Assembly (NCBI GenBank): GCA_964509195.1
Contig: CAZDWJ010000002.1
Span: forward strand, 8,214-72,213
Direction of reading: 5' to 3'
DNA length: 64,000 nt
Origin: an uncultured Leptospira sp.
GTDB lineage: Bacteria > Spirochaetota > UBA4802 > UB4802
Numbering within the stretch: the first letter of the stretch is position 1; the number at the start of each line of letters is the position of its first letter. The position numbers and the translations under genes were made by a program. Shown here in pieces: positions 1 through 64,000 of the stretch. The notes beneath the pieces were generated by a model. That model searched no databases. It saw only the letters and a list, made by a program, of their open reading frames with translations, and was not told the DNA's origin.

Positions 1-523
1 TTGCGCAGTGGTGCATGGGTAACAGTAACGATGGTCTTGTCCTGGTTTGTTATCACAATGTTTTTCCACCATTGGAATGTATCATCTGAAAGATAGGTTG
101 GTGGCCTACCACGTTCATTGGACATACATATAAAAATAACATTTCCAAATCTAACAGTATACCGTAGAGGTTTCTGTATATATTTTTGATATCCGTGCAT
201 ATTTTTCCATTCGTGGTTACCTGCAATTTCATACCAGTATTGGATATTGGCAAGTTTGCGCACTTCAAGGAACCATTCAAAATCCTCATCAGAATTTTTG
301 TGTTGTACAATATCTCCTGCTATGATAGCCATGATAGGGTATGGTTGTATGTTTTTTAAATCTTCGATAGCTCTTTTATAATGCCATCTATCTGCTTTAT
401 ATACAGGCTGGATATCGGAATGCACCCACACAGTGTAAGTAGAAGCGGTTGGTACATGTTGTTTGCAGCACGCAAGAAGTGTGAATAGTACTACAATTAT
501 AATCTTATTGTATATTTTCATGG
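1..523 (-). CDS. Calcineurin-like metallophosphoesterase lipoprotein (partial; C-terminus lies beyond window start)
   Basis: Reverse-strand ORF starting at ATG 523..521 runs off coordinate 1. N-term MKIYNKIIIVVLFTLLACC has a lipobox-like LLAC|C. Metallophosphoesterase-type GDIV and GNHE motifs are present. The track ORF 53..310 (-) is in a different frame and is probably spurious. Confidence 0.55.
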
Positions 524-645
524 TTTTATACTATGAGCTATTGCACATTACTCCTTGAATGTAAAAAAAATATTGCAACAAATACAATACTGTATCATAA
601 TTAACATTAAATCAAATTAATTTTCTTAGAAAGTGATTTTAAATT

Positions 646-1917
646 ATGGATAAAGATAACATTACTATTGATACAACCCGTTTCCAAGAGATATCTATAT
701 CCTATTTAAAAAAATTAAGTGGTGATAAATTACTGACTTTTGATGTTTTAGATCAGAATGGGAATACAATATTTTCAGCGGGACAGGCGCTTAATGATGA
801 AATATTGAAAAAAAAATCTGAAGAAGGCGTAAAGTTCTTCATACCAAGAGTCACTGAAACCATTGGGGTCTATGACCGCGAAATAATTGATATGAAGAAA
901 CTAAGAGCTATTGCTGACGATACTGCAACAATGTATGTTGATATACGTAAGACCGGGCGTATGACGTATGACCAGTTTTTGCAATCCAATAATCAATTAG
1001 CAGCTATTGTTGACAGCCTGAGAGTTGAGGATAAAACTGGTGGAGTATTATCACTTTTAAAAGATATAAAAGAATTTGATTTTATTACCTATACGCATTC
1101 TGTGAATGTGGGTGTGCTTGCAATGATTTTGGTATATAAGGAGCTTTCAACCGGCGAAAAAGTAAAATTAGCAGCGCTGGCGGGGTACCTCCATGATATA
1201 GGAAAGTTGCGGGTTGATCAGTCCATAATTCAAAAGCCAGGACTACTTACTTATGAGGAATATAAAAAGGTAATTGAACATACACGCGAAGGCTACCGTA
1301 TACTTGATAGTGTTGTCGACTCAACCGGGAAAAAAGTGGTGCCTAATATTATCAAGTACGTCGCATTGTTTCACCACAGAAAATTACAGAGTCCCGGGTA
1401 CCCATTCCGTGAGGATGAAAAAGACAAAACCCGTGAAACACAGTATAACGAACTTCCTGACCTTGCGCGCATTATGGGTATTTGTGATATGTATGATGCG
1501 CTGACCAGTGCAACGCCGTTCAGGATGCCTATGTCAGTTGAAAAAGCTCTGCGCTATATTTTGAATCTTTCAAATTATCTGTATTCAACTGATGATGTTC
1601 ATCGCTTTATCAAGGTTCTGAGTTTATCGCTCAACAAGGGCAATCCTTTTTTACGTGTTGGTGATTTTATAATGCTTGAATCTGAAAAGATTAGTTTAGA
1701 TACACGTAAAAAAGTACGAGTATATGAGATAGCGCGCATTGAAGACATATCACGAATAAATTTTATGAATCCAAAGGTAATGATTTTTTATGATGTTGTG
1801 CGGAATAAAAAATTAAACAAAATTACCGTTGATTTACGGTATGATACAAGCCGCAAGATTGTTCGTGTCTTTGAAAGCACACGAATAAAAGAAATGTTAT
1901 TGCGACAGCTCAAATAG
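646..1917 (+). CDS. HD-GYP domain protein (putative c-di-GMP phosphodiesterase) with about 150-aa N-terminal and about 100-aa C-terminal extensions
   Basis: HD motif YLHDIGK, later HHRKL, and GYP motif SPGYPF are present. Architecture is paralogous to the ORF at 48897..50069. Confidence 0.75.
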   Translation: MDKDNITIDTTRFQEISISYLKKLSGDKLLTFDVLDQNGNTIFSAGQALNDEILKKKSEEGVKFFIPRVTETIGVYDREIIDMKKLRAIADDTATMYVDIRKTGRMTYDQFLQSNNQLAAIVDSLRVEDKTGGVLSLLKDIKEFDFITYTHSVNVGVLAMILVYKELSTGEKVKLAALAGYLHDIGKLRVDQSIIQKPGLLTYEEYKKVIEHTREGYRILDSVVDSTGKKVVPNIIKYVALFHHRKLQSPGYPFREDEKDKTRETQYNELPDLARIMGICDMYDALTSATPFRMPMSVEKALRYILNLSNYLYSTDDVHRFIKVLSLSLNKGNPFLRVGDFIMLESEKISLDTRKKVRVYEIARIEDISRINFMNPKVMIFYDVVRNKKLNKITVDLRYDTSRKIVRVFESTRIKEMLLRQLK

Positions 1918-1925
1918 GTGGCACT

Positions 1926-2294
1926 ATGAATCCAATATTACTGCTTTTTGATAATGACAGGTTTGCTGAGCTTATACGTTTTGTAGTCACTACTGCTGGA
2001 TTTAAAGTAGAACATATAAATGACCCACTTGCATTATATGAAAAGGTTAAAGAAATAAATCCACCACTTATCATTATGGATATTTTTTTAAGGCATATTG
2101 ATGGCCTCTATTTACTGGAACGATTATATGCTGTGAAAGAATTTGCCAATATTCCTGTTCTCATCGTATCTTCCCGCAATGAGCCAATGGCAGTATTTGA
2201 TGCACTTGAACGCGGTGCTGCTGATTATCTGGCTGCACCTATCAATGAAGACATGCTGATAGATAAAGTAAAAAAATTGTTGAAAGTTGGCTGA
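1926..2294 (+). CDS. Standalone response-regulator receiver (CheY-like) protein
   Basis: 122 aa with acidic pair FDND, phospho-acceptor-like D in IIMDIFL, and a conserved K region. It starts 9 nt after the HD-GYP stop. Confidence 0.7.
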   Translation: MNPILLLFDNDRFAELIRFVVTTAGFKVEHINDPLALYEKVKEINPPLIIMDIFLRHIDGLYLLERLYAVKEFANIPVLIVSSRNEPMAVFDALERGAADYLAAPINEDMLIDKVKKLLKVG

Positions 2295-2480
2295 TACAGA
2301 ACTGTTGTTGTATAGTGATTTTATCCGACATATAGTATAGCTAACATTAATCATAGCTTGCAGTTGCTCAATTGTAATGAAGATGTTTCATCAGAAATAA
2401 TTCCAAATCCTTCTGCTTGTTTTTTTAGCGAGGGGTTGGGGTGAGGGTGACAATCAAATCCTATTTTTGGGAGAATAAAT

Positions 2481-3506
2481 ATGAAGAAATTAATTATTTT
2501 ATTATTAGTTCTTGTTCCAGGATGTTCCTCATTTACCAGTGTCCCCCAGCATAATGAATCTATATATACGCAATCTTCTGATACCACAATGCACGCATTA
2601 CAGATTGCAGACTATCTAGAATTTAATGAAGTGTGGGCTTATCTCATGAGGGGTGAAGAAGACAGAATGAAAGGTGATGAGCCAATCACCGACCTTTGTT
2701 ATTTCAGTGCAAAAGTAAGTGGCAAAGGGCAGATAACTGGCGATTATGCACCGCCTTCAATAAAGTTTAAAAATAAAATACGTCATCATATCGTAATAGC
2801 TGTTATTGACAATTTTGCACTGTTGCATTTCATACTTAATCCTGATTTACCTGTGCGTAAAAACTTTATTAATGATGTATGCAGAATATCTTCCAAATTT
2901 GATGGTGTGCAAATAGATTTTGAATCGGTTGCATCGTCGGATGCAGCCTGGTTCTTCAGCTTCTTAACCGAACTGCGAGCTGCTTTAGATAAAAATAAGA
3001 TGCTATCTATAGCACTGCCTGCACGCAGAACGCGAATACCTGATGCGTACGATTACCCATCAATAGCTGCTATCGTTGACCGTATTATCATTATGGCCTA
3101 CGACCAGCACTGGTCAGGAAGTAACCCTGGGCCAGTTGCAGGATTGTCCTGGTGTAAAGAAGTTGCTGAATTTGCAAAAAGCTTTATCCCAAAAGAAAAG
3201 CTTATCATGGGCTTGCCACTTTACGGCAGGTCATGGCAGGATAAAAATTTTAATAAGTCAGTTCATTATAGGCATGTTGAGGAAATGATAAAGACATCAA
3301 ATATACAGCCAAAGTATGACCCTGAAAACGGGGCTTACTTTGAGTATGAAGAGACAGTAAAGGTGCGTGTATATTATACTGATGAAAGAGCAATTTATGA
3401 TCGCCTCAAGCTCTATTCATCAATGTCAGTGGACAACGTTGCATTCTGGCGGATAGGCCAGGGACCAAGCGGGATGTGGCAGAATATAAGCGCTAAAGGC
3501 CTGTAA
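2481..3506 (+). CDS. Glycoside hydrolase family 18-like lipoprotein (chitinase / peptidoglycan hydrolase-like)
   Basis: Lipoprotein signal MKKLIILLLVLVPGC. GH18 catalytic motif DGVQIDFE. The C-terminal region resembles GH18 YaaH/YdhD-like proteins. RBS GGGAGA sits upstream. Confidence 0.6.
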   Translation: MKKLIILLLVLVPGCSSFTSVPQHNESIYTQSSDTTMHALQIADYLEFNEVWAYLMRGEEDRMKGDEPITDLCYFSAKVSGKGQITGDYAPPSIKFKNKIRHHIVIAVIDNFALLHFILNPDLPVRKNFINDVCRISSKFDGVQIDFESVASSDAAWFFSFLTELRAALDKNKMLSIALPARRTRIPDAYDYPSIAAIVDRIIIMAYDQHWSGSNPGPVAGLSWCKEVAEFAKSFIPKEKLIMGLPLYGRSWQDKNFNKSVHYRHVEEMIKTSNIQPKYDPENGAYFEYEETVKVRVYYTDERAIYDRLKLYSSMSVDNVAFWRIGQGPSGMWQNISAKGL

Positions 3507-3520
3507 AACGCAAATGGCAG

Positions 3521-4072
3521 ATGAAAAAGTTATTATACGAAGAGATAAAACTAAAGCGTCCCGATTTGCATGAGTTATTCAGATTACCGCGATTTCCTGT
3601 AGTAACCGTCCTTGAGAATATTCGCAGCTTATATAATGTTGGTTCTATGTTCAGGTCTGCCGATGCAGCGCGCATTGCATACATGTATTTGTGCGGGTAT
3701 ACTCCTCATCCACCACGTAAAGAAATTGACAAGACTGCATTGGGCAGCACAGAAAGCGTGCCATGGGAGCACTCAATAAAACCAGCATCTGTCATTACTA
3801 TGTTGAAAAATCAGGGATTTACTATTGCAGCTCTGGAACACACCACAACCAGCATATCATACTTTGATCATACGTATTCTTATCCTCTATGTATAGTTGT
3901 GGGCAATGAGGTTGAAGGTATTAGTAATGAAGCGCTTTCACTGTGTGATGTGGCACTTGAAATTCCCATGTTTGGTATTAAACATTCATTGAATGTAGCA
4001 GTAGCGTATGGTATTGTAGTGCACCATGCAGTAATGATGTATCACAAACAATGTATCAATAATTATGAATAA
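3521..4072 (+). CDS. TrmH/SpoU family RNA 2'-O-methyltransferase
   Basis: 183 aa with the SpoU-methylase fold signature (NVGSMFRSADAARIAYMYLCGYTPHPP ... IVVGNEVEGIS). Confidence 0.7.
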   Translation: MKKLLYEEIKLKRPDLHELFRLPRFPVVTVLENIRSLYNVGSMFRSADAARIAYMYLCGYTPHPPRKEIDKTALGSTESVPWEHSIKPASVITMLKNQGFTIAALEHTTTSISYFDHTYSYPLCIVVGNEVEGISNEALSLCDVALEIPMFGIKHSLNVAVAYGIVVHHAVMMYHKQCINNYE

Positions 4073-5228
4073 AGTAATTTTAAAAAAAGGCAAAGAAAAA
4101 TCAGTAATGCAAAAGCACCCATGGATTTTTTCAGGGGCGATAGCTCATGCAGAGGTTCCTGATGGGCAGCTAGCGTGTGTGTGTGCATCAGATGGAACAG
4201 TTCTTGCGTGGGGATATTACAACAGTCGCTGTGACATAGCGGTACGAATACTAAGCTTTGAAGATGTAAAACCTGATACTGACCTTATAGAAAAACGAAT
4301 AGCTCAGGCAATAGCTGCACGTCATGCTGCTGGTATCTCTCAAATAACAAATGCATATCGCATTGTTCACTCAGAAGGAGATCTTTTGCCAGGGCTGATT
4401 GTTGACTGGTACCATGGTCACTGTGTAATGCAGATTATGACTTTAGGCATGGAACAATTAAAAGATACTATCGCACAGATACTGGTAGATTTACTAAAAC
4501 CTGAAAGCATTTATGAACGCAGCGACCACCAAGGAAGAAAACTTGAAGGATTACAACCGGTCAACAATCAAGTGTACAAAATAACACCCGAGCTGATTAA
4601 AATAAATGAAAATGGCATGCAGTTTTTAGTTGATGTGAAGCATGGGCAAAAGACAGGATTTTATTGTGATCAGCGTGATAACAGGTACATGGTCAGGAAG
4701 ATTGCTAAAGGAATGGAAGTCCTCAACCTGTTTTCGTATTCTGGGGGTTTTTCGGTTGCGGCTCTAATAGGAGGAGCTAAAAGTGCTGTATCTGTTGACA
4801 GCTCACAGGATGCGCTTGATGTAGCTTTAAAAAATTGTCAGTTGAATGAAGTGAATTCCTTGCACAGTATTGTGAAAGCAAATGTATTTGATTACGTAAA
4901 TGAAAGCACAATATCGCAGAATTTTGTGATATGTGACCCACCAGCGTTGGCTAAAAATAAATCAGGTGTAAAAAATGCACTGCGTGGCTATAAAGATTTA
5001 AATCTAAAGATACTACAAAAAATACCACACAATTCATTGCTGCTTACCTGTTCGTGTTCACGGTTTATTGATATAAAACTTTTTCAGCAGGTTGTATTTA
5101 GTGCTGCACTGGATGCTGAGCGTGATGTTACTATAATTGGAAAATATTCACAACCTGCTGATCATCCTGTTTCAATCTACTGCCCAGAAACGGAGTATCT
5201 TAAGGCAATCTTGCTATGTGTAAAATAA
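4065..5228 (+). CDS. Class I SAM-dependent rRNA methyltransferase, RlmI/RlmK-like (PUA plus MTase)
   Basis: The N-terminal PUA-like region (KKGKEKSVMQKHPWIFSGAI) and a C-terminal Rossmann methyltransferase (VLNLFSYSGGFSV ... ICDPP) match RlmI. It overlaps the upstream gene by 8 nt. Confidence 0.7.
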   Translation: MNKVILKKGKEKSVMQKHPWIFSGAIAHAEVPDGQLACVCASDGTVLAWGYYNSRCDIAVRILSFEDVKPDTDLIEKRIAQAIAARHAAGISQITNAYRIVHSEGDLLPGLIVDWYHGHCVMQIMTLGMEQLKDTIAQILVDLLKPESIYERSDHQGRKLEGLQPVNNQVYKITPELIKINENGMQFLVDVKHGQKTGFYCDQRDNRYMVRKIAKGMEVLNLFSYSGGFSVAALIGGAKSAVSVDSSQDALDVALKNCQLNEVNSLHSIVKANVFDYVNESTISQNFVICDPPALAKNKSGVKNALRGYKDLNLKILQKIPHNSLLLTCSCSRFIDIKLFQQVVFSAALDAERDVTIIGKYSQPADHPVSIYCPETEYLKAILLCVK

Positions 5229-5368
5229 AATTATTATTTAATCCTTTCCCTTTAAAGTGCTTATGGGTGTAAGAATCATACAATCTTTCTAGCAAATATT
5301 ACTTTGTTGGATTCAATTTAATACACGGTGACACCCAGAATATCTTTGTAAAAAGGTTTTATTGCCTC

Positions 5369-5719
5369 TTATTTTGCTTTTTTGCCAGGAAAAAGAGTTG
5401 GATGTGCAATAATCCCCCATTTCCCATCTTTTTCAACTCTAGCCAGCCCTTCGCTAAAATCCACCGCTTCATCGAACTGAGGTGGGATGACAATCTCTCC
5501 TTCTTTGTTGATAAATCCCCATTTGCCATCTTTATTAACTTTTGCCAGCCCTTCGCGAAAATATGATATATCATCAAATTGTGGCTTTACAACCCATTTT
5601 ACGTTTTTCTCATCAGGATGCTTTTCATTAACCGTGATTGTGGTTTTGCAATTCACATTTACAACAAGCATAATCATGCTCAAAAAAAGAAGATGTAGCA
5701 AAGCACCTTTCCTTTTCAT
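5369..5719 (-). CDS. Secreted WG-repeat (KWG-type) protein
   Basis: Signal peptide followed by two DGKWGFI/DGKWGII repeats, each followed by a conserved EGLA motif, typical of KWG/WG repeats. Confidence 0.6.
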   Translation of the reverse strand: MKRKGALLHLLFLSMIMLVVNVNCKTTITVNEKHPDEKNVKWVVKPQFDDISYFREGLAKVNKDGKWGFINKEGEIVIPPQFDEAVDFSEGLARVEKDGKWGIIAHPTLFPGKKAK

Positions 5720-5855
5720 TGTCTAACTCCCTTGATGGTGAAAATTCCACACTTATTTTTACAGCAAAAATTTCTATCAATTCTTTATTTTTTGTCAATT
5801 ATGAATTTTGGTTTAAAAAAAAGCATAAAAAATATTGTTGTTTCAACAAATTATA

Positions 5856-5884
5856 TTGACAGTATGCTAAAATACTACTATATT
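5856..5884 (+). promoter_or_regulatory. Putative sigma70-type promoter for nifU-nifS (TTGACA-N17-TATATT)
   Basis: TTGACA at 5856..5861, a 17-nt spacer, then TATATT at 5879..5884, about 95 nt upstream of the proposed nifU start. Confidence 0.4.
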
Positions 5885-5979
5885 GGTAGTGTTTAAATTT
5901 GATAGAGCCAAAAAATGAATTGATTTTTGCATATGAGACAGTTGAAGTAATACAAAAAAATCACCTCAGGAGAAGTTGT

Positions 5980-6822
5980 ATGTGGGAATACACGGAAAAA
6001 GTAAAAGAATTATATAAAAACCCTAAGAATGTTGGTGAAATACCTGATGCAGATGTAGTAGTGGAGGTTGGCAGTATTGTGTGTGGTGATGCACTGACCC
6101 TTTACTTAAAACTTGATGGTGACAAAATTGTTGATGCAAAGTTCAAAACTTTTGGATGTGGAAGTGCAATTGCATCTTCATCAGCGTTAACCGAAATGAT
6201 TAAAGGAAAGACTGTTGATGAAGCAGCAAAAATTACAAATAGAGATATTGTTGAGTATTTAGGTGGCCTGCCTGACCAAAAAATGCACTGCTCAGTTATG
6301 GGGCAGGAAGCGCTGGAAAAAGCAATAAAAAAAATAAAAGGACATGCGGTTGAAGATGAGCACGAAGATGAAGGTGCTATTGTATGCCAGTGTTTTGGTG
6401 TTTCAGAAAATTTAATTAGGCGTGTCATAAATGAAAATAATCTTACAACTGTCGAAGAGGTAACCAATTACACTAAAGCGGGTGGGGCGTGTGGATCCTG
6501 TATTCCAAAAATTGAGGATATAATAAAAGAAGAATTGAATAAAGCAAAAGAAAAATCACATACAGCAGTTGCTGCAAAACCAATGTCAAACCTTAAACGA
6601 ATGCAGCTTGTAGAAGAAACCATTCAAAACGTTATACGCCCCGTGCTTATGCGTGATGGTGGAGATATTGAACTAATTGATATTGATGGCAAAAAGGTAT
6701 ATGTGGCGTTGCGTGGTCACTGCGCACATTGTGTAATTTCAGACGTTACTATGAAAAATCTTGTTCTAGAAAAATTGAGAGAATACGTAGAGAACGACAT
6801 TGAAGTAATTGAGGTAAAATAA
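5980..6822 (+). CDS. nifU: NifU-type Fe-S cluster scaffold (IscU-like N-domain, central BFD-like [2Fe-2S] domain, C-terminal NifU domain)
   Basis: The start is revised from the track value 5899 to ATG 5980 (MWEYTEKVKELYKNPKNVG, the canonical NifU N-terminus) with RBS AGGAGAAG upstream. Motifs GCGSAIASSS, CQCFGV...GGACGSC and GHCAHC are present. Confidence 0.85.
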   Translation: MWEYTEKVKELYKNPKNVGEIPDADVVVEVGSIVCGDALTLYLKLDGDKIVDAKFKTFGCGSAIASSSALTEMIKGKTVDEAAKITNRDIVEYLGGLPDQKMHCSVMGQEALEKAIKKIKGHAVEDEHEDEGAIVCQCFGVSENLIRRVINENNLTTVEEVTNYTKAGGACGSCIPKIEDIIKEELNKAKEKSHTAVAAKPMSNLKRMQLVEETIQNVIRPVLMRDGGDIELIDIDGKKVYVALRGHCAHCVISDVTMKNLVLEKLREYVENDIEVIEVK

Positions 6823-8033
6823 TGCGGAGTAAAATTATATATCTGGATAACAATGCAACTACAATGGTAGCTCCTGAAGTACTGGAAGCAATGATGCCGT
6901 TTTTCATGGAACGCTATGGTAACCCATCAAGTATGCATGATTTTGGTGGCGATGTTGCGCATGATGTTGAGAAAGCACGCCTTAGTGTTGCTCAAATGTT
7001 GGGTGCTGAGTATGATTATGAGATAGTTTTTACCAGTGGTGCCACCGAAAGCGATAACATGGCAATACTTGGAACGTTGCAGTACTACCGTGATAAAAAA
7101 CATATTGTCACAACAAAAGTGGAACATCCCGCTGTGCTTAATTTATGCCGACAGCTTGAACGCGAAGGGTACTCTGTGACCTATGTGCCTGTGGACAGAG
7201 AAGGCAGTTTAGACATGGATTTTTTATTTGATTCGATAACAAATGATACGGCGATAGTTTCTGTTATGTATGCCAATAATGAAACAGGTGTGATATTCCC
7301 GGTTGAAGAGATTGGTGCGTTTTGCAAAAAACGTGGCGTGCCATTTCACGTTGATGCTGTACAGGCAATTGGAAAAATCCCCGTTGATGTAAATAAGATT
7401 CAGTGTGATTTGCTTGCTATCTCAGGGCATAAGTTTCATGCGCCAAAGGGGATCGGCGTATTGTATGTAAGAAGAGGCACACGGATGAGACCGCTACTAT
7501 ATGGTGGACATCAGGAAAAAGCACGAAGGCCCGGGACACACAATGTTCCTGGAATAATAGGAATAGGCAAAGCAGCTGAGCTAGTAATGGAGCATCTTTC
7601 AAATACAAATGATGTAGCAAAAGTAAAACGCCTTCGCGATAAACTTGAAGATGGGTTGTTATCACAATTACCAAATTCTCATCTAAACGGAAGCAAAAAC
7701 AAACGTGTAGATAATACCACCAATATTGGATTTGAATATATTGAAGGTGAGGCTATTTTACTGTATCTCAACGAAAAGGGTATCGCCGCATCATCCGGTT
7801 CAGCCTGTTCTTCTGGTTCACTGGAACCTTCTCATGTACTGCGGGCAATGGGGGTGCCATTTACTTGTGCACATGGCTCAATTCGCTTTAGCTTAAGCCG
7901 CTATACAACTGAAGAAGAGATTGATTATACGCTAAAAGTAATGCCCCAGGTGGTCAATCAATTGCTGGAGATATCGCCCTACTGGGATTCTAAAAATAAA
8001 AAAGGCAAGCCAATTAGTGAGCTTGCCCGCTGA
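6822..8033 (+). CDS. nifS: Cysteine desulfurase NifS (class I)
   Basis: PLP-lysine motif SGHKFHAPKG and catalytic Cys loop SSGSACSS. Its start ATG overlaps the nifU stop (ATAATG). Confidence 0.85.
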   Translation: MRSKIIYLDNNATTMVAPEVLEAMMPFFMERYGNPSSMHDFGGDVAHDVEKARLSVAQMLGAEYDYEIVFTSGATESDNMAILGTLQYYRDKKHIVTTKVEHPAVLNLCRQLEREGYSVTYVPVDREGSLDMDFLFDSITNDTAIVSVMYANNETGVIFPVEEIGAFCKKRGVPFHVDAVQAIGKIPVDVNKIQCDLLAISGHKFHAPKGIGVLYVRRGTRMRPLLYGGHQEKARRPGTHNVPGIIGIGKAAELVMEHLSNTNDVAKVKRLRDKLEDGLLSQLPNSHLNGSKNKRVDNTTNIGFEYIEGEAILLYLNEKGIAASSGSACSSGSLEPSHVLRAMGVPFTCAHGSIRFSLSRYTTEEEIDYTLKVMPQVVNQLLEISPYWDSKNKKGKPISELAR

Positions 8034-8054
8034 TTATTATATTGTAATGCTATT

Positions 8055-8891
8055 TTAACGTGCAACTTCGTTGATTAAACGTCCTAACTCCTGGTCGTGG
8101 GTAAGCATTGCTTTCTGATTTGCTTCGTAACTGCGCTGTACTTCAATCATGTCTACCATCTCGCGCACGGCGCTCACATTTGATTTTTCAAGAAAGCCCT
8201 GAACTACCTTATACTCTTCAGCTGGCAGTGCTGGCCCTGAATATTCTGTTTCACGGTATAAGGATTCGCCTTCTTTTTTTAATTCACGGATATTTTCAAA
8301 ATCAACAATCTTGAGTTTGTCGATAACCACTGGCTGTTCCCAATTGTTCTGCGTCATACCCACAAGATCAGTTGGTTCAAGTGAGAGGGCGGCATTAACA
8401 AGGATTTCACCACGTTCGTTGATCATAAAATTATTCTTCTGCACTTTGATTATTCCATTTTCACCAAGGACTGGCAGGCCATTATGAGTTACCAGAATAC
8501 CGTCTTTATTCAGTGTAAAAGCGCCATTACGGGTATACCGTTCACCACGTTCAGTCATCACAGCAAAAAAACCCTTGCCATCAAGAGCTACATCAAACGG
8601 ATTTTCAGTTCGCATTAGCGAACCCTGTTCATGAATCGTATATACTTCATTTACCTCAACACCTGTGCCTAATTTTCCAGCAAATGGCATTGTGTCATAA
8701 GAGCCGGCAGGGGTTATGCCCAAACCATCGTCATTTAAACGCCTAATAATCATATCAGGAAATGCTTTGAATAACGTTAGATCTTTTTTGTATGCAGTTT
8801 TGTCAACATTGGCTAAATTATTTGCAATAGCATCAAGACGTGCTTCCTGAGCTATCATGCCGCTTGCGCCGGTATACAATCCTCGTACCAT
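8055..8891 (-). CDS. flgG: Flagellar basal-body rod protein FlgG (or FlgF/G family)
   Basis: N-terminus MVRGLYTGASGMIAQEARLDAIANNLANVDKTAYKKD and the conserved C-terminal rod domain. Its ATG overlaps the murA stop (TAATG), and RBS AAAGGAGG sits inside the murA 3' end. Confidence 0.8.
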   Translation of the reverse strand: MVRGLYTGASGMIAQEARLDAIANNLANVDKTAYKKDLTLFKAFPDMIIRRLNDDGLGITPAGSYDTMPFAGKLGTGVEVNEVYTIHEQGSLMRTENPFDVALDGKGFFAVMTERGERYTRNGAFTLNKDGILVTHNGLPVLGENGIIKVQKNNFMINERGEILVNAALSLEPTDLVGMTQNNWEQPVVIDKLKIVDFENIRELKKEGESLYRETEYSGPALPAEEYKVVQGFLEKSNVSAVREMVDMIEVQRSYEANQKAMLTHDQELGRLINEVAR

Positions 8892-10159
8892 TATGGTTTT
8901 CCTCCTTTTACTCTTTGTATATCGGCACCTAAGCTCTGTAACTTTTGCTCAAAATTTTCATACCCTCTGTCCGTGTGATAAATGCGACGTATTTCAGTTG
9001 AACCTTTTGCAGCCAGAGCTGCCAACACCAATGAAGCACCAGCGCGAAGATCGGACATGAGTACCGGTGCAGCCTGCAGTTGTTTGCCACCTTTCACAAC
9101 TGCAACATTTCCTTCCACTTCGATGTCTGCTCCCATACGGCGTAGTTCGCCAACGTGGGTGTATCGGTTTTCAAATATTGTTTCAACAATTACGCTTATT
9201 CCTGGTATAGTGCACATTAGTGACATTATAGGCGCCTGAAGGTCGGTTGGGAAACCGGGGTATGGCAATGTCCTGATCATGCAGCCCTGCAATTTTTTAG
9301 AAGGTTCTATTGTGACGGAGCTATCGCTGCCTGAAATAACAAACCCCATTTCTGATAGTACATTAATACATGCCTGAACATGTTGCGGTATAACATTATT
9401 AATGGTAATGTTCCCACGGGTGATAGCTCCTGCAATTAAAAACGTTCCGGCTTCAATACGGTCAGGTATGATTGAATAGGTTACAGGCTTTAGCTTTTTG
9501 ACGCCTTTGATAACAATTCGCTCAGTTCCAAGACCTTCAATTTTGGCTCCCATTTTAATGAGGAAATTACCTAAATCGACTACATCAGGTTCCATTGCGC
9601 AGTTTTCCAGTGTTGTTACCCCATCAGCAAGCACTGCTGCCATCATGATATTTGCGGTAGCGCCAACTGAAACTTTTCGCATAATAAAGCGGTTACCCTG
9701 AAGTTTTTGGACACGTGCCTTAATATAGCCATGTTCAATGATAATGGAACTACCGAGTGCTTCAAATCCAGAAAGATGGATATCAACAGGGCGCTCACCA
9801 ATGGCACACCCGCCAGGAAGTGATACATCAGCCTCACCGCAGCGTGCCAAAAGTGGTCCCATCACATAGATAGACGCGCGCATAGTTTTCACCAGGTCAT
9901 ACGGCACTTCGGCATTTTTTAATGAATTGACATGAATTTTTAATATATTTTTTTCGGTATCAAATTCATATTTGGCACCCAAACATTCAATAACCTTTAA
10001 AATTGTCTGAATGTCTTTTAAATTGGGAACATTATGCAACACTGTTGTACCTTCGGCAAGCAAACTTGCCACAATAATTGGTAATGCAGCATTTTTAGCA
10101 CCGGAGATAGTTACTGACCCATTAAGCTTTTTGCCACCTTTAATCAAATACGTATCCAC
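8891..10159 (-). CDS. murA: UDP-N-acetylglucosamine 1-carboxyvinyltransferase
   Basis: 422 aa matching MurA end to end (KLNGSVTISGAKNAALPI ... active-site Cys region LPGGCAIGERPVD). GTG start with RBS GAGGA. Confidence 0.9.
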   Translation of the reverse strand: MDTYLIKGGKKLNGSVTISGAKNAALPIIVASLLAEGTTVLHNVPNLKDIQTILKVIECLGAKYEFDTEKNILKIHVNSLKNAEVPYDLVKTMRASIYVMGPLLARCGEADVSLPGGCAIGERPVDIHLSGFEALGSSIIIEHGYIKARVQKLQGNRFIMRKVSVGATANIMMAAVLADGVTTLENCAMEPDVVDLGNFLIKMGAKIEGLGTERIVIKGVKKLKPVTYSIIPDRIEAGTFLIAGAITRGNITINNVIPQHVQACINVLSEMGFVISGSDSSVTIEPSKKLQGCMIRTLPYPGFPTDLQAPIMSLMCTIPGISVIVETIFENRYTHVGELRRMGADIEVEGNVAVVKGGKQLQAAPVLMSDLRAGASLVLAALAAKGSTEIRRIYHTDRGYENFEQKLQSLGADIQRVKGGKP

Positions 10160-10308
10160 AGTCTGTCCTCACATTGTGATTGATTTTATTTGTGAGCAGT
10201 AGTAATAATTTAGTAAATTGTCAATTCAATTAAAAGATTTTATCTTTAAAATTAATATAATGCACAGAGGCTATCACAAAAAGTATTTCTTGCAATTAAA
10301 GTAACAGT

Positions 10309-11685
10309 ATGACAAAAAAATATGAATTATCACTCCACATATTTAGAAGGGACCTGAGGCTGGATGACAATACAGCGCTCATAAGAGCCTGTGAATTATC
10401 AAATTATGTAATTCCCTGTTTTATTCTGGATGATCGGCAGCTATATAATAACCCTTACAGGGGAGATAATGCAGTTTGGTTTATGATTCAATCCCTTAAG
10501 GAGTTGACCACTGAACTCAATAAAAAGGGAAGTAGATTGTATCTGTTTAAAGGAATTGCGGAAAATGTTGTAGAAATGCTGATAAAAGAAGAAAAAATTA
10601 ACGCTGTGTTCTTTAACCGGGATTATACACCATTCAGCAGGATGCGAGATGGAAATATAAGGGAATTATGCGCACGATATACTATAGATTGCAATATCTA
10701 CGCTGATGCACTTATGAATGAGCCTGAAATGGTGGTTACACAGGATGGAAGGCCATATACCATTTACTCGCACTACCTGAAAAAAGCCAGTATGTTTGCA
10801 GTAAGTTCCCCTCAGAAAAATAAATTCAACAATTATTATACCAAAAAAATAAAATCAGAAGAGCCACAAGATATTCTTGATACTGTTATAGTAAATGAAA
10901 ATCCACATCTTTTATTAAAAGGTGGTAGATCTGAAGCTTTGCATCTATTATCAAAAATAGATAATTTGCAAAACTATGACCAAACGCGCAATTTTCCTGC
11001 AGTGCAGGGGACAAGCCTTTTGTCTGCGCACATTAAGTTTGGTACTGTATCCATTCGCGAAGTCTACCACACTGCTAAAAAGCATTTAAAAAGCCCGCAT
11101 TCATTTATCAATGAATTGTTCTGGCGTGATTTTTTTACAAGTATTGCATTTCATTTCCCGCATATCTTTAAGGGATCTTTTCATCAAAAATATGATGCAT
11201 TACAGTGGTTAAATGATAAGGAAAAATTTGATCGGTGGGCTAATGGCCTCACAGGGTTTCCAATTGTAGATGCGGGTATGCGACAGCTCAACACAACAGG
11301 CTTTATGCATAACAGGGTCCGAATGATTGTGGCAAGCTTTCTTGTAAAGGACCTGCATATTGACTGGCGGTGGGGTGAACGTTTTTTTGCCACCAAGCTT
11401 ATAGATTACGATCCTTCAGTGAATAATGGCAACTGGCAGTGGGCTGCATCAACGGGTTGTGATGCACAGCCGTATTTCAGGATTTTTAATCCATGGTTAC
11501 AGCAAAAAAAATATGATCCCGAATGTAAATATATTAAACGGTGGATACCGGAATTACAAACAGTTCCTGCAAAAGTAATTCACAACTGGTATGATGCTGA
11601 TACTATTTGTGACTACCCCAAACCGGTAGTTGAACATCAACGGGAATCTGCAATGGCAAAACTAATGTATAAATCGCTTTTTTGA
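10309..11685 (+). CDS. phrB: Deoxyribodipyrimidine photolyase / cryptochrome family protein
   Basis: 458 aa with a photolyase N-terminal alpha/beta domain and a FAD-binding domain (WRDFF, GFMHNRVRMIVASFL, NNGNWQW). Confidence 0.8.
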   Translation: MTKKYELSLHIFRRDLRLDDNTALIRACELSNYVIPCFILDDRQLYNNPYRGDNAVWFMIQSLKELTTELNKKGSRLYLFKGIAENVVEMLIKEEKINAVFFNRDYTPFSRMRDGNIRELCARYTIDCNIYADALMNEPEMVVTQDGRPYTIYSHYLKKASMFAVSSPQKNKFNNYYTKKIKSEEPQDILDTVIVNENPHLLLKGGRSEALHLLSKIDNLQNYDQTRNFPAVQGTSLLSAHIKFGTVSIREVYHTAKKHLKSPHSFINELFWRDFFTSIAFHFPHIFKGSFHQKYDALQWLNDKEKFDRWANGLTGFPIVDAGMRQLNTTGFMHNRVRMIVASFLVKDLHIDWRWGERFFATKLIDYDPSVNNGNWQWAASTGCDAQPYFRIFNPWLQQKKYDPECKYIKRWIPELQTVPAKVIHNWYDADTICDYPKPVVEHQRESAMAKLMYKSLF

Positions 11686-11921
11686 ACAAGATAATTTGTT
11701 TTTTAAACGACTATTGCGCTAGCCCTATCATATTGTGAATAAATAAAAGAACATGATTTTTAAAAATATTTGCTTATGAGCAGATAAATAGGCAAAAACA
11801 GATTTCTTTTATTATGATTTTCAGGGATAAAAGCAGTTTTTAGATGATTATAATTTAGAACAATTTATTTAACATAATTTGAAAAAATACTTGCAATATT
11901 TGTATCAGGTGTTTTTATTAG

Positions 11922-11953
11922 TTAATAGTGAGTGATAGCTCACTCACTATTAA
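11922..11953. promoter_or_regulatory. Perfect 14-bp inverted repeat with 4-nt centre (TTAATAGTGAGTGA-TAGC-TCACTCACTATTAA), candidate operator upstream of ald
   Basis: Arms 11922..11935 and 11940..11953 are exact reverse complements. No T-tract follows. The repeat lies about 110 nt upstream of the ald start. Confidence 0.35.
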
Positions 11954-12065
11954 CGTACTTGAATTCATATCAAAATTAATATTTAAAGTTAAAGAAATTT
12001 TCTTGTTACAAAGGAAACAGTAGAAAATATATAAAGTTATTATACATTATATACAAGGGGGTATT

Positions 12066-13172
12066 ATGAAGATTGGTGTACCAAAAGAAATAAAGATTAA
12101 AGAAAACAGGGTGGCCCTGACACCTTCTGGAGTTAATGCAATAGTATCTCATGGTCACTCAGTATTTGTTGAAACTCATGCGGGTGAAGGTTCTGGTTTT
12201 TCAGATGATGAATATACAAAGGCAGGGGCAAAGATTATTGATAATGCAAGCGATGTATGGGCGGAAGCTGATATGATTGTCAAAGTAAAGGAGCCTTTAG
12301 GACCGGAATTTGAAAGGATGAAAGAAGGACAAATTATTTTTACATATCTTCATTTAGCTGCTGATGAAGCGTTAACGGTAGAATTGCTGAGTAAAAAAAT
12401 CATTGGCATTGCGTACGAAACAATTCAATTGGATGATGGAAGCCTCCCGTTATTGGCACCAATGAGCGAAGTTGCTGGAAGGCTATCCATACAGATGGGA
12501 TGTATGTGTCTGGAAGCAAAAAATGGTGGTGCGGGGATTTTGCTTTCAGGGGTTGCAGGTGTACCTCCTGCAAAAGTCACAATTATAGGTGCAGGAATTG
12601 CAGGGACCAATGCGTGCCATCTGGCGGTAGGGGTTGGTGCTGAAGTAGCTATCCTTGATATTAGTGCACATCGTTTACGATACATTCAGGATATTTTCAA
12701 AGGAAGAGTAGTAACTGTAATGTCAAATAAGGCAAATATCTGGGATTTTGTTACAAAAGCAGATCTGGTTATTGGCTCTGTGTTAATACCAGGGGCAAAG
12801 GCACCAAAATTAATAACTAGGGATATGCTGAAAGCTATGAGAAAAGGTTCGGCATTTGTTGATATAGCCATTGATCAGGGGGGATGTTCAGAAACAAGCA
12901 AACCTACAACCCATGATGATCCTATTTATATTGAGGAGGGTGTAGTTCACTACTGTGTTGCCAATATGCCAGGTGCAGTACCAAGGACTTCTACCTATGC
13001 GCTTACCAATGTAACACTGTCATATATTATTGAACTTGCTGATAAAGGACTAGAGAAGGCAATGCGTGAAAATAAAGCGCTTCACAAAGGCCTCAATGTG
13101 TATAAAGGAAAGCTTACTTACGACCATGTGGCCGAAGCGTTCAATATGCCGTATGAAAAGATTGAGTTTTAG
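12066..13172 (+). CDS. ald: Alanine dehydrogenase
   Basis: 368 aa, [20 protein letters not shown] plus NAD-binding GAGIAGTNA, matching the Ald family throughout. RBS AAGGGGG. Confidence 0.9.
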
Positions 13173-13175
13173 TTT

Positions 13176-13745
13176 TTAAATCTTTGATAGTAAACTATCT
13201 GCTAAATGTTTTGCTTGCTCTTTTGTAAGTAATATTGTTGCCGTACCTCCACCCGGATGGGGCAGTGTAACATGTATCTTACCATCTCTCACCTCGATTA
13301 AAAACTGCCCTTCCGGCATTTTTACCTCAGGCGAAAGCCAGTCATTTGCATTAAATTCTGCAATCTGTACCAGTACACCAAATGCATGCTTTGGATGAAT
13401 AAAAATTTCTTTCCATACACCTCCGGGATATTCGTTATACCCAAAATAAGGAATTCCCAGTGTGTCTAATTTTGCTATCACTTTTTTTAAATCATACGTT
13501 TGTAATGTGATGTGATGTACGCCGCTTCCACGTGATTGCATAAAGCCATCTAAGAAACTTCCCTTATCAGTTGGTGATATCAATTCAATTCGGCTCATGT
13601 CACCTAATGAAAATATCTGCCAGTAGAATTTTGTAGTATCATCCTTTGCGCCAACGCCTGCAATGGCACCTAGGCTTTCAAAAAAAATTTTAGCTTTCTC
13701 AAAATCAGGAACAGCAATTGATACATGGTCAATACGCTCTATCAT
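13176..13745 (-). CDS. VOC (glyoxalase/bleomycin-resistance/dioxygenase) family protein, two-module
   Basis: 189 aa. Two VOC-like half-domains are recognisable (IDHVSIAV ... and HHITLQ ...). It is convergent with ald. Confidence 0.6.
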   Translation of the reverse strand: MIERIDHVSIAVPDFEKAKIFFESLGAIAGVGAKDDTTKFYWQIFSLGDMSRIELISPTDKGSFLDGFMQSRGSGVHHITLQTYDLKKVIAKLDTLGIPYFGYNEYPGGVWKEIFIHPKHAFGVLVQIAEFNANDWLSPEVKMPEGQFLIEVRDGKIHVTLPHPGGGTATILLTKEQAKHLADSLLSKI

Positions 13746-13962
13746 AGCATACCTCTTATAATCAATTTAAGAATGAGTAGTGTCTATATAATAAAAAAAT
13801 TCAAATTATTTTTTATCGATAGCTCAAAAAAATAAAATATAAATGAAGAAAAATAGTTGAAAAATGCAAATATTGTTTTAAATATCAACAACAGAAATGG
13901 ACTATCGTATTTAATAAAGAGCAAAATATATAATTAATATTGTAACGCTTTGGAGGGAAATA

Positions 13963-14454
13963 ATGGATATCGAGACAACAACCTGCGTTTCATTAGAGAA
14001 TCTTACTACACTGGAAATTTACGCACAAAAACTTAATATGCCGCTTCGATCATTAATAGTTTATTTGTTGATGTTTGCTGCCAAAAATGAAAAGAGAGAG
14101 GCAATAGCATTTAAACGAATATCTTACAGAAAACGTAATAGTGAACAGCCATGGAAAAGATTACATATAGTGCTTTATCAGTCCGAATATGAATTTATCC
14201 TTGATGTAAAGAAGTTATGGAAGATGTCGCTGGCGCTCTGTATTGAGTTTTGCATTGAAAATGTTCTGTTTGAATTTATTGACTACTTTTTGGATTGTGA
14301 AAAAAGAAAAGATACCGATAACTATCTTAATTATTACCAGAATAGATCCTATACATTTGACTTTTATCAGGAAAAAGGCATACATTGCTGCAAATTTTAC
14401 TGGGGCCCACCACCACAATTACTCAATAACACATTAACATTGGAATTAGCGTAA
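13963..14454 (+). CDS. Hypothetical protein (163 aa)
   Basis: ORF with no motifs I can recognise. It is AT-rich and sits upstream of the APH/kinase fusion on the same strand. Confidence 0.35.
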   Translation: MDIETTTCVSLENLTTLEIYAQKLNMPLRSLIVYLLMFAAKNEKREAIAFKRISYRKRNSEQPWKRLHIVLYQSEYEFILDVKKLWKMSLALCIEFCIENVLFEFIDYFLDCEKRKDTDNYLNYYQNRSYTFDFYQEKGIHCCKFYWGPPPQLLNNTLTLELA

Positions 14455-14634
14455 TATTACATTAGAAAGTTTACTGAATAAATATAAATAAATGTATTAG
14501 CTAATAACCGTAAAATTTAAATGTTTGACATAATCATTGATATCCCTACATCAGTAATTTGAATTTATATAAAGCTTGTTTAACACAATATTGCTTTTAA
14601 TTATGAAGATTAATTTAAAATTTATGAGGCACTT

Positions 14635-16203
14635 ATGCAGGAGATAGTATCTTTCCTTTCAAATCCTAAAAGCTACAATTATCCTGTTGATACTGTTACG
14701 GTTGTGCAGACACATATTTCATATGTATTTATTGCAAAGCCATATGTATATAAGCTTAAAAAACCTGTAGATTTTGGTTTTTTAAATTTTGTGTCGTTCA
14801 AGGATAGAAAATTCTATACATTTGAAGAATATCGATTAAATTCTCGCATTAGTCCTGAAATATATCTTGGTGTAGCTGTAGTTGTGAAGAATGGCAATTG
14901 GCTTAAACTTGTCGAGGATGAAAACTATGATGAGAATAGTGTCGTCGCATATTGCGTCAAGATGAAATATATTGATGATGCGTATTCGCTAAAACATATG
15001 CTAAAGGAAAGGCTTGATACTCAGTTGCTATCGCTCATAGCTCAGAAAATTTATGCTTTTCATAAAAACGCAGACAATACCGAAGGCTTGCAGGGATTTG
15101 GTAGTATAAATGAGATAAGCAAAAACTCACTGGAAAATTTTGATCAGATAGAAAAATATATAGGGGCGATAGTTACTGCGGAAGAGTATGCCTTTATGCG
15201 TAAATGGACTGAGAATTTTATCACGCAAAATACACCTTTATTTGAAAACCGCAACACCGCTGGTTTTGTTCGCGATTGTCACGGTGATCTTCACTGCGAG
15301 CATATATATTATAAAGATGGGAAAATCATTATTTTAGACTGCATTGAATTTAATAAGCGTTTCAGATATATTGATACAATTTCGGATATTGCGTTTTTGC
15401 TTATGGATTTGGATGTCAATGGTCAAAAAGAAGAATCAAACCGCCTGTGTGCTCAGTACATTCAGCTTTCAGGGGATTATGATGGTGTGGTGTTTCTGCC
15501 TTTTTATAAAGCATACCGAGCAATGGTGCGGGCAAAAATAAACAGCTTTCAATCGGACAATGAAGGAATAACTCAAAATGAAAGGGATGGATTTGTGCAA
15601 AAGGCTTCTCAGTATTTTCAACTTGCAAAACAATATATGCAGCAAAGCGGAAAGGGGGTTATCTATACTGTTTTTGGCAATATAGGAAGTGGGAAAAGCA
15701 CGATAGCTATGGAATTGGCAGCACTTACAAGTGGTATAGTCATTAATTCTGATTCGGTGCGCAAAAAATTGGTAGGTCTTGATATTTTCGATAATGCAAC
15801 AGCAAAAATTGGTGAAGGCATCTATACTACAGAAATGACTTCAAAAGTATATGCAACAATGAAAGAAAAAGCTTTAGCGATAGCTCAAAGGGGAATACCT
15901 GTTATTCTTGATGGAACTTTTTATAGCAAGGAATTACGAAGGGAATTCTATCAGTTTTTTAAGGATAGAGGATTTGATGTACACTTAATTTTTGCAGATT
16001 GCTCTGAAGATGAACTTGTAAGAAGAATTGAAAAAAGGCAACGCGATGCATCAATCTCAGATGCAACTGTTGAAATTTTTATACAATTAAAAGATAGATA
16101 TGAAAAACCAGGTGATGATGAACGTTGTGTTATTATTAAAACTGAAAAAGGTATAGATGAAATTAGAAATGACTTAAAAAGCAGACTATCAGATGTAGTG
16201 TAA
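14635..16203 (+). CDS. Bifunctional APH-like phosphotransferase / P-loop (AAA_33-type) kinase fusion protein
   Basis: The N-domain has a Brenner-like HGDLHCEH and a DFG-like ILDCIEF. The C-domain has Walker A GNIGSGKST and Walker B-like VILDGTF. Confidence 0.6.
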   Translation: MQEIVSFLSNPKSYNYPVDTVTVVQTHISYVFIAKPYVYKLKKPVDFGFLNFVSFKDRKFYTFEEYRLNSRISPEIYLGVAVVVKNGNWLKLVEDENYDENSVVAYCVKMKYIDDAYSLKHMLKERLDTQLLSLIAQKIYAFHKNADNTEGLQGFGSINEISKNSLENFDQIEKYIGAIVTAEEYAFMRKWTENFITQNTPLFENRNTAGFVRDCHGDLHCEHIYYKDGKIIILDCIEFNKRFRYIDTISDIAFLLMDLDVNGQKEESNRLCAQYIQLSGDYDGVVFLPFYKAYRAMVRAKINSFQSDNEGITQNERDGFVQKASQYFQLAKQYMQQSGKGVIYTVFGNIGSGKSTIAMELAALTSGIVINSDSVRKKLVGLDIFDNATAKIGEGIYTTEMTSKVYATMKEKALAIAQRGIPVILDGTFYSKELRREFYQFFKDRGFDVHLIFADCSEDELVRRIEKRQRDASISDATVEIFIQLKDRYEKPGDDERCVIIKTEKGIDEIRNDLKSRLSDVV

Positions 16204-16271
16204 TTTTGAGGTGCAAGGATTGCCATTTAAAAAAAGCGAAGTAAGTCTCAACTTATTAAATTAGAAATATT

Positions 16272-17432
16272 TTATAAAATTGGGATATATAAAATGTTTC
16301 CAGGATACAAACGGTCGGGATTATGAATATTGTTTATCATGATAATATGTTTTGGGCTTGCTCTGTATCGTTTAGCTATTTGTGATAGTGTCTCGCCTGA
16401 TTTCACTTTGTGAGTCTGAATTGATGTAAATTTGAGTGTGTAAATTTGGTCTTTTAATTCTTCAATTTTTTCTTTGCTTCCTTTTGGCAGTAGTAGTATA
16501 TAGTTTCGCTCTTTGGGTGGGGTTATTTCTTTTTTTAGTTGAGGGTTGAATAATCTAAAAAAATCTGTTGATATATTGCATTTTTCGGTGAGCACATTTA
16601 TTCTAACAGGGTACCGCAATTGCACCATTTCAATTTCATAATCGGTGTCAGGTTTCAGCAAATCCTTCTCAATTGAAAACAATTCAGGGTATTTATAAAT
16701 AAGCACTAACGCTGCATAACGATACACATATTCAGCTGTTTCTTTTCTAAGCACCCCAGCTTCAATGAGATCGTAAAAGTGGTGATAGCCATTGGCTTTC
16801 ATTGTTCGGGATAAATATCCGCAGCCCCCATTATATGCAAGAAGAGCAAGTTCCCATGAGTTGAATGTTTTATTTAAATGATTAAGATGTCGTAATGCGG
16901 CATTTGTCGATTTTACGATATCACGGCGCTCATCAACAAAGTCATTTATCTGCAATCCCAGTACTCTGGCAGTTGAAGGAACAAACTGCCATATCCCAAC
17001 TGCATTGCTTTTAGATACAGCATATGGATTAAAAGCACTTTCAAGCAATGGAAGAAGTGCAATATCTTCAGGTATGCCATCATATTGCTGCATCTGTTCT
17101 CTGATTAATGGCATATAAAGGTGAGAACGTTGTATGGCTTTAATAGTATATTCTCTGCCTTTTGTGAGATACATATATAAAAATTTTCTTACGTCAGGAA
17201 TCCTGCAAATAGATAAATCATTAATAGCTGTAAATAAATCCTTTCCTTCAAGTTTTGGCAGGAATATACTATCGTTATCCGGATTATAGTTGATGGCATT
17301 CTGTAATCCTACTTCTGAATATACAGGATCTGAATACAGTTCTAGTAAATTTTTACAGAAAAGCTTAGTATCAACAAACTCAATGAGTATAATAAAAAGC
17401 AACAAGTACGATATGTAAGGTAACTTTTTCAT
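16272..17432 (-). CDS. Lytic transglycosylase (SLT domain) with C-terminal LysM, MltD-like
   Basis: Signal/TM N-terminus. SLT motifs AVSKSNAVGIWQF and AYNGG. C-terminal LysM HKVKSGETLSQIAKRY. Confidence 0.7.
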   Translation of the reverse strand: MKKLPYISYLLLFIILIEFVDTKLFCKNLLELYSDPVYSEVGLQNAINYNPDNDSIFLPKLEGKDLFTAINDLSICRIPDVRKFLYMYLTKGREYTIKAIQRSHLYMPLIREQMQQYDGIPEDIALLPLLESAFNPYAVSKSNAVGIWQFVPSTARVLGLQINDFVDERRDIVKSTNAALRHLNHLNKTFNSWELALLAYNGGCGYLSRTMKANGYHHFYDLIEAGVLRKETAEYVYRYAALVLIYKYPELFSIEKDLLKPDTDYEIEMVQLRYPVRINVLTEKCNISTDFFRLFNPQLKKEITPPKERNYILLLPKGSKEKIEELKDQIYTLKFTSIQTHKVKSGETLSQIAKRYRASPKHIIMINNIHNPDRLYPGNILYIPIL

Positions 17433-17741
17433 CCGCTAAATTAGTTCCTTTTTTATGAACTATCGATTATATAAAATTATATAAACATAATAAAAGAAAT
17501 AGTAAATAAAAATGGATCGTATACAATCATAGCAATCATGATATAGCATGTCAAAAAAAATTGCACAAAAAACTGTGTGATGTGCTTAAACGATAAATGT
17601 TTTTGTAATAATTTTGTTGTCTATATCAGCACTGAAATTTATATATATTTTAATAAACAATAAATAAAAAGTGATGGACATTATTCAATGAAGTAATTAT
17701 ATTTAACAGAATAGTTTAAATTTGGTAGAAGGTTGAATTGT

Positions 17742-18308
17742 ATGGACCAGCTTATTGAGAATATTGGCAAAAAAATTCAATATTTCCGGAAAAAAAATGA
17801 TATTACGTTGAAGGAATTGGCTGAAAAAATCCATGCAACACCAAGTCTCATAAGCCAGATTGAACATGGAAAGGCAAATCCATCCCTGGCAACATTAAAA
17901 GCAATTGCTGATGTATTTAATGTACCCATTGGTTTATTTTTTGAAAATGAGGTAAAAAGGACAGCGCCATCCCCTATTATTCGAAGAAATACTCATCGCA
18001 GGCTACTCACGGATGGGAATGTTTCATACACTTTATTAAATCCTGATTCAAATGAAATGGAAGTCATTTTAATTGAATTCCCGCCTGGTGCTTCAACAGG
18101 TGGTGAACATTACCATCATGATGGGTATGAAGTAGGGTACATCATAAAAGGTGAGTTGAGGGTAACGCTGGAAGATAATGAGTATATTTTGCAGCAGGGT
18201 GACAGCATAGCGTTTAAAAGTATTAGACCCCATAAGATTAAGAATACTACTTCGCAAACAACACTTGCTGTATGGGTAAATCTAATTCCCTGGATTTTTG
18301 TTAAGTAG
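17742..18308 (+). CDS. XRE-family HTH transcriptional regulator with C-terminal cupin domain
   Basis: HTH_3 (ITLKELAEKIHATPSLISQIEHGKANPSL) plus a cupin (GGEHYHHDGYEVGYIIKGEL). I prefer the ATG at 17742 with RBS AGAAGG over the track TTG at 17733. Confidence 0.7.
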   Translation: MDQLIENIGKKIQYFRKKNDITLKELAEKIHATPSLISQIEHGKANPSLATLKAIADVFNVPIGLFFENEVKRTAPSPIIRRNTHRRLLTDGNVSYTLLNPDSNEMEVILIEFPPGASTGGEHYHHDGYEVGYIIKGELRVTLEDNEYILQQGDSIAFKSIRPHKIKNTTSQTTLAVWVNLIPWIFVK

Positions 18309-18319
18309 AGATTAATGAT

Positions 18320-19450
18320 ATGACCATCAACACCAACACTAGCACTAATAATAATGATAAATCTGCTATATATACAAAAACAAAATTAAAACTTTCAGTG
18401 TTGCACATGATTATGGAACTTCTCCTTTTAGGAATCGGTGCTTTTACCATCTCACAGCCATTATATAAGTTACTATCGCCGCTAATACAAAATGATTATC
18501 TATTACTTTTAGCGTTTTTTACATGCTTTGGGGCGTTATTATCTCTTGTACTTTTGCCCCTGGAATTTTACCAAACGTATATTGTAGAACATAAATTTGA
18601 GCTTTCAAATCAAAATGTTTTAGACTGGTGTATTGAAGAATTGAAATCGTTGCTGGTTTCAGCAATTATTGGCTTGCCTCTTGCATTGTTGTTTTACTAT
18701 TTCATCAAAGCAACACCACTGTGGTGGTTGTACTTTGCTCTTGTAGTTTTTATAGTTGCGATAGTTTTAGCTAAAATTGCCCCAATATTAATATTCCCCA
18801 TTTTTTATAAATTCGCACCCATTGACAATGAGGAGCTGAAGAACTCTTTGACAGAACTCATGAATACGCACGGACTGCATGTTGCAGGCATTTTTTCGTT
18901 TAATATGAGTAAAGATACAAAAAAAGCCAACGCGGCATTTACAGGGTTGGGTAAAACACGAAGGATAATAATCAGTGATACGTTACTTAATGATTTTACG
19001 GTTAACGAAATTAAAACGGTATTTGCCCATGAATTGGGTCATTATGCACATAAACATATAATTAAAAATATTCTGCTGAGCGGAATCATTATTGTTGTAT
19101 CATTTTATATATGTTCGTATTTCTATGAATTGACATTGCGCAGTGCAGGGTATTTATATAGATATGATATCGCAGCTCTGCCAATACTTGCTTTTTATCT
19201 TTCAATATTCAGTCTTCTACTTATGCCTCTGCTGAATACTCTGTCGCGGTATTATGAAAAGCAAGCCGATATGTACGCACTTAAAATAACTGACAATCCT
19301 GAGGCGTTTATTTCAACAATGGAAAAGCTTGCTGCAATGAATCTTTCCCAAAAAGAACAGCATCCACTTATTGAATTTTTCCTTTATAGTCACCCCACAA
19401 TTGCAAAACGTATTCAGTTAGCTAAGAACTACAGGACCACCACTTCTTGA
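18320..19450 (+). CDS. M48-family (Ste24/HtpX-like) integral-membrane zinc metallopeptidase
   Basis: Multiple TM helices. Motifs ANAAFTGLGKTRRIIISDTLL, HELGHYAHKH and EKQADMYAL are M48A-like. Confidence 0.65.
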   Translation: MTINTNTSTNNNDKSAIYTKTKLKLSVLHMIMELLLLGIGAFTISQPLYKLLSPLIQNDYLLLLAFFTCFGALLSLVLLPLEFYQTYIVEHKFELSNQNVLDWCIEELKSLLVSAIIGLPLALLFYYFIKATPLWWLYFALVVFIVAIVLAKIAPILIFPIFYKFAPIDNEELKNSLTELMNTHGLHVAGIFSFNMSKDTKKANAAFTGLGKTRRIIISDTLLNDFTVNEIKTVFAHELGHYAHKHIIKNILLSGIIIVVSFYICSYFYELTLRSAGYLYRYDIAALPILAFYLSIFSLLLMPLLNTLSRYYEKQADMYALKITDNPEAFISTMEKLAAMNLSQKEQHPLIEFFLYSHPTIAKRIQLAKNYRTTTS

Positions 19451-20449
19451 TTGTATATTGCCAATGATGTATGCTTTTTCTCCCTGCTGGATAAGGATGT
19501 TTACTAGAGATTCAGCATCATTTTTTGCTACCACACACATCATGCCAATACCCATATTAAATGTTGTAAACATTTCTTTTTCTTCAATACTGCCTTCTTT
19601 CTGTATTATCTGGAATATTGGTGGTACAGGAAATAATTTTTTTTCAATATAGGCAGCTGTGTTATCTGGCAAAATACGCGGAATATTTTCGTAAAAGCCA
19701 CCACCGGTTATATGAACAAGACCTTTAATGGTGACTGTCTCCAATGCTTTTAAAATAGGTTTTACATATATGCGTGTTGGTTCAAGTAGTACTTCGCCTA
19801 ATGGTTTATTCAATTCGTCAAGTTTTGTTTCAACTTTGTATTTCTTTATATCAAAAAATAATTTCCTGACAAGTGAATATCCGTTAGAATGAATTCCTGA
19901 AGAAGCAATGCCAATGATTACATCGCCAGGTTGAATGGTGCTGCCATTGATGATGCGCTGTTTGTCAACAACACCAACACTGAAGCCGGCAATATCATAA
20001 TCATCAGCTTGCATAACATTGGGGTGTTCAGCGGTTTCGCCACCTATCAGTGCACAATCAGCTATTTTGCAGCCCATGGCAATTCCTTTAATCACATCAA
20101 CAAGAACATCTTCATTAAGTTTTCCACAAGCTATATAATCTAAGAAAAATAGTGGTTTGGCACCGGTTACGACGATGTCATTTACGCACATTGCTACTGC
20201 ATCTATACCAATAGTATTGTGTAGGTTCATTATCTGCGCAATCTTTAATTTAGTTCCCACGCCATCCGTACTTGATACTAGAACCGGTTCTTTATATTGT
20301 GGAAATTTAGCATCAAACAGTGCAGCAAAACCTCCAATGTCAGTTAATACTTCTTTTGTAAATGTATCTTTTACTATAGAACTAATTTTTTTGACAAACC
20401 TGTTGCCACCTTCTACATCAACACCTGAATCTTTATATGTTATTCCCAT
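19418..20449 (-). CDS. purM: Phosphoribosylformylglycinamidine cyclo-ligase
   Basis: 343 aa, MGITYKDSGVDVEGGNRFVKKI, AIR synthase family throughout. Its 3' end overlaps the convergent M48 gene by 33 nt. Confidence 0.9.
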   Translation of the reverse strand: MGITYKDSGVDVEGGNRFVKKISSIVKDTFTKEVLTDIGGFAALFDAKFPQYKEPVLVSSTDGVGTKLKIAQIMNLHNTIGIDAVAMCVNDIVVTGAKPLFFLDYIACGKLNEDVLVDVIKGIAMGCKIADCALIGGETAEHPNVMQADDYDIAGFSVGVVDKQRIINGSTIQPGDVIIGIASSGIHSNGYSLVRKLFFDIKKYKVETKLDELNKPLGEVLLEPTRIYVKPILKALETVTIKGLVHITGGGFYENIPRILPDNTAAYIEKKLFPVPPIFQIIQKEGSIEEKEMFTTFNMGIGMMCVVAKNDAESLVNILIQQGEKAYIIGNIQSRSGGPVVLS

Positions 20450-21017
20450 AAAAACCTCGTTAATTAATCAAAAGATAAATTGTAAAGTGTGAAAGGTTAA
20501 TTGTAAGTTGTGAATGATTAATGGTAAATTATTAATTTTAAATAAACAATAAAAAAATAATACACTAAGAATGTAACAGTATATATTTACTTTTTTAAAG
20601 AATAAATATCGGTAAGATCAGTAGTCATTATTTGTCAATAAAGAAAGATAATCATATAAAAAATATGAGCATGCGCCTTGTAGATAATTTCTTTTATAAA
20701 ATTAAGGAAAGATAGAAGTCATATAAAAGATTATTAAAAACTGCAGAAATGAGACATGTGCTGCAATCATTGATTGCAGCTGTTGACCATTTGATTAAGT
20801 AATAATTCAGTTATTATACATAATTTTATATATAATTTATTACTTGCAATTTAATTGCACATATTATCATATTGTAATATAATGTGATGTAATAATTTTT
20901 AACGTTCTGTCGCTGCATTGTAAGGATGAGTTGTTAGGGAATATGAAAGTTGTGTTTAATTGATTAAAGCGTTTATTCCCGGATAACTCAAAATAATGAA
21001 AGAGGAGGAGGTTTTTT

Positions 21018-22727
21018 ATGAAAGATCCTAAAAAAGATCAGTTGTGTGTGGAGAAATATAAAGAATTGCTTCCAAACCTGGCTGATTATGTTGCGTTGTA
21101 TGCTAAAAAGAAACCAAAGGCATTGGCAATTATTGAACATAATACGGGCGAGAAAGTAACATGGAAGCAATTTAATACATCGGTATCGGCTTTTGCTGCA
21201 AAGCTTCTGTCTATTGGACTGAAAAAAGGTGATATTGTAGCAACCAGCCTGCCGTTACTCAAAGAACATATCTATTTGATGTATGCGTGTTACCGTATAG
21301 GCGTTATTGTAGCTCCACTGGATTTACGACTAAAGACCAAAGAAATTCAATACTGCCTTGACAGAATGAAACCAAAAGCATATTTCTTCCTGGGTAAAAC
21401 TCCGGTAGCGGATTTCAGACCCATGATTGCTGAAGTAATGAAGTCTTCGTCATATGTTAAGTACTGGGTACAGTTTCAGAAAGAACCTGAATACATTATG
21501 GAAGGAGCTATCGGCGTTACAGATTTTGTCAAAGATATTAAGAAGGTATTTATAAAAAGTTTATTTACTGGCAGTGTTAAAAAAGCACGTAAAAAAGTGG
21601 AAAAGCGTGATGCATGTTTAATTATTTTCACCACTGGTTCAACAGGTTCACCAAAACCAGCACTATTGTGCCATGAAGGGATTCTTGTACAGAATATAGG
21701 ACTTGCTGTTGGGTTTGAGTTACAGGAAAGCGATAGATTTCTTGTAAATCTTCCTCCTTCGCATGTTGGTTGTACTACTGAACAGTTAGCAACAACTATC
21801 TATGGTGGTGGTACATCAGTTATACTACATATCTTTGATCCTAAATTAAGCCTTGAGGCCATACAGGCCCATAAAGTTACATGTTTAGGTCAGATTCCTG
21901 CATTGTTTAACATGGAATGGCTTTTGCCAAATTATAAGGATTATGATTTATCAAGTTTGCGTTTTGCTATCTATGGAGGGCAAGCGGTTTCAAGAGAATT
22001 TTTAGTAAAGATGAAATCAATGGCACCTAGGATTGGAACTGGTTTAGGTTTAACAGAAACTTCAGGATTTTGCACATACACTGATGTTGATGCAGATGTT
22101 GATGAGATCGTTCAGGGTATTGGCTATGATATGCCTCTGTGTCCAATCAGCATACGTGAGCCTATGAATGCAGATGGCTCTGCAGGAAGGGAAAAGGCTA
22201 AAGGTGAGATTGGTGAGATATGTTTCAGTGGCCCACAGATTTTTTTGGGTTATCTTAATGATCCAGATAATACCAAAAAGACAATTTCAAAAGAAGGAAT
22301 ATGTTACACCGGCGATTTAGGGTATTATGATGATAAAGGTCTACATTTTGCCGGCAGGTCAAAGCTTGTTATTAAGCCTAAAGGGTATCAGGTGTATCCT
22401 GATGATGTTGAGCATCATATTAGTGAAAAGCTAAAAGGCAAAGTCAATATGGTTGCGGTAGTTGGTGCCGAGCACAATGTGTATTCTGAGGCAATAATTG
22501 CATTTGTTGAACCGCTGCAGGGTGTAGAGGTAACTTCTGAAGATGTAATGAAAGCATGTGATGATATATCAGCATATTCCAGGCCATCACATGTTGAGAT
22601 AATTAAATCCGGTCAGTTCCCTCTGAACAGGGTTGCAAAGACTGACTATGTATTATTAAAAGAGGAAGCCAAGAAGATAGTCGAAAGATTACGTAATGAA
22701 GGTAAATGGGATAAGGCTAAGCAGTGA
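21018..22727 (+). CDS. AMP-binding acyl-CoA synthetase / fatty-acid--CoA ligase family protein
   Basis: AMP-binding motif FTTGSTGSPKPALLCHEG and YGLTETSG-like and ATP/AMP signature regions. Strong RBS GAGGAGGAGG. Confidence 0.8.
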   Translation: MKDPKKDQLCVEKYKELLPNLADYVALYAKKKPKALAIIEHNTGEKVTWKQFNTSVSAFAAKLLSIGLKKGDIVATSLPLLKEHIYLMYACYRIGVIVAPLDLRLKTKEIQYCLDRMKPKAYFFLGKTPVADFRPMIAEVMKSSSYVKYWVQFQKEPEYIMEGAIGVTDFVKDIKKVFIKSLFTGSVKKARKKVEKRDACLIIFTTGSTGSPKPALLCHEGILVQNIGLAVGFELQESDRFLVNLPPSHVGCTTEQLATTIYGGGTSVILHIFDPKLSLEAIQAHKVTCLGQIPALFNMEWLLPNYKDYDLSSLRFAIYGGQAVSREFLVKMKSMAPRIGTGLGLTETSGFCTYTDVDADVDEIVQGIGYDMPLCPISIREPMNADGSAGREKAKGEIGEICFSGPQIFLGYLNDPDNTKKTISKEGICYTGDLGYYDDKGLHFAGRSKLVIKPKGYQVYPDDVEHHISEKLKGKVNMVAVVGAEHNVYSEAIIAFVEPLQGVEVTSEDVMKACDDISAYSRPSHVEIIKSGQFPLNRVAKTDYVLLKEEAKKIVERLRNEGKWDKAKQ

Positions 22728-22795
22728 TAGACAATTAGATTATCAATGTCAAATATTGACATTTTGATGCAGTTTGACCTATTGTTTGATATAGG

Positions 22796-22837
22796 GGCTT
22801 GCTTTTAAAAGCAGGCCTTTATTTTTTTTTATTTTTT
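22796..22837 (+). terminator. Rho-independent terminator after the acyl-CoA ligase gene
   Basis: Stem GGCTTGC / GCAGGCC (one G-U wobble), loop TTTTAAAA, followed by a T-rich tract of about 20 nt. Confidence 0.5.
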
Positions 22838-22918
22838 GATGAAAAACGGTTGCAAAAATATTTTATTTCACTATTATCAATATGAAGTTTAAAAATATTT
22901 AATCAGGATCTAAAATTT

Positions 22919-23797
22919 ATGGAACGTGCTGATATTTGGTATTGTACTGATAATGACAAGGGGAAAGAAATCTATAATACCTTAAAGATACTGGGATTGA
23001 ATATATCTCTTATTGAAAAAAATAACTTTTTATCATGCAATGTTGTTCCTACACGAATAAATATATTTATAATTGATTTAGTTAACCGTGACATTTCTGA
23101 AATTCTATCTATGATCCGTAAGGATGAACGTATCCAAAAATTTTTAAAATATCTTGTGTTATACAAAAAGCAGATTCGTAAAGCTTCACATCTTGCTTCA
23201 GACTTAATGCATCTTGAAATTTTATCACGCCCATTACAAAAACGTGAATTTTCACTGTTATTAGAAAAATCAATCATTGTTGAGCGTTATAAAGAAATGT
23301 TGAATTTGTTTTCACATGAAGCGGGAGAAAGAATGGAAACATATTCTAACTTGCTTGATATTAACAGAAAAGAATCTTTTTTTGATGAAAAGGAGAAGAA
23401 CATTTTTGAAAAGATCATACATTTTGAAAAACATATTATTGAGGAACAAAAAAAACTTAATACAGCAATTGCAAATTTTGCAAAAGTGCGTCAGCAGGAA
23501 TTGTTTGATTTGAAAAAAAGAATCGATGCGGAGGAAATGCTTTCTGAGTTGCGAAGGAAAGAATTGATGGATGCTCAAAGTGTAATTGAGGCACAGAATG
23601 CTGTTATTGAATATTCAAGCAAGGAATTAAAAGATGCAACAGAAATACTTCATGCTACTGAAGCAGTTCAGGAATTAGGGAGATTAGAAGCTATGCAATT
23701 ACATGAGCAGTTAAAAAAAGAAAAACAAAGAAACCAGGATTTAATGATACGAATTGCAGAGCTTGAACAAAAAATAAAAGATTTACAGTCTCGGTAA
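22919..23797 (+). CDS. Hypothetical protein: degenerate receiver-like N-domain plus long C-terminal coiled coil
   Basis: The N-terminal roughly 125 aa has a REC-like alternation (DND ... IFIIDL ... LKYLVLY ... SRPLQ) with a non-canonical K/T. The C-terminal roughly 150 aa has heptad-rich E/K/Q/L composition. Confidence 0.4.
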   Translation: MERADIWYCTDNDKGKEIYNTLKILGLNISLIEKNNFLSCNVVPTRINIFIIDLVNRDISEILSMIRKDERIQKFLKYLVLYKKQIRKASHLASDLMHLEILSRPLQKREFSLLLEKSIIVERYKEMLNLFSHEAGERMETYSNLLDINRKESFFDEKEKNIFEKIIHFEKHIIEEQKKLNTAIANFAKVRQQELFDLKKRIDAEEMLSELRRKELMDAQSVIEAQNAVIEYSSKELKDATEILHATEAVQELGRLEAMQLHEQLKKEKQRNQDLMIRIAELEQKIKDLQSR

Positions 23798-23800
23798 GTT

Positions 23801-24358
23801 ATGGTCCATCGGTTAATTATTATTTTGTTACTATCTTTGATATTGATTTTTTTTAATTCATCACCAAATCTTGCGTGGTTCAATAGAGGGCTTGATAATA
23901 CTTTAATAGAAATGCAGAAACTTTTTACTCAGAGGGACTTGATGCAATTATATGACAATTATGTCCATACTGATATCAAAGAAGATATTGTTAAGTTGAT
24001 TAACGCTATGAAAACTGAAAAGATGGATGAGAATAAAATTGCACTGAGACTGAATTATAAAAATGTTGAACAATATCGAAATGCTACGCCCAGAGATATT
24101 ATCATACATTTTTTTGATTTGATAAAGCAACCAAGGTATACTCATCCTTCCAACATTAAGAATAGTGCATATCTCAGGCTTGCACTATCGGTATCACTTT
24201 TATTTGCATTTTTAGATAATGGGATGGAACTTGTTGATAGAGAAATCGACTGGAGGTGTGCTATATTAACGTATAAGGGGAATAATTTTACCATGAAAAT
24301 ATACTTTTATTATCAAAATGGAAAATGGTTCTTGACAGATGGCAGGCAGTGTCTGTAA
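23801..24358 (+). CDS. Hypothetical secreted protein (185 aa)
   Basis: N-terminal signal/TM LIIILLLSLILIFF. It starts 4 nt after the upstream stop. Confidence 0.4.
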   Translation: MVHRLIIILLLSLILIFFNSSPNLAWFNRGLDNTLIEMQKLFTQRDLMQLYDNYVHTDIKEDIVKLINAMKTEKMDENKIALRLNYKNVEQYRNATPRDIIIHFFDLIKQPRYTHPSNIKNSAYLRLALSVSLLFAFLDNGMELVDREIDWRCAILTYKGNNFTMKIYFYYQNGKWFLTDGRQCL

Positions 24359-24418
24359 ACATGGTTATAATTATATACATACTATCAATTAATAATAAAA
24401 TTAAATTAATATATAATT

Positions 24419-24685
24419 ATGGAATGGCAGAAAATATTAGCTGATGCAGTGCAGGATGGGAAGATAAGGGAGTTACATCTTAAGAAAATTCCTGTGTTAA
24501 AAACCTGTGATAATTGGCGTGAAGTGGAGCCAATTGGCTGGATTGACCACCCAATGAAGCTAACTCATTATAAAGGGGCTCTGGTTAAACTAAGAGGAAA
24601 TATTTATTTTGTGACTGAAAAAACTATCAATGCCTTAAGTGAATACATCAACTGGAAGATCACTCAGCGGATTGATGTGATTTAA
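24419..24685 (+). CDS. Hypothetical protein (88 aa)
   Basis: ORF preceded by a very AT-rich promoter-like tract. No recognisable motif. Confidence 0.3.
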   Translation: MEWQKILADAVQDGKIRELHLKKIPVLKTCDNWREVEPIGWIDHPMKLTHYKGALVKLRGNIYFVTEKTINALSEYINWKITQRIDVI

Positions 24686-26500
24686 TCATTCTCTATTAAG
24701 CTTAATCGTCATTACCACGTCTTTCTTTTGCGCAACCTTGATGACAGTATCTAATGCTGATTCATTAATTAATATGCAATAATCACTTATCCTTTCAACT
24801 ATCGCACCTTTAGGCAGGCTATGCGAAAGCTCATCAATAAACTCTTTTCTGTCGGACTTGAGAATTACACCGTGTTGAATAATAACTTCCGGCGTACGTT
24901 CAATCCACTCGTTAAGCTGAAACCGTATATTCTGAGGGAGCTGATTTTTTGCATATTGCTTCAATACCAAAAGGAAAATTTCAGGATTCATCCCACGTTT
25001 AATTGCATTAAGCATCGCTGTTTTGGAAATTTTTGCATGTATTGTTACATCAGTTGAAGTTATATCTGTAAATGCCAGAAGCATATATGAAATATCAGAA
25101 GGTATTTCATGGTATGGAATAACAAGAGAAAAGTCAGGGTTAATATAGATTGCCGGAGATGGTAGTTGGCTGGATTTTTTTTCCTGCTGGTATATATTCT
25201 TTCCAATATCACTTAGCCTGATAGTATTATTAATAATTTCTAAAACACCTGTAACGCATAGAAAATTAATTACAGCCAGTACATTAATCCTGGTGTTTTC
25301 GTAGTAGTCATCAATTTGTTGTAAAGTATCCGAAAGCACTATAGGTAGTGATTCTAGAAAATATATATATACATAATCATCTGGTGTGCAATCAGGATAT
25401 TTTTTAATAAGTCGTAGAATATTATTTATAACTTCATGATTTACAGGCAATGGATTTGGGAATAGGGTATTTTTTTCTTTACCTGCTGCTTGCAGTATAA
25501 TCTGGACAATCTGATGAGGGCTTGATAAAAACTTGTTCAAATGTTTAAGTGAACTATTAATATTAATTGATGAAACAGATAGTGAGTTTGTAATAGATAG
25601 TAGATATAATGCAAGTTGTGTTACCTGGGTCGATGTCAATGGTTTGCCTATTGTTTGAATAGATAATGTATGTAATGCCTTTGTAATTTTATCAATATCC
25701 GATTTGCGTACATTACCTTCCTGAGTCAAAAACAGCCCTTTTGATGATATACAATCATAAGCTTTTAACATAGCGATAAGAGCCATGTAATGATTATTGA
25801 GATTAATAATATTTTTATTGTCGTTTATAGCTTGTATATAGTAGGGATTGACCAGTATAATTCCTGAAAACTGTGTTGATAAATTATGAAATATTCTAAT
25901 ACAGTTATTTATGCTTAATTCATTAAGTATGTTGTTGGCTTTACTGATACCCAGGGTTTCTATAGCATATTTCACTGAAACAACACAACCTTGTTGTATA
26001 CATTGTTTCAGGAAGAGATGTGCAGTATTACTGATGGAGGCTTTTTTGGCTGTGAAGGTTTTTTTTGATGCGATGCATTTTATTATTTCGTTGCAATATT
26101 CATGTAATAAACGAGTATCAATTGGATGAAGGATTTGCCGCAGTTCTGGGTATAAACATATTTTATCCAACTTATTAGAAAGCAACTGTCGATTTTTAAG
26201 AATGTAAACAATTGACTTGTTGATCAATAGTTGTGAGGTTTTTTCAATCTGGTGTAGGGGAATATGCAAGTTGTGTTCAATGTCCCTGAAATGCACATCA
26301 TTTGTTGCAAGGATCCGAAGAATAGAAATTTCATCAGGACTACATTGCGAAAAAATCAGTTCAACTCCAACATAACTTGACATTCTTGAAGCAATATCTT
26401 TAGCTGTTGTTTTTTTAGGATCGTGAAATCCAATCATTGAAGCAAGGGCAATATGATCTTTTTTATCTAATGTTTCGATATGTTGTAATAATGTTCTCAT
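24686..26500 (-). CDS. Hypothetical protein (604 aa, predicted all-alpha, no nucleotide-binding motifs)
   Basis: Long uninterrupted ORF in very AT-rich DNA. I find no Walker, HEXXH or HEPN motifs. It is convergent with and abuts the 88-aa ORF. Confidence 0.45.
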   Translation of the reverse strand: MRTLLQHIETLDKKDHIALASMIGFHDPKKTTAKDIASRMSSYVGVELIFSQCSPDEISILRILATNDVHFRDIEHNLHIPLHQIEKTSQLLINKSIVYILKNRQLLSNKLDKICLYPELRQILHPIDTRLLHEYCNEIIKCIASKKTFTAKKASISNTAHLFLKQCIQQGCVVSVKYAIETLGISKANNILNELSINNCIRIFHNLSTQFSGIILVNPYYIQAINDNKNIINLNNHYMALIAMLKAYDCISSKGLFLTQEGNVRKSDIDKITKALHTLSIQTIGKPLTSTQVTQLALYLLSITNSLSVSSININSSLKHLNKFLSSPHQIVQIILQAAGKEKNTLFPNPLPVNHEVINNILRLIKKYPDCTPDDYVYIYFLESLPIVLSDTLQQIDDYYENTRINVLAVINFLCVTGVLEIINNTIRLSDIGKNIYQQEKKSSQLPSPAIYINPDFSLVIPYHEIPSDISYMLLAFTDITSTDVTIHAKISKTAMLNAIKRGMNPEIFLLVLKQYAKNQLPQNIRFQLNEWIERTPEVIIQHGVILKSDRKEFIDELSHSLPKGAIVERISDYCILINESALDTVIKVAQKKDVVMTIKLNRE

Positions 26501-26635
26501 TGTTTAAAAAATTGTAGACACATTAATTGCAATAATATACATGATATCTTCATAATTTTTCACATATCAGAGTGTAACTTTTGTACTATTAGTGCATATA
26601 CAAAATATATCCTTTATACAAACTGAGGTACGTAG

Positions 26636-27706
26636 ATGTTACAATTTTTAGCTCTCAATAAACAAAGTACTGATACAATCCAAATTCATGTCCTTGGCAA
26701 TACTATGATTGCTAAGCTCATGTTGAAACGAATAGGATACCTGATACTATTGATTTATTCAACTATTTTTTTGGCAGTAGCTATTCCTTATAACGGGACC
26801 TATGCTATAGGTGGATTTTTGTGCTGTGTATTTCTGCTAAGGATTATTAACGATTTTATAAAGTGGCGTAAATTTGAAAATGCCATTTTAACTGCATCAC
26901 CATCAGGTATACATATTCAAACTCAAACAGAGAATTATCATTTTAATCCAAAAGACATAACATACCTTGAAGTAAATGTTTTCAGTAACATGGTAATACG
27001 TGAACGCTACCGCAGTTTAGGATTTCCCCTAATGATAGTAAGTAATGAAGACAGGGAGAAACTCTTAAATTATTTTTATGACATGTCGCCCAAACGCACT
27101 GTATTATTTAAAAAGACATGGGAGATGTTTGATGCAATTCTTGTTGCATTTATCCTTGCGATGCACATACGGCAGTTTATCATTCAGGCATATTATATAC
27201 CAACAGGTTCAATGGAAGATACGTTACTGGTTGGAGATCATCTTTTAGCTGAAAAGATTACCTATGGGCCAACTATCCCGCAAATGATAGGCATGAAAAA
27301 ACCTATCCATCTTTCATTTTTAAGCATAAGGCCTGTTAAGCGTGGAGATATTATAATATTCCGTCCTCCTAATGAAGAAGAAAAAGATTTTATCAAGCGA
27401 TGTATAGCTATCGAAGGTGATGAAGTGCACATTGAAGATGGTGCAGTATGGGTAAATGGAGTTAAATTGAATGAACCGTATGTTAAAGGAGTTACATCAT
27501 ATAGGGGTTTCAGCGAAAAGCGTATTGAAGGAATTGTCCCTAAAGGGATGATTGTGGCGATGGGTGATAATAGAGAAAATTCCTATGACAGCCGTGGTTT
27601 TGGATATGTCCCTATTGACAGAATTAAAGGAAAAGCATTTATACTATACTGGAATACAGATAATATCAAAAATTTGGATTTTTCCCGGCTTGGCTTAATC
27701 AAGTAA
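26636..27706 (+). CDS. lepB: Signal peptidase I with roughly 150-aa N-terminal membrane extension
   Basis: Catalytic Ser box IPTGSMEDTL, Lys box KRCIAIEGDEV, and C-terminal GDNRENSYDSRGFGYVP. The extra N-terminal region carries two TM segments. Confidence 0.75.
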   Translation: MLQFLALNKQSTDTIQIHVLGNTMIAKLMLKRIGYLILLIYSTIFLAVAIPYNGTYAIGGFLCCVFLLRIINDFIKWRKFENAILTASPSGIHIQTQTENYHFNPKDITYLEVNVFSNMVIRERYRSLGFPLMIVSNEDREKLLNYFYDMSPKRTVLFKKTWEMFDAILVAFILAMHIRQFIIQAYYIPTGSMEDTLLVGDHLLAEKITYGPTIPQMIGMKKPIHLSFLSIRPVKRGDIIIFRPPNEEEKDFIKRCIAIEGDEVHIEDGAVWVNGVKLNEPYVKGVTSYRGFSEKRIEGIVPKGMIVAMGDNRENSYDSRGFGYVPIDRIKGKAFILYWNTDNIKNLDFSRLGLIK

Positions 27707-27721
27707 TTTTTTAAGGCTTTT

Positions 27722-29542
27722 ATGGAGAATGTATCGCATAAACGCAGAATTATAATCACTTTAATCTTTATCAGTATAATAGCTGTATTGTTAATAGTTA
27801 AAATCACACAGTTACATTTCAGTTCCAGGGTAATAGTTAATAATAAAAATAATTTTATAAAACGTGGGGATATCATTGATATAAATGGATATCCCCTTGC
27901 TGTATCAATTTATAAATATTCCATATTTGCAGATCCCCGTAAAGTTACTGATCTGGAAAATGTAGTATTTAAACTTTCATCCATACTTGCTATGCCGCAA
28001 TCAGAACTTAAGGATTTATTAACCCGCGACAAGCATTTTGTATGGGTTAAACGGAAGATAGATGATGCTATTGTTAACAAAGTAAAGGAATTATCTTTGC
28101 CCGGAATATATAGTAAAAAAGAGTATGCCCGTGCATATCCTGAAGGGGAATTAGCAGCACAGGTTATTGGCTTTGTGAATGTTGATAATATTGGGCTTGA
28201 AGGTATTGAGTATAAATACAATGATATATTGTTGCGTGCCGATAGTTCCGGTGAAAAAGAAGAAAAAGGTTTTACAGTTCAGCTAACTCTGGACAGAACC
28301 ATACAGCATATTGCCCAGAAAGCACTTAATGCATATGCTGCACAGGTAAAACCAAAGAAGGCTGTTGCTGTTGTTTCTGAAATTAAAACCGGTAAAATCC
28401 TTGCACTGGCACTGTATCCACAATTCCATCCTGAATATTTTTATAATTACCAAAAATCTATTCTTACATGCTTTTCCGTTGTTGATGCATTTGAGCCAGG
28501 TTCAACAATGAAGATATTTGCTGCAATAACCCTACTTGAACATCTAGAGAATGCACTTAAAAGAACGTATGTATGCAAGGGTAGTGTTGATGTATATGAC
28601 GCAACGATTAAGTGTACAAAGGAACATGGGATAGTGACCTTGAATGATATTATCACATACTCATGCAATGCAGGTATCATTCAGGCGATGCAGCAGATTA
28701 AAAAGGAACAATTATATCAAACACTCACACGATTTGGTTTTGGCAGTAAAACAGGAATACAGCTTCCTGGTGAATCGCAGGGTATTCTTCGAAATCCCAA
28801 ACAGTGGTCTGGGCTTTCAAAGTATTCAATGGCAATAGGCCAGGAAATATCAGTGACTTCTGTACAGCTTGTTGCTGCTTTTGGAGCTATCGCCAATAAT
28901 GGCATTTATATGTATCCGCAAATAGTGAATCAAATTCAAAATAGCGATGGTGAAACGGTTACAGGCTTTTTCCCAAAAACAAAAGGAAAAATATTGAATG
29001 ATACAGTGGCACGAACCATTCTTTCGATGATGCACAATGTTGTTATAGAGGGAACCGGTAAAAAAGCCTTTGTGGTAGGCTATGGTACGGGTGGCAAAAC
29101 CGGCACGGCTCAGAAATCGCTGCCGCAGGGTGGGTATATTCCTGAAACCTATGTAGTATCATTTGTAGGCATTGCTCCTATCGATAATCCCGATATTTGT
29201 ATTTTGATTGTGTTTGATGAACCAAAATATGGCGGTTCGGGTGGTGAGCTAGCAGCGCCGGTTTTCGGCACTATTATAAAACAGGTACTACCCCTAAGAG
29301 GATTTGGCAACACTACAATAAAAACCACATCAGTGGCTACCGGATACAATCCACATAAAGAAGATGTGGTGCCAAACTTTATTGGCAAAACTGATACTAC
29401 CGCGTTGCGCCAGCTTATAAACTTGCAGCGTGATTATCCGATACATTATATAATAAAAGGTTCAGGCAGAGTTGTTGCCCAGGATCCAAAACCTGGAGTG
29501 CCGTTAAAAAAAGTTACTTCAATCACACTGGTTATGGAGTAA
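27722..29542 (+). CDS. Penicillin-binding protein (class B transpeptidase, FtsI/PBP2-like) with C-terminal PASTA domain
   Basis: N-terminal TM and dimerisation domain. Transpeptidase motifs STMK, SCN and KTGTA. A C-terminal roughly 60-aa PASTA-like module (VPNFIGKTDTTALRQL ... GVPLKKVTSITLVME). Confidence 0.8.
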   Translation: MENVSHKRRIIITLIFISIIAVLLIVKITQLHFSSRVIVNNKNNFIKRGDIIDINGYPLAVSIYKYSIFADPRKVTDLENVVFKLSSILAMPQSELKDLLTRDKHFVWVKRKIDDAIVNKVKELSLPGIYSKKEYARAYPEGELAAQVIGFVNVDNIGLEGIEYKYNDILLRADSSGEKEEKGFTVQLTLDRTIQHIAQKALNAYAAQVKPKKAVAVVSEIKTGKILALALYPQFHPEYFYNYQKSILTCFSVVDAFEPGSTMKIFAAITLLEHLENALKRTYVCKGSVDVYDATIKCTKEHGIVTLNDIITYSCNAGIIQAMQQIKKEQLYQTLTRFGFGSKTGIQLPGESQGILRNPKQWSGLSKYSMAIGQEISVTSVQLVAAFGAIANNGIYMYPQIVNQIQNSDGETVTGFFPKTKGKILNDTVARTILSMMHNVVIEGTGKKAFVVGYGTGGKTGTAQKSLPQGGYIPETYVVSFVGIAPIDNPDICILIVFDEPKYGGSGGELAAPVFGTIIKQVLPLRGFGNTTIKTTSVATGYNPHKEDVVPNFIGKTDTTALRQLINLQRDYPIHYIIKGSGRVVAQDPKPGVPLKKVTSITLVME

Positions 29543-29544
29543 AT

Positions 29545-31398
29545 GTGGAAAATTATTTCCAAAAAAATATTGTGGCGATAGCTCAACGTAATAAAACGCT
29601 GGCTGAAATAATCCAAAACGCAGATTATACACTTTACATTGATGTAATCCAAACTAAAAGTGGTGATGTTATTCCGCTGGTAAAGAAGGAAACTGGCACT
29701 GTCACAGTTCACAGTAAATTTAACCCTGTTAAAGAAGCAGAACGCCTCATTGAAGAATTTGATTGTGCACATTATGATTGTATTGTGGTTTCTGGATTTG
29801 GGTTTGGCTATCATATTGAATCACTTTTGCCAAAAGTTAAAAAGGATGCAACAGTATTAATTCTGGAACAATTTCCATGGATGGTTGCGGCAGCTATCGC
29901 TCATCGGGATTTACAAAATGTATTTAATGATCCACGGGTTGTATTACTGGTTAACCCTGATGAGGAAACAATAGCTGTTCACATGAAGGGCAGGTCGTCA
30001 TATAAAACACTTTTTATCACGCATAGAGGCTCATTCCAGATTGATCCTGAACAGTATACTAATCTGCAGAGAATTGCAAAAGCATATATTGCAACTAAGG
30101 AAGTAAACATAGCTACACTGGCAAAATTTGAAAAGTTATGGACTTCAAATATTGCACGAAACATTAGAGAAATCATTGGTGCTTGTCCAGCTGCAGCTTT
30201 TTTTGACAGGTTCAGTAATGTTCCGGCAATTATTGTGAATGCAGGGCCAACATTGACTGAAAGCATACCCTACATTAAAAAACATTATGATACTACCATT
30301 ATTGTTGCAGTAGATACTTCGATTAAAGTTCTAGAACACTATGGAATTGAGCCACATTTTTGCATAACTGTTGATCCGCAGCTTATTAATGCACGGTATT
30401 TTGAAGGAGTACATAGCAAAAGGACAATATTAATAGCTGATCCCATGGTGCATCCTTCCACTTTTTTGTTTCATAGAGGAAGAAAAGCAATCACAGGTGT
30501 TGCTTTTGAGATGATGAAATGGATTGAGGATACTATTGGCCATTACGGTACTCTGCGATATGGTGGTTCAGTATCAACCAATGCGTATGATTTTGCAAAA
30601 CGTTTGGGTGCGCATCCCATCATCATGGTTGGTCAGGATCTGTCGTTTACAAAAGGGCTTGCTCATGTAAAGGGTGCCTATCTTGACAACCACATCTATT
30701 TCAGGAACTATCGCACATATACAGTTGAGATGTTTAACAGGTTTCAGCTCACTGCATTGCCAAAGATTTTTGTTAAGGGGATAAAGAGTAAACAGGTTCA
30801 TACCAATCAAAAGATGATGATTTTTATCTCATGGTTTGGCAAGTTACTAGACCCTTCATTAATTAATGCAACGTATGATGGTGCATATATTGACACCGTT
30901 ACTCACAAAACTTTTGAAGAAATTGCACTTCAAGATTGTGGCATTAATGTGTGGGATGTAATTAATCAAATATATCAACAATCTCTGCCTGATGAGGATA
31001 CTATAGCATTGCGGTCAGCCAACCTGATAACGCAATTAAACCAGATGTTACAGCAAACTGACTCAATGTATAGCATGTTGCAACAGGCTATACAGTTTTC
31101 AGAGGAACTTAAAAAAATTATTAAAAACAACAAAACTCATGCGATACCTTCACTGCTAAAGAAGCTGGATGATATTGATAAAAAACTTTCAGACTTAAGT
31201 GTTACAAAAAATCTGGTTGGATTAACTATACAGCACATTATTCATACAGTGACTGAAGGATATGAAATTGATGAAACCGTTAAAAGTGAGCAGGAAAAAG
31301 TGGCTTTAAAGTCCCTGTACTTATATACGGGCTTGTTTGAAGGAGTACAGTATAGCACCCGTGTGATACAAACTATGATTAGGCTATTACAGCGATAA
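29545..31398 (+). CDS. Motility-accessory-factor-like (Maf / DUF115, MptE-like) protein
   Basis: Central DUF115-like region VNAGPTLTESIPYIKKHYDTTIIVAVDTS ... FCITVDPQ. Maf proteins are putative flagellin glycosyltransferases. Starts 3 nt after the PBP stop. Confidence 0.55.
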   Translation: MENYFQKNIVAIAQRNKTLAEIIQNADYTLYIDVIQTKSGDVIPLVKKETGTVTVHSKFNPVKEAERLIEEFDCAHYDCIVVSGFGFGYHIESLLPKVKKDATVLILEQFPWMVAAAIAHRDLQNVFNDPRVVLLVNPDEETIAVHMKGRSSYKTLFITHRGSFQIDPEQYTNLQRIAKAYIATKEVNIATLAKFEKLWTSNIARNIREIIGACPAAAFFDRFSNVPAIIVNAGPTLTESIPYIKKHYDTTIIVAVDTSIKVLEHYGIEPHFCITVDPQLINARYFEGVHSKRTILIADPMVHPSTFLFHRGRKAITGVAFEMMKWIEDTIGHYGTLRYGGSVSTNAYDFAKRLGAHPIIMVGQDLSFTKGLAHVKGAYLDNHIYFRNYRTYTVEMFNRFQLTALPKIFVKGIKSKQVHTNQKMMIFISWFGKLLDPSLINATYDGAYIDTVTHKTFEEIALQDCGINVWDVINQIYQQSLPDEDTIALRSANLITQLNQMLQQTDSMYSMLQQAIQFSEELKKIIKNNKTHAIPSLLKKLDDIDKKLSDLSVTKNLVGLTIQHIIHTVTEGYEIDETVKSEQEKVALKSLYLYTGLFEGVQYSTRVIQTMIRLLQR

Positions 31399-31399
31399 T

Positions 31400-32155
31400 T
31401 TATGCATTACGGAACTTTTTCTGGTTAACAATAAAAAGCCCTGCAATCCCTGCAAATATTAATCCCAATGCTATAATTTGTGCCTGTGTTAATCCAGCAA
31501 AGACAACTGGATTTCGTCGAATGAATTCCACAAAAAAACGTGGTACTCCATTTAGAATCAGGTAAATAAAAAATAGAGTTCCCTGCGAAAATTCTTTTTT
31601 TCTTAGTTGCAATAAAAGGATTGCAACAATAAAAGAAAAGAATGACTCAAAAAGCGGAGTAGGATAGACAGCATATGATATCGGGACAATTCCGTTTGGA
31701 TAGGCTACACCAAAAATGCTTGATGTTTCAATTCCGTAACACCCGTCACCCGCTACATGGCATCCTATTCTTCCAAATCCATAGCCTACTGCGATGCATG
31801 GCGCAGTAATATCAAGAATTTTTAAAACAGGTTCCTTGCTTTTCTTGATGATAAAATAGCTGAATAACAATGCAAAAAGAAATCCACCATATATAGAAAG
31901 ACCCGCACCGGAAAACACAGTGCCGGCAGGGTCAGATAAAAATTCATCCATATGATCCAGTATATGAAATACTTTTGATCCAATAATACCGGCTGGAATG
32001 GCTACCAGTAATATTTTATATGCTAAATCTGGATTGATATCACGTAATATGAGTTCCCTTTCAAACAATATGTATGCTAAATAAATGCCAATAGCCAGCA
32101 TCACACCATATCCACCAATGGTTATGAATTTGTACTGGAAGAGTATTGGATACAT
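31400..32155 (-). CDS. lgt: Prolipoprotein diacylglyceryl transferase
   Basis: 251 aa, MYPILFQYKFITIGGYGVMLAIGI, and the Lgt signature region GRIGCHVAGDGCYG. RBS GGAGGAA. Confidence 0.85.
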   Translation of the reverse strand: MYPILFQYKFITIGGYGVMLAIGIYLAYILFERELILRDINPDLAYKILLVAIPAGIIGSKVFHILDHMDEFLSDPAGTVFSGAGLSIYGGFLFALLFSYFIIKKSKEPVLKILDITAPCIAVGYGFGRIGCHVAGDGCYGIETSSIFGVAYPNGIVPISYAVYPTPLFESFFSFIVAILLLQLRKKEFSQGTLFFIYLILNGVPRFFVEFIRRNPVVFAGLTQAQIIALGLIFAGIAGLFIVNQKKFRNA

Positions 32156-32278
32156 GATGGAGTTCCTCCATGAATATCTTAAATCTTTAGTTCATCACGT
32201 CATAGTTACTACAATAAAAAAAATTGCAACAGAATTATATCATCTGTTGCAATTTTTTGTGTTTATATAGTGAATTTT

Positions 32279-33838
32279 TTACTTTGTTTCTACTGCCAAA
32301 GTCTGGCGCAATTCCCGTTTCAGTATTTTACCGGATGGATTTTTGGGTAATGCATTCATTATAAAAATTTTCTTTGGAGTTTTAAATCCCGCTAACCGTT
32401 GCTTGGCAAAAGCGATAATTTCTTCTTCTGTTGCCTGCATATCTTTTTTCAATACTATTGCTGCGCATACAAGTTCAATCCATTTAGGGTCAGGCAATCC
32501 AAAGACAGCAACCTCAGCAATAGCGGGATGCTGATATAATACTTCTTCAACTTCTCGAGAAGCTACATTTTCTCCACCTGTTTTTATCATGTCTTTTTTG
32601 CGGTCAACGACATACAGATAGTCATCTTCATCAAATTTACCTAAATCGCCACTGTGGAACCAGTCAAAAGCAAATGCTTCAGCAGTTTTTTCTGGATCAT
32701 CCAGATACCCTGTCATAACGTGACCAGATCTATGAACTATCTCACCAACTTCCCCAACCGGGACAAAATTACCATCATCATCCATCAATGCTGTTTCTAC
32801 ATTCAGTACAGGTTTGCCAGCTGAACCAGGTTTTGTAAGCTGGTCTTCAGGTTTTAATATAGTAGCTACCGGTCCCATTTCGGTCTGTCCATAATAATTC
32901 CATAGCCGCAACCCAGGGAATACTTCAGTTAAGCGTTTCAACACCTCAACCGGCATGATGCTGGCACCATAGGCAGCTTTTTTGAGTGAAGTAAGATTGT
33001 ACTTTTTAAATTCAGGATGGTTGATTATTCCAATCCATACAGTGGGTGGTGAAAACATATGAGTAATATTGTACTTTTCAATAAGCTGCATCATAGCAAC
33101 GGGATCTGCTTTGTGTAAGATAATATTTGTTGCACCAACATACAAAAATGGCATAAGAAAACAATGCAGCTGTGCACAGTGGAATAGAGGAAGAGCATGG
33201 AGGCTGATATCGTTAGGCTGATACTGGCCTTCAATGATACAACTAAAATACTGCGACATTAATGCTCTATGCGACAGCATCGCGCCTTTTGGCTTTGATT
33301 CAGTACCACTGGTGTAAGGAATCTGTGCAATATCCTCCGGTTCAACAGTTGCAATAATATCTTTGGTGGACATATCCTTCATCATTTCTATAAGGTTATC
33401 AAAACCTTCTGGTGTTTTTGTGCCTTCAAGAGGAATGAAAAGCCAATTTTCAACGGTTGTGCATTTGTGTATGGCTGGTGCTATTACATTATATAAATTG
33501 TCTTCTACGATCACCATCTTTGATTTAGAATGATTTATTATATATGCCATTTCATCTCCATTGAGCATATAATTAATAGGAACCTGAATAGCGCCTATTT
33601 TTGAAAGCCCCACAAAGCTTATTGGATAATAATGTGAGTTAAAGGCTATAATGGCAACACGATCGCCTTTATCAATTCCGTACTGCTGCATAAGATGAGC
33701 AAAACGGCAACATTCGTCTTCAAGTTGCCTGAAGGTCAAATTAGTGTCTCTGAATGCAATAGCAAGTTTTTCGCCAAACCGCAAAGCAGCGCGGCGTACC
33801 ATATCAGCAACTGTATCTCTGCAATAAAGGTTAGCCAT
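32279..33838 (-). CDS. AMP-binding acyl-CoA synthetase family protein
   Basis: Motifs YTSGTESKPKGAMLSH, YGQTEMGP, GWFHSGDLGKFDEDDYLYVVDRKKDMIKTGGENV. Confidence 0.8.
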   Translation of the reverse strand: MANLYCRDTVADMVRRAALRFGEKLAIAFRDTNLTFRQLEDECCRFAHLMQQYGIDKGDRVAIIAFNSHYYPISFVGLSKIGAIQVPINYMLNGDEMAYIINHSKSKMVIVEDNLYNVIAPAIHKCTTVENWLFIPLEGTKTPEGFDNLIEMMKDMSTKDIIATVEPEDIAQIPYTSGTESKPKGAMLSHRALMSQYFSCIIEGQYQPNDISLHALPLFHCAQLHCFLMPFLYVGATNIILHKADPVAMMQLIEKYNITHMFSPPTVWIGIINHPEFKKYNLTSLKKAAYGASIMPVEVLKRLTEVFPGLRLWNYYGQTEMGPVATILKPEDQLTKPGSAGKPVLNVETALMDDDGNFVPVGEVGEIVHRSGHVMTGYLDDPEKTAEAFAFDWFHSGDLGKFDEDDYLYVVDRKKDMIKTGGENVASREVEEVLYQHPAIAEVAVFGLPDPKWIELVCAAIVLKKDMQATEEEIIAFAKQRLAGFKTPKKIFIMNALPKNPSGKILKRELRQTLAVETK

Positions 33839-34238
33839 AAAGATCCTCCATTTATATTATGATAAGATATATGACAAATATGAAACATGCCTTTGGAGGT
33901 GCAAGCATAAAATGTAAATGAAATTTAAAATAGGCAAAGAATGTATATAATGAGCTATCGCCTATAATGAATACATTGAAATTATATATTTAAATGCTAT
34001 TTTAATTATAATGGTATATTCTTATGAATAATGCAAGTCATACTTTTTAGAAATTGTAATGCATATTAAGAATTTTATTATTTGATTTTTTAATTGACTT
34101 ACTTTACATTATTTTAAGATGGTTATATACACGCCGTGATTGTTCTTTAATCAAAATTTTGAATAAATACGTAAACTCATTATATCAATGAGAAGGGATT
34201 TTTATATTTAAAATTAAAAAAGAAAGGAGAAAGCTTTC

Positions 34239-37200
34239 ATGGCAAAAAAGATTATGAAATCAATGGATGGTAACGAAGCTGCTGCGTACATATCGTATGC
34301 ATTTACTGAGGTTGCTGCCATCTATCCTATTACACCTTCTTCTCCTATGGCTGAATTCGTTGATGAATGGGCTGCACATGGGAAAAAGAATATTTTTGGG
34401 CAGGTTGTGCGTGTTGTAGAAATGCAATCAGAAGCTGGTGCTGCTGCTGCAGTTCATGGTTCATTACAGGCAGGTACGCTTACAACTACCTATACAGCAT
34501 CACAGGGATTGCTTTTAATGATTCCCAATATGTATAAAATATCTGGTGAATTGCTCCCTGCAGTATTCCATGTAAGTGCGCGCTCTATATCATCTCAGGC
34601 ATTATCAATATTTGGTGATCATCAGGATATAAATGCCTGTCGCCAAACTGGATTTGCCATGCTTGCAAGCGGTGGTGTTCAGGAGGTTATGGATTTGGCT
34701 GCTGTTGCACATCTATCGGCAATAAAATCTCGTATACCATTTTTACATTTCTTTGATGGGTTCAGAACATCCCACGAAATTCAAAAGATTGAAGTGCTGG
34801 ATTATGAAGATCTGGCACAGCTCATTGATTATTCAAAGTTAGAAGAGTTCAGAAACAATGCATTAAATCCTGAACATCCAGTTACTCGTGGTACTGCACA
34901 AAATCCTGATATTTATTTTCAGGCACGGGAAGTGAGTAATATATTTTATCAGGCTGTTCCTGATATTGTTGAAGATTACATGCAGCAATTAAGCAAGCTT
35001 ACAGGAAGAGTGTATCACCCATTTACCTATTATGGTGCACCTGACGCTGAGCATATCATAGTGGCTATGGGATCTGTTACCGAAACTATTGAAGAAACAA
35101 TAGATTATCTTATAAAACAGGGTGAAAAAGTTGGCCTTGTTACCTGTCATCTGTACAGGCCATTCTCGACAAAATATTTCTTCAACGTATTGCCAAAAAC
35201 TGTGAAGCGCATTGCAGTTCTGGATAGAACAAAAGAACCAGGTTCAATTGGGGAACCGCTGTATTTAGATGTACGTGCAGCATTTTATGGGACAGCGCAG
35301 CAGCCACTTATCGTTGGCGGCAGGTATGGATTGAGTTCTAAAGATACCACACCATCACAGATTATTGCTGTGTATAATAACTTAAAGCTCAGTGAGCCAA
35401 AGAACGGGTTTACAGTTGGTATAGTTGATGATGTGACATTCACATCATTGCCACTTCCTGAAGATACCAGTGTTGTGCCGGAAGGTACGTTTGAAGGTAA
35501 ATTTTTTGGTGTAGGTGCAGATGGGACTGTTGGGGCAAATAAAAACTCAATTAAAATCATTGGCGATAACACCGATTTATATGCGCAAGCTTACTTTGCA
35601 TACGATTCAAAGAAGTCAGGTGGTGTTACTGTATCGCATCTTCGCTTTGGTAAAAAACCAATTCGCTCAACCTATCTGGTAAATAACCCTGATTTTGTAG
35701 CCTGCCATGTCCCTGCATACCTGGATAAATACGATATTTTGAAAGGATTGAAAAAAGGCGGGACATTCCTGCTCAATTCATTGTGGGATGAGGAAGAAAC
35801 TAAAAAGAAGCTCCCGGATCATATCAAACGGTATTTAGCTGAAAACAACATAAAGTTTTATATTATCAATGCAACAGAAATATCTGAACGTATTGGTCTT
35901 CCTGGGAGAACTAATAGTATAATGCAGGCAGCGTTTTTTAAAGTAAGCAATGTTATTCCTTATGAAATCGCCGAAAGGGAAATGAAAGAAGCTATTGAAA
36001 AAACATATGGAAGAAAAGGTTCTGACGTTGTTGCAAAAAATATTGCTGCTATTGATGAAGGTGCAAATAATGTAAAAGAAGTAAAAGTTCCCGAGGAGTG
36101 GAAAAATATAAATCTTCCAGGAAAACCAAAATTTGAGGAATTACCTGAATTTGTTCGTGAGATAGTTGAGCCAATGAACAGGTTAGAGGGCGATAGTTTA
36201 CCGGTAAGTGCCTTTTTGCCCAGACCTGATGGAACATTCCCTCAAGGCACAACGCAGTATGAAAAGCGGGGTATTGCCGTAAATGTTCCTGAATGGCAGC
36301 CAGAAAATTGTATACAGTGTAACCAGTGTGCGTATGTGTGCCCACACGCAGTGATTCGTCCATTCCTGCTTAATGATGAAGAAATGAAAAAAGTGACTGC
36401 TGGTATTCCTGTACTTGAGGCAAAAGGCAAAGGCCTTGAAGGACTTAAGTTTAGAATACAGATTAGTCCGCTTGATTGTACTGGTTGCGGCAACTGTGCC
36501 GAGGAATGCCCAGCAAAAGAAAAAGCACTGGTTATGAAACCACTGGAAAGCCAGCTAGGCCAGCAGAAATACTGGGATTCTATTGTTAAGAATGTAACCT
36601 ATAAAGACAACTTAATGAACAAATACACAGTGAAGGGCAGCCAGTTCTGTCAGCCGTTATTTGAATTTTCTGGTGCATGCGCCGGATGTGGAGAAACTCC
36701 TTATATCAAGCTTATTACTCAGCTTTTTGGCGATAGGATGCTCATTGCTAACGCAACCGGTTGTTCATCAATCTATGGTGGTTCTGCACCAGCAACTCCA
36801 TATTGCATCAATGCACAGGGAAGGGGGCCAGCGTGGGCAAGCTCACTTTTTGAGGATGCCAGCGAATATGGTTATGGTATGTATTTGGGAGTAACTCAGC
36901 AGCGTAAGAAAATCGCACAACTTTTAGAACAGCTGGCTAAAACAACATCTAACACTCAGCTGAAAGATGCAGCGCTTGAATGGATTGCAGGCAAGGACAA
37001 TGCTGAAAAATCACGTGAAGCTACAAAGAAACTGTTGCCACTATTACAGGGCGATAGCTCTAAAGAAGCAGCCGAAGTGTTGAAATTGGCACAGTATCTT
37101 GAAAAGAAATCAATCTGGGTGTTTGGTGGTGATGGGTTTGCCTACGATATCGGGTTTGGTGGACTTGATCACGTTATCGCTTCCGGTGAAGATGTAAACA

Positions 37201-37760
37201 TTCTGGTTATGGACACGGAGGTATACTCTAATACTGGTGGACAGTCTTCAAAGGCAACACCAATAGCAGCCCAGGCTAAGTTTGCTGCAAGCGGAAAGCG
37301 GGTACGTAAAAAGGATCTAGGCCTTATGGCTATTACATACGGCTATGTGTATGTGGCTCAGGTTGCAATGGGAGCAAGCCAGATGCAGTATATGCGTGCT
37401 ATTACCGAAGCTGAAAGCTATCCTGGACCATCCTTGATTATTGCATATTCGCCATGTATCAATCACGGATTGCGTGAAGGTATGGGGAAAGCACAGGAAG
37501 AAGCAAAGAAAGCAGTAGAATGCGGTTACTGGACATTGTGGCGTTACAACCCATTGCTAGAAAAAGAAGGTAAAAATCCATTTATTTTGGATTCAAAAGA
37601 ACCACAATGGGAAAAATTTAACGATTTCCTTATGGGCGAAGTACGTTACTCAGCTTTAAAGAAGGAATTCCCAGAAGTTGCTAATGAGCTATATGCCGCA
37701 GCACTTGATAATGCTAAGTGGCGATATAACAATTATAAGAGATTAGCAACACAGTCATAA
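34239..37760 (+). CDS. nifJ: Pyruvate:ferredoxin (flavodoxin) oxidoreductase, single-polypeptide PFOR
   Basis: 1173 aa with all PFOR domains, two ferredoxin-type Cys clusters (CIQCNQCAYVCP, CTGCGNCAEECP) and the TPP-binding GGDG. RBS AAGGAGA. Confidence 0.95.
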   Translation: MAKKIMKSMDGNEAAAYISYAFTEVAAIYPITPSSPMAEFVDEWAAHGKKNIFGQVVRVVEMQSEAGAAAAVHGSLQAGTLTTTYTASQGLLLMIPNMYKISGELLPAVFHVSARSISSQALSIFGDHQDINACRQTGFAMLASGGVQEVMDLAAVAHLSAIKSRIPFLHFFDGFRTSHEIQKIEVLDYEDLAQLIDYSKLEEFRNNALNPEHPVTRGTAQNPDIYFQAREVSNIFYQAVPDIVEDYMQQLSKLTGRVYHPFTYYGAPDAEHIIVAMGSVTETIEETIDYLIKQGEKVGLVTCHLYRPFSTKYFFNVLPKTVKRIAVLDRTKEPGSIGEPLYLDVRAAFYGTAQQPLIVGGRYGLSSKDTTPSQIIAVYNNLKLSEPKNGFTVGIVDDVTFTSLPLPEDTSVVPEGTFEGKFFGVGADGTVGANKNSIKIIGDNTDLYAQAYFAYDSKKSGGVTVSHLRFGKKPIRSTYLVNNPDFVACHVPAYLDKYDILKGLKKGGTFLLNSLWDEEETKKKLPDHIKRYLAENNIKFYIINATEISERIGLPGRTNSIMQAAFFKVSNVIPYEIAEREMKEAIEKTYGRKGSDVVAKNIAAIDEGANNVKEVKVPEEWKNINLPGKPKFEELPEFVREIVEPMNRLEGDSLPVSAFLPRPDGTFPQGTTQYEKRGIAVNVPEWQPENCIQCNQCAYVCPHAVIRPFLLNDEEMKKVTAGIPVLEAKGKGLEGLKFRIQISPLDCTGCGNCAEECPAKEKALVMKPLESQLGQQKYWDSIVKNVTYKDNLMNKYTVKGSQFCQPLFEFSGACAGCGETPYIKLITQLFGDRMLIANATGCSSIYGGSAPATPYCINAQGRGPAWASSLFEDASEYGYGMYLGVTQQRKKIAQLLEQLAKTTSNTQLKDAALEWIAGKDNAEKSREATKKLLPLLQGDSSKEAAEVLKLAQYLEKKSIWVFGGDGFAYDIGFGGLDHVIASGEDVNILVMDTEVYSNTGGQSSKATPIAAQAKFAASGKRVRKKDLGLMAITYGYVYVAQVAMGASQMQYMRAITEAESYPGPSLIIAYSPCINHGLREGMGKAQEEAKKAVECGYWTLWRYNPLLEKEGKNPFILDSKEPQWEKFNDFLMGEVRYSALKKEFPEVANELYAAALDNAKWRYNNYKRLATQS

Positions 37761-37770
37761 CATATAGAAA

Positions 37771-37803
37771 AGGGGTTGCACAAAGGCAACCCCTTCTTTT
37801 TTT
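37771..37803. terminator. Bidirectional rho-independent terminator (GGGGTTGC-loop-GCAACCCC plus T/A tracts)
   Basis: An 8-bp perfect GC-rich stem with loop ACAAAG, followed by a T-run on the plus strand (terminating nifJ) and an A-run on the minus strand (terminating the small ORF). Confidence 0.6.
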
Positions 37804-37969
37804 ATGCTTGAGTGTTGATTATTTTACCTTTATTTTCTTCTTCCAGTGTTTTTGGCACTTCACTCAATCTCTGGCGTGATTCTTCAACCGTATTTCTCCC
37901 AATCTCTTTGGATTTCTGTAACACACCTTGAGTTTGGTTTGTTGTAATGTCATTAATCTTGTTTATCAT
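37802..37969 (-). CDS. Small hydrophilic protein (55 aa), not in the ORF track
   Basis: ATG at 37969 preceded by strong RBS AAGGGAGGG with 5-nt spacing. It encodes MINKINDITTNQTQGVLQKSKEIGRNTVEESRQRLSEVPKTLEEENKGKIINTQA, and its stop TAA lies in the terminator T-tract. Confidence 0.45.
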   Translation of the reverse strand: MINKINDITTNQTQGVLQKSKEIGRNTVEESRQRLSEVPKTLEEENKGKIINTQA

Positions 37970-37995
37970 AAACCCTCCCTTGTTTAGTATGCATT

Positions 37996-38802
37996 TTAAG
38001 TTTTCTTTTTTGGTAGTGGAATAAAGGCACTGGTAGTTTTAATATATTCAACATATTCAGGACGCTTTTCTTTCAATGAGTTTTCAAACAATGTAATCCC
38101 AGAAACTTTTAACAGCATATACGTTATCAAAAGTGGTGATAGTATGGTAAATATCCCATATGGCACAGGCAGTGCAATAATAAAAATACCCCACCACATC
38201 AGTGATTCACCAAAATAATTTGGGTGCCGCGAATAATACCATAATCCTTTATTCATTACTTTCCCTGCATTTGCTGGGTTATTAATAAACGTATATAACT
38301 GTATATCAGCCACAGTTTCAAAGATGAAGCCTGTAAGCCAAATTAAACTTCCTATATAGTCAGTGAATACAATTTCAGCAGGTCTGTCTGCAGCAATGCC
38401 AATTTGAGCAGATAAAGAAATAAGAATAAGCAGTAAACCCTGAAGCCAGAATACCTTAAAAAGACTTATGATCCAGAAATTACGGGGATTTTTATTTCGC
38501 ATTGCGGTGTATCGGTGGTCTTCACCCTTGCCACGCTTTCTGTAAAAAATATAGACTGACAACCGCAACCCCCACAGTAGAATAAGCACAACTATGACAG
38601 TTGCTCTTACAGTGTATCCTGGAAAAAAGATGTATGTGAGTAGCGACACAAGTATAAACCCCAATCCCCAGAACACATCAGCAATGCTTGCATCTTTGAC
38701 TATAAGGCTTATTATCCAGGCAAGGAAGAAAAATGCAAAGATTGCTGCAAGGTTAGTAAGGATTATGTGCGCAATAGTTTCTATCATAAGAGCTATCGCC
38801 AA
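37996..38802 (-). CDS. DUF1295 / ICMT-PEMT-steroid-5alpha-reductase-like integral membrane protein (lipid-modifying methyltransferase/reductase superfamily)
   Basis: About 7 TM helices, and a C-terminal signature YSRHPNYFGESLMWWGIFII typical of this superfamily. Confidence 0.6.
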   Translation of the reverse strand: MAIALMIETIAHIILTNLAAIFAFFFLAWIISLIVKDASIADVFWGLGFILVSLLTYIFFPGYTVRATVIVVLILLWGLRLSVYIFYRKRGKGEDHRYTAMRNKNPRNFWIISLFKVFWLQGLLLILISLSAQIGIAADRPAEIVFTDYIGSLIWLTGFIFETVADIQLYTFINNPANAGKVMNKGLWYYSRHPNYFGESLMWWGIFIIALPVPYGIFTILSPLLITYMLLKVSGITLFENSLKEKRPEYVEYIKTTSAFIPLPKKKT

Positions 38803-38848
38803 GAATATAATTGTTTAAAGTATATAAAGTGTGAGTATCAAAGTCAAA

Positions 38849-41320
38849 TTAATTATTGTACGCTGAAAGCTTTTGTGCGATAGCATCCCTGGTTTTTGCC
38901 GCAACATCATCAACTGTAAGATTATCAGGGTACACTGGCAAAAGAATATCGATTGTCACTGGCATTGGTTTGGGTAGTAGTTTTCCCCGTTTAAATGATT
39001 GATATGCACCATGTATTGCAATTGGCACCACAGGGCAATTGAGTTCTTTACTAAGGATGGCAAAAGTTTTTTTGAATGTACCAAGATCTCCGGTAATTGT
39101 ACGGGTACCTTCGGGAAAGATAATAATATTTCGTTTGTTTTTAATGATAGCTGCCATTTTTTGAATAGAATCTTTAAGGTTAGTATCAATATTAACAATT
39201 ATTGTGTTCATTAATTTTGATAGAGAATCACCCCGCGATACTTTTATAAATCCCAGTTCACGTGATAAAAAGTAGCTGTGCATTAACGTTTTATTGGGCA
39301 ATGATGCAATAAGTAACACAGAATCAAGAAAGCTCTGATGATTTGGAGCAAGGATAATGGGGCTATCAGGAATATTTTCTTTTCCGTTAAGTTTCAACTT
39401 GAAATATACTTTAGCAATTGGCTTAACAATATATTTTGCAAATAAAATCAATGAAAATCCATGTTTAAACGTGTATGTAGTGTTTTTGATAATTACATTT
39501 AACCAGTTTTGCGCCTGTTCTTCAAATTTCAATTTATGTTCAGTAATGAAATCGGACATTTCTACAACAGTAGAATGATTCAGGATATCAGCATTGCTGA
39601 TTGTTATGCCAAATGTTTCTTCAATGTAGGTCTGGAATGACAGTATTCCCAGTGAATCAAGCCCTAAGTCCAGTAAAAGGTTATGATGTGGTAAAACCTT
39701 CTTGCGTGTGTGTACAGTTAGGAATCGGCTAATAGATTTGTATTCAACTGTTTGAGGTTCTTTGATATCCTGTTGTGATTGTGACTTGTGCTGGTATTGA
39801 ACCAGCTGTTTTATTATATATCGTTGTAGCTTGCCAAGCCTTGTCTTTGGTAATTCATCTTTGGAGATAGTTATTTTATTAATGTGTTTATAGCTGGCAA
39901 CACTGGCATTGTAGCGGTTTATAACTTTACGTTTAACTGTTTCTATGATATTTACAATATTTTCTTTGGTTATTATACTGTAATCGGGATGTATGACAGC
40001 AGTGAGCATTCCTTGATCTTCAATAACACCAATCTCTTTTATAATAGGTGATATGCGAAGAATTTGTTTTTCTATCTCTTCAGGATTGATATTTTTTCCA
40101 CTGGGTAAAACAATCATATCATCTTTTCTACCAGTAACATAGAGATATCTATCTTCGTCAAAATAGCCTGCATCTTTAGTATGGAACCAGCCGTCAGTAA
40201 TTGCTTCATCAGTTGCTTTTTTATTTTTGTAGTAGCCTTTCATTACATTTGGGCCTTTTACAAGGATTTCCCCATCTACAATTTTTACTTGTGTTCCTTT
40301 CACCGGCAATCCAACAGAACCTAATTTTACTTTTGAAAATGGATTAAAAGCAACAAGAGGAGCTGTTTCGGTCAATCCGTATCCTTCAACTAAGTTAAAC
40401 CCCAGTACTTTTAAATCACTGGCAACTTTTGGGTCTAATTTTGCGCCACCAGTAAGGAATGCATGAATGTGTCCACCAAATGCATTGTGTATCTTTTTAA
40501 AAAGAATTTTTGAAAATGTGAGGTTATTTACTGCTTTTGCAAGTAAGAATAAAAAATATGCAATTGGATTTTTTTTGACTGCAGCCATTATATTTTTATG
40601 CAAAAGCTCATAGAGGCGGGGAATACCTAAAAACATAGTAACCTTGTATTTTTGGAGTGCTGCTAGGATTTTATCAAGCACCAGTTCTTTCACCATGACA
40701 ACTGATGCATTGAGATATAAAGGAGCAGTGACACAGCCCTGCAGCGGAAATATATGGTAAAATGGCAACAATGCAATCATTCGATCATTTTGGGTTAACA
40801 TTTGTAATTCTGCTATTGCTCGTATGCTGCATAGCAGGTTATCATAGGTAAGCATAACACCTTTAGGTTTTCCTGTGGTTCCTGATGTATACATAATGAT
40901 GGCAACGTCGTTGTAGTTGATTTCAGGAAATGTAACTGATACATCTGTTTTTATTTTGCATTGTTCCAGTATAATTATATGTGGTTTGTATTTTATTAGT
41001 TTTAATGCTTTTTTTACTGTAGGTAAGGTATTGTTTGAGCAGTAAATTACTTTGGGGGTGCAATTGTTGAGTATATAGGCAAGTTCTTTTTCCTTCAGGT
41101 TATAGTCACAGGGTACAGCTATTCCTTTCTTGGTCCATATACTGTAGAATGCATAAATCCACTCAGGGCTATTTTCGGCAAAAAGGAGGACCCTATCGCC
41201 TTTTTTTATTGTAAGACTTTTTGCAAAAGATTGAATAGCATGTATCAGTTCATTATATGAGATTTCTTTACCTTCTATGTAAATTGCTATCTTTTCTGAA
41301 GGTTTTGGAAACATGATCAT
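38849..41320 (-). CDS. Tri-domain fusion: acyl-AMP ligase (AMP-binding), acyl-carrier (PP-binding) domain, and PlsC-type lysophospholipid acyltransferase
   Basis: AMP-binding: YTSGTTGKPKGVMLTYDN, YGLTETAP, GWFHTKDAGYFDEDRYLYVTGRKDDMIV. Carrier: LGLDSLG. LPLAT: NHQSFLD (HX4D) and FPEGTRT. Confidence 0.75.
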   Translation of the reverse strand: MIMFPKPSEKIAIYIEGKEISYNELIHAIQSFAKSLTIKKGDRVLLFAENSPEWIYAFYSIWTKKGIAVPCDYNLKEKELAYILNNCTPKVIYCSNNTLPTVKKALKLIKYKPHIIILEQCKIKTDVSVTFPEINYNDVAIIMYTSGTTGKPKGVMLTYDNLLCSIRAIAELQMLTQNDRMIALLPFYHIFPLQGCVTAPLYLNASVVMVKELVLDKILAALQKYKVTMFLGIPRLYELLHKNIMAAVKKNPIAYFLFLLAKAVNNLTFSKILFKKIHNAFGGHIHAFLTGGAKLDPKVASDLKVLGFNLVEGYGLTETAPLVAFNPFSKVKLGSVGLPVKGTQVKIVDGEILVKGPNVMKGYYKNKKATDEAITDGWFHTKDAGYFDEDRYLYVTGRKDDMIVLPSGKNINPEEIEKQILRISPIIKEIGVIEDQGMLTAVIHPDYSIITKENIVNIIETVKRKVINRYNASVASYKHINKITISKDELPKTRLGKLQRYIIKQLVQYQHKSQSQQDIKEPQTVEYKSISRFLTVHTRKKVLPHHNLLLDLGLDSLGILSFQTYIEETFGITISNADILNHSTVVEMSDFITEHKLKFEEQAQNWLNVIIKNTTYTFKHGFSLILFAKYIVKPIAKVYFKLKLNGKENIPDSPIILAPNHQSFLDSVLLIASLPNKTLMHSYFLSRELGFIKVSRGDSLSKLMNTIIVNIDTNLKDSIQKMAAIIKNKRNIIIFPEGTRTITGDLGTFKKTFAILSKELNCPVVPIAIHGAYQSFKRGKLLPKPMPVTIDILLPVYPDNLTVDDVAAKTRDAIAQKLSAYNN

Positions 41321-41835
41321 TCTCCTGTTAGGATATTGCTATTTGATATGTTTACTTTATAACAAGCCATAAAATTCATGTAAGTATACTATAATTAAAA
41401 AATATGTGAGATTAAATCATGTCGAAGATAAACAAGAAAATAGTAACCATATATTTGCAATTCCATTAAAGATAATTATATATCTTGATTTTATGGGCAT
41501 GCGCAAATGCCTTTAATTAATCATATCATATAAGAAAATATCAATTATAATAATTATAAATTTAAAATCAATTGTCAATAATAATTCTAGATAGATAGTA
41601 AATAACAACGAATATACAATTTTTTGGCCTTAATAATTCAATATGCAGGTTCATTTTTGTTTATGCAGTTGCAGAAAATATAGAAGTAAAAAATACAAAA
41701 TACAATATAAATAAACTTGTCATGTATAATATATTATATATATAATGCAGAAATAATGATTACAAAAAATATTTTTGCTAAAAGAATAAAAAGTGTTATC
41801 TTATTGGCTATGTACATTTTTAGGAGGTAATACGT

Positions 41836-43194
41836 ATGATTGATGTGGATTCTATCGTTTTGCGCCGTAAACCAACGTACCCTTTATCAATGTGGTTAGA
41901 GGACTATAACAATAAAAAAGTTACTGCTTTAGAAGCAGCAAAAATAATTAAATCTGGTGACAGAGTTTTTATGGGTGGCGGGACTGGTATTCCTGCATCG
42001 TTTGCTACCGCTCTTGGAAAAAGAGCTGGTACAGTGAAGGATGTAACGATATACCAGGGTTATGCCATGGGCCTATATGATTATATGAAACCAGAAAATA
42101 GAGAAAGCTTTCATATTGAGACTATGTTTGTAGGGCCCATGGAGCGTGTGTGTATGGAATGGAAAATGGCACATTACAAACCAATGCATTTAAGTGATAT
42201 ACCTCAGGCAGGTCTTGATGCTGGGTGTAACAGGGTGGCTTTTACAGCAACACCACCAAATGAAGATGGTTTTATGAATTTATCCTGTTTTGGAGCATTT
42301 CTGCCGCGAAAAGAAGTGATATTGCAAGCAGAAACAGTTATTGCTGAAATTAATAGCAATACTCCATGGTTGAACAGTACTGATTTCCTAGTGCATGTAT
42401 CAGAAGTAGATTATATCATTGAACAGGATACCCCGTTATTTGAATTGCCCGAGATTCCCATAACTGAAGTTGAAAAGAAGATGGCAGAAATTATTGCTGA
42501 ATTAATACCAGATGGCGCAACTATACAACTTGGATTTGGTGGATTAGCAAATGCTATTGGCAATCTATTATACAGTAAAAAGGACCTGGGGATGCATGGT
42601 GAGGTTGTTACTCCATCAGTTATGCGATTAGTTGAAGCTGGTGTACTTAATGGAGCAAAGAAAACTTTCTATCCTGGCAAGGTGATTGCTGCGTTTGCTG
42701 TTGGAACAAAAGAGTTTTATCAATATCTTGATCATAATGAAAACTTTCTCTTCTGTGAAGTTGGGTGGGTTAATACGCCAGAAATAATAGCACTGAATGA
42801 TAATTTAGTATCGATAAATAATGCTCTCATGATTGATGTAACAGGGCAGGTAGCAGCAGAATCAATTGGCACCAGACAGTATAGTGGAACGGGAGGACAG
42901 GTTAATTTTGTTCATGGTGCAAAAAAATCAAAAGGTGGTAAAAGTATAATTGCACTCAATTCGACCTACAGGGACAAAGAAGGCAAATTACACAGCAACA
43001 TTGTACCATATTTGCCTCTTGGTACAGTAGTGACAACTTCGCGTAATGATGTTGAGTATGTGGTTACTGAATATGGTGTTGCAAATTTACGAATGCGCAG
43101 TGTATACGATAGGGTGTTGGCATTAATAAATATTGCTCATCCTGATTTCAGGGATGAATTGCGTTTTCAAGCGTCAAAAATTGGTTGGATATAA
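41836..43194 (+). CDS. Acetyl-CoA hydrolase/transferase family protein (4-hydroxybutyrate / succinyl-CoA:acetate CoA-transferase-like)
   Basis: 452 aa, matching the AcetylCoA_hydro N- and C-domains throughout (GGGTGIPASFATAL, GSGGQVNFVHGA). RBS AGGAGG. Confidence 0.75.
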   Translation: MIDVDSIVLRRKPTYPLSMWLEDYNNKKVTALEAAKIIKSGDRVFMGGGTGIPASFATALGKRAGTVKDVTIYQGYAMGLYDYMKPENRESFHIETMFVGPMERVCMEWKMAHYKPMHLSDIPQAGLDAGCNRVAFTATPPNEDGFMNLSCFGAFLPRKEVILQAETVIAEINSNTPWLNSTDFLVHVSEVDYIIEQDTPLFELPEIPITEVEKKMAEIIAELIPDGATIQLGFGGLANAIGNLLYSKKDLGMHGEVVTPSVMRLVEAGVLNGAKKTFYPGKVIAAFAVGTKEFYQYLDHNENFLFCEVGWVNTPEIIALNDNLVSINNALMIDVTGQVAAESIGTRQYSGTGGQVNFVHGAKKSKGGKSIIALNSTYRDKEGKLHSNIVPYLPLGTVVTTSRNDVEYVVTEYGVANLRMRSVYDRVLALINIAHPDFRDELRFQASKIGWI

Positions 43195-43495
43195 ATTACA
43201 AAGGCCACAAACTGATTTAAAAAGATAATTTTTATGATTGCTGTATGACGTTGTACTTTCTAATAAAAGATAAGTTTGATAATTATAATTATTTAATGCG
43301 CTCATTTCAATATAATTTTGTCACATTTCATGGCAAAATTACTGAGGTGAGCGCTAATAATTTTGTATTGGTACAACGTTAGAACGAACTCCATATCTTA
43401 TTTTATTTATTATTAATTTATAAAAAATCTTGCCAAACTCAAATACTCCTGTAACATATCTAGTAATACTATGATACAGGATATAAAAATTTACT

Positions 43496-44608
43496 ATGGA
43501 ATATACTGTTGTTCAATATAATAAGCATAAACAATTAATTATCAAAGAATACAGCAGAAAAGAGTTTATTGCTGTGTGCTCTGATCTAATGTACCGACCA
43601 AAAAAGTTATTTGTTGGATTGGGTGATTTCCTTGAAATTGGTGATTATAATCAATTGCTGGATGCTATATTTTATGACGAAGAAAGCTCAATTATTGAGC
43701 ATCTACTTGATGAAGTAAACCGAAAGCTCTCAGAAAAGGGACAAATACCATTCTCATTTTTAAAATTAGCAGTGTATTATCCCGATTATCTATTAAAAGA
43801 TGTACCGGTGCAGTGTTCTTCCACTGTGGGCATGAAAACTCGTTTGTTTCCTGGTGCAGTGCACTTTATAAATTTTATAAAAGAATATGACCCATCAATT
43901 CTGACAGCAATCCCCTATGAACTGGCTATTGAAATTATTAGAAGAGTTGGACTTGATGATAATCATCTTGTGGCAACAGAATATAAAAAGATAACTGGCC
44001 AGAAAAATATAGAAGTTTATGCAGGGGATATTGAACAATTTATTTCGGGCGAAAGGAAAATTATTGAAATTGAAAAATACATGGCGCAAACCAATACTAA
44101 AGAAGAAGATGTTCTCTATGTAGGTAGAGGCGAATCGGGCGTTATAACATTTTCAAAAATTAATTCTATAGCGTTTAATCCATCTGATGCAATCATTCCA
44201 CTATCACACATTACTGTGTATGGCTCATCCCTGGAATCTCTGTTAGTATTATTCAATGACTCAAAAGAAATAAACAAATTTTTGTTATCGGATATTGGTG
44301 AACACATCCTGCCATCACTTGTAGTGTTATCTGATGTAAAAGAAAAGCCAAAAGAAATTATTGAATTAGAAAAAAAACACAGAAGACTACAGGCAAATAT
44401 TATCGGGCAGCGCATTGAACATGGCACTGAAAGTTATACAACGTTAAAGCGCGATATTGAATTATCATTGAGTGCATACCCCTTTAATTTTCAGAGCATA
44501 AAAGATATGGTGCGTTCACGTTTGGAAAAATTTCAGGTTAATCCCCAGGGGTTCATAGATGAAATATGTGCGATAGCTCAAAAGAGATATCAAAGCTGGG
44601 GAATGTAG
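43496..44608 (+). CDS. Hypothetical protein (370 aa)
   Basis: Long ORF with no motif I can assign. A weak HAD-like degenerate patch (VLYVGRGESGV) is not convincing. Confidence 0.4.
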   Translation: MEYTVVQYNKHKQLIIKEYSRKEFIAVCSDLMYRPKKLFVGLGDFLEIGDYNQLLDAIFYDEESSIIEHLLDEVNRKLSEKGQIPFSFLKLAVYYPDYLLKDVPVQCSSTVGMKTRLFPGAVHFINFIKEYDPSILTAIPYELAIEIIRRVGLDDNHLVATEYKKITGQKNIEVYAGDIEQFISGERKIIEIEKYMAQTNTKEEDVLYVGRGESGVITFSKINSIAFNPSDAIIPLSHITVYGSSLESLLVLFNDSKEINKFLLSDIGEHILPSLVVLSDVKEKPKEIIELEKKHRRLQANIIGQRIEHGTESYTTLKRDIELSLSAYPFNFQSIKDMVRSRLEKFQVNPQGFIDEICAIAQKRYQSWGM

Positions 44609-44646
44609 TTTGAAGAATAATTTTATGTTTCAAGGGAGGGATTATT

Positions 44647-45141
44647 GTGGTATGTATGAAACACGTATGTGTTGCAGTGTTAATTATTTTTGCTGTACTA
44701 ATTCCACAAACAAACCTTTTTGCTCAATCAATTGGATATCATCAAATACTGTTGGGTTCAAAGTATCACAGCATTAAAGAAATTTTGCAATATTATGATT
44801 ATAATTTTAAAGAAACAAAATTTGGTGCTATAAAAGTTGTAACCTATAACGACTCACAATCACAGGGGATGCTTGTATTCGATTATTGGGATAGATTGTA
44901 TACTGTTATTGTTACTATACCTATAACTGATGTACAATACGAACAATTATATCAGCATTTAAAAAGCAAATATGGAGAGTTTAAGCAAAATAAGGATATA
45001 TTAACCTGTACCCTTGGAATTTACTACATATCGCTATATCACAACAAAACAGCAAAAACTGCTACAGTTGAGTATGGCCACACCATACCTCTATTCTTTC
45101 CAAAAGAACCGATGGCCAAAAATCCTTTTTTACAATTTTGA
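44647..45141 (+). CDS. Hypothetical secreted protein (164 aa)
   Basis: Signal peptide VLIIFAVLIPQTNLFAQS. Its stop TGA overlaps the TTG start of the downstream permease (TTGA). Confidence 0.4.
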   Translation: MVCMKHVCVAVLIIFAVLIPQTNLFAQSIGYHQILLGSKYHSIKEILQYYDYNFKETKFGAIKVVTYNDSQSQGMLVFDYWDRLYTVIVTIPITDVQYEQLYQHLKSKYGEFKQNKDILTCTLGIYYISLYHNKTAKTATVEYGHTIPLFFPKEPMAKNPFLQF

Positions 45142-46385
45142 TCAATGTTAGGTCAACCATTGTGGGTAACTATCGCTTATATAGCTTTATTCTTCTTTTC
45201 CTCCTGTATTTAACTCAGGGGATTCCATTTGGATTTCAGGTTACTGCACTACCGGTTCTTTTCAGACAATCAGGCATATCATTAACTGTGATTGGATTCA
45301 GCAGCATGCTTGCATTACCGTGGATGCTGAAAATAGTGTGGGCACCACTTGTTGACAGGTTCTGGTCTCATGCATTAGGAAGAAGAAAATCATGGTTATT
45401 GCCCATGCAGGCAGTGATGTTTGTTGCTGCTTATAGTGCTACTCACATTAACATAACTATAAATCCTGCATTATTTGCCGCGACCATATTTATTATGAAC
45501 TTTTGTGCATCAATACAGGACATTGCTGTTGATGGACTGGCCATTGATATTTTAAGAGATAATGATTTAGGATATGGTAATGCTATTCAGGTAGTGGGAT
45601 ATAAAATTGGGATGTTAATAAGCGGTGGCTTTCTGGTTTGGTTAAGTTCATACATTGGGTGGGGAAATATTTTTTATGTTATCTGTGGAATTGTTGCAAT
45701 TCCTGTATTACTTCTAATTCCATATAAAGAAACAGGGGTGTCACAACACAAAGTTAATTATATCACTATCAAAGATATTATTGCCCATATTAAGCATGCT
45801 TTTACACAACATGGGATGACTATTATTTTTTTATTGATTGCTACATATAAAACAGGAGAAACATTCATTGACGGGATGTTTAAGCCATTCCTGGTTGATA
45901 TGGGTTTTTCTGCTTCACAGATAGGGTTATGGCAGGGAATGTACGGAATGATAGCTTCTATTGCTGGTTCAATAATGGGAGGTGTGCTTTCATCCCGGTA
46001 CGGAATTATGCGGGGATTATGGATTTCGTTACTTGTACGCCTGCTGCCGTTGTGTGGTGAATGGTATTGCACTCTGTCAGTACCCTCAAGTAGTTTAGTT
46101 ATTACTGTAACGATAGCTGAACATTTCTTTGGTGGCATGCTGACAACTGCTATGTTTGCGTTTATGATGTATACTGTTGATAAGATGATTGGAGCAACGC
46201 ATTATACTATGCTAGCAACAATAGAGGTTATAGGCAAATCTCCCGGCATGTGGTTCTCAGGGCTGCTAGCCGATACATGGGGATATTCATACCTGTTTGG
46301 ACTTGGATTCTTTATTTCTTTTATACCCATATTATTTTTTTTAATGTTAAAACAATCACTACACTCCTATGAACAGCAGCATTAA
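45138..46385 (+). CDS. ampG: AmpG-family MFS permease (muropeptide/acetyl-CoA transporter-like)
   Basis: N-terminal signature LLYLTQGIPFGFQV ... MLALPWMLKIVWAPLVDRF and about 12 TM helices. Predicted TTG start. Confidence 0.6.
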   Translation: MINVRSTIVGNYRLYSFILLFLLYLTQGIPFGFQVTALPVLFRQSGISLTVIGFSSMLALPWMLKIVWAPLVDRFWSHALGRRKSWLLPMQAVMFVAAYSATHINITINPALFAATIFIMNFCASIQDIAVDGLAIDILRDNDLGYGNAIQVVGYKIGMLISGGFLVWLSSYIGWGNIFYVICGIVAIPVLLLIPYKETGVSQHKVNYITIKDIIAHIKHAFTQHGMTIIFLLIATYKTGETFIDGMFKPFLVDMGFSASQIGLWQGMYGMIASIAGSIMGGVLSSRYGIMRGLWISLLVRLLPLCGEWYCTLSVPSSSLVITVTIAEHFFGGMLTTAMFAFMMYTVDKMIGATHYTMLATIEVIGKSPGMWFSGLLADTWGYSYLFGLGFFISFIPILFFLMLKQSLHSYEQQH

Positions 46386-46523
46386 CTTTTTTATTTCAAT
46401 AAATTGCATTCTGGTAAAGAAGCTAGTATAATTTATAAAATTGTTCTTTACTTTTTTTATTCGTACATTCATATTAGTGTATAGTAATCCATGCACATTA
46501 GATATTGAAGATACAAATTTCAA

Positions 46524-48494
46524 ATGCAAAGGAAAAATAATTTTATTATTATCTTTTTTATTTTTATTTTATTATTTATTAATTGTGACCATAAAAAAAC
46601 CTTTTATGAGCCAAGAGCCATAGATGGTATATTAGACTTAAGAAATTGGGATGAATCTTCCAGCCAGATTATTTCATTAGATGGTGATTGGGAATTTTAC
46701 TGGAATCAACTCATTGAACCATCTCAGTTTGCAAAAGATATAAAACCATTTAGCTATATTGAAGTTCCTAAAGCATGGAATAAACAGGCAAGTTACAGGT
46801 ATTCATTTCAGGCATTTGGATATGCTACATATAGATTGCATATCCTTCATAATGTGAAGTACATAGGGCAAATTAAAACAATTAATATGCCTTATGTGCA
46901 TTCAGCGTATACCCTCTGGATTAATGGAAAAGTTGTAAGTCAAAACGGTAAGGTTGGAACCTCAAAATCAACTATGGTTCCATTTCAATTACCGGTTATA
47001 ACTCAATTTGTAATTGATTCTTCGGTTACAGAAGTTGTTTTGCATATATCAAACTTTCAGCAGAGGGCAGGAGGCATTTTAAGAAGTATAAAATATGGTA
47101 ATTACGATATAATAAATAAACAATATGAACTTAATCTTTTTATTACATTGTTTGTTACTGCAGCTCTTATTGTTATTCTTTTATTTCATATTGGACTTTT
47201 TGTAGTTAACAAAGGCTACAAACCAAATATTTATTTTGCTTTGTTTTGTGCATTTATAGGATTCAGGCTATTATTAACTGACGAAAAGCTTTTTGTAAAA
47301 ATGATTCCTTCTTTGCCATGGGATGCATATTTACGGATGGAGTATGGAACAATATTGTTTGGAGTTATATCGTTTGCAAATTTCATGAATGATTTATATC
47401 AAAAACAAGCAAATAAGACTGTGACACAAATCATCACTGTTTATTTTAGTTTATTTATTATTTTTGTATTCACTGTACCTATATCCTATGTATCATATGC
47501 ATTAATTTTAATTCAAATTGGATTATTTTTATCAGGTTTATATTTTTTATTCGTTTTAATAAGAGCAACATCAACAGAATCAGCAAATTCAATAATTTTT
47601 ATTGGCGGTTATATTATAATGTTCTTCACTCTGATTAATGATGTTTTATACTCTCAACAATTAATAAAAAGTATTTATTTATTTGAGATTGGTTTATTGG
47701 TTTTTGTATTTACACAATCATTAGCTGCACTTGAAGAATCAATAAAAATACAGAACCGATTAATTACTATTAATAGCGAGCTTGAAATTGCACGACGCAT
47801 TCAAAAGACAATTTTACCGGAAATAGTGCCGTCAACACCCTCTTTTCACGTTGAAGCATGTTATATACCCATGGATGAAATAGGAGGAGATTTTTACCAC
47901 TTTTATGAATTGGATGAAGAAAGAATTGGTGTGCTTATAGCTGATGTTACAGGTCATGGTATCCCTGCATCTTTGATTGCATCTACAGTAAATATTGCTT
48001 TTTCTTTACAAAGAAATCATGCAGATAATCCAGCTGCAGTTCTGGTAAATATGAATACTATTTTGTATGGTAAAACCGGAGGACAACCAATAACTGCTTT
48101 GTATACTTATATTGATGCATCACAAAAAGTAGTAAAATTCTCCAGGGCAGGTCATCCACTGCCATTGTTATTGCAAGGCGATAGCAAAAAGGTCATTGAG
48201 ATAGAAGTACCAGGAAAAATACTGAGTGTTTTCAAAACTATAAAAAATGACGTGACTACTTATCCAATACATAGCAATGATAGAATTATATTATACACAG
48301 ATGGAATTACAGAAATACGAAATGATAAGAACCAAATATTTGGTATTGATCGCTTTATATCATGTATCGAAAAAAATCACAATAAAAGCAGTAGAGACCT
48401 TATTGATAGCATTGTTGACACTGTTGTTAATTGGGCTGGAAGTAAAGATAGAATAACTGATGATATAACTCTGGTGATCATTGATATCAAATAA
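46524..48494 (+). CDS. 7TMR-DISM sensor fused to PP2C/SpoIIE-type serine phosphatase
   Basis: Extracellular 7TMR-DISM_7TM-associated domain (LDLRNWDE ... DGDWEFYWNQL), a seven-TM block, and a C-terminal PP2C (GGDFYHF ... IADVTGHGIPASL ... TDGITE). Confidence 0.75.
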   Translation: MQRKNNFIIIFFIFILLFINCDHKKTFYEPRAIDGILDLRNWDESSSQIISLDGDWEFYWNQLIEPSQFAKDIKPFSYIEVPKAWNKQASYRYSFQAFGYATYRLHILHNVKYIGQIKTINMPYVHSAYTLWINGKVVSQNGKVGTSKSTMVPFQLPVITQFVIDSSVTEVVLHISNFQQRAGGILRSIKYGNYDIINKQYELNLFITLFVTAALIVILLFHIGLFVVNKGYKPNIYFALFCAFIGFRLLLTDEKLFVKMIPSLPWDAYLRMEYGTILFGVISFANFMNDLYQKQANKTVTQIITVYFSLFIIFVFTVPISYVSYALILIQIGLFLSGLYFLFVLIRATSTESANSIIFIGGYIIMFFTLINDVLYSQQLIKSIYLFEIGLLVFVFTQSLAALEESIKIQNRLITINSELEIARRIQKTILPEIVPSTPSFHVEACYIPMDEIGGDFYHFYELDEERIGVLIADVTGHGIPASLIASTVNIAFSLQRNHADNPAAVLVNMNTILYGKTGGQPITALYTYIDASQKVVKFSRAGHPLPLLLQGDSKKVIEIEVPGKILSVFKTIKNDVTTYPIHSNDRIILYTDGITEIRNDKNQIFGIDRFISCIEKNHNKSSRDLIDSIVDTVVNWAGSKDRITDDITLVIIDIK

Positions 48495-48501
48495 AAGCTA
48501 T

Positions 48502-48885
48502 TTAAAGCTGTCGAATTGCAATTGCATCTATTTCTATTATGGCACCAGCGGGAAGATCAGAGACTCCTATGCATGAACGTGCTGGCGGATTAGAAGGGAA
48601 AAACTTTTTATATATTTTATTCATTTGTGAAAAGTGATTCATGTCTTTAAGATAGACAGTAATTTTTACAATATTCTCCATTTTACTTCCCATACTTTCT
48701 ACTATGCTTTTAATGTTATTCAAAACTAGTTCGGTAGCCTTACTAATATCGTCCATTATGACAATGTTTTGTGTGGTATCCATGGGGATAACTCCTGAAA
48801 TAAATAAAAAACCTTCAGCTTCCACAACATGAGAATATGGTCCACCTTTTGGCAAATTATCAAAATTGTAATGTTTAACTTGCAT
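48502..48885 (-). CDS. ridA: RidA/YjgF family reactive-intermediate deaminase
   Basis: 127 aa, with PYSHVVEAEGFLFISG and PARSCIGV matching the RidA family. Confidence 0.8.
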   Translation of the reverse strand: MQVKHYNFDNLPKGGPYSHVVEAEGFLFISGVIPMDTTQNIVIMDDISKATELVLNNIKSIVESMGSKMENIVKITVYLKDMNHFSQMNKIYKKFFPSNPPARSCIGVSDLPAGAIIEIDAIAIRQL

Positions 48886-48896
48886 CCTGTAAACGT

Positions 48897-50069
48897 TTAT
48901 AACAATTTTTTCTCTTCTAATTTTTTTTGAATTGATTGCAACTGCTTATAATTATTAATAATTTTAATCATATATCTGTTATCAGGATCATGTGACAGGT
49001 CAATCTCCATTGGGTTTTCATAAAACCGTGCTAGCAATTGTTCACCTGTCCTTTGGAATTTACAGAATATTATAACTTTTGGTTTCAGCATATCGTTTAT
49101 ACCAAAATCTTTTATAATAGCAAGCTCCTGTGTATTCAGTTCACAAATATCATTTTGAGTATAAAAAGACTGTGTGTTATTTAAAATAGGACCTAATTTG
49201 TTAATAAAAATATTTATTAATTTATAATCAAATTGAGAATTAATTGCATTTAAGATGGCTTTGAGTGCATTACTTGGTTCGATAGCATCTCTAAATGGAC
49301 GTTTAGATGTTAATGCATCATAGATATCACATAAACCAATTATTTTAGGATAAATGGGCAAATTTTCATAGGGTAATCCGTAATATCCATTATTATGGTA
49401 ACGTTCATGATGAAACAACACTGATTGTAATACTATTGGATGAACATCTTTTATTTTTTTTAGTGTTTCATATCCTAACTGGGGATGGCGTTTCATTTTC
49501 TGAATGTCGGTTATATTATATTTTCCTTCTTTTTCTAATAGAATTTTATCTAATTGCATTTGTCCGATATCATGCAAATACCCACCTAAAGCTATATTTT
49601 TAATCTCATCTTTGTTAAATGTTCCAATCATACGGGCAAGAACAGCGCTTAAAATTCCTACATTTACTGAATGATTGTAAATATATTCTTCATAGCTTTT
49701 TAAATCTTTCAGTAGATTGAGTGCTAATATTTCGGTTGAAGTAAGGTCATTGACGATATCATTAATAACCTTTTCTGCTTCATGAAATGCCACTTTGCTT
49801 ATCTTATGGCTATGAGATATCTCATGCATTATTTCTCTGGATTTATTGCGGGCAATTTGCATCCTGAAGGTAGGAATCACTGCCATTTGCCCGTTGTCAT
49901 TGTAATATAGTATATTACCATACCGGGCTTTAATTGCGTTAATTTTATCAGCGGTTAATGCTACACGCGGCGGCAAGACCACATCACCATCTTCAGATAT
50001 AAGTGGATATATAAAAGTACTGTTAGGTCTTAGATAATCTACATCTATTTTTATTCTTTTTCCAAGCAT
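48897..50069 (-). CDS. HD-GYP domain protein (paralog of the 646..1917 protein)
   Basis: HSVNVGIL ... GGYLHDIGQ ... HHERYHNNGYYGLPY (GYP) ... DIYDALTSKRPFR. It has a similar N-domain and C-terminal extension, and lies upstream of ridA in the same orientation. Confidence 0.75.
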   Translation of the reverse strand: MLGKRIKIDVDYLRPNSTFIYPLISEDGDVVLPPRVALTADKINAIKARYGNILYYNDNGQMAVIPTFRMQIARNKSREIMHEISHSHKISKVAFHEAEKVINDIVNDLTSTEILALNLLKDLKSYEEYIYNHSVNVGILSAVLARMIGTFNKDEIKNIALGGYLHDIGQMQLDKILLEKEGKYNITDIQKMKRHPQLGYETLKKIKDVHPIVLQSVLFHHERYHNNGYYGLPYENLPIYPKIIGLCDIYDALTSKRPFRDAIEPSNALKAILNAINSQFDYKLINIFINKLGPILNNTQSFYTQNDICELNTQELAIIKDFGINDMLKPKVIIFCKFQRTGEQLLARFYENPMEIDLSHDPDNRYMIKIINNYKQLQSIQKKLEEKKLL

Positions 50070-50281
50070 CAGGCGGTATTTACACGCTAATATTTATTTC
50101 AATATAAATAAATCGATGATATAAATCAATTATATTTTTCCTGTAAAGTTAAAAAAATATATTTAATACAGTATCAAGAAATTAAATCAATATATCTAGA
50201 AATTAGTATATAGTGAAGTTGTACTAGAATGAACTGAAATTTATTTTTTAAATAAACAATAGATGTCTTGTTTAACAACAA

Positions 50282-50827
50282 CTACGTAAAAACGGTAAAG
50301 TTTTTTATAGTCTGCAGTAAAATCTGAGCGGCATTAAGTGCATCTTCTTTTGTAAGTCCGCAGTCGTTATACAAGGAATCGGCCATAAATTTTCGAATAG
50401 CCATATATACATCTTCAGTGGGGTAAAAAATGAATGCAAAATTTTCCCCACGTGTTTTCAAAATGGTGAATGATGTATATAACATTAAAGGTTCTTTAGG
50501 TATCATTATTTTTTCCTGTTTTTGACCGGTAAGTATTGTCAGATCATCAAAACGATATGGTATCGATTTGCCTGCTTCCCTGTGTACTGGCTCTTCATAT
50601 CTTCGGGCATACGTTGGTGGTTCTACTAATAAGTGTGTTCTGCTCCCATCGGTTTTGAATGTGAGCCCTTCTGCAGTTTGATAAATATCTTTAACATTTT
50701 TATATGCAGTTACTTCATAAATAGAATAGATTGAGTCAGAATCAAAAAAAGAACAAATGATAAACCCACCATTTGATGGTATTGAGTTACTCATATAGGC
50801 TTTAAAAAGCGCAGTGCCTTTTGCCAT
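50282..50827 (-). CDS. Hypothetical protein (about 181 aa)
   Basis: I prefer ATG 50827 (MAKGTALFKAY...) with RBS GAGAGG over the track GTG at 50887. No recognisable domain. Confidence 0.4.
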   Translation of the reverse strand: MAKGTALFKAYMSNSIPSNGGFIICSFFDSDSIYSIYEVTAYKNVKDIYQTAEGLTFKTDGSRTHLLVEPPTYARRYEEPVHREAGKSIPYRFDDLTILTGQKQEKIMIPKEPLMLYTSFTILKTRGENFAFIFYPTEDVYMAIRKFMADSLYNDCGLTKEDALNAAQILLQTIKNFTVFT

Positions 50828-50947
50828 GTTGTACCTCTCGTTATCAGTCAAGTTAATAAAGAATGGTATACTTAATATGGGAACCACTCATAATTATATA
50901 AGAGGTAAAAGTTTAATGCAAACATTTTTTTTAAGGCAATTGGGATT

Positions 50948-51547
50948 TTATTGTTTTTTCTTTTTGTAAATGATAATGGTTACAATTGTTAAAAGGAAAA
51001 GTGAGAACAGTAATAATTTGTACTTATTGAGGTAAGGGAATATAACTTCGTAATTAGAACCTAATGTATATCCAAGGGTAAAAAGTACTGTTGATGTTAT
51101 GGATAGTGCCATGAAATCCACAATCATGAATTTGTATATGTTCATCTTTGCTAATCCTGCAGTCAGAAATATAACATTTCTTATCCCAAATGGAATAAAC
51201 CTGCCAAAAAATAATGTTTTTGACCCATGAGATTCATAGTAATATTCAATCTTTTGTATTTTATCCAGGGGGTAAAATCTTGCTAATTTCTTGTGTTCAA
51301 AAATAAATTTCATTCCAAATCTACCCAAACAATAGGATATTATATCACTGGTATAGGCACCCAACACACAACCTGCAGCAATTTTAAATGTATGTTCAGG
51401 TATAATCGTTGCCGCAATAGAAGCGGATATGATAAATATTATATCCTCGGATATTGGAAAATTAAAACCTGCAAGAACAAGAAGTATAAAAGAAAAATAG
51501 TGCACATGAGGTGCAAAATCAAAGAGAAGCTGGGAGATATAAGCCAT
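50948..51547 (-). CDS. DedA/TVP38 (SNARE-associated) family membrane protein
   Basis: 199 aa with TM helices and DedA core motifs (FPISEDIIFIISA ... FGRFIPFGIRNVIFLTAG). Confidence 0.7.
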   Translation of the reverse strand: MAYISQLLFDFAPHVHYFSFILLVLAGFNFPISEDIIFIISASIAATIIPEHTFKIAAGCVLGAYTSDIISYCLGRFGMKFIFEHKKLARFYPLDKIQKIEYYYESHGSKTLFFGRFIPFGIRNVIFLTAGLAKMNIYKFMIVDFMALSITSTVLFTLGYTLGSNYEVIFPYLNKYKLLLFSLFLLTIVTIIIYKKKKQ

Positions 51548-51570
51548 AGAGAATTCTCACAATTATATAA

Positions 51571-51897
51571 TTAATCAATGATAAATGGTTCGTATTTTAC
51601 TGCAACAGTACCTTTTTTTACCCATATGCGTATTTGTAATGCGTTTTTCCCGTCTTGAGAAGAAATAGTTCCTAATTCTTCAACCAGTTCTATGGTATCA
51701 ATAGAAAATTCATAAAAAATTTTTTTATCTGTAAATGGATCAGATAATAGAATAATTTTTGATTTATCGTACTGGTGTTTCTTGGGGGTCCCAACAAACG
51801 CAACATGATTTTCAAAAAAATTGATGTTTCTGTATCTATCAATTGCAGTTTTATCATTTTCTTTGAGTAAATTTAATAATTTTATCTGTTCATCCAT
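51571..51897 (-). CDS. Hypothetical protein (108 aa)
   Basis: ORF between the TetR and DedA genes on the same strand. No motif. Confidence 0.35.
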   Translation of the reverse strand: MDEQIKLLNLLKENDKTAIDRYRNINFFENHVAFVGTPKKHQYDKSKIILLSDPFTDKKIFYEFSIDTIELVEELGTISSQDGKNALQIRIWVKKGTVAVKYEPFIID

Positions 51898-51915
51898 AGC
51901 TATCTGCCATAATTA

Positions 51916-52509
51916 TTAAATTCTTTTAATGCCGTTAATAATAATTTCAATTGATTCCTGAACAATAATTCCCTGTAATGGTTTGTTGCTGTCAATAATA
52001 AGTAAGTTTATCATTGTCAAGATAATTCCACAACATACTTTTGATAATACAGGAATATGTGCATTACGTATAAATCCACGTGATATGCCTACACTAAGAA
52101 ACTTTTCTAATTCCTGATATATAATTTGCTGCATTTTATCAGGGAAATAGGCATATTTTGAATCATACGCATGCAATAATAAAAATCCTAATTCATTACT
52201 AAATTTAAGCGCAAATTCACTTAATCTCAAAATTTCCTGTTTGATAATTCCATAATACTCTTGTTGAGTTATGTTTTCAGGCAAGGGTGTTAATATAAAG
52301 ATTGAATCAATTGAATCAGCTATTGGCTGGTAAATTTCTGTCAGGAGCATTTGTTTATCTTTAAAATATACATAGAATGTGCCAGTTGCAAGATTGCAAT
52401 AATCCATGATTTCATTAATTTTAGTTTTAGAATAGCCCTTTTCGTTAAATAATTTTTCAGCAGCGTAAAGAATTTTTGTTTTTGTTTCTGGCTTAATGGT
52501 TTGAGGCAT
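51916..52509 (-). CDS. TetR/AcrR family transcriptional regulator
   Basis: N-terminal TetR HTH (KILYAAEKLFNEKGYSKTKINEIMDYCNLATGTFYVYFKDK). Confidence 0.75.
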   Translation of the reverse strand: MPQTIKPETKTKILYAAEKLFNEKGYSKTKINEIMDYCNLATGTFYVYFKDKQMLLTEIYQPIADSIDSIFILTPLPENITQQEYYGIIKQEILRLSEFALKFSNELGFLLLHAYDSKYAYFPDKMQQIIYQELEKFLSVGISRGFIRNAHIPVLSKVCCGIILTMINLLIIDSNKPLQGIIVQESIEIIINGIKRI

Positions 52510-52645
52510 TATATTTCCCTTTTAAATTAAAATTGTCGCAATTTTAAAATAATTTGATTATATAATCAACAAAATAAAATCTTGACAATATTGAAAAATT
52601 TATTACATGTTTATAAAGGAGTACCAGGTGTAAAAATAAAGAATT

Positions 52646-54910
52646 ATGCAAAGAATAATAAGTAAAATATCCTTTCTCCATTTACCGTCACTGATTATAG
52701 CTATTGCTGTGCTACTGGGTTTTCTGGTAGTTCAAAAACTATATTTTACAGTACTGTTAAGTCAAAAAGTAACACCTCAGGTTATAGAAGAAATATTTGA
52801 AAAGAATTTCAAAAAAGCAATACAGTTTGATGATAGTAGTCCAACATTGGGTGGAAATATAATTTTAAAAAATGTCAAGATAGCACCTACAACTGATTTT
52901 AATGATAGTTATAATCTAATATCGTGTAAAAGTGCAACAATTGATTTAAATTATTTCAAAGCCATTACTGGAACAATTGCGATTAAGGGTATAATATTTT
53001 CTGATGCATCTATAACAATTGTTAAGAATTATGGGAAAAGCTATATTGATACATTTAGGGGTATATTTTCGGGGATAGCTAATAACAATACAGTTACCCT
53101 TGATAATTTTTATATAAAAGCATATGGCAATTTACAGTACAATGAAAGTTTAAGTACAGATAAATTAAAAATTAGTGTACAGGATATGTCACTGATAATT
53201 AAAATGAGAAACAAACAACTATCCTATGCCATTAAAGGAGTGGTTGAGCCTATTGATGATAATCTTGATTTGGGTAAGATTAACGTATCGGGGACCATTA
53301 ACTACACAGATAAATGGAAATACACATCATCACATCATAATATATATGCAAAAAAATTAGATATGCATATAGCAAATTATTTTTTAAGGGATTATTCTGA
53401 TTTACCCGTTTCAGTAAGAGGATATTTTTATACAGATTGCAAAATTGGTCATGATTCCAAATATTCATTCAATGGTACAATTGAATTTGATAATTGTACT
53501 ATAGAGAACATTAAAAATATCCCTCATTATGAGATACTATCTAAAGATAATATTAGTATCGATGCACAGATGGACTTTAATGAAGATTTATCTGACATCA
53601 ATATTTCATCATTTTCATTTAATGATAAGGAACTGTCAATTAATGTTGCGGCACGATTTATTAAGGATACATTGCTGCAGTTCAATATCTCTACAAATAA
53701 AATTGATCTGGAAGATTGTGATTATATTCAATTATTACCTGGAATGAGGTATGATGGTTCATTGGTCTTGAAAACTGAGTGTGATTTTGATATTGCCAAT
53801 GGCACAATGAAACTCTTCAAAATTTTATGTGACGCTTATGATGTATCTGTTAACAGAAAGATTGGGAAAAATTCAATTTCATACTTACAGGATGCAAGAT
53901 TAAAAGTGGATGGTGATATAAAAACAATACTATTAGATTTTTCTTCTAAACATGAGAAATCTGATATTTCATTACAGTCAAAAATAAATATTGATAAATG
54001 GGCGCCATTTACCTCTACCACAGAAATAAGCTTCACATCAAAAACATTGTATACTGACTTATTAGTAGATATTATTGCTACAGGCATATCTTCAATATAT
54101 GCTAGTGCTATAGAGGATATGGGGTTTGGTTATAATGAAATATTTTTCAGGGATAAGCCATTGGGCAAATATCTCACTAATAATATTATCAAATTGAAAA
54201 TAAACATAGCACGTTTAATTTTTAATAAGAATGCACAACTAAAAAACATAAGTATTGATATTTTATCTAATAAAGGCATTGTCGCAACACCATCGTTTAC
54301 CTGCGAAGGGTATTCAGGAATATATTCGTTTAATGTAAATGCATTTTGCAATTGCGATTACCCTAGTCTTAGCTTTAGTGCGGGTGTTTCTAATTTTGAT
54401 TATGGCAGATTTTTGCAAGACGGTGGACAAAAAAATGCTACAGGTATTATGAATGCAAATGTAAATTATTCTGTATCAGGATACCGGCTAAGCCATCTGT
54501 TGCAAAATGGTAATGGTTTTTTACAGGTAACTATCGCAAATACTTTATTTGATAAAACGCTTATAAACAAAAAGATTGGTGAAATAGCTGCTAACTGTAA
54601 TATTTCATTTCCTAATAGCATCTGGCGATGTAACAGGCTTGATGTTACAGTTAATCATGTAGCTGACAGGTGGATCCTACAAAATATGTTTATAGATACA
54701 GACATGATGCAACTTGGTGGATATGGAAGCTATACAATAGATAAAGGATTATCATTGCCCTGTTATGCAACATTATTTATAAAAGAAGGGCCAGTAATCA
54801 GAGGATCTCAAAGAGTAAATTTTGTAATTACAGGTTCCCTTGATAATCCCGTGATTGTAACTGGCGCTCCCTGTGGTAAGAAAGAAATATCAGTCTTTGA
54901 TGTCAATTAG
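52646..54910 (+). CDS. AsmA-family / TamB-like large envelope protein (N-terminal TM anchor, beta-rich body)
   Basis: 754 aa with a single N-terminal TM (LPSLIIAIAVLLGFLVV) and a long N/S/T/I/K-rich repetitive beta-strand region. The family assignment rests on architecture only. Confidence 0.45.
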   Translation: MQRIISKISFLHLPSLIIAIAVLLGFLVVQKLYFTVLLSQKVTPQVIEEIFEKNFKKAIQFDDSSPTLGGNIILKNVKIAPTTDFNDSYNLISCKSATIDLNYFKAITGTIAIKGIIFSDASITIVKNYGKSYIDTFRGIFSGIANNNTVTLDNFYIKAYGNLQYNESLSTDKLKISVQDMSLIIKMRNKQLSYAIKGVVEPIDDNLDLGKINVSGTINYTDKWKYTSSHHNIYAKKLDMHIANYFLRDYSDLPVSVRGYFYTDCKIGHDSKYSFNGTIEFDNCTIENIKNIPHYEILSKDNISIDAQMDFNEDLSDINISSFSFNDKELSINVAARFIKDTLLQFNISTNKIDLEDCDYIQLLPGMRYDGSLVLKTECDFDIANGTMKLFKILCDAYDVSVNRKIGKNSISYLQDARLKVDGDIKTILLDFSSKHEKSDISLQSKINIDKWAPFTSTTEISFTSKTLYTDLLVDIIATGISSIYASAIEDMGFGYNEIFFRDKPLGKYLTNNIIKLKINIARLIFNKNAQLKNISIDILSNKGIVATPSFTCEGYSGIYSFNVNAFCNCDYPSLSFSAGVSNFDYGRFLQDGGQKNATGIMNANVNYSVSGYRLSHLLQNGNGFLQVTIANTLFDKTLINKKIGEIAANCNISFPNSIWRCNRLDVTVNHVADRWILQNMFIDTDMMQLGGYGSYTIDKGLSLPCYATLFIKEGPVIRGSQRVNFVITGSLDNPVIVTGAPCGKKEISVFDVN

Positions 54911-56881
54911 TTCGTAAATCTTAACTGGCAATTGCTTACCTTTGACCCTTACTAGATCAAGTTCACGTGCTATTACATGATCCTTGACCTGTTCATAGGT
55001 GAATTCACTTATTATGATATCTGTGCCATACTGTTTGTTTGTTCCTTCAAGGCGTGCTCCTAAGTTTACATTATCACCCATTAATGTATAGTCCATACGC
55101 GAAGCAGAACCCATATTGCCAACTACCATTTCTCCGGTATTTATTCCAATACCTATATGGAGGGCAGGCTTATTCATCTGAACCCACCGCTTATTCAGTT
55201 GTTCAAGGACCTGCATCATCTCAACAGCACATTTACATGCTAATAGTGCATGATCTTCCTGAGGAATAGGCGCTCCCCAGAATGCCATGATTTCGTCGCC
55301 TACGTATTTATCAAGTGTACCATCATACTTAAAGACCAGTTCAGTCATTGCTTGCAAGTATTCATTGAGATGCTCAACAAGTTCTTCTGGTGTCATTTTT
55401 TCTGAAATGGTGGTAAAACTTCGTATGTCTGAGAATAATACGGTAAGTATCTTTTTCTCGCCACCAAGTTTTAACTTTTCAGGATGTTTTAACAATTCAT
55501 CAACAACAGTTTTAGATACAAACTTGGAGAAAGTCTGGCGTATATATTTTTTCTCCTGTTGTTCTGTTAATACTCTGTAAGCAATAATAATTGAAAATGT
55601 TGTACCAACCTGAATTATGGGAGATGCAAATATAGTAATTATATTAAACACATCAAAGAGTAAATAAGATCCTATAATATAAAATAATGTAAGTCCCACG
55701 GTGAATGCAATAGAAGTAATAATCGAAACCTGAGTTAGAATGAATCCCAAAAGCAGAGCGATAACAAAAAGAATGAGTATATTCTGCCAGGTGGTAAGCT
55801 TAATGATAAATTCCTGATTTAGTATGGTATTGATAGCATTGGCATGGTGTTCTATTCCAAATAGATCTCCATAGGGAGATTTGTGAATATCTGTGGAGAT
55901 ACCTGTTGATGCATAGGCAGCAATAAGAATAATTTTATCCTGCAATGAAGTGTTACCGGTCATTTTGCCATCTCTACAGAAATAATAGTAGGGGTAATGG
56001 TTAAAACTCCCGGGACCACCAATAAAGTTGATATCCATGAAACCTTCTTCATCAATTGGAATATACATAGTATTATCAGGAGTTGCTTTTGCCATTTTTT
56101 CTTTTGGTATGTTTGACAACTTTATATATTTCCCCATTTTTATAGTTACATCTTTTTTGGTGATGCCATAATAATGCATAACAATTAAAAGGTCTATAGA
56201 AGGATAATATTTGCCTTTATATTTTACTATTAATGGAACTTTCCTGTTTACATGGTCTGCATCCGGACGTATATTTGCAAACCCCAACCCTATTGCAGCC
56301 TGTGACAGCAGTGGTGTGGGTGGGACAGCTTCTTCAACCCATGGCATTGAAGTATCCTGCGGGTCTGCAGGGAAAGAATAGATGTCCAGGATACGCATGC
56401 GTTCATCAATATCAGTATATTTGACATCAACTTCTTCTGTTTCAAAAGGGTAATCTAAGAAAACACAATTTGCTTCTTTAATAGCTTTTGCAAAATCTTC
56501 TTCATATGGCTTATGATCCAGAAACATGATATCAAAAAACATTGCTTTGGGATTTCCCGAACCAACATAACGGGTGAATTTTGCATGATATGACCATGGG
56601 AAAGGCCATTTAATGCCTTCGTTGTCAAATTCACGTATAGTGTTTTCATCAATGCCCAGAATAATTATATCATCACGGGATCGTGGGTTCTTCCGCGACA
56701 TTCTGACACCTTCCTGTAATTTAATTGCTTTCTCAGAAGGGTCGCGTAAATAGAATCTGAAATTAATTGCCCCATTTTCAAGGCCGTCCAAAAGCTTAGT
56801 TTGGGTATAGAAAAATAATAAAATAAAAAAAACACCTAATGATAGACCTAAACCAAGAAGTTGATTTTTATTGATTTGCAT
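54890..56881 (-). CDS. CHASE2 sensor-domain adenylate/guanylate cyclase (class III)
   Basis: N-terminal TM plus CHASE2 (DIIILGIDENTIREF ... WPFPWSYHA), TM cluster, and a C-terminal cyclase (LFSDIRSFT ... YVGDEIMAFWGAP ... GINTGEMVVGNMGS). Confidence 0.8.
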   Translation of the reverse strand: MQINKNQLLGLGLSLGVFFILLFFYTQTKLLDGLENGAINFRFYLRDPSEKAIKLQEGVRMSRKNPRSRDDIIILGIDENTIREFDNEGIKWPFPWSYHAKFTRYVGSGNPKAMFFDIMFLDHKPYEEDFAKAIKEANCVFLDYPFETEEVDVKYTDIDERMRILDIYSFPADPQDTSMPWVEEAVPPTPLLSQAAIGLGFANIRPDADHVNRKVPLIVKYKGKYYPSIDLLIVMHYYGITKKDVTIKMGKYIKLSNIPKEKMAKATPDNTMYIPIDEEGFMDINFIGGPGSFNHYPYYYFCRDGKMTGNTSLQDKIILIAAYASTGISTDIHKSPYGDLFGIEHHANAINTILNQEFIIKLTTWQNILILFVIALLLGFILTQVSIITSIAFTVGLTLFYIIGSYLLFDVFNIITIFASPIIQVGTTFSIIIAYRVLTEQQEKKYIRQTFSKFVSKTVVDELLKHPEKLKLGGEKKILTVLFSDIRSFTTISEKMTPEELVEHLNEYLQAMTELVFKYDGTLDKYVGDEIMAFWGAPIPQEDHALLACKCAVEMMQVLEQLNKRWVQMNKPALHIGIGINTGEMVVGNMGSASRMDYTLMGDNVNLGARLEGTNKQYGTDIIISEFTYEQVKDHVIARELDLVRVKGKQLPVKIYELIDIKD

Positions 56882-57167
56882 AATGATTACCCTTGTGATA
56901 AAATATTATTACAATATTGGTTATTGATTTTTTAAATCTAAATTAAGCGATACTATAATCTATAGATTATTGCAAGTTTTTTATTAAATTCTTGACAAAA
57001 TAATTTGCGAAAAAAAATCACAATGTATCATATTCAATTGAAATGTAGTGATATACTACTATTTTATTGATACTATTTAAAAATCAAGGAGTGGTTATCA
57101 ATAGATTTTCTACTTTGCTTCTTCAGGATGACTCATTTCATTCTAATTTACATAAAGAGGTGTAGTC

Positions 57168-58832
57168 TTGATAATTAAAGAATATATTGCACACACAGTT
57201 GGACAGGCGTTAGTAAAACTCTTACAGGAAAAAAATATTTCCTTAGAGCTATCGCCAACAATTAAAGTTGAATATCCCAAAGAAGAAAAATTTGGTGACT
57301 ATGCTACTCCTGTTGCAATGGAATGTGCAAAACTACTACGTATGTCGCCGTTACAGATTGGTGAGGAGATAAAGCAACGTATAGATGCACAGATCTTTGA
57401 ACAAATTGATGTGGTAAAACCTGGTTTTATCAATATATTTTTATCACTCCCATTCCTTTTAAAAAGGCTTGAGGAGATAGTTACTGTTAAAGATGAGTAT
57501 GGTAAAAATAAAAAGCAAAATCCCCGAAATGTCAATATCGAGTTTGTCTCGGCAAATCCTACTGGTCCATTAAATGTTGTCTCTGCTCGGGCTGCTGCGG
57601 TGGGTGATACGCTTGCAAATTTATTACAGGCAAGCGGCGATATAGTACACAGAGAATTTTACGTGAACGATTACGGTAATCAAGTATGGTGGCTTGGGAA
57701 ATCGGTGTGGATTCGCTACCGGCAAATGCTGGGAGAGGAGGTCCAATTCCCCGAAGAAGGTTATCACGGTGATTATGTAAAGGATATTGCACGCTATCTT
57801 CATGAGAATTTTTTACAGGAACTATCGCACATAAAAGATGAGGAAAGCATTATTAATTTCTGCGCACAAAAAGCCATTGAATACAACGTTGCCTCACAGA
57901 AAGAAGATTTAGACAGCTTTAATGTGAAATTTGATACGTGGTTTCATGAAAGCACGTTGCACCAGAGTGGTAAGGTTATGGAGGTTTTCAATTATCTTGA
58001 TTCGCTTGGTGTGATACGTGATGATGATGGCAAGAAGGTATTTGTTTCAACTCAATTTGGTGATGACAAGGACAGAGTGGTTGTTCGTGATGATGGCAGA
58101 CCAACGTATTTAATGGCTGATATTGCATATCATAGGACAAAGATTGAGCGCGGGTATGATTTGATTATTGATATTTGGGGCCCGGACCATCACGGGTACA
58201 TTGCTCGCCTGGTTGGCGCAATGAAGGCAATGGGATTTGATGAAAAGCATTTCAGGATTCTGATTTCCCAGCAGGTAAACCTTTTGATGAATGGAGAGGC
58301 AGTGAAAATGTCCAAGCGATTGGGAACATTTTCCACCATGCGAGACCTTATAGAAGAAATTGGCACTGACGTTGCGCGGTATTTCTTTGTGATGCGTTCA
58401 ATGGATAGCCATTTGGATTTTGACATTGACCTTGCAAAACGCCAGAGCAGCGAAAATCCTGTTTTTTACCTGCAGTATGCACATGCTCGTATTTGCTCAA
58501 TCTTCAGGGAAGCCCAGAACAGAAATATTCATTACAATAAAGCTATTGTTGATGTGAAACATTACAACAATCCTGAAACGATTGCGTTGCTTAAACTTAT
58601 GGCACGTTTCCCCGAAGAAGTATATGACGCTGCTACAAGCTTTGAACCGCATAGGATTACGGTGTACTGTATGCGCTTGGCACAGGCGTATCATAAGTTT
58701 TATACTGAGCATAGAGTATTATCCGATGACGCTGAGTGTACACAGAGCTATCTTACATTATGTGATGGTGTGCGTATTATCTTGAAGAATGCACTAGCAC
58801 TGTTAGGCGTAAGCGCTCCAGAGAGAATGTAA
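57168..58832 (+). CDS. argS: Arginine--tRNA ligase
   Basis: 554 aa matching the ArgS family throughout (SANPTGPLNVVSAR HIGH-like, KMSKR). TTG start with RBS AAAGAGG. Confidence 0.9.
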   Translation: MIIKEYIAHTVGQALVKLLQEKNISLELSPTIKVEYPKEEKFGDYATPVAMECAKLLRMSPLQIGEEIKQRIDAQIFEQIDVVKPGFINIFLSLPFLLKRLEEIVTVKDEYGKNKKQNPRNVNIEFVSANPTGPLNVVSARAAAVGDTLANLLQASGDIVHREFYVNDYGNQVWWLGKSVWIRYRQMLGEEVQFPEEGYHGDYVKDIARYLHENFLQELSHIKDEESIINFCAQKAIEYNVASQKEDLDSFNVKFDTWFHESTLHQSGKVMEVFNYLDSLGVIRDDDGKKVFVSTQFGDDKDRVVVRDDGRPTYLMADIAYHRTKIERGYDLIIDIWGPDHHGYIARLVGAMKAMGFDEKHFRILISQQVNLLMNGEAVKMSKRLGTFSTMRDLIEEIGTDVARYFFVMRSMDSHLDFDIDLAKRQSSENPVFYLQYAHARICSIFREAQNRNIHYNKAIVDVKHYNNPETIALLKLMARFPEEVYDAATSFEPHRITVYCMRLAQAYHKFYTEHRVLSDDAECTQSYLTLCDGVRIILKNALALLGVSAPERM

Positions 58833-58946
58833 CGTTAGATTGTCTAGATACAAAAAACGTAATAATCAAAAATAAATTATTGATTTTTTATTGCTGCATC
58901 TGTTGTATTACAATACATCATGTAGTAATTGTGGAACAAATGACAG

Positions 58947-60164
58947 ATGAAAGCAGCACTCATAGCTACTGGCTGTGAATTGGTGAGTGGCCGGATTCAC
59001 GAAGCCAATAATTATTTTTTAAGCCAGCATTTGCAATCAATTGGTTTGCAGGTGGTAATCCACTATGTGGTTGGTGATGACAGTGAAGCATTGCGTCTAT
59101 CAATTGAGCACGCAATGAACATAGCTGATATTATTATCATTTCAGGGGGATTAGGACCTACTGTTGATGATATTACTTTTGAAACCCTTGGAAAAATGTT
59201 TTTGCTGCAGCCTGTCATTCACGCGCATTCAAAAGAGCGGATGGAATATTTCTTCAATGCGGTTGGAAAATCTGTTTTGCAATCTGATTTCAAGATGATG
59301 ACAGTTCCTGAAAATGCAGTTGTGTTTATTAATGATACAGGACTTGCTCCAGGTTTTGCTGTGAGTGTTGATGGAAAGGATATAATAGCATTGCCCGGAG
59401 TACCAAGAGAACTGAAATCTATGATAGGAAAGGTTATTGATTATTTGGAAAGTAAGTATCAGTTAAATAAAAAGCAGTCTGTAACATTCAAAGTTGTTAT
59501 GATGCGTGAAGCTGAGGTGGATTCAGGGGTAAAAGAGATAGTTGATACTGTTAAAAATGTTGATGTTTCAATAACCTATGAGGCCGGCATTACCACAGTG
59601 ATGCTTAGTGCAAAAGAAGATGATGTACTACCAGAAGAGATAGTGATTGATAAAGCAAGAAAACTTTTTGGCTCAAAATTAATATATGGATACAATTCAT
59701 TAGAAGAAAAGGTTGTTAAGGTATTTACCCGCAATGGTAAAACGATAGCTGTAGCAGAGTCATGCACTGGTGGTCTTGTTGCAAAAAGAATTACTGATAT
59801 ACCTGGCTCTTCTAGAATTTTTCTAGGTGGCATTGTTGCCTACAGCAATCAAGCAAAGATATCTCTATTAGATGTTAGTTCCACTACATTGCAAAAATTT
59901 GGTGCGGTGAGTCAGCAGACAGCTATAGAAATGGCCACAGGTGCTAAGGAAAAGTTTAACGCTGATTTTGGTATTGCAATAACAGGGATAGCAGGGCCTG
60001 ATGGAGGAACTGAAGAGAAACCTGTAGGTTTGGTGTGCTTTGGTATTGCAGGAGATAGTGCATTTACTACTCAGATACAGTTTGCAGGCAGTCGTGAACA
60101 AATACGTACAATGGCAACTAATTATATTTTAACCAGATTATTATCTTTTGCAGGGCTTGGATGA
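58947..60164 (+). CDS. cinA: CinA-family competence/damage-inducible protein (MoCF-like N-domain plus PncC nicotinamide-nucleotide amidase)
   Basis: MKAALIATGCELVSGRIHEANNYFLSQHL, and the C-terminal CinA domain VAESCTGGLVAKRITDIPGSS. Confidence 0.8.
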   Translation: MKAALIATGCELVSGRIHEANNYFLSQHLQSIGLQVVIHYVVGDDSEALRLSIEHAMNIADIIIISGGLGPTVDDITFETLGKMFLLQPVIHAHSKERMEYFFNAVGKSVLQSDFKMMTVPENAVVFINDTGLAPGFAVSVDGKDIIALPGVPRELKSMIGKVIDYLESKYQLNKKQSVTFKVVMMREAEVDSGVKEIVDTVKNVDVSITYEAGITTVMLSAKEDDVLPEEIVIDKARKLFGSKLIYGYNSLEEKVVKVFTRNGKTIAVAESCTGGLVAKRITDIPGSSRIFLGGIVAYSNQAKISLLDVSSTTLQKFGAVSQQTAIEMATGAKEKFNADFGIAITGIAGPDGGTEEKPVGLVCFGIAGDSAFTTQIQFAGSREQIRTMATNYILTRLLSFAGLG

Positions 60165-62980
60165 AAAGGATAATTATTGCATATATTATTGTGCTGATTT
60201 TCAGCACTGTTTCGTACTCAATAGAAAGCTCACAGTTATTTGAGCAGGGTATGGAAGCATTCAGGATGGGGAATTACGGATCCTCAGAGCTGATATTTAG
60301 AAAAGTAATTGATGCGAATGATTCATATAAAGACAGAGCATGGTATTATTTGGCATTATCAATATTTTATCAAAAACAATACCGTTCAGCTATATTTGAG
60401 TTGAATAGATTTTTGCTTTTGTGCACCACGCCTGATCTGTGCAGCGAAGCGAGATACTGGATAGCTGAATCATATTTTTTCCTTAATGATAGCATAAAAG
60501 CTATAGAAGAATATAACAGATTTATTGCACAGAGCAAAAATAAGCAGCTGATAGTAAATTCCTATGACCGTATAGGTGAAATATACTACAATCAAAAACG
60601 CTATGATGAAGCAATTATAGAATGGAAAAAAGCATTAACCATTAGTGCTAAAAAGTATGAAGACAGTAACAGAATAATAAAAATTGGTGAAGCGTTGTTC
60701 TTAAGTGAACGGTATAATGAAGCGCTTGATATGCTTGAACCTTTAATCCATGCTACCGGAGATATCACAATTGCTTCAAAAGCTAGGTTACTTGTTGGCC
60801 GGATATATCAGCTTACAGGAAAACACTGGCAGGCAATTAAATATTTAAATGAGATTCCCGATTCAATGTTGCGAGTTCCTTCTTTTATGAGTATACAATA
60901 TTTCAAAGCTCTTTCATATATGGCGTTGGGGGATGTCTATAATGCACGCTTGAACTTGAAATCGTATATTCTGATTTCTACTGATGATGCCCCATATCAT
61001 TATGGAGCAAAATATGAATTGGGGAAGATACTTATAAATACAAGGGATTCTGATGAAGGAATGAGATTATTAGAAGATGTGTATACAAACAGCAATGATA
61101 TTGAATTACGAAGCAAAGCTTCTTTTGAGTTAGCAAAAGTATATCTTAAAAATAACAATAATGAAAAAGCAATTCCATACCTGGAAAATGCTGTTTCTAT
61201 CAGTGATACGGAAAACCAGAAGTATGTCATGATGACATTAACAAGATTGTATATAACCACTGCACGCTATGATGATGCAAAACGCCTCCTGGATTTTATG
61301 CTTGAGAAATACCAGTATGAAGAAAACAGGGATGAGATGCTATTTTTGCTTGCCCAGGTGTATGTAATGCAGGGAAATATATCTAAAGCTCTAGAAATTT
61401 TTGAAGCAATTACTGAAACAAATCCATTTTCACAATATCTTGTAGAGCTTGATTATGTGAAAGCAATAGATGCATTTAAAAGAGGACAGTATAGTGATGC
61501 AATAGAATATGGTAATAAATATTTAAAAAATCAAAAAATTGAAAACAGATACGATGTGTTAATCTTACTGGCGGAATCATATGTAAAAACAAAAAACACT
61601 AAAAAAGCAACGGAAATTATAGATCAATTGATAACTCGCTTCCCAAAGCGGTTAGGACTTGATGAGATTATCTATGATTTGTCAGTACGACTAAGAGAAC
61701 AGGGTGTTAACGTTGAACGATATTATACATTTATTATTAAAAATTATCCTACATCAATTACAGCAGGCAAAATATTTATAGAAAAAGGCGATGAAGCATA
61801 CAAAAAGAAAAACTATCAGGCTGCAGCATATTTTTATTCTCAATATTTAGCAACAAAAGGAAGGCCACGTGAACGTTCAGTAGTATTGTTTTATGTACTT
61901 TCACTGTACGAACTAAAACAATATACTACAATTATAAAAACATTGCAGGACAGTGATTATTTAACTATAGATGATCTTACAACCAAACTACTGGTAAAGT
62001 GGCTGGCAAAAAGTTTCCATGCAATCAAAGATTATCCTTCAGCGTTACAGTATTTTATGAGATTTCCACTCAATGATTATAGTAAAGAAGAATTCATAGT
62101 AATTGCCGATACCGCATTAAATACCAGGCAACCAGACCTAGCGACAGATATTCTTTCATATGTTGAAGATGATGATTATTATTATATGATGATTTGTTAT
62201 TCTATTGCATTATACTACAGAAAGAATGGTGACAATAACTCTGCACTGGAATATTTTTCCAAGGTTTTACTCAGAAAACCAGATGGCAAAATCTCTGATG
62301 ATGCTAAAGTGAACCTGGCACAGATTTACATTGAACGTAAAGAATTTGATAAGGCTGTAGAATTAGCTGAATCGGTTCAGAAAAAAGAGGCAGAAAACAT
62401 ACGATTGGCCATAGTAGCTATTGCACACTTTAATTTAGGAAATTATGATAAAGCATTAAATATTACTTTGAGCAAACTTAACGATATTTTAAATACAGAA
62501 TATGCAGATGAAATACTGAAGTATTTACTGGTATACTACTATGAACAGAATGATAGAAAAAATTATCAGAATATTTTTACGTATGGAATTAAACGAAACA
62601 AGTTGATTGCATTATCAAATTATTACTATGGTATGATGATGTATAAAAATAACAATTATACACAAGCTTTAATGTATTTAAACAGTGCCTCACGGTATGA
62701 TGATGAATATGCGCGTGCTTCATTATACTATGCGGGATTAATAAATCTATTAATACAAAGGAATTATAATGCTGCAAAGAGGTATTTTGACCTGTATTTA
62801 GCTAAATCAGATATTGACGATAATAATTATTACAATGCAAAGGTTTTCGTAGCAATATTGTTATACGAAATAGGAAAAAAAGATGAATCAAGAGTCATGT
62901 TGTATGGATTGGTTAATGAAGATTCAAATGTACTTGCAAAAATAAAAGCTACACATCTTATTCAACAATATGGTTTTTGA
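60161..62980 (+). CDS. Large secreted tetratricopeptide-repeat (TPR) protein
   Basis: 939 aa with a signal peptide and more than 15 TPR-like units (W/Y-x2-A-x3-Y pattern, many Y/N/K). Its start overlaps the cinA stop by 4 nt. Confidence 0.7.
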   Translation: MKRIIIAYIIVLIFSTVSYSIESSQLFEQGMEAFRMGNYGSSELIFRKVIDANDSYKDRAWYYLALSIFYQKQYRSAIFELNRFLLLCTTPDLCSEARYWIAESYFFLNDSIKAIEEYNRFIAQSKNKQLIVNSYDRIGEIYYNQKRYDEAIIEWKKALTISAKKYEDSNRIIKIGEALFLSERYNEALDMLEPLIHATGDITIASKARLLVGRIYQLTGKHWQAIKYLNEIPDSMLRVPSFMSIQYFKALSYMALGDVYNARLNLKSYILISTDDAPYHYGAKYELGKILINTRDSDEGMRLLEDVYTNSNDIELRSKASFELAKVYLKNNNNEKAIPYLENAVSISDTENQKYVMMTLTRLYITTARYDDAKRLLDFMLEKYQYEENRDEMLFLLAQVYVMQGNISKALEIFEAITETNPFSQYLVELDYVKAIDAFKRGQYSDAIEYGNKYLKNQKIENRYDVLILLAESYVKTKNTKKATEIIDQLITRFPKRLGLDEIIYDLSVRLREQGVNVERYYTFIIKNYPTSITAGKIFIEKGDEAYKKKNYQAAAYFYSQYLATKGRPRERSVVLFYVLSLYELKQYTTIIKTLQDSDYLTIDDLTTKLLVKWLAKSFHAIKDYPSALQYFMRFPLNDYSKEEFIVIADTALNTRQPDLATDILSYVEDDDYYYMMICYSIALYYRKNGDNNSALEYFSKVLLRKPDGKISDDAKVNLAQIYIERKEFDKAVELAESVQKKEAENIRLAIVAIAHFNLGNYDKALNITLSKLNDILNTEYADEILKYLLVYYYEQNDRKNYQNIFTYGIKRNKLIALSNYYYGMMMYKNNNYTQALMYLNSASRYDDEYARASLYYAGLINLLIQRNYNAAKRYFDLYLAKSDIDDNNYYNAKVFVAILLYEIGKKDESRVMLYGLVNEDSNVLAKIKATHLIQQYGF

Positions 62981-63008
62981 AAGATAATTTTATAGTTCAG
63001 GGGAAGAT

Positions 63009-63458
63009 ATGAAGCAATATACATTCCATGTAATTCATGGTCCAAATTTGAACCTTTTAGGGGAAAGAGAACCTTCTATATATGGTACTTTGACGCTGGA
63101 AGAAATTAACAACAGGATTCTGGGATTTGCAAAGAGCCATAATTGCATTGTTCATTTTTTTCAATCTAACTGTGAAGGTGAAATAATAGATTATATTCAG
63201 AAAAACAGAATCTGCGATGGCATCATATTGAATCCTGGAGCATATACTCATACTTCAATTGCAATCCGTGATTGCATCGTAGCCTCAGGACTTCCAGCTG
63301 TTGAGGTTCATCTTTCAAATATTCACTCAAGAGAGCGTTTCAGAAGACATTCGTATATTGCTCCTGTGTGCATTGGTCAGATTTGTGGATTTGGGTATTA
63401 TTCATATATTATTGCGTTGCAGGCTTTATTACACCATGTAGATAATTATTCTAAATAG
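63009..63458 (+). CDS. aroQ: 3-dehydroquinate dehydratase, type II
   Basis: 149 aa, with IHGPNLNLLGEREPSIYG, NPGAYTHTS and HLSNIHSRE matching the family consensus. Confidence 0.85.
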   Translation: MKQYTFHVIHGPNLNLLGEREPSIYGTLTLEEINNRILGFAKSHNCIVHFFQSNCEGEIIDYIQKNRICDGIILNPGAYTHTSIAIRDCIVASGLPAVEVHLSNIHSRERFRRHSYIAPVCIGQICGFGYYSYIIALQALLHHVDNYSK

Positions 63459-63468
63459 TTATAATAAC

Positions 63469-64000
63469 ATGAACTATCGTACAAGAATAAAAAAAATAAG
63501 AAAGCTATTATCACAAAAAAAACATTTCCCATATCTGGTTGCAAACCTTATTAATATTAAATACTGCACGGGATTTGAAGGAAGTTACGGTTATCTTATT
63601 TTCTTTGAAGATGAGACAGTTTTTATTTCGGATTCACGGTATGAAGAATATGCAGAAATGATACTGCCAGAAAATGTACATTTTGTTTTGCAGCAGAAGA
63701 ATTTTTTCACAACCTTACAATCGTTGCTAAAACTAAAAAAAATAAAAAAAATATTTCTTGAGGAACATTCAATTACGTTATCACAGTATCGAGGGTTCAA
63801 AGAAGAATGCAAAGGTATAGCCATTAATTACGGCGGGGATATCGTTAATGAAATGCGGATTATCAAAGATGAGGAGGAACTTGAAAATATAAAAAAAGCA
63901 GCCCAAATAACTGATAAATGCTTTTACCATATACTTAAATACATCAAACCGGGTGTTACAGAATGGGATATAGCTGTTGAAATTGAATATTTTTACAAAA
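63469..64000 (+). CDS. Xaa-Pro aminopeptidase / M24 peptidase, N-terminal (creatinase_N) portion; continues beyond window
   Basis: ATG 63469. MNYRTRIKKIRKLL...PYLVANLINIKYCTGFEGSYGYLIF...ISDSRYEEYAE is the typical PepP/PepQ N-domain. The ORF runs off the window end. Confidence 0.55.
   Translation, partial: MNYRTRIKKIRKLLSQKKHFPYLVANLINIKYCTGFEGSYGYLIFFEDETVFISDSRYEEYAEMILPENVHFVLQQKNFFTTLQSLLKLKKIKKIFLEEHSITLSQYRGFKEECKGIAINYGGDIVNEMRIIKDEEELENIKKAAQITDKCFYHILKYIKPGVTEWDIAVEIEYFYK

What the first reader, a model, noticed from the sequence alone, without database searches (positions are those of the whole stretch)
37802..41320. Candidate lipid acylation/remodelling operon: acyl-AMP ligase-ACP-PlsC tri-domain fusion, DUF1295 membrane enzyme, and an unannotated 55-aa protein
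On the minus strand, an 823-aa protein carries three complete catalytic modules in one polypeptide:
- an AMP-binding acyl-activating domain;
- an acyl carrier domain (LGLDSLG);
- a lysophospholipid acyltransferase domain (HX4D NHQSFLD, FPEGTRT).
This is the reverse domain order of E. coli Aas, and the carrier domain is embedded rather than borrowed from ACP. It would allow a self-contained activate-load-transfer cycle.

The next gene in the same orientation (46-nt gap) is a DUF1295 / ICMT-PEMT-5alpha-reductase-superfamily membrane protein. That superfamily contains lipid methyltransferases and reductases. A 55-aa ORF with a strong RBS follows, and then a terminator.

Together this looks like a dedicated pathway for making or repairing a modified membrane lipid, for example reacylation of lysolipids or synthesis of an N-acyl or methylated lipid. 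I cannot tie it to a characterised system from sequence alone.
Basis: partly seen in the sequence, partly recalled or inferred. Interest (0 to 1): 0.6.

Follow-up and report, generated by a model that had tools for sequence, protein, structure and literature searches.

The report
Self-contained fatty-acid-to-lipid acylation enzyme gene
This spirochaete gene encodes one protein that should activate a fatty acid, carry it on its own built-in arm and attach it to a membrane lipid; it belongs to a widespread family nobody has tested, and in this lineage it sits next to a probable membrane reductase gene and a real 55-residue gene.

Summary
Three co-oriented minus-strand genes lie at the stated coordinates and end at one terminator.

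- **Tri-domain protein.** It is 821 aa from the second ATG and reads AMP-binding, then PP-binding, then PlsC-type acyltransferase. Every catalytic residue is conserved in 85 of 85 relatives.
- **How rare it is.** The architecture is not rare. A stand-alone family of about 815 aa occurs in Spirochaetota, Bacteroidales, Ignavibacteriales, Aquificota, Fusobacterium, Methylococcus/Nitrosomonas, Elusimicrobia and Patescibacteria. Some members carry 2–3 tandem carrier domains. Sources name it only "AMP-binding protein".
- **Closest known.** These are Aas (domain order reversed, no built-in carrier) and the ACS-ACP-AGPAT core of ElbD, which also has a reductase domain that is absent here.
- **The 55-aa ORF.** It is a real gene (dN/dS 0.03–0.09), found only in the 85%-identical relatives.

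Best reading: an Aas-like activate-load-transfer enzyme that reacylates lysolipids, coupled in this clade to a lipid double-bond reductase. The function is inferred, not shown.

The parts
38849..41314 (-). Gene for the 821-aa tri-domain protein (adenylating domain, carrier domain, PlsC-type acyltransferase). The mechanical ORF runs to 41320.
   Evidence: ORF; Pfam. The AGGAGA RBS lies 7 nt before the second ATG. Relatives are 821 aa. dN/dS is 0.06 against the 85% relatives.
39818..41299 (-). Adenylate-forming (ANL/acyl-activating) domain, residues 8-501 in 823-aa numbering. P-loop YTSGTTGKPKG at 144-154; A10 lysine K497.
   Evidence: PF00501 E 1.3e-75 and PF23562. The best NCBIfam hit is the long-chain fatty-acid ligase subfamily, below its cutoff. 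T145/S146/G147/K153, D383, R398 and K497 are conserved in 85/85 relatives. The fold matches ANL enzymes.
39506..39742 (-). Embedded acyl carrier domain, residues 527-605. The phosphopantetheine serine S556 (motif LGLDSLG) has its codon at 39653-39655.
   Evidence: PF00550 E 4.7e-10. D555-S556-L557 are conserved in 85/85. Relatives carry 2 or 3 tandem PP-binding domains. The model aligns with the McyG A-PCP didomain.
39014..39397 (-). PlsC/Aas-type acyltransferase domain, residues 642-769. HX4D at H661/D666; FPEGxR at 735-740.
   Evidence: PF01553 E 8.7e-19. Scanned alone, it hits Aas-type acyl-ACP--phospholipid O-acyltransferase PRK08633 (2.7e-20), AGPAT TIGR00530 (1.9e-16) and PRK08043 (4e-14). 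PDB hit: Thermotoga PlsC 5KYM, 2e-12. H661, D666 and FPEG are conserved in 85/85.
37996..38787 (-). DUF1295 integral-membrane protein gene. It is 263 aa from ATG 38787; the mechanical ORF starts at TTG 38802. Probable NADPH-dependent lipid C=C reductase.
37802..37969 (-). Gene for a 55-aa hydrophilic protein of unknown function, found only in this lineage.
   Evidence: dN/dS 0.03-0.09 against L001/L003, with one in-frame 3-nt indel. No Pfam or NCBIfam hit. Found only in L001 and L003 among the 135 loci scanned.
37973..37979 (-). GGGAGGG ribosome-binding site of the 55-aa gene.
   Evidence: Sequence. Invariant in L001 and L003 while the surrounding intergenic DNA varies.
37768..37797 (.). Bidirectional intrinsic-terminator hairpin, shared with the convergent pyruvate:ferredoxin oxidoreductase gene (34239-37760, + strand).
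   Evidence: The terminator scan finds it on both strands. The stem keeps its pairing through compensatory changes in L001 and L003. No terminator-like site on the coding (minus) strand lies between 41314 and 37802; the scan's only other site there is a plus-strand one at 39790-39806.
41544..41578 (-). Candidate sigma-70-type promoter(s) about 230 nt upstream of the tri-domain gene. This is a consensus match only.
   Evidence: TTGACA-17-AATTAT and TTGATT-16-TATAAT. The number of promoter-like sites in the region does not exceed the shuffled expectation (23 against 20.9), so this is weak.

Best explanation
The 821-aa protein belongs to a widespread, experimentally uncharacterised family of self-contained lipid-acylating enzymes.

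Proposed mechanism (all inferred):
1. The N-terminal ANL domain adenylates a free, probably long-chain, fatty acid.
2. The acyl group moves to the phosphopantetheine arm on S556 of the protein's own carrier domain.
3. The arm delivers it to the C-terminal PlsC/Aas-type acyltransferase. There H661 and D666 catalyse transfer to the free hydroxyl of a lysolipid, most likely a lysophospholipid.

Functionally this is an Aas-like route for salvaging fatty acids and reacylating lysophospholipids that needs neither CoA nor the cell's free ACP.

In this spirochaete sub-clade the gene is probably co-transcribed with two others:
- a DUF1295 membrane enzyme, which most likely uses NADPH to reduce a carbon-carbon double bond in a membrane lipid or acyl chain;
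- a lineage-specific 55-aa protein of unknown role.

Shown here: the domain architecture, the conserved catalytic residues, the family's distribution, the neighbourhood statistics, the fold of DUF1295, and purifying selection on all three genes. Inferred: the substrates, the acceptor, the reductase chemistry and co-transcription.
For: - Domain hits and motifs.
- Catalytic residues of all three modules are conserved in 85/85 full-length relatives, including the 27%-identical Nitrosomonas branch.
- Relatives with 2-3 tandem carrier domains keep the A, ACP(n), AT order, which argues that the carrier is the real acyl acceptor.
- The acyltransferase domain is closest to the Aas-type acyl-ACP--phospholipid O-acyltransferase and AGPAT models and to PlsC structure 5KYM.
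- The adenylation domain is closest to the long-chain fatty-acid ligase models.
- The gene has no conserved partner across the 123 family loci, as expected for a general-purpose enzyme.
- Members occur in Patescibacteria. These organisms generally lack fatty-acid synthesis (my own knowledge, not tested here), which fits a scavenging role.
- Pairing with DUF1295: same strand, 46-61 nt gap, no minus-strand terminator-like site until after the 55-aa gene. The pair is retained in L089 (52% identity, 4-nt overlap) and L088 (45% identity, 29-nt gap) while every other flanking gene differs.
Against: - No member of the family has been assayed, so the acceptor lipid is unknown.
- All NCBIfam hits fall far below the curated cutoffs.
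- The arginine position of acyltransferase motif II, which I recall contacts the glycerol-phosphate in PlsC-type enzymes (not tested here), is variable in this family (K in 33, R in 12, other in the rest; T in the window protein). The acceptor may therefore not be lysophosphatidic acid.
- No LplT-type lysophospholipid flippase gene is nearby. The neighbouring MFS genes are of AmpG, drug-efflux or GPH type.
- DUF1295 is absent from the neighbourhood in 119 of 123 family loci. Any coupling is clade-specific and could be a retained historical accident.
- Co-transcription was not measured. A promoter-like hexamer pair lies in the gap between the tri-domain and DUF1295 genes (38819-38847).
Confidence: 0.55

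Rival explanations
1. ElbD-like ether-lipid synthesis. The ACS-ACP-AT protein is the core of a myxobacterial-type ether-lipid enzyme. In this clade the missing FAR-type reductase domain is functionally replaced by the adjacent membrane reductase DUF1295, and the pair makes alkyl or alkenyl glycerol ether lipids.
For: According to reviews of the original work, ElbD is a FAR-like reductase followed by ACS, ACP and an AGPAT-like acyltransferase. ElbD-like homologues lacking the FAR1 domain are reported in anaerobes, pathogens and extremophiles of other phyla (PMC9131029). Split forms (reductase gene | A-ACP-AT gene) exist in Poribacteria and Acidobacteria (bioRxiv 10.64898/2026.06.23.733905). The family includes Aquificota such as Persephonella and Sulfurihydrogenibium, an order I recall as containing glycerol ether lipids (not tested here). 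A putative reductase gene is the conserved neighbour in this sub-clade.
Against: There is no reductase domain in the protein. None appears in any of the 120 or 150 best relatives listed in the two searches that could have reached one. No elbB, elbC or elbE-type neighbours (HAD hydrolase, NAD-dependent epimerase) are present. The nearest structural relatives of DUF1295 reduce C=C bonds rather than thioesters. 119 of the 123 family loci have no adjacent DUF1295, and in the loci inspected more closely no reductase gene was seen among the neighbours. Even ElbD's acyltransferase and reductase activities could not be shown in vitro.
Confidence: 0.12
2. No functional link. The tri-domain enzyme is a stand-alone housekeeping enzyme, and DUF1295 and the 55-aa gene merely happen to lie downstream. 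Their adjacency in one sub-clade is inherited gene order, not coupling.
For: DUF1295 is adjacent in only 4 of the 91 loci with readable downstream DNA, all in one sub-clade of the tree. The closest DUF1295 relatives outside that clade lie in quite different contexts (CMAS clusters). Within the clade, L091 lacks it. The DUF1295 start has no clear RBS, and a promoter-like site lies in the gap.
Against: The adjacency survived divergence to 45-52% protein identity while all other flanking genes were replaced. In L089 the two genes overlap by 4 nt, which suggests translational coupling. In L091 the abutting gene is DUF2177, a family that also neighbours DUF1295 in L214. That hints at a shared functional network.
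Confidence: 0.22
3. The acyltransferase acylates a non-phospholipid acceptor, for example a lyso-aminolipid (ornithine or glycine lipid) or another hydroxylated membrane or envelope molecule. The enzyme would then build a specialised lipid rather than recycle lysophospholipids.
For: There are weak hits to the lyso-glycine-lipid O-acyltransferase GlsA (1.2e-6), OlsF (1.9e-4) and OlsA (7.8e-3). The motif II arginine position is variable in this family. The family is abundant in Bacteroidales, a group I recall as making glycine lipids (not tested here).
Against: The Aas-type and AGPAT models score far better (2.7e-20 and 1.9e-16). No N-acyltransferase (GlsB or OlsB-like) gene was identified among the neighbours examined. 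The taxonomic spread is much wider than that of known aminolipid producers.
Confidence: 0.08
4. DUF1295 is a SAM-dependent lipid methyltransferase (PEMT/ICMT-like) rather than a reductase, so the pair makes a methylated lipid.
Against: The reductases score higher and align over more of the protein: 202-220 residues against about 165. Steroid_dh is the best secondary Pfam hit. The characterised DUF1295-like protein UsgR is an ene-reductase. In L213 and L214 a separate CMAS-type methyltransferase already sits beside DUF1295, and a reductase would complement that better than a second methylase.
Confidence: 0.15

Closest known systems
Aas, the bifunctional 2-acylglycerophosphoethanolamine acyltransferase / acyl-ACP synthetase of E. 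coli and relatives (NCBIfam PRK08043, PRK08633, PRK06814)
   Same: It combines an adenylate-forming fatty-acid-activating domain with a PlsC-type HX4D acyltransferase in one polypeptide. The window's acyltransferase domain scores best against these models, and its AMP-binding half also hits them. The expected chemistry is the same: fatty acid to acyl-thioester to lysophospholipid.
   Different: The domain order is reversed (acyltransferase C-terminal here). A carrier domain is built in, whereas Aas uses free ACP (my own knowledge). Scores are far below the curated cutoffs (217 against 1221 bits; 51.7 against 886). No LplT-type flippase is fused or adjacent. It is a functional analogue, not a member.
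ElbD of Myxococcus xanthus, a multifunctional ether-lipid biosynthesis enzyme (Lorenzen et al. 2014, as reviewed in PMC9131029)
   Same: It has the same ACS, ACP, AGPAT-like module order. The review notes that ElbD-like homologues without the FAR1 domain occur in anaerobes, pathogens and extremophiles of other phyla. That description fits this family's hosts.
   Different: ElbD has an extra N-terminal FAR-like reductase domain and lies in the elbA-E operon with HAD and NAD-epimerase genes. Neither is present here. No reductase-bearing relative appeared among the best hits. Sequence orthology was not tested.
PlsC / AGPAT lysophosphatidic acid acyltransferases (PF01553; Thermotoga maritima PlsC, PDB 5KYM)
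   Same: HX4D and FPEGxR motifs. 5KYM is the only solved structure found with the acyltransferase domain as a sequence query (E 2e-12).
   Different: PlsC is a single-domain enzyme that takes acyl-ACP or acyl-CoA from the cellular pool. Here the donor is generated and carried in cis. The motif II arginine position is variable in this family.
Steroid 5-alpha-reductase / delta14-sterol reductase membrane reductases (PbSRD5A 7C83, MaSR1 4QUV), and the fungal ene-reductase UsgR
   Different: Sequence identity is only 15-17%. No DUF1295 protein has a known substrate. The related ICMT and PEMT methyltransferases share the cofactor-binding core.

Membership tests
Aas (acyl-ACP synthetase / 2-acyl-GPE acyltransferase; NCBIfam PRK08043, PRK08633, PRK06814) | Acyltransferase domain lies N-terminal to the AMP-binding domain | tested here: not met
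   In the window protein the acyltransferase is at 642-769 and AMP-binding at 8-364. In the models the acyltransferase precedes AMP-binding (profile positions).
Aas (acyl-ACP synthetase / 2-acyl-GPE acyltransferase; NCBIfam PRK08043, PRK08633, PRK06814) | Whole-protein score reaches the curated NCBIfam cutoff | tested here: not met
   PRK08633 217 bits against a cutoff of 1221; PRK06814 148 against 1349. PRK08043 51.7 against 886 for the acyltransferase domain alone.
Aas (acyl-ACP synthetase / 2-acyl-GPE acyltransferase; NCBIfam PRK08043, PRK08633, PRK06814) | Uses free cellular ACP; no embedded carrier domain | tested here: not met
   A PP-binding domain with an invariant DSL serine is embedded between the two catalytic domains.
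Aas (acyl-ACP synthetase / 2-acyl-GPE acyltransferase; NCBIfam PRK08043, PRK08633, PRK06814) | ATP-dependent acylation of lysophospholipid with free fatty acid | not testable with these tools
   Needs an enzyme assay or genetic complementation.
ElbD-type ether-lipid enzyme | N-terminal FAR-like (NAD-binding) reductase domain | tested here: not met
   No such Pfam domain is present, and AMP-binding starts at residue 8. The 870-1066-aa relatives that were scanned have extra carrier domains or longer linkers, not a reductase.
ElbD-type ether-lipid enzyme | ACS, ACP, AGPAT-like module order | tested here: met
   The ElbD architecture is taken from PMC9131029.
ElbD-type ether-lipid enzyme | elb operon context (HAD-like ElbB, ElbC, NAD-dependent epimerase ElbE/ElbA) | tested here: not met
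   Neighbours in the window and in L001/L003 are DUF1295, the 55-aa gene, PFOR, an acetyl-CoA hydrolase and unknown proteins. No recurrent neighbour family emerged in the 123-locus census.
ElbD-type ether-lipid enzyme | Sequence orthology to M. xanthus ElbD (Q1DC43) | not tested
   The ElbD sequence could not be obtained.
PlsC/AGPAT acyltransferase superfamily (PF01553) | HX4D catalytic dyad and FPEGxR motif | tested here: met
   H661, D666 and F735-G738 are conserved in 85/85, and R740 in 84/85. PF01553 scores 68 bits against a cutoff of 23.
PlsC/AGPAT acyltransferase superfamily (PF01553) | Motif II arginine (glycerol-phosphate binding) | tested here: inconclusive
   The aligned position is T in the window protein and K (33), R (12) or other residues in relatives.
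ANL adenylate-forming enzymes (PF00501) | P-loop (T/S)SGTTGxPKG, the hinge aspartate/arginine and the A10 catalytic lysine | tested here: met
   All are conserved in 85/85. PF00501 scores 255 bits. The fold matches MatB, MenE and luciferase.
Acyl/peptidyl carrier proteins (PF00550) | Four-helix carrier fold with a (D)S(L) phosphopantetheinylation serine | tested here: met
   PF00550 scores 40 bits against a cutoff of 20.8. DSL is conserved in 85/85. Helices are modelled at 525-538, 556-570, 576-581 and 585-595.
DUF1295 (PF06966) | Full-length match above the gathering score | tested here: met
   244 bits against a cutoff of 20.4, covering profile positions 1-235 of 235. Identity is 50-57% to members from other phyla.
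Steroid-5-alpha-reductase-type NADPH-dependent membrane reductases | Whole-protein fold similarity | tested here: met
   [not shown]
Steroid-5-alpha-reductase-type NADPH-dependent membrane reductases | NADPH-dependent C=C reduction | not testable with these tools
   Needs a biochemical assay. The PF02544 hit (30.5 bits, cutoff 22.6) covers only the C-terminal part of the protein.

The most novel reading that the evidence does not exclude
The pairing of the tri-domain gene with DUF1295 in this spirochaete clade encodes a previously undescribed membrane-lipid tailoring route. A CoA-independent, self-loading acyl-transfer enzyme installs a scavenged or released fatty acid into a lysolipid. The DUF1295 enzyme reduces a double bond in that chain or lipid, possibly on the carrier-tethered intermediate, and the 55-aa protein acts as an accessory. 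Demonstrating this would give the first biochemical function both to the widespread A-ACP-AT family and to DUF1295.
Probability: 0.15. Interest if true: 0.7.

Novelty: new variant of a known kind. Interest (0 to 1): 0.4.

Why it matters
If the inference holds, many bacteria recycle or scavenge fatty acids into membrane lipids with a single enzyme that carries its own acyl carrier. The hosts include gut Bacteroidales, Fusobacterium, spirochaetes, Aquificota, methanotrophs, nitrifiers and lipid-dependent Patescibacteria.

Such a route would bypass acyl-CoA, free ACP and the known systems for using external fatty acids (FadD, the acyl-ACP synthetases Aas/AasS, and the fatty-acid kinase Fak). That bears on how bacteria tolerate inhibitors of fatty-acid synthesis, on how symbionts depend on host lipids, and on how the "ElbD-like" genes used as ether-lipid markers in metagenomes should be read.

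The clade-specific link to DUF1295, together with DUF1295's position in CMAS-type gene clusters elsewhere, also gives a concrete and testable lead for a conserved domain of unknown function.

Tried and rejected
- **Genome-collection scan with the family alignment.** Only L005-L008 and L010 were useful. A custom degenerate DNA pattern for FPEGxRxxxGxxxxFKKxFxIxS on metagenome contigs replaced it and worked.
- **Reaching M. xanthus ElbD for a direct comparison.** The original paper is not held. A search seeded with the distant Nitrosomonas member and an exhaustive search with the ACP-AT module returned no protein with a reductase domain. The apparent N-terminal extension in L201 is just an open non-coding frame. 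ElbD orthology stays untested.
- **An LplT-type flippase partner, as in the E. coli lplT-aas operon.** Rejected. The nearby MFS genes are AmpG-like (window 45138-46385), drug-efflux-like (L089) or GPH-like (L214).
- **Recurrent operon partners across the family.** None was found. The largest neighbour cluster other than DUF1295 has 5 members, all on the opposite strand; one member inspected looks like a permease. Same-strand neighbours include a histidine kinase, UvrA, a GGDEF protein, guanylate kinase and YajC.
- **Other lipid genes in the 64-kb window.** No FASII, Pls, CMAS or DUF2177 gene was found among the 33 annotated ORFs, which cover 10309-62980. The eight ORFs of at least 150 aa before 10309 were not scanned. 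Lipid-related finds were Lgt and two further AMP-binding ligases.
- **Rfam and tRNA scans of the window.** Nothing found.
- **AFDB fold libraries.** Unavailable. The PDB fold search with the tri-domain model returned only ANL and A-PCP structures.
- **Literature searches for the fused architecture.** Nothing specific turned up.
- **The promoter scan.** It carries no information here: 23 sites found against 20.9 expected.

Full report
**1. The observation**

Pfam confirms the large protein as AMP-binding (residues 8-364, E 1.3e-75, plus the C-terminal subdomain at 400-501), PP-binding (544-592, E 4.7e-10) and Acyltransferase PF01553 (642-769, E 8.7e-19). The next gene is DUF1295 (E 1.6e-72), with weaker Steroid_dh, PEMT and ICMT hits. 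The 55-aa ORF matches no family.

Two details need correcting. The AGGAGA ribosome-binding site lies 7 nt before the second ATG, so the large protein is 821 aa (38849-41314), the same length as its database relatives. DUF1295 most likely starts at ATG 38787, giving 263 aa like its 99%-identical relative P0121.

The only terminator-like site on the coding strand downstream of the tri-domain gene's start is the hairpin at 37768-37797, after the 55-aa gene. It reads as a terminator on both strands and is shared with the convergent pyruvate:ferredoxin oxidoreductase gene. Gaps of 46-61 nt and 26 nt separate the three genes.

The reversed order relative to Aas is real. The acyltransferase domain aligns to the N-terminal part of the E. 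coli-type Aas model PRK08043 and upstream of the AMP-binding part in PRK08633.

**2. Source and surroundings**

The closest relatives of the tri-domain protein (85-100% identity) come from Spirochaetota metagenome-assembled genomes. The window is ordinary chromosome. It encodes Lgt, a penicillin-binding protein, signal peptidase, photolyase, ArgRS, PFOR, an acetyl-CoA hydrolase/transferase and two further AMP-binding ligases. No RNA genes were detected.

**3. The tri-domain protein belongs to a large family**

A search of 5.8 billion proteins returned 120 listed hits, nearly all full-length and 809-857 aa. All carry AMP-binding plus acyltransferase domains, and most also have a precomputed PP-binding hit. 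Beyond the six closest relatives, identity is 42-52%. The named hits come from Spirochaetota, Ignavibacteriales, Bacteroidota and Aquificota (Persephonella, Sulfurihydrogenibium, Venenivibrio).

Further loci come from Bacteroidales and a Fusobacterium MAG. A 27%-identical branch occurs in Nitrosomonas, Methylococcus, Methylocaldum, Elusimicrobia, Patescibacteria and TA06.

An exhaustive search with only the ACP-acyltransferase half found 126 representatives (50% clusters) at E ≤ 1e-30. Almost all are 800-850 aa with the module at the C-terminus. The longer ones (870-1066 aa) keep the same domain order. Two of them carry two or three tandem carrier domains, and none has a reductase. So the order AMP-binding, carrier, acyltransferase is common. 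Where a source names these proteins, the name is generic: "AMP-binding protein", "long-chain acyl-CoA synthetase" or, once, "acyltransferase".

**4. All three modules look active**

In 85 full-length relatives, including the distant branch, these residues are conserved in every sequence:
- the P-loop residues T145, S146, G147 and K153;
- D383, R398 and the A10 lysine K497;
- the carrier motif D555-S556-L557;
- the acyltransferase residues H661 and D666;
- F735-P736-E737-G738.

The AlphaFold model folds all three domains (pLDDT 83), with low-confidence segments at 512-516 and 689-701. No solved structure covers more than the adenylation domain plus carrier.

Scanned alone, the acyltransferase domain matches the Aas-type acyl-ACP--phospholipid O-acyltransferase models best (2.7e-20), then AGPAT (1.9e-16). 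GlsA, OlsF and OlsA score much more weakly. Its only solved sequence relative is Thermotoga PlsC. The motif II arginine position is variable in the family, so the acceptor may not be lysophosphatidic acid.

**5. Is the three-gene unit conserved?**

In the 85%-identical relatives the whole neighbourhood is syntenic, which says little about coupling. I therefore sampled distant members by exact-protein look-ups and by a custom DNA-pattern scan of metagenome contigs. This gave 123 family loci, 91 of them with at least 900 nt downstream.

DUF1295 is adjacent in only four loci:
- L001 and L003, the close relatives;
- L089, at 52% identity, with a 4-nt overlap;
- L088, at 45% identity, with a 29-nt gap.

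In a neighbour-joining tree these fall in one sub-clade. The flanks of L088 and L089 share nothing else with the window. In L091, a member of that sub-clade, the gene that abuts the start of the tri-domain gene is instead DUF2177.

No other neighbour family recurs in more than five loci. Same-strand neighbours elsewhere are housekeeping genes. The tri-domain gene is therefore essentially a stand-alone gene. The pairing with DUF1295 looks like a single ancestral event, kept through deep divergence within one clade. That is moderate evidence for coupling in this clade, and evidence against a family-wide pathway.

**6. The 55-aa gene**

Against L001 and L003 its dN/dS is 0.03-0.09. This equals the values for the tri-domain gene (0.06) and the DUF1295 gene (0.07). 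The RBS is invariant, the only indel is an in-frame 3-nt one, and the terminator stem keeps its pairing through compensatory changes. It is a real gene.

The protein is hydrophilic, has no cysteine and has no hydrophobic stretch long enough to span a membrane (sequence). It is absent from L088, L089 and all other loci. Its role is unknown, and nothing but position ties it to lipid chemistry.

**7. DUF1295**

The family is highly conserved: about 264 aa, with 50-57% identity to members from Desulfobacteraceae, Acidobacteriota and "Deltaproteobacteria". The model is confident (pLDDT 92).

In two unrelated genomes DUF1295 lies among acyl-chain-modifying genes:
- L213: a CMAS-type methyltransferase overlapping DUF1295 by 4 nt, a second CMAS gene, DUF1365 and an amine oxidase;
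- L214: DUF2177, a lipocalin and a CMAS gene.

I recall these families from the bacterial furan fatty-acid pathway, whose R. sphaeroides operon is described in PMC7380195. I did not verify the Pfam assignments of those proteins. In Chlamydomonas, DUF1295 and DUF2177 genes are both induced by singlet oxygen (PMC4067076).

A reductase acting on a lipid double bond is therefore the best reading. I recall that in yeast sterol synthesis a methyltransferase (ERG6) is followed by a reductase (ERG4) of a related membrane-reductase family. A CMAS-type methylase followed by DUF1295 would be analogous. That is an untested inference, and methyltransferase activity is not excluded.

**8. Mechanism**

Most likely (confidence about 0.55):
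1. The ANL domain adenylates a free long-chain fatty acid.
2. The acyl group moves to the phosphopantetheine arm on S556.
3. The acyltransferase domain transfers it to a lysolipid hydroxyl.

This is an Aas-like salvage and repair cycle that needs neither CoA nor free ACP. The family's presence in Patescibacteria fits scavenging, because these organisms generally lack fatty-acid synthesis (my own knowledge, not tested here). In this spirochaete clade the enzyme appears coupled to a membrane reductase that tailors the lipid. Only the sequence-level facts are shown. The substrates, the acceptor, the reductase chemistry and co-transcription are all inferred.

**9. Comparison with known systems**

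The protein works like Aas but fails three membership tests: domain order, reliance on free ACP, and the curated score cutoffs. No LplT partner is nearby.

It shares module order with the ElbD core. A review reports "ElbD-like homologues" lacking the FAR1 domain in anaerobes, pathogens and extremophiles (PMC9131029), which probably refers to this family. Split forms of ElbD are also described. However, the reductase domain and the elb operon context are both absent here, and I could not test orthology.

The rival in which DUF1295 replaces the missing reductase to make ether lipids is attractive but weak. The nearest structural relatives of DUF1295 reduce C=C bonds rather than thioesters, and 119 of the 123 family loci have no adjacent DUF1295.

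**10. Verdict**

This is a new variant of a known kind: an Aas/ElbD-type multidomain lipid-acylating enzyme. It is common in sequence databases and has no experimentally established function. The clade-specific reductase partner and the small gene are modest but testable leads. Interest is 0.4.

Noticed in passing
L213:6001-12795 and L214:6001-12792: Homologues of the window's DUF1295 protein (53-57% identity) from unrelated phyla sit among CMAS-type fatty-acid methyltransferases (4-nt overlap in L213), DUF1365, an amine oxidase, DUF2177 and a lipocalin. This suggests DUF1295 reduces a methylene or double-bond intermediate of acyl-chain modification. I recall the yeast ERG6 methylase followed by the ERG4 reductase as an analogy.
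   Followed up: partly
L091:5585-6001: In the one member of the DUF1295-linked sub-clade that lacks DUF1295, a DUF2177 membrane-protein gene abuts the start of the tri-domain gene. DUF2177 also neighbours DUF1295 in L214. Both families are induced by singlet oxygen in Chlamydomonas (PMC4067076).
   Followed up: partly
L088:9499-12843 and L090:10661-14457: Glycyl-radical enzymes lie just downstream of the tri-domain locus in two relatives. In L088 it is a 1114-aa fusion of a radical-SAM activase with a PFL-like domain. In L090 a PFL-like enzyme is followed by a separate activase, after a TetR gene. The link, if any, is unexplained.
   Followed up: no
P0486 and P0489 (family relatives, not in the window): Two family members carry two and three tandem PP-binding domains between the adenylation and acyltransferase domains.
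   Followed up: partly
window 43496-46385 (+): A 370-aa and a 164-aa protein with no Pfam or NCBIfam hit are followed by an AmpG-like MFS transporter. The trio is conserved in L001 and L003.
   Followed up: partly
window 21018-22727 (+), 32279-33838 (-), 38849-41314 (-): Three AMP-binding acyl-activating enzyme genes lie within 64 kb, which suggests heavy reliance on carboxylic or fatty acid activation in this organism.
   Followed up: no
window 37768-37797: A bidirectional terminator hairpin lies between the 55-aa gene and the convergent PFOR gene. Its stem keeps pairing through compensatory substitutions in the 85% relatives.
   Followed up: yes
window 52646-54910 (+), 22919-24358 (+), 50282-50887 (-), 13963-14454 (+): Several sizeable ORFs, including one of 754 aa, have no Pfam match.
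   Followed up: no
window 10309-11685 (+): A DNA photolyase gene is present in a genome that also carries PFOR, an enzyme I associate with anaerobic metabolism. This hints that the organism sees light.
   Followed up: no
[not shown]
   Followed up: no
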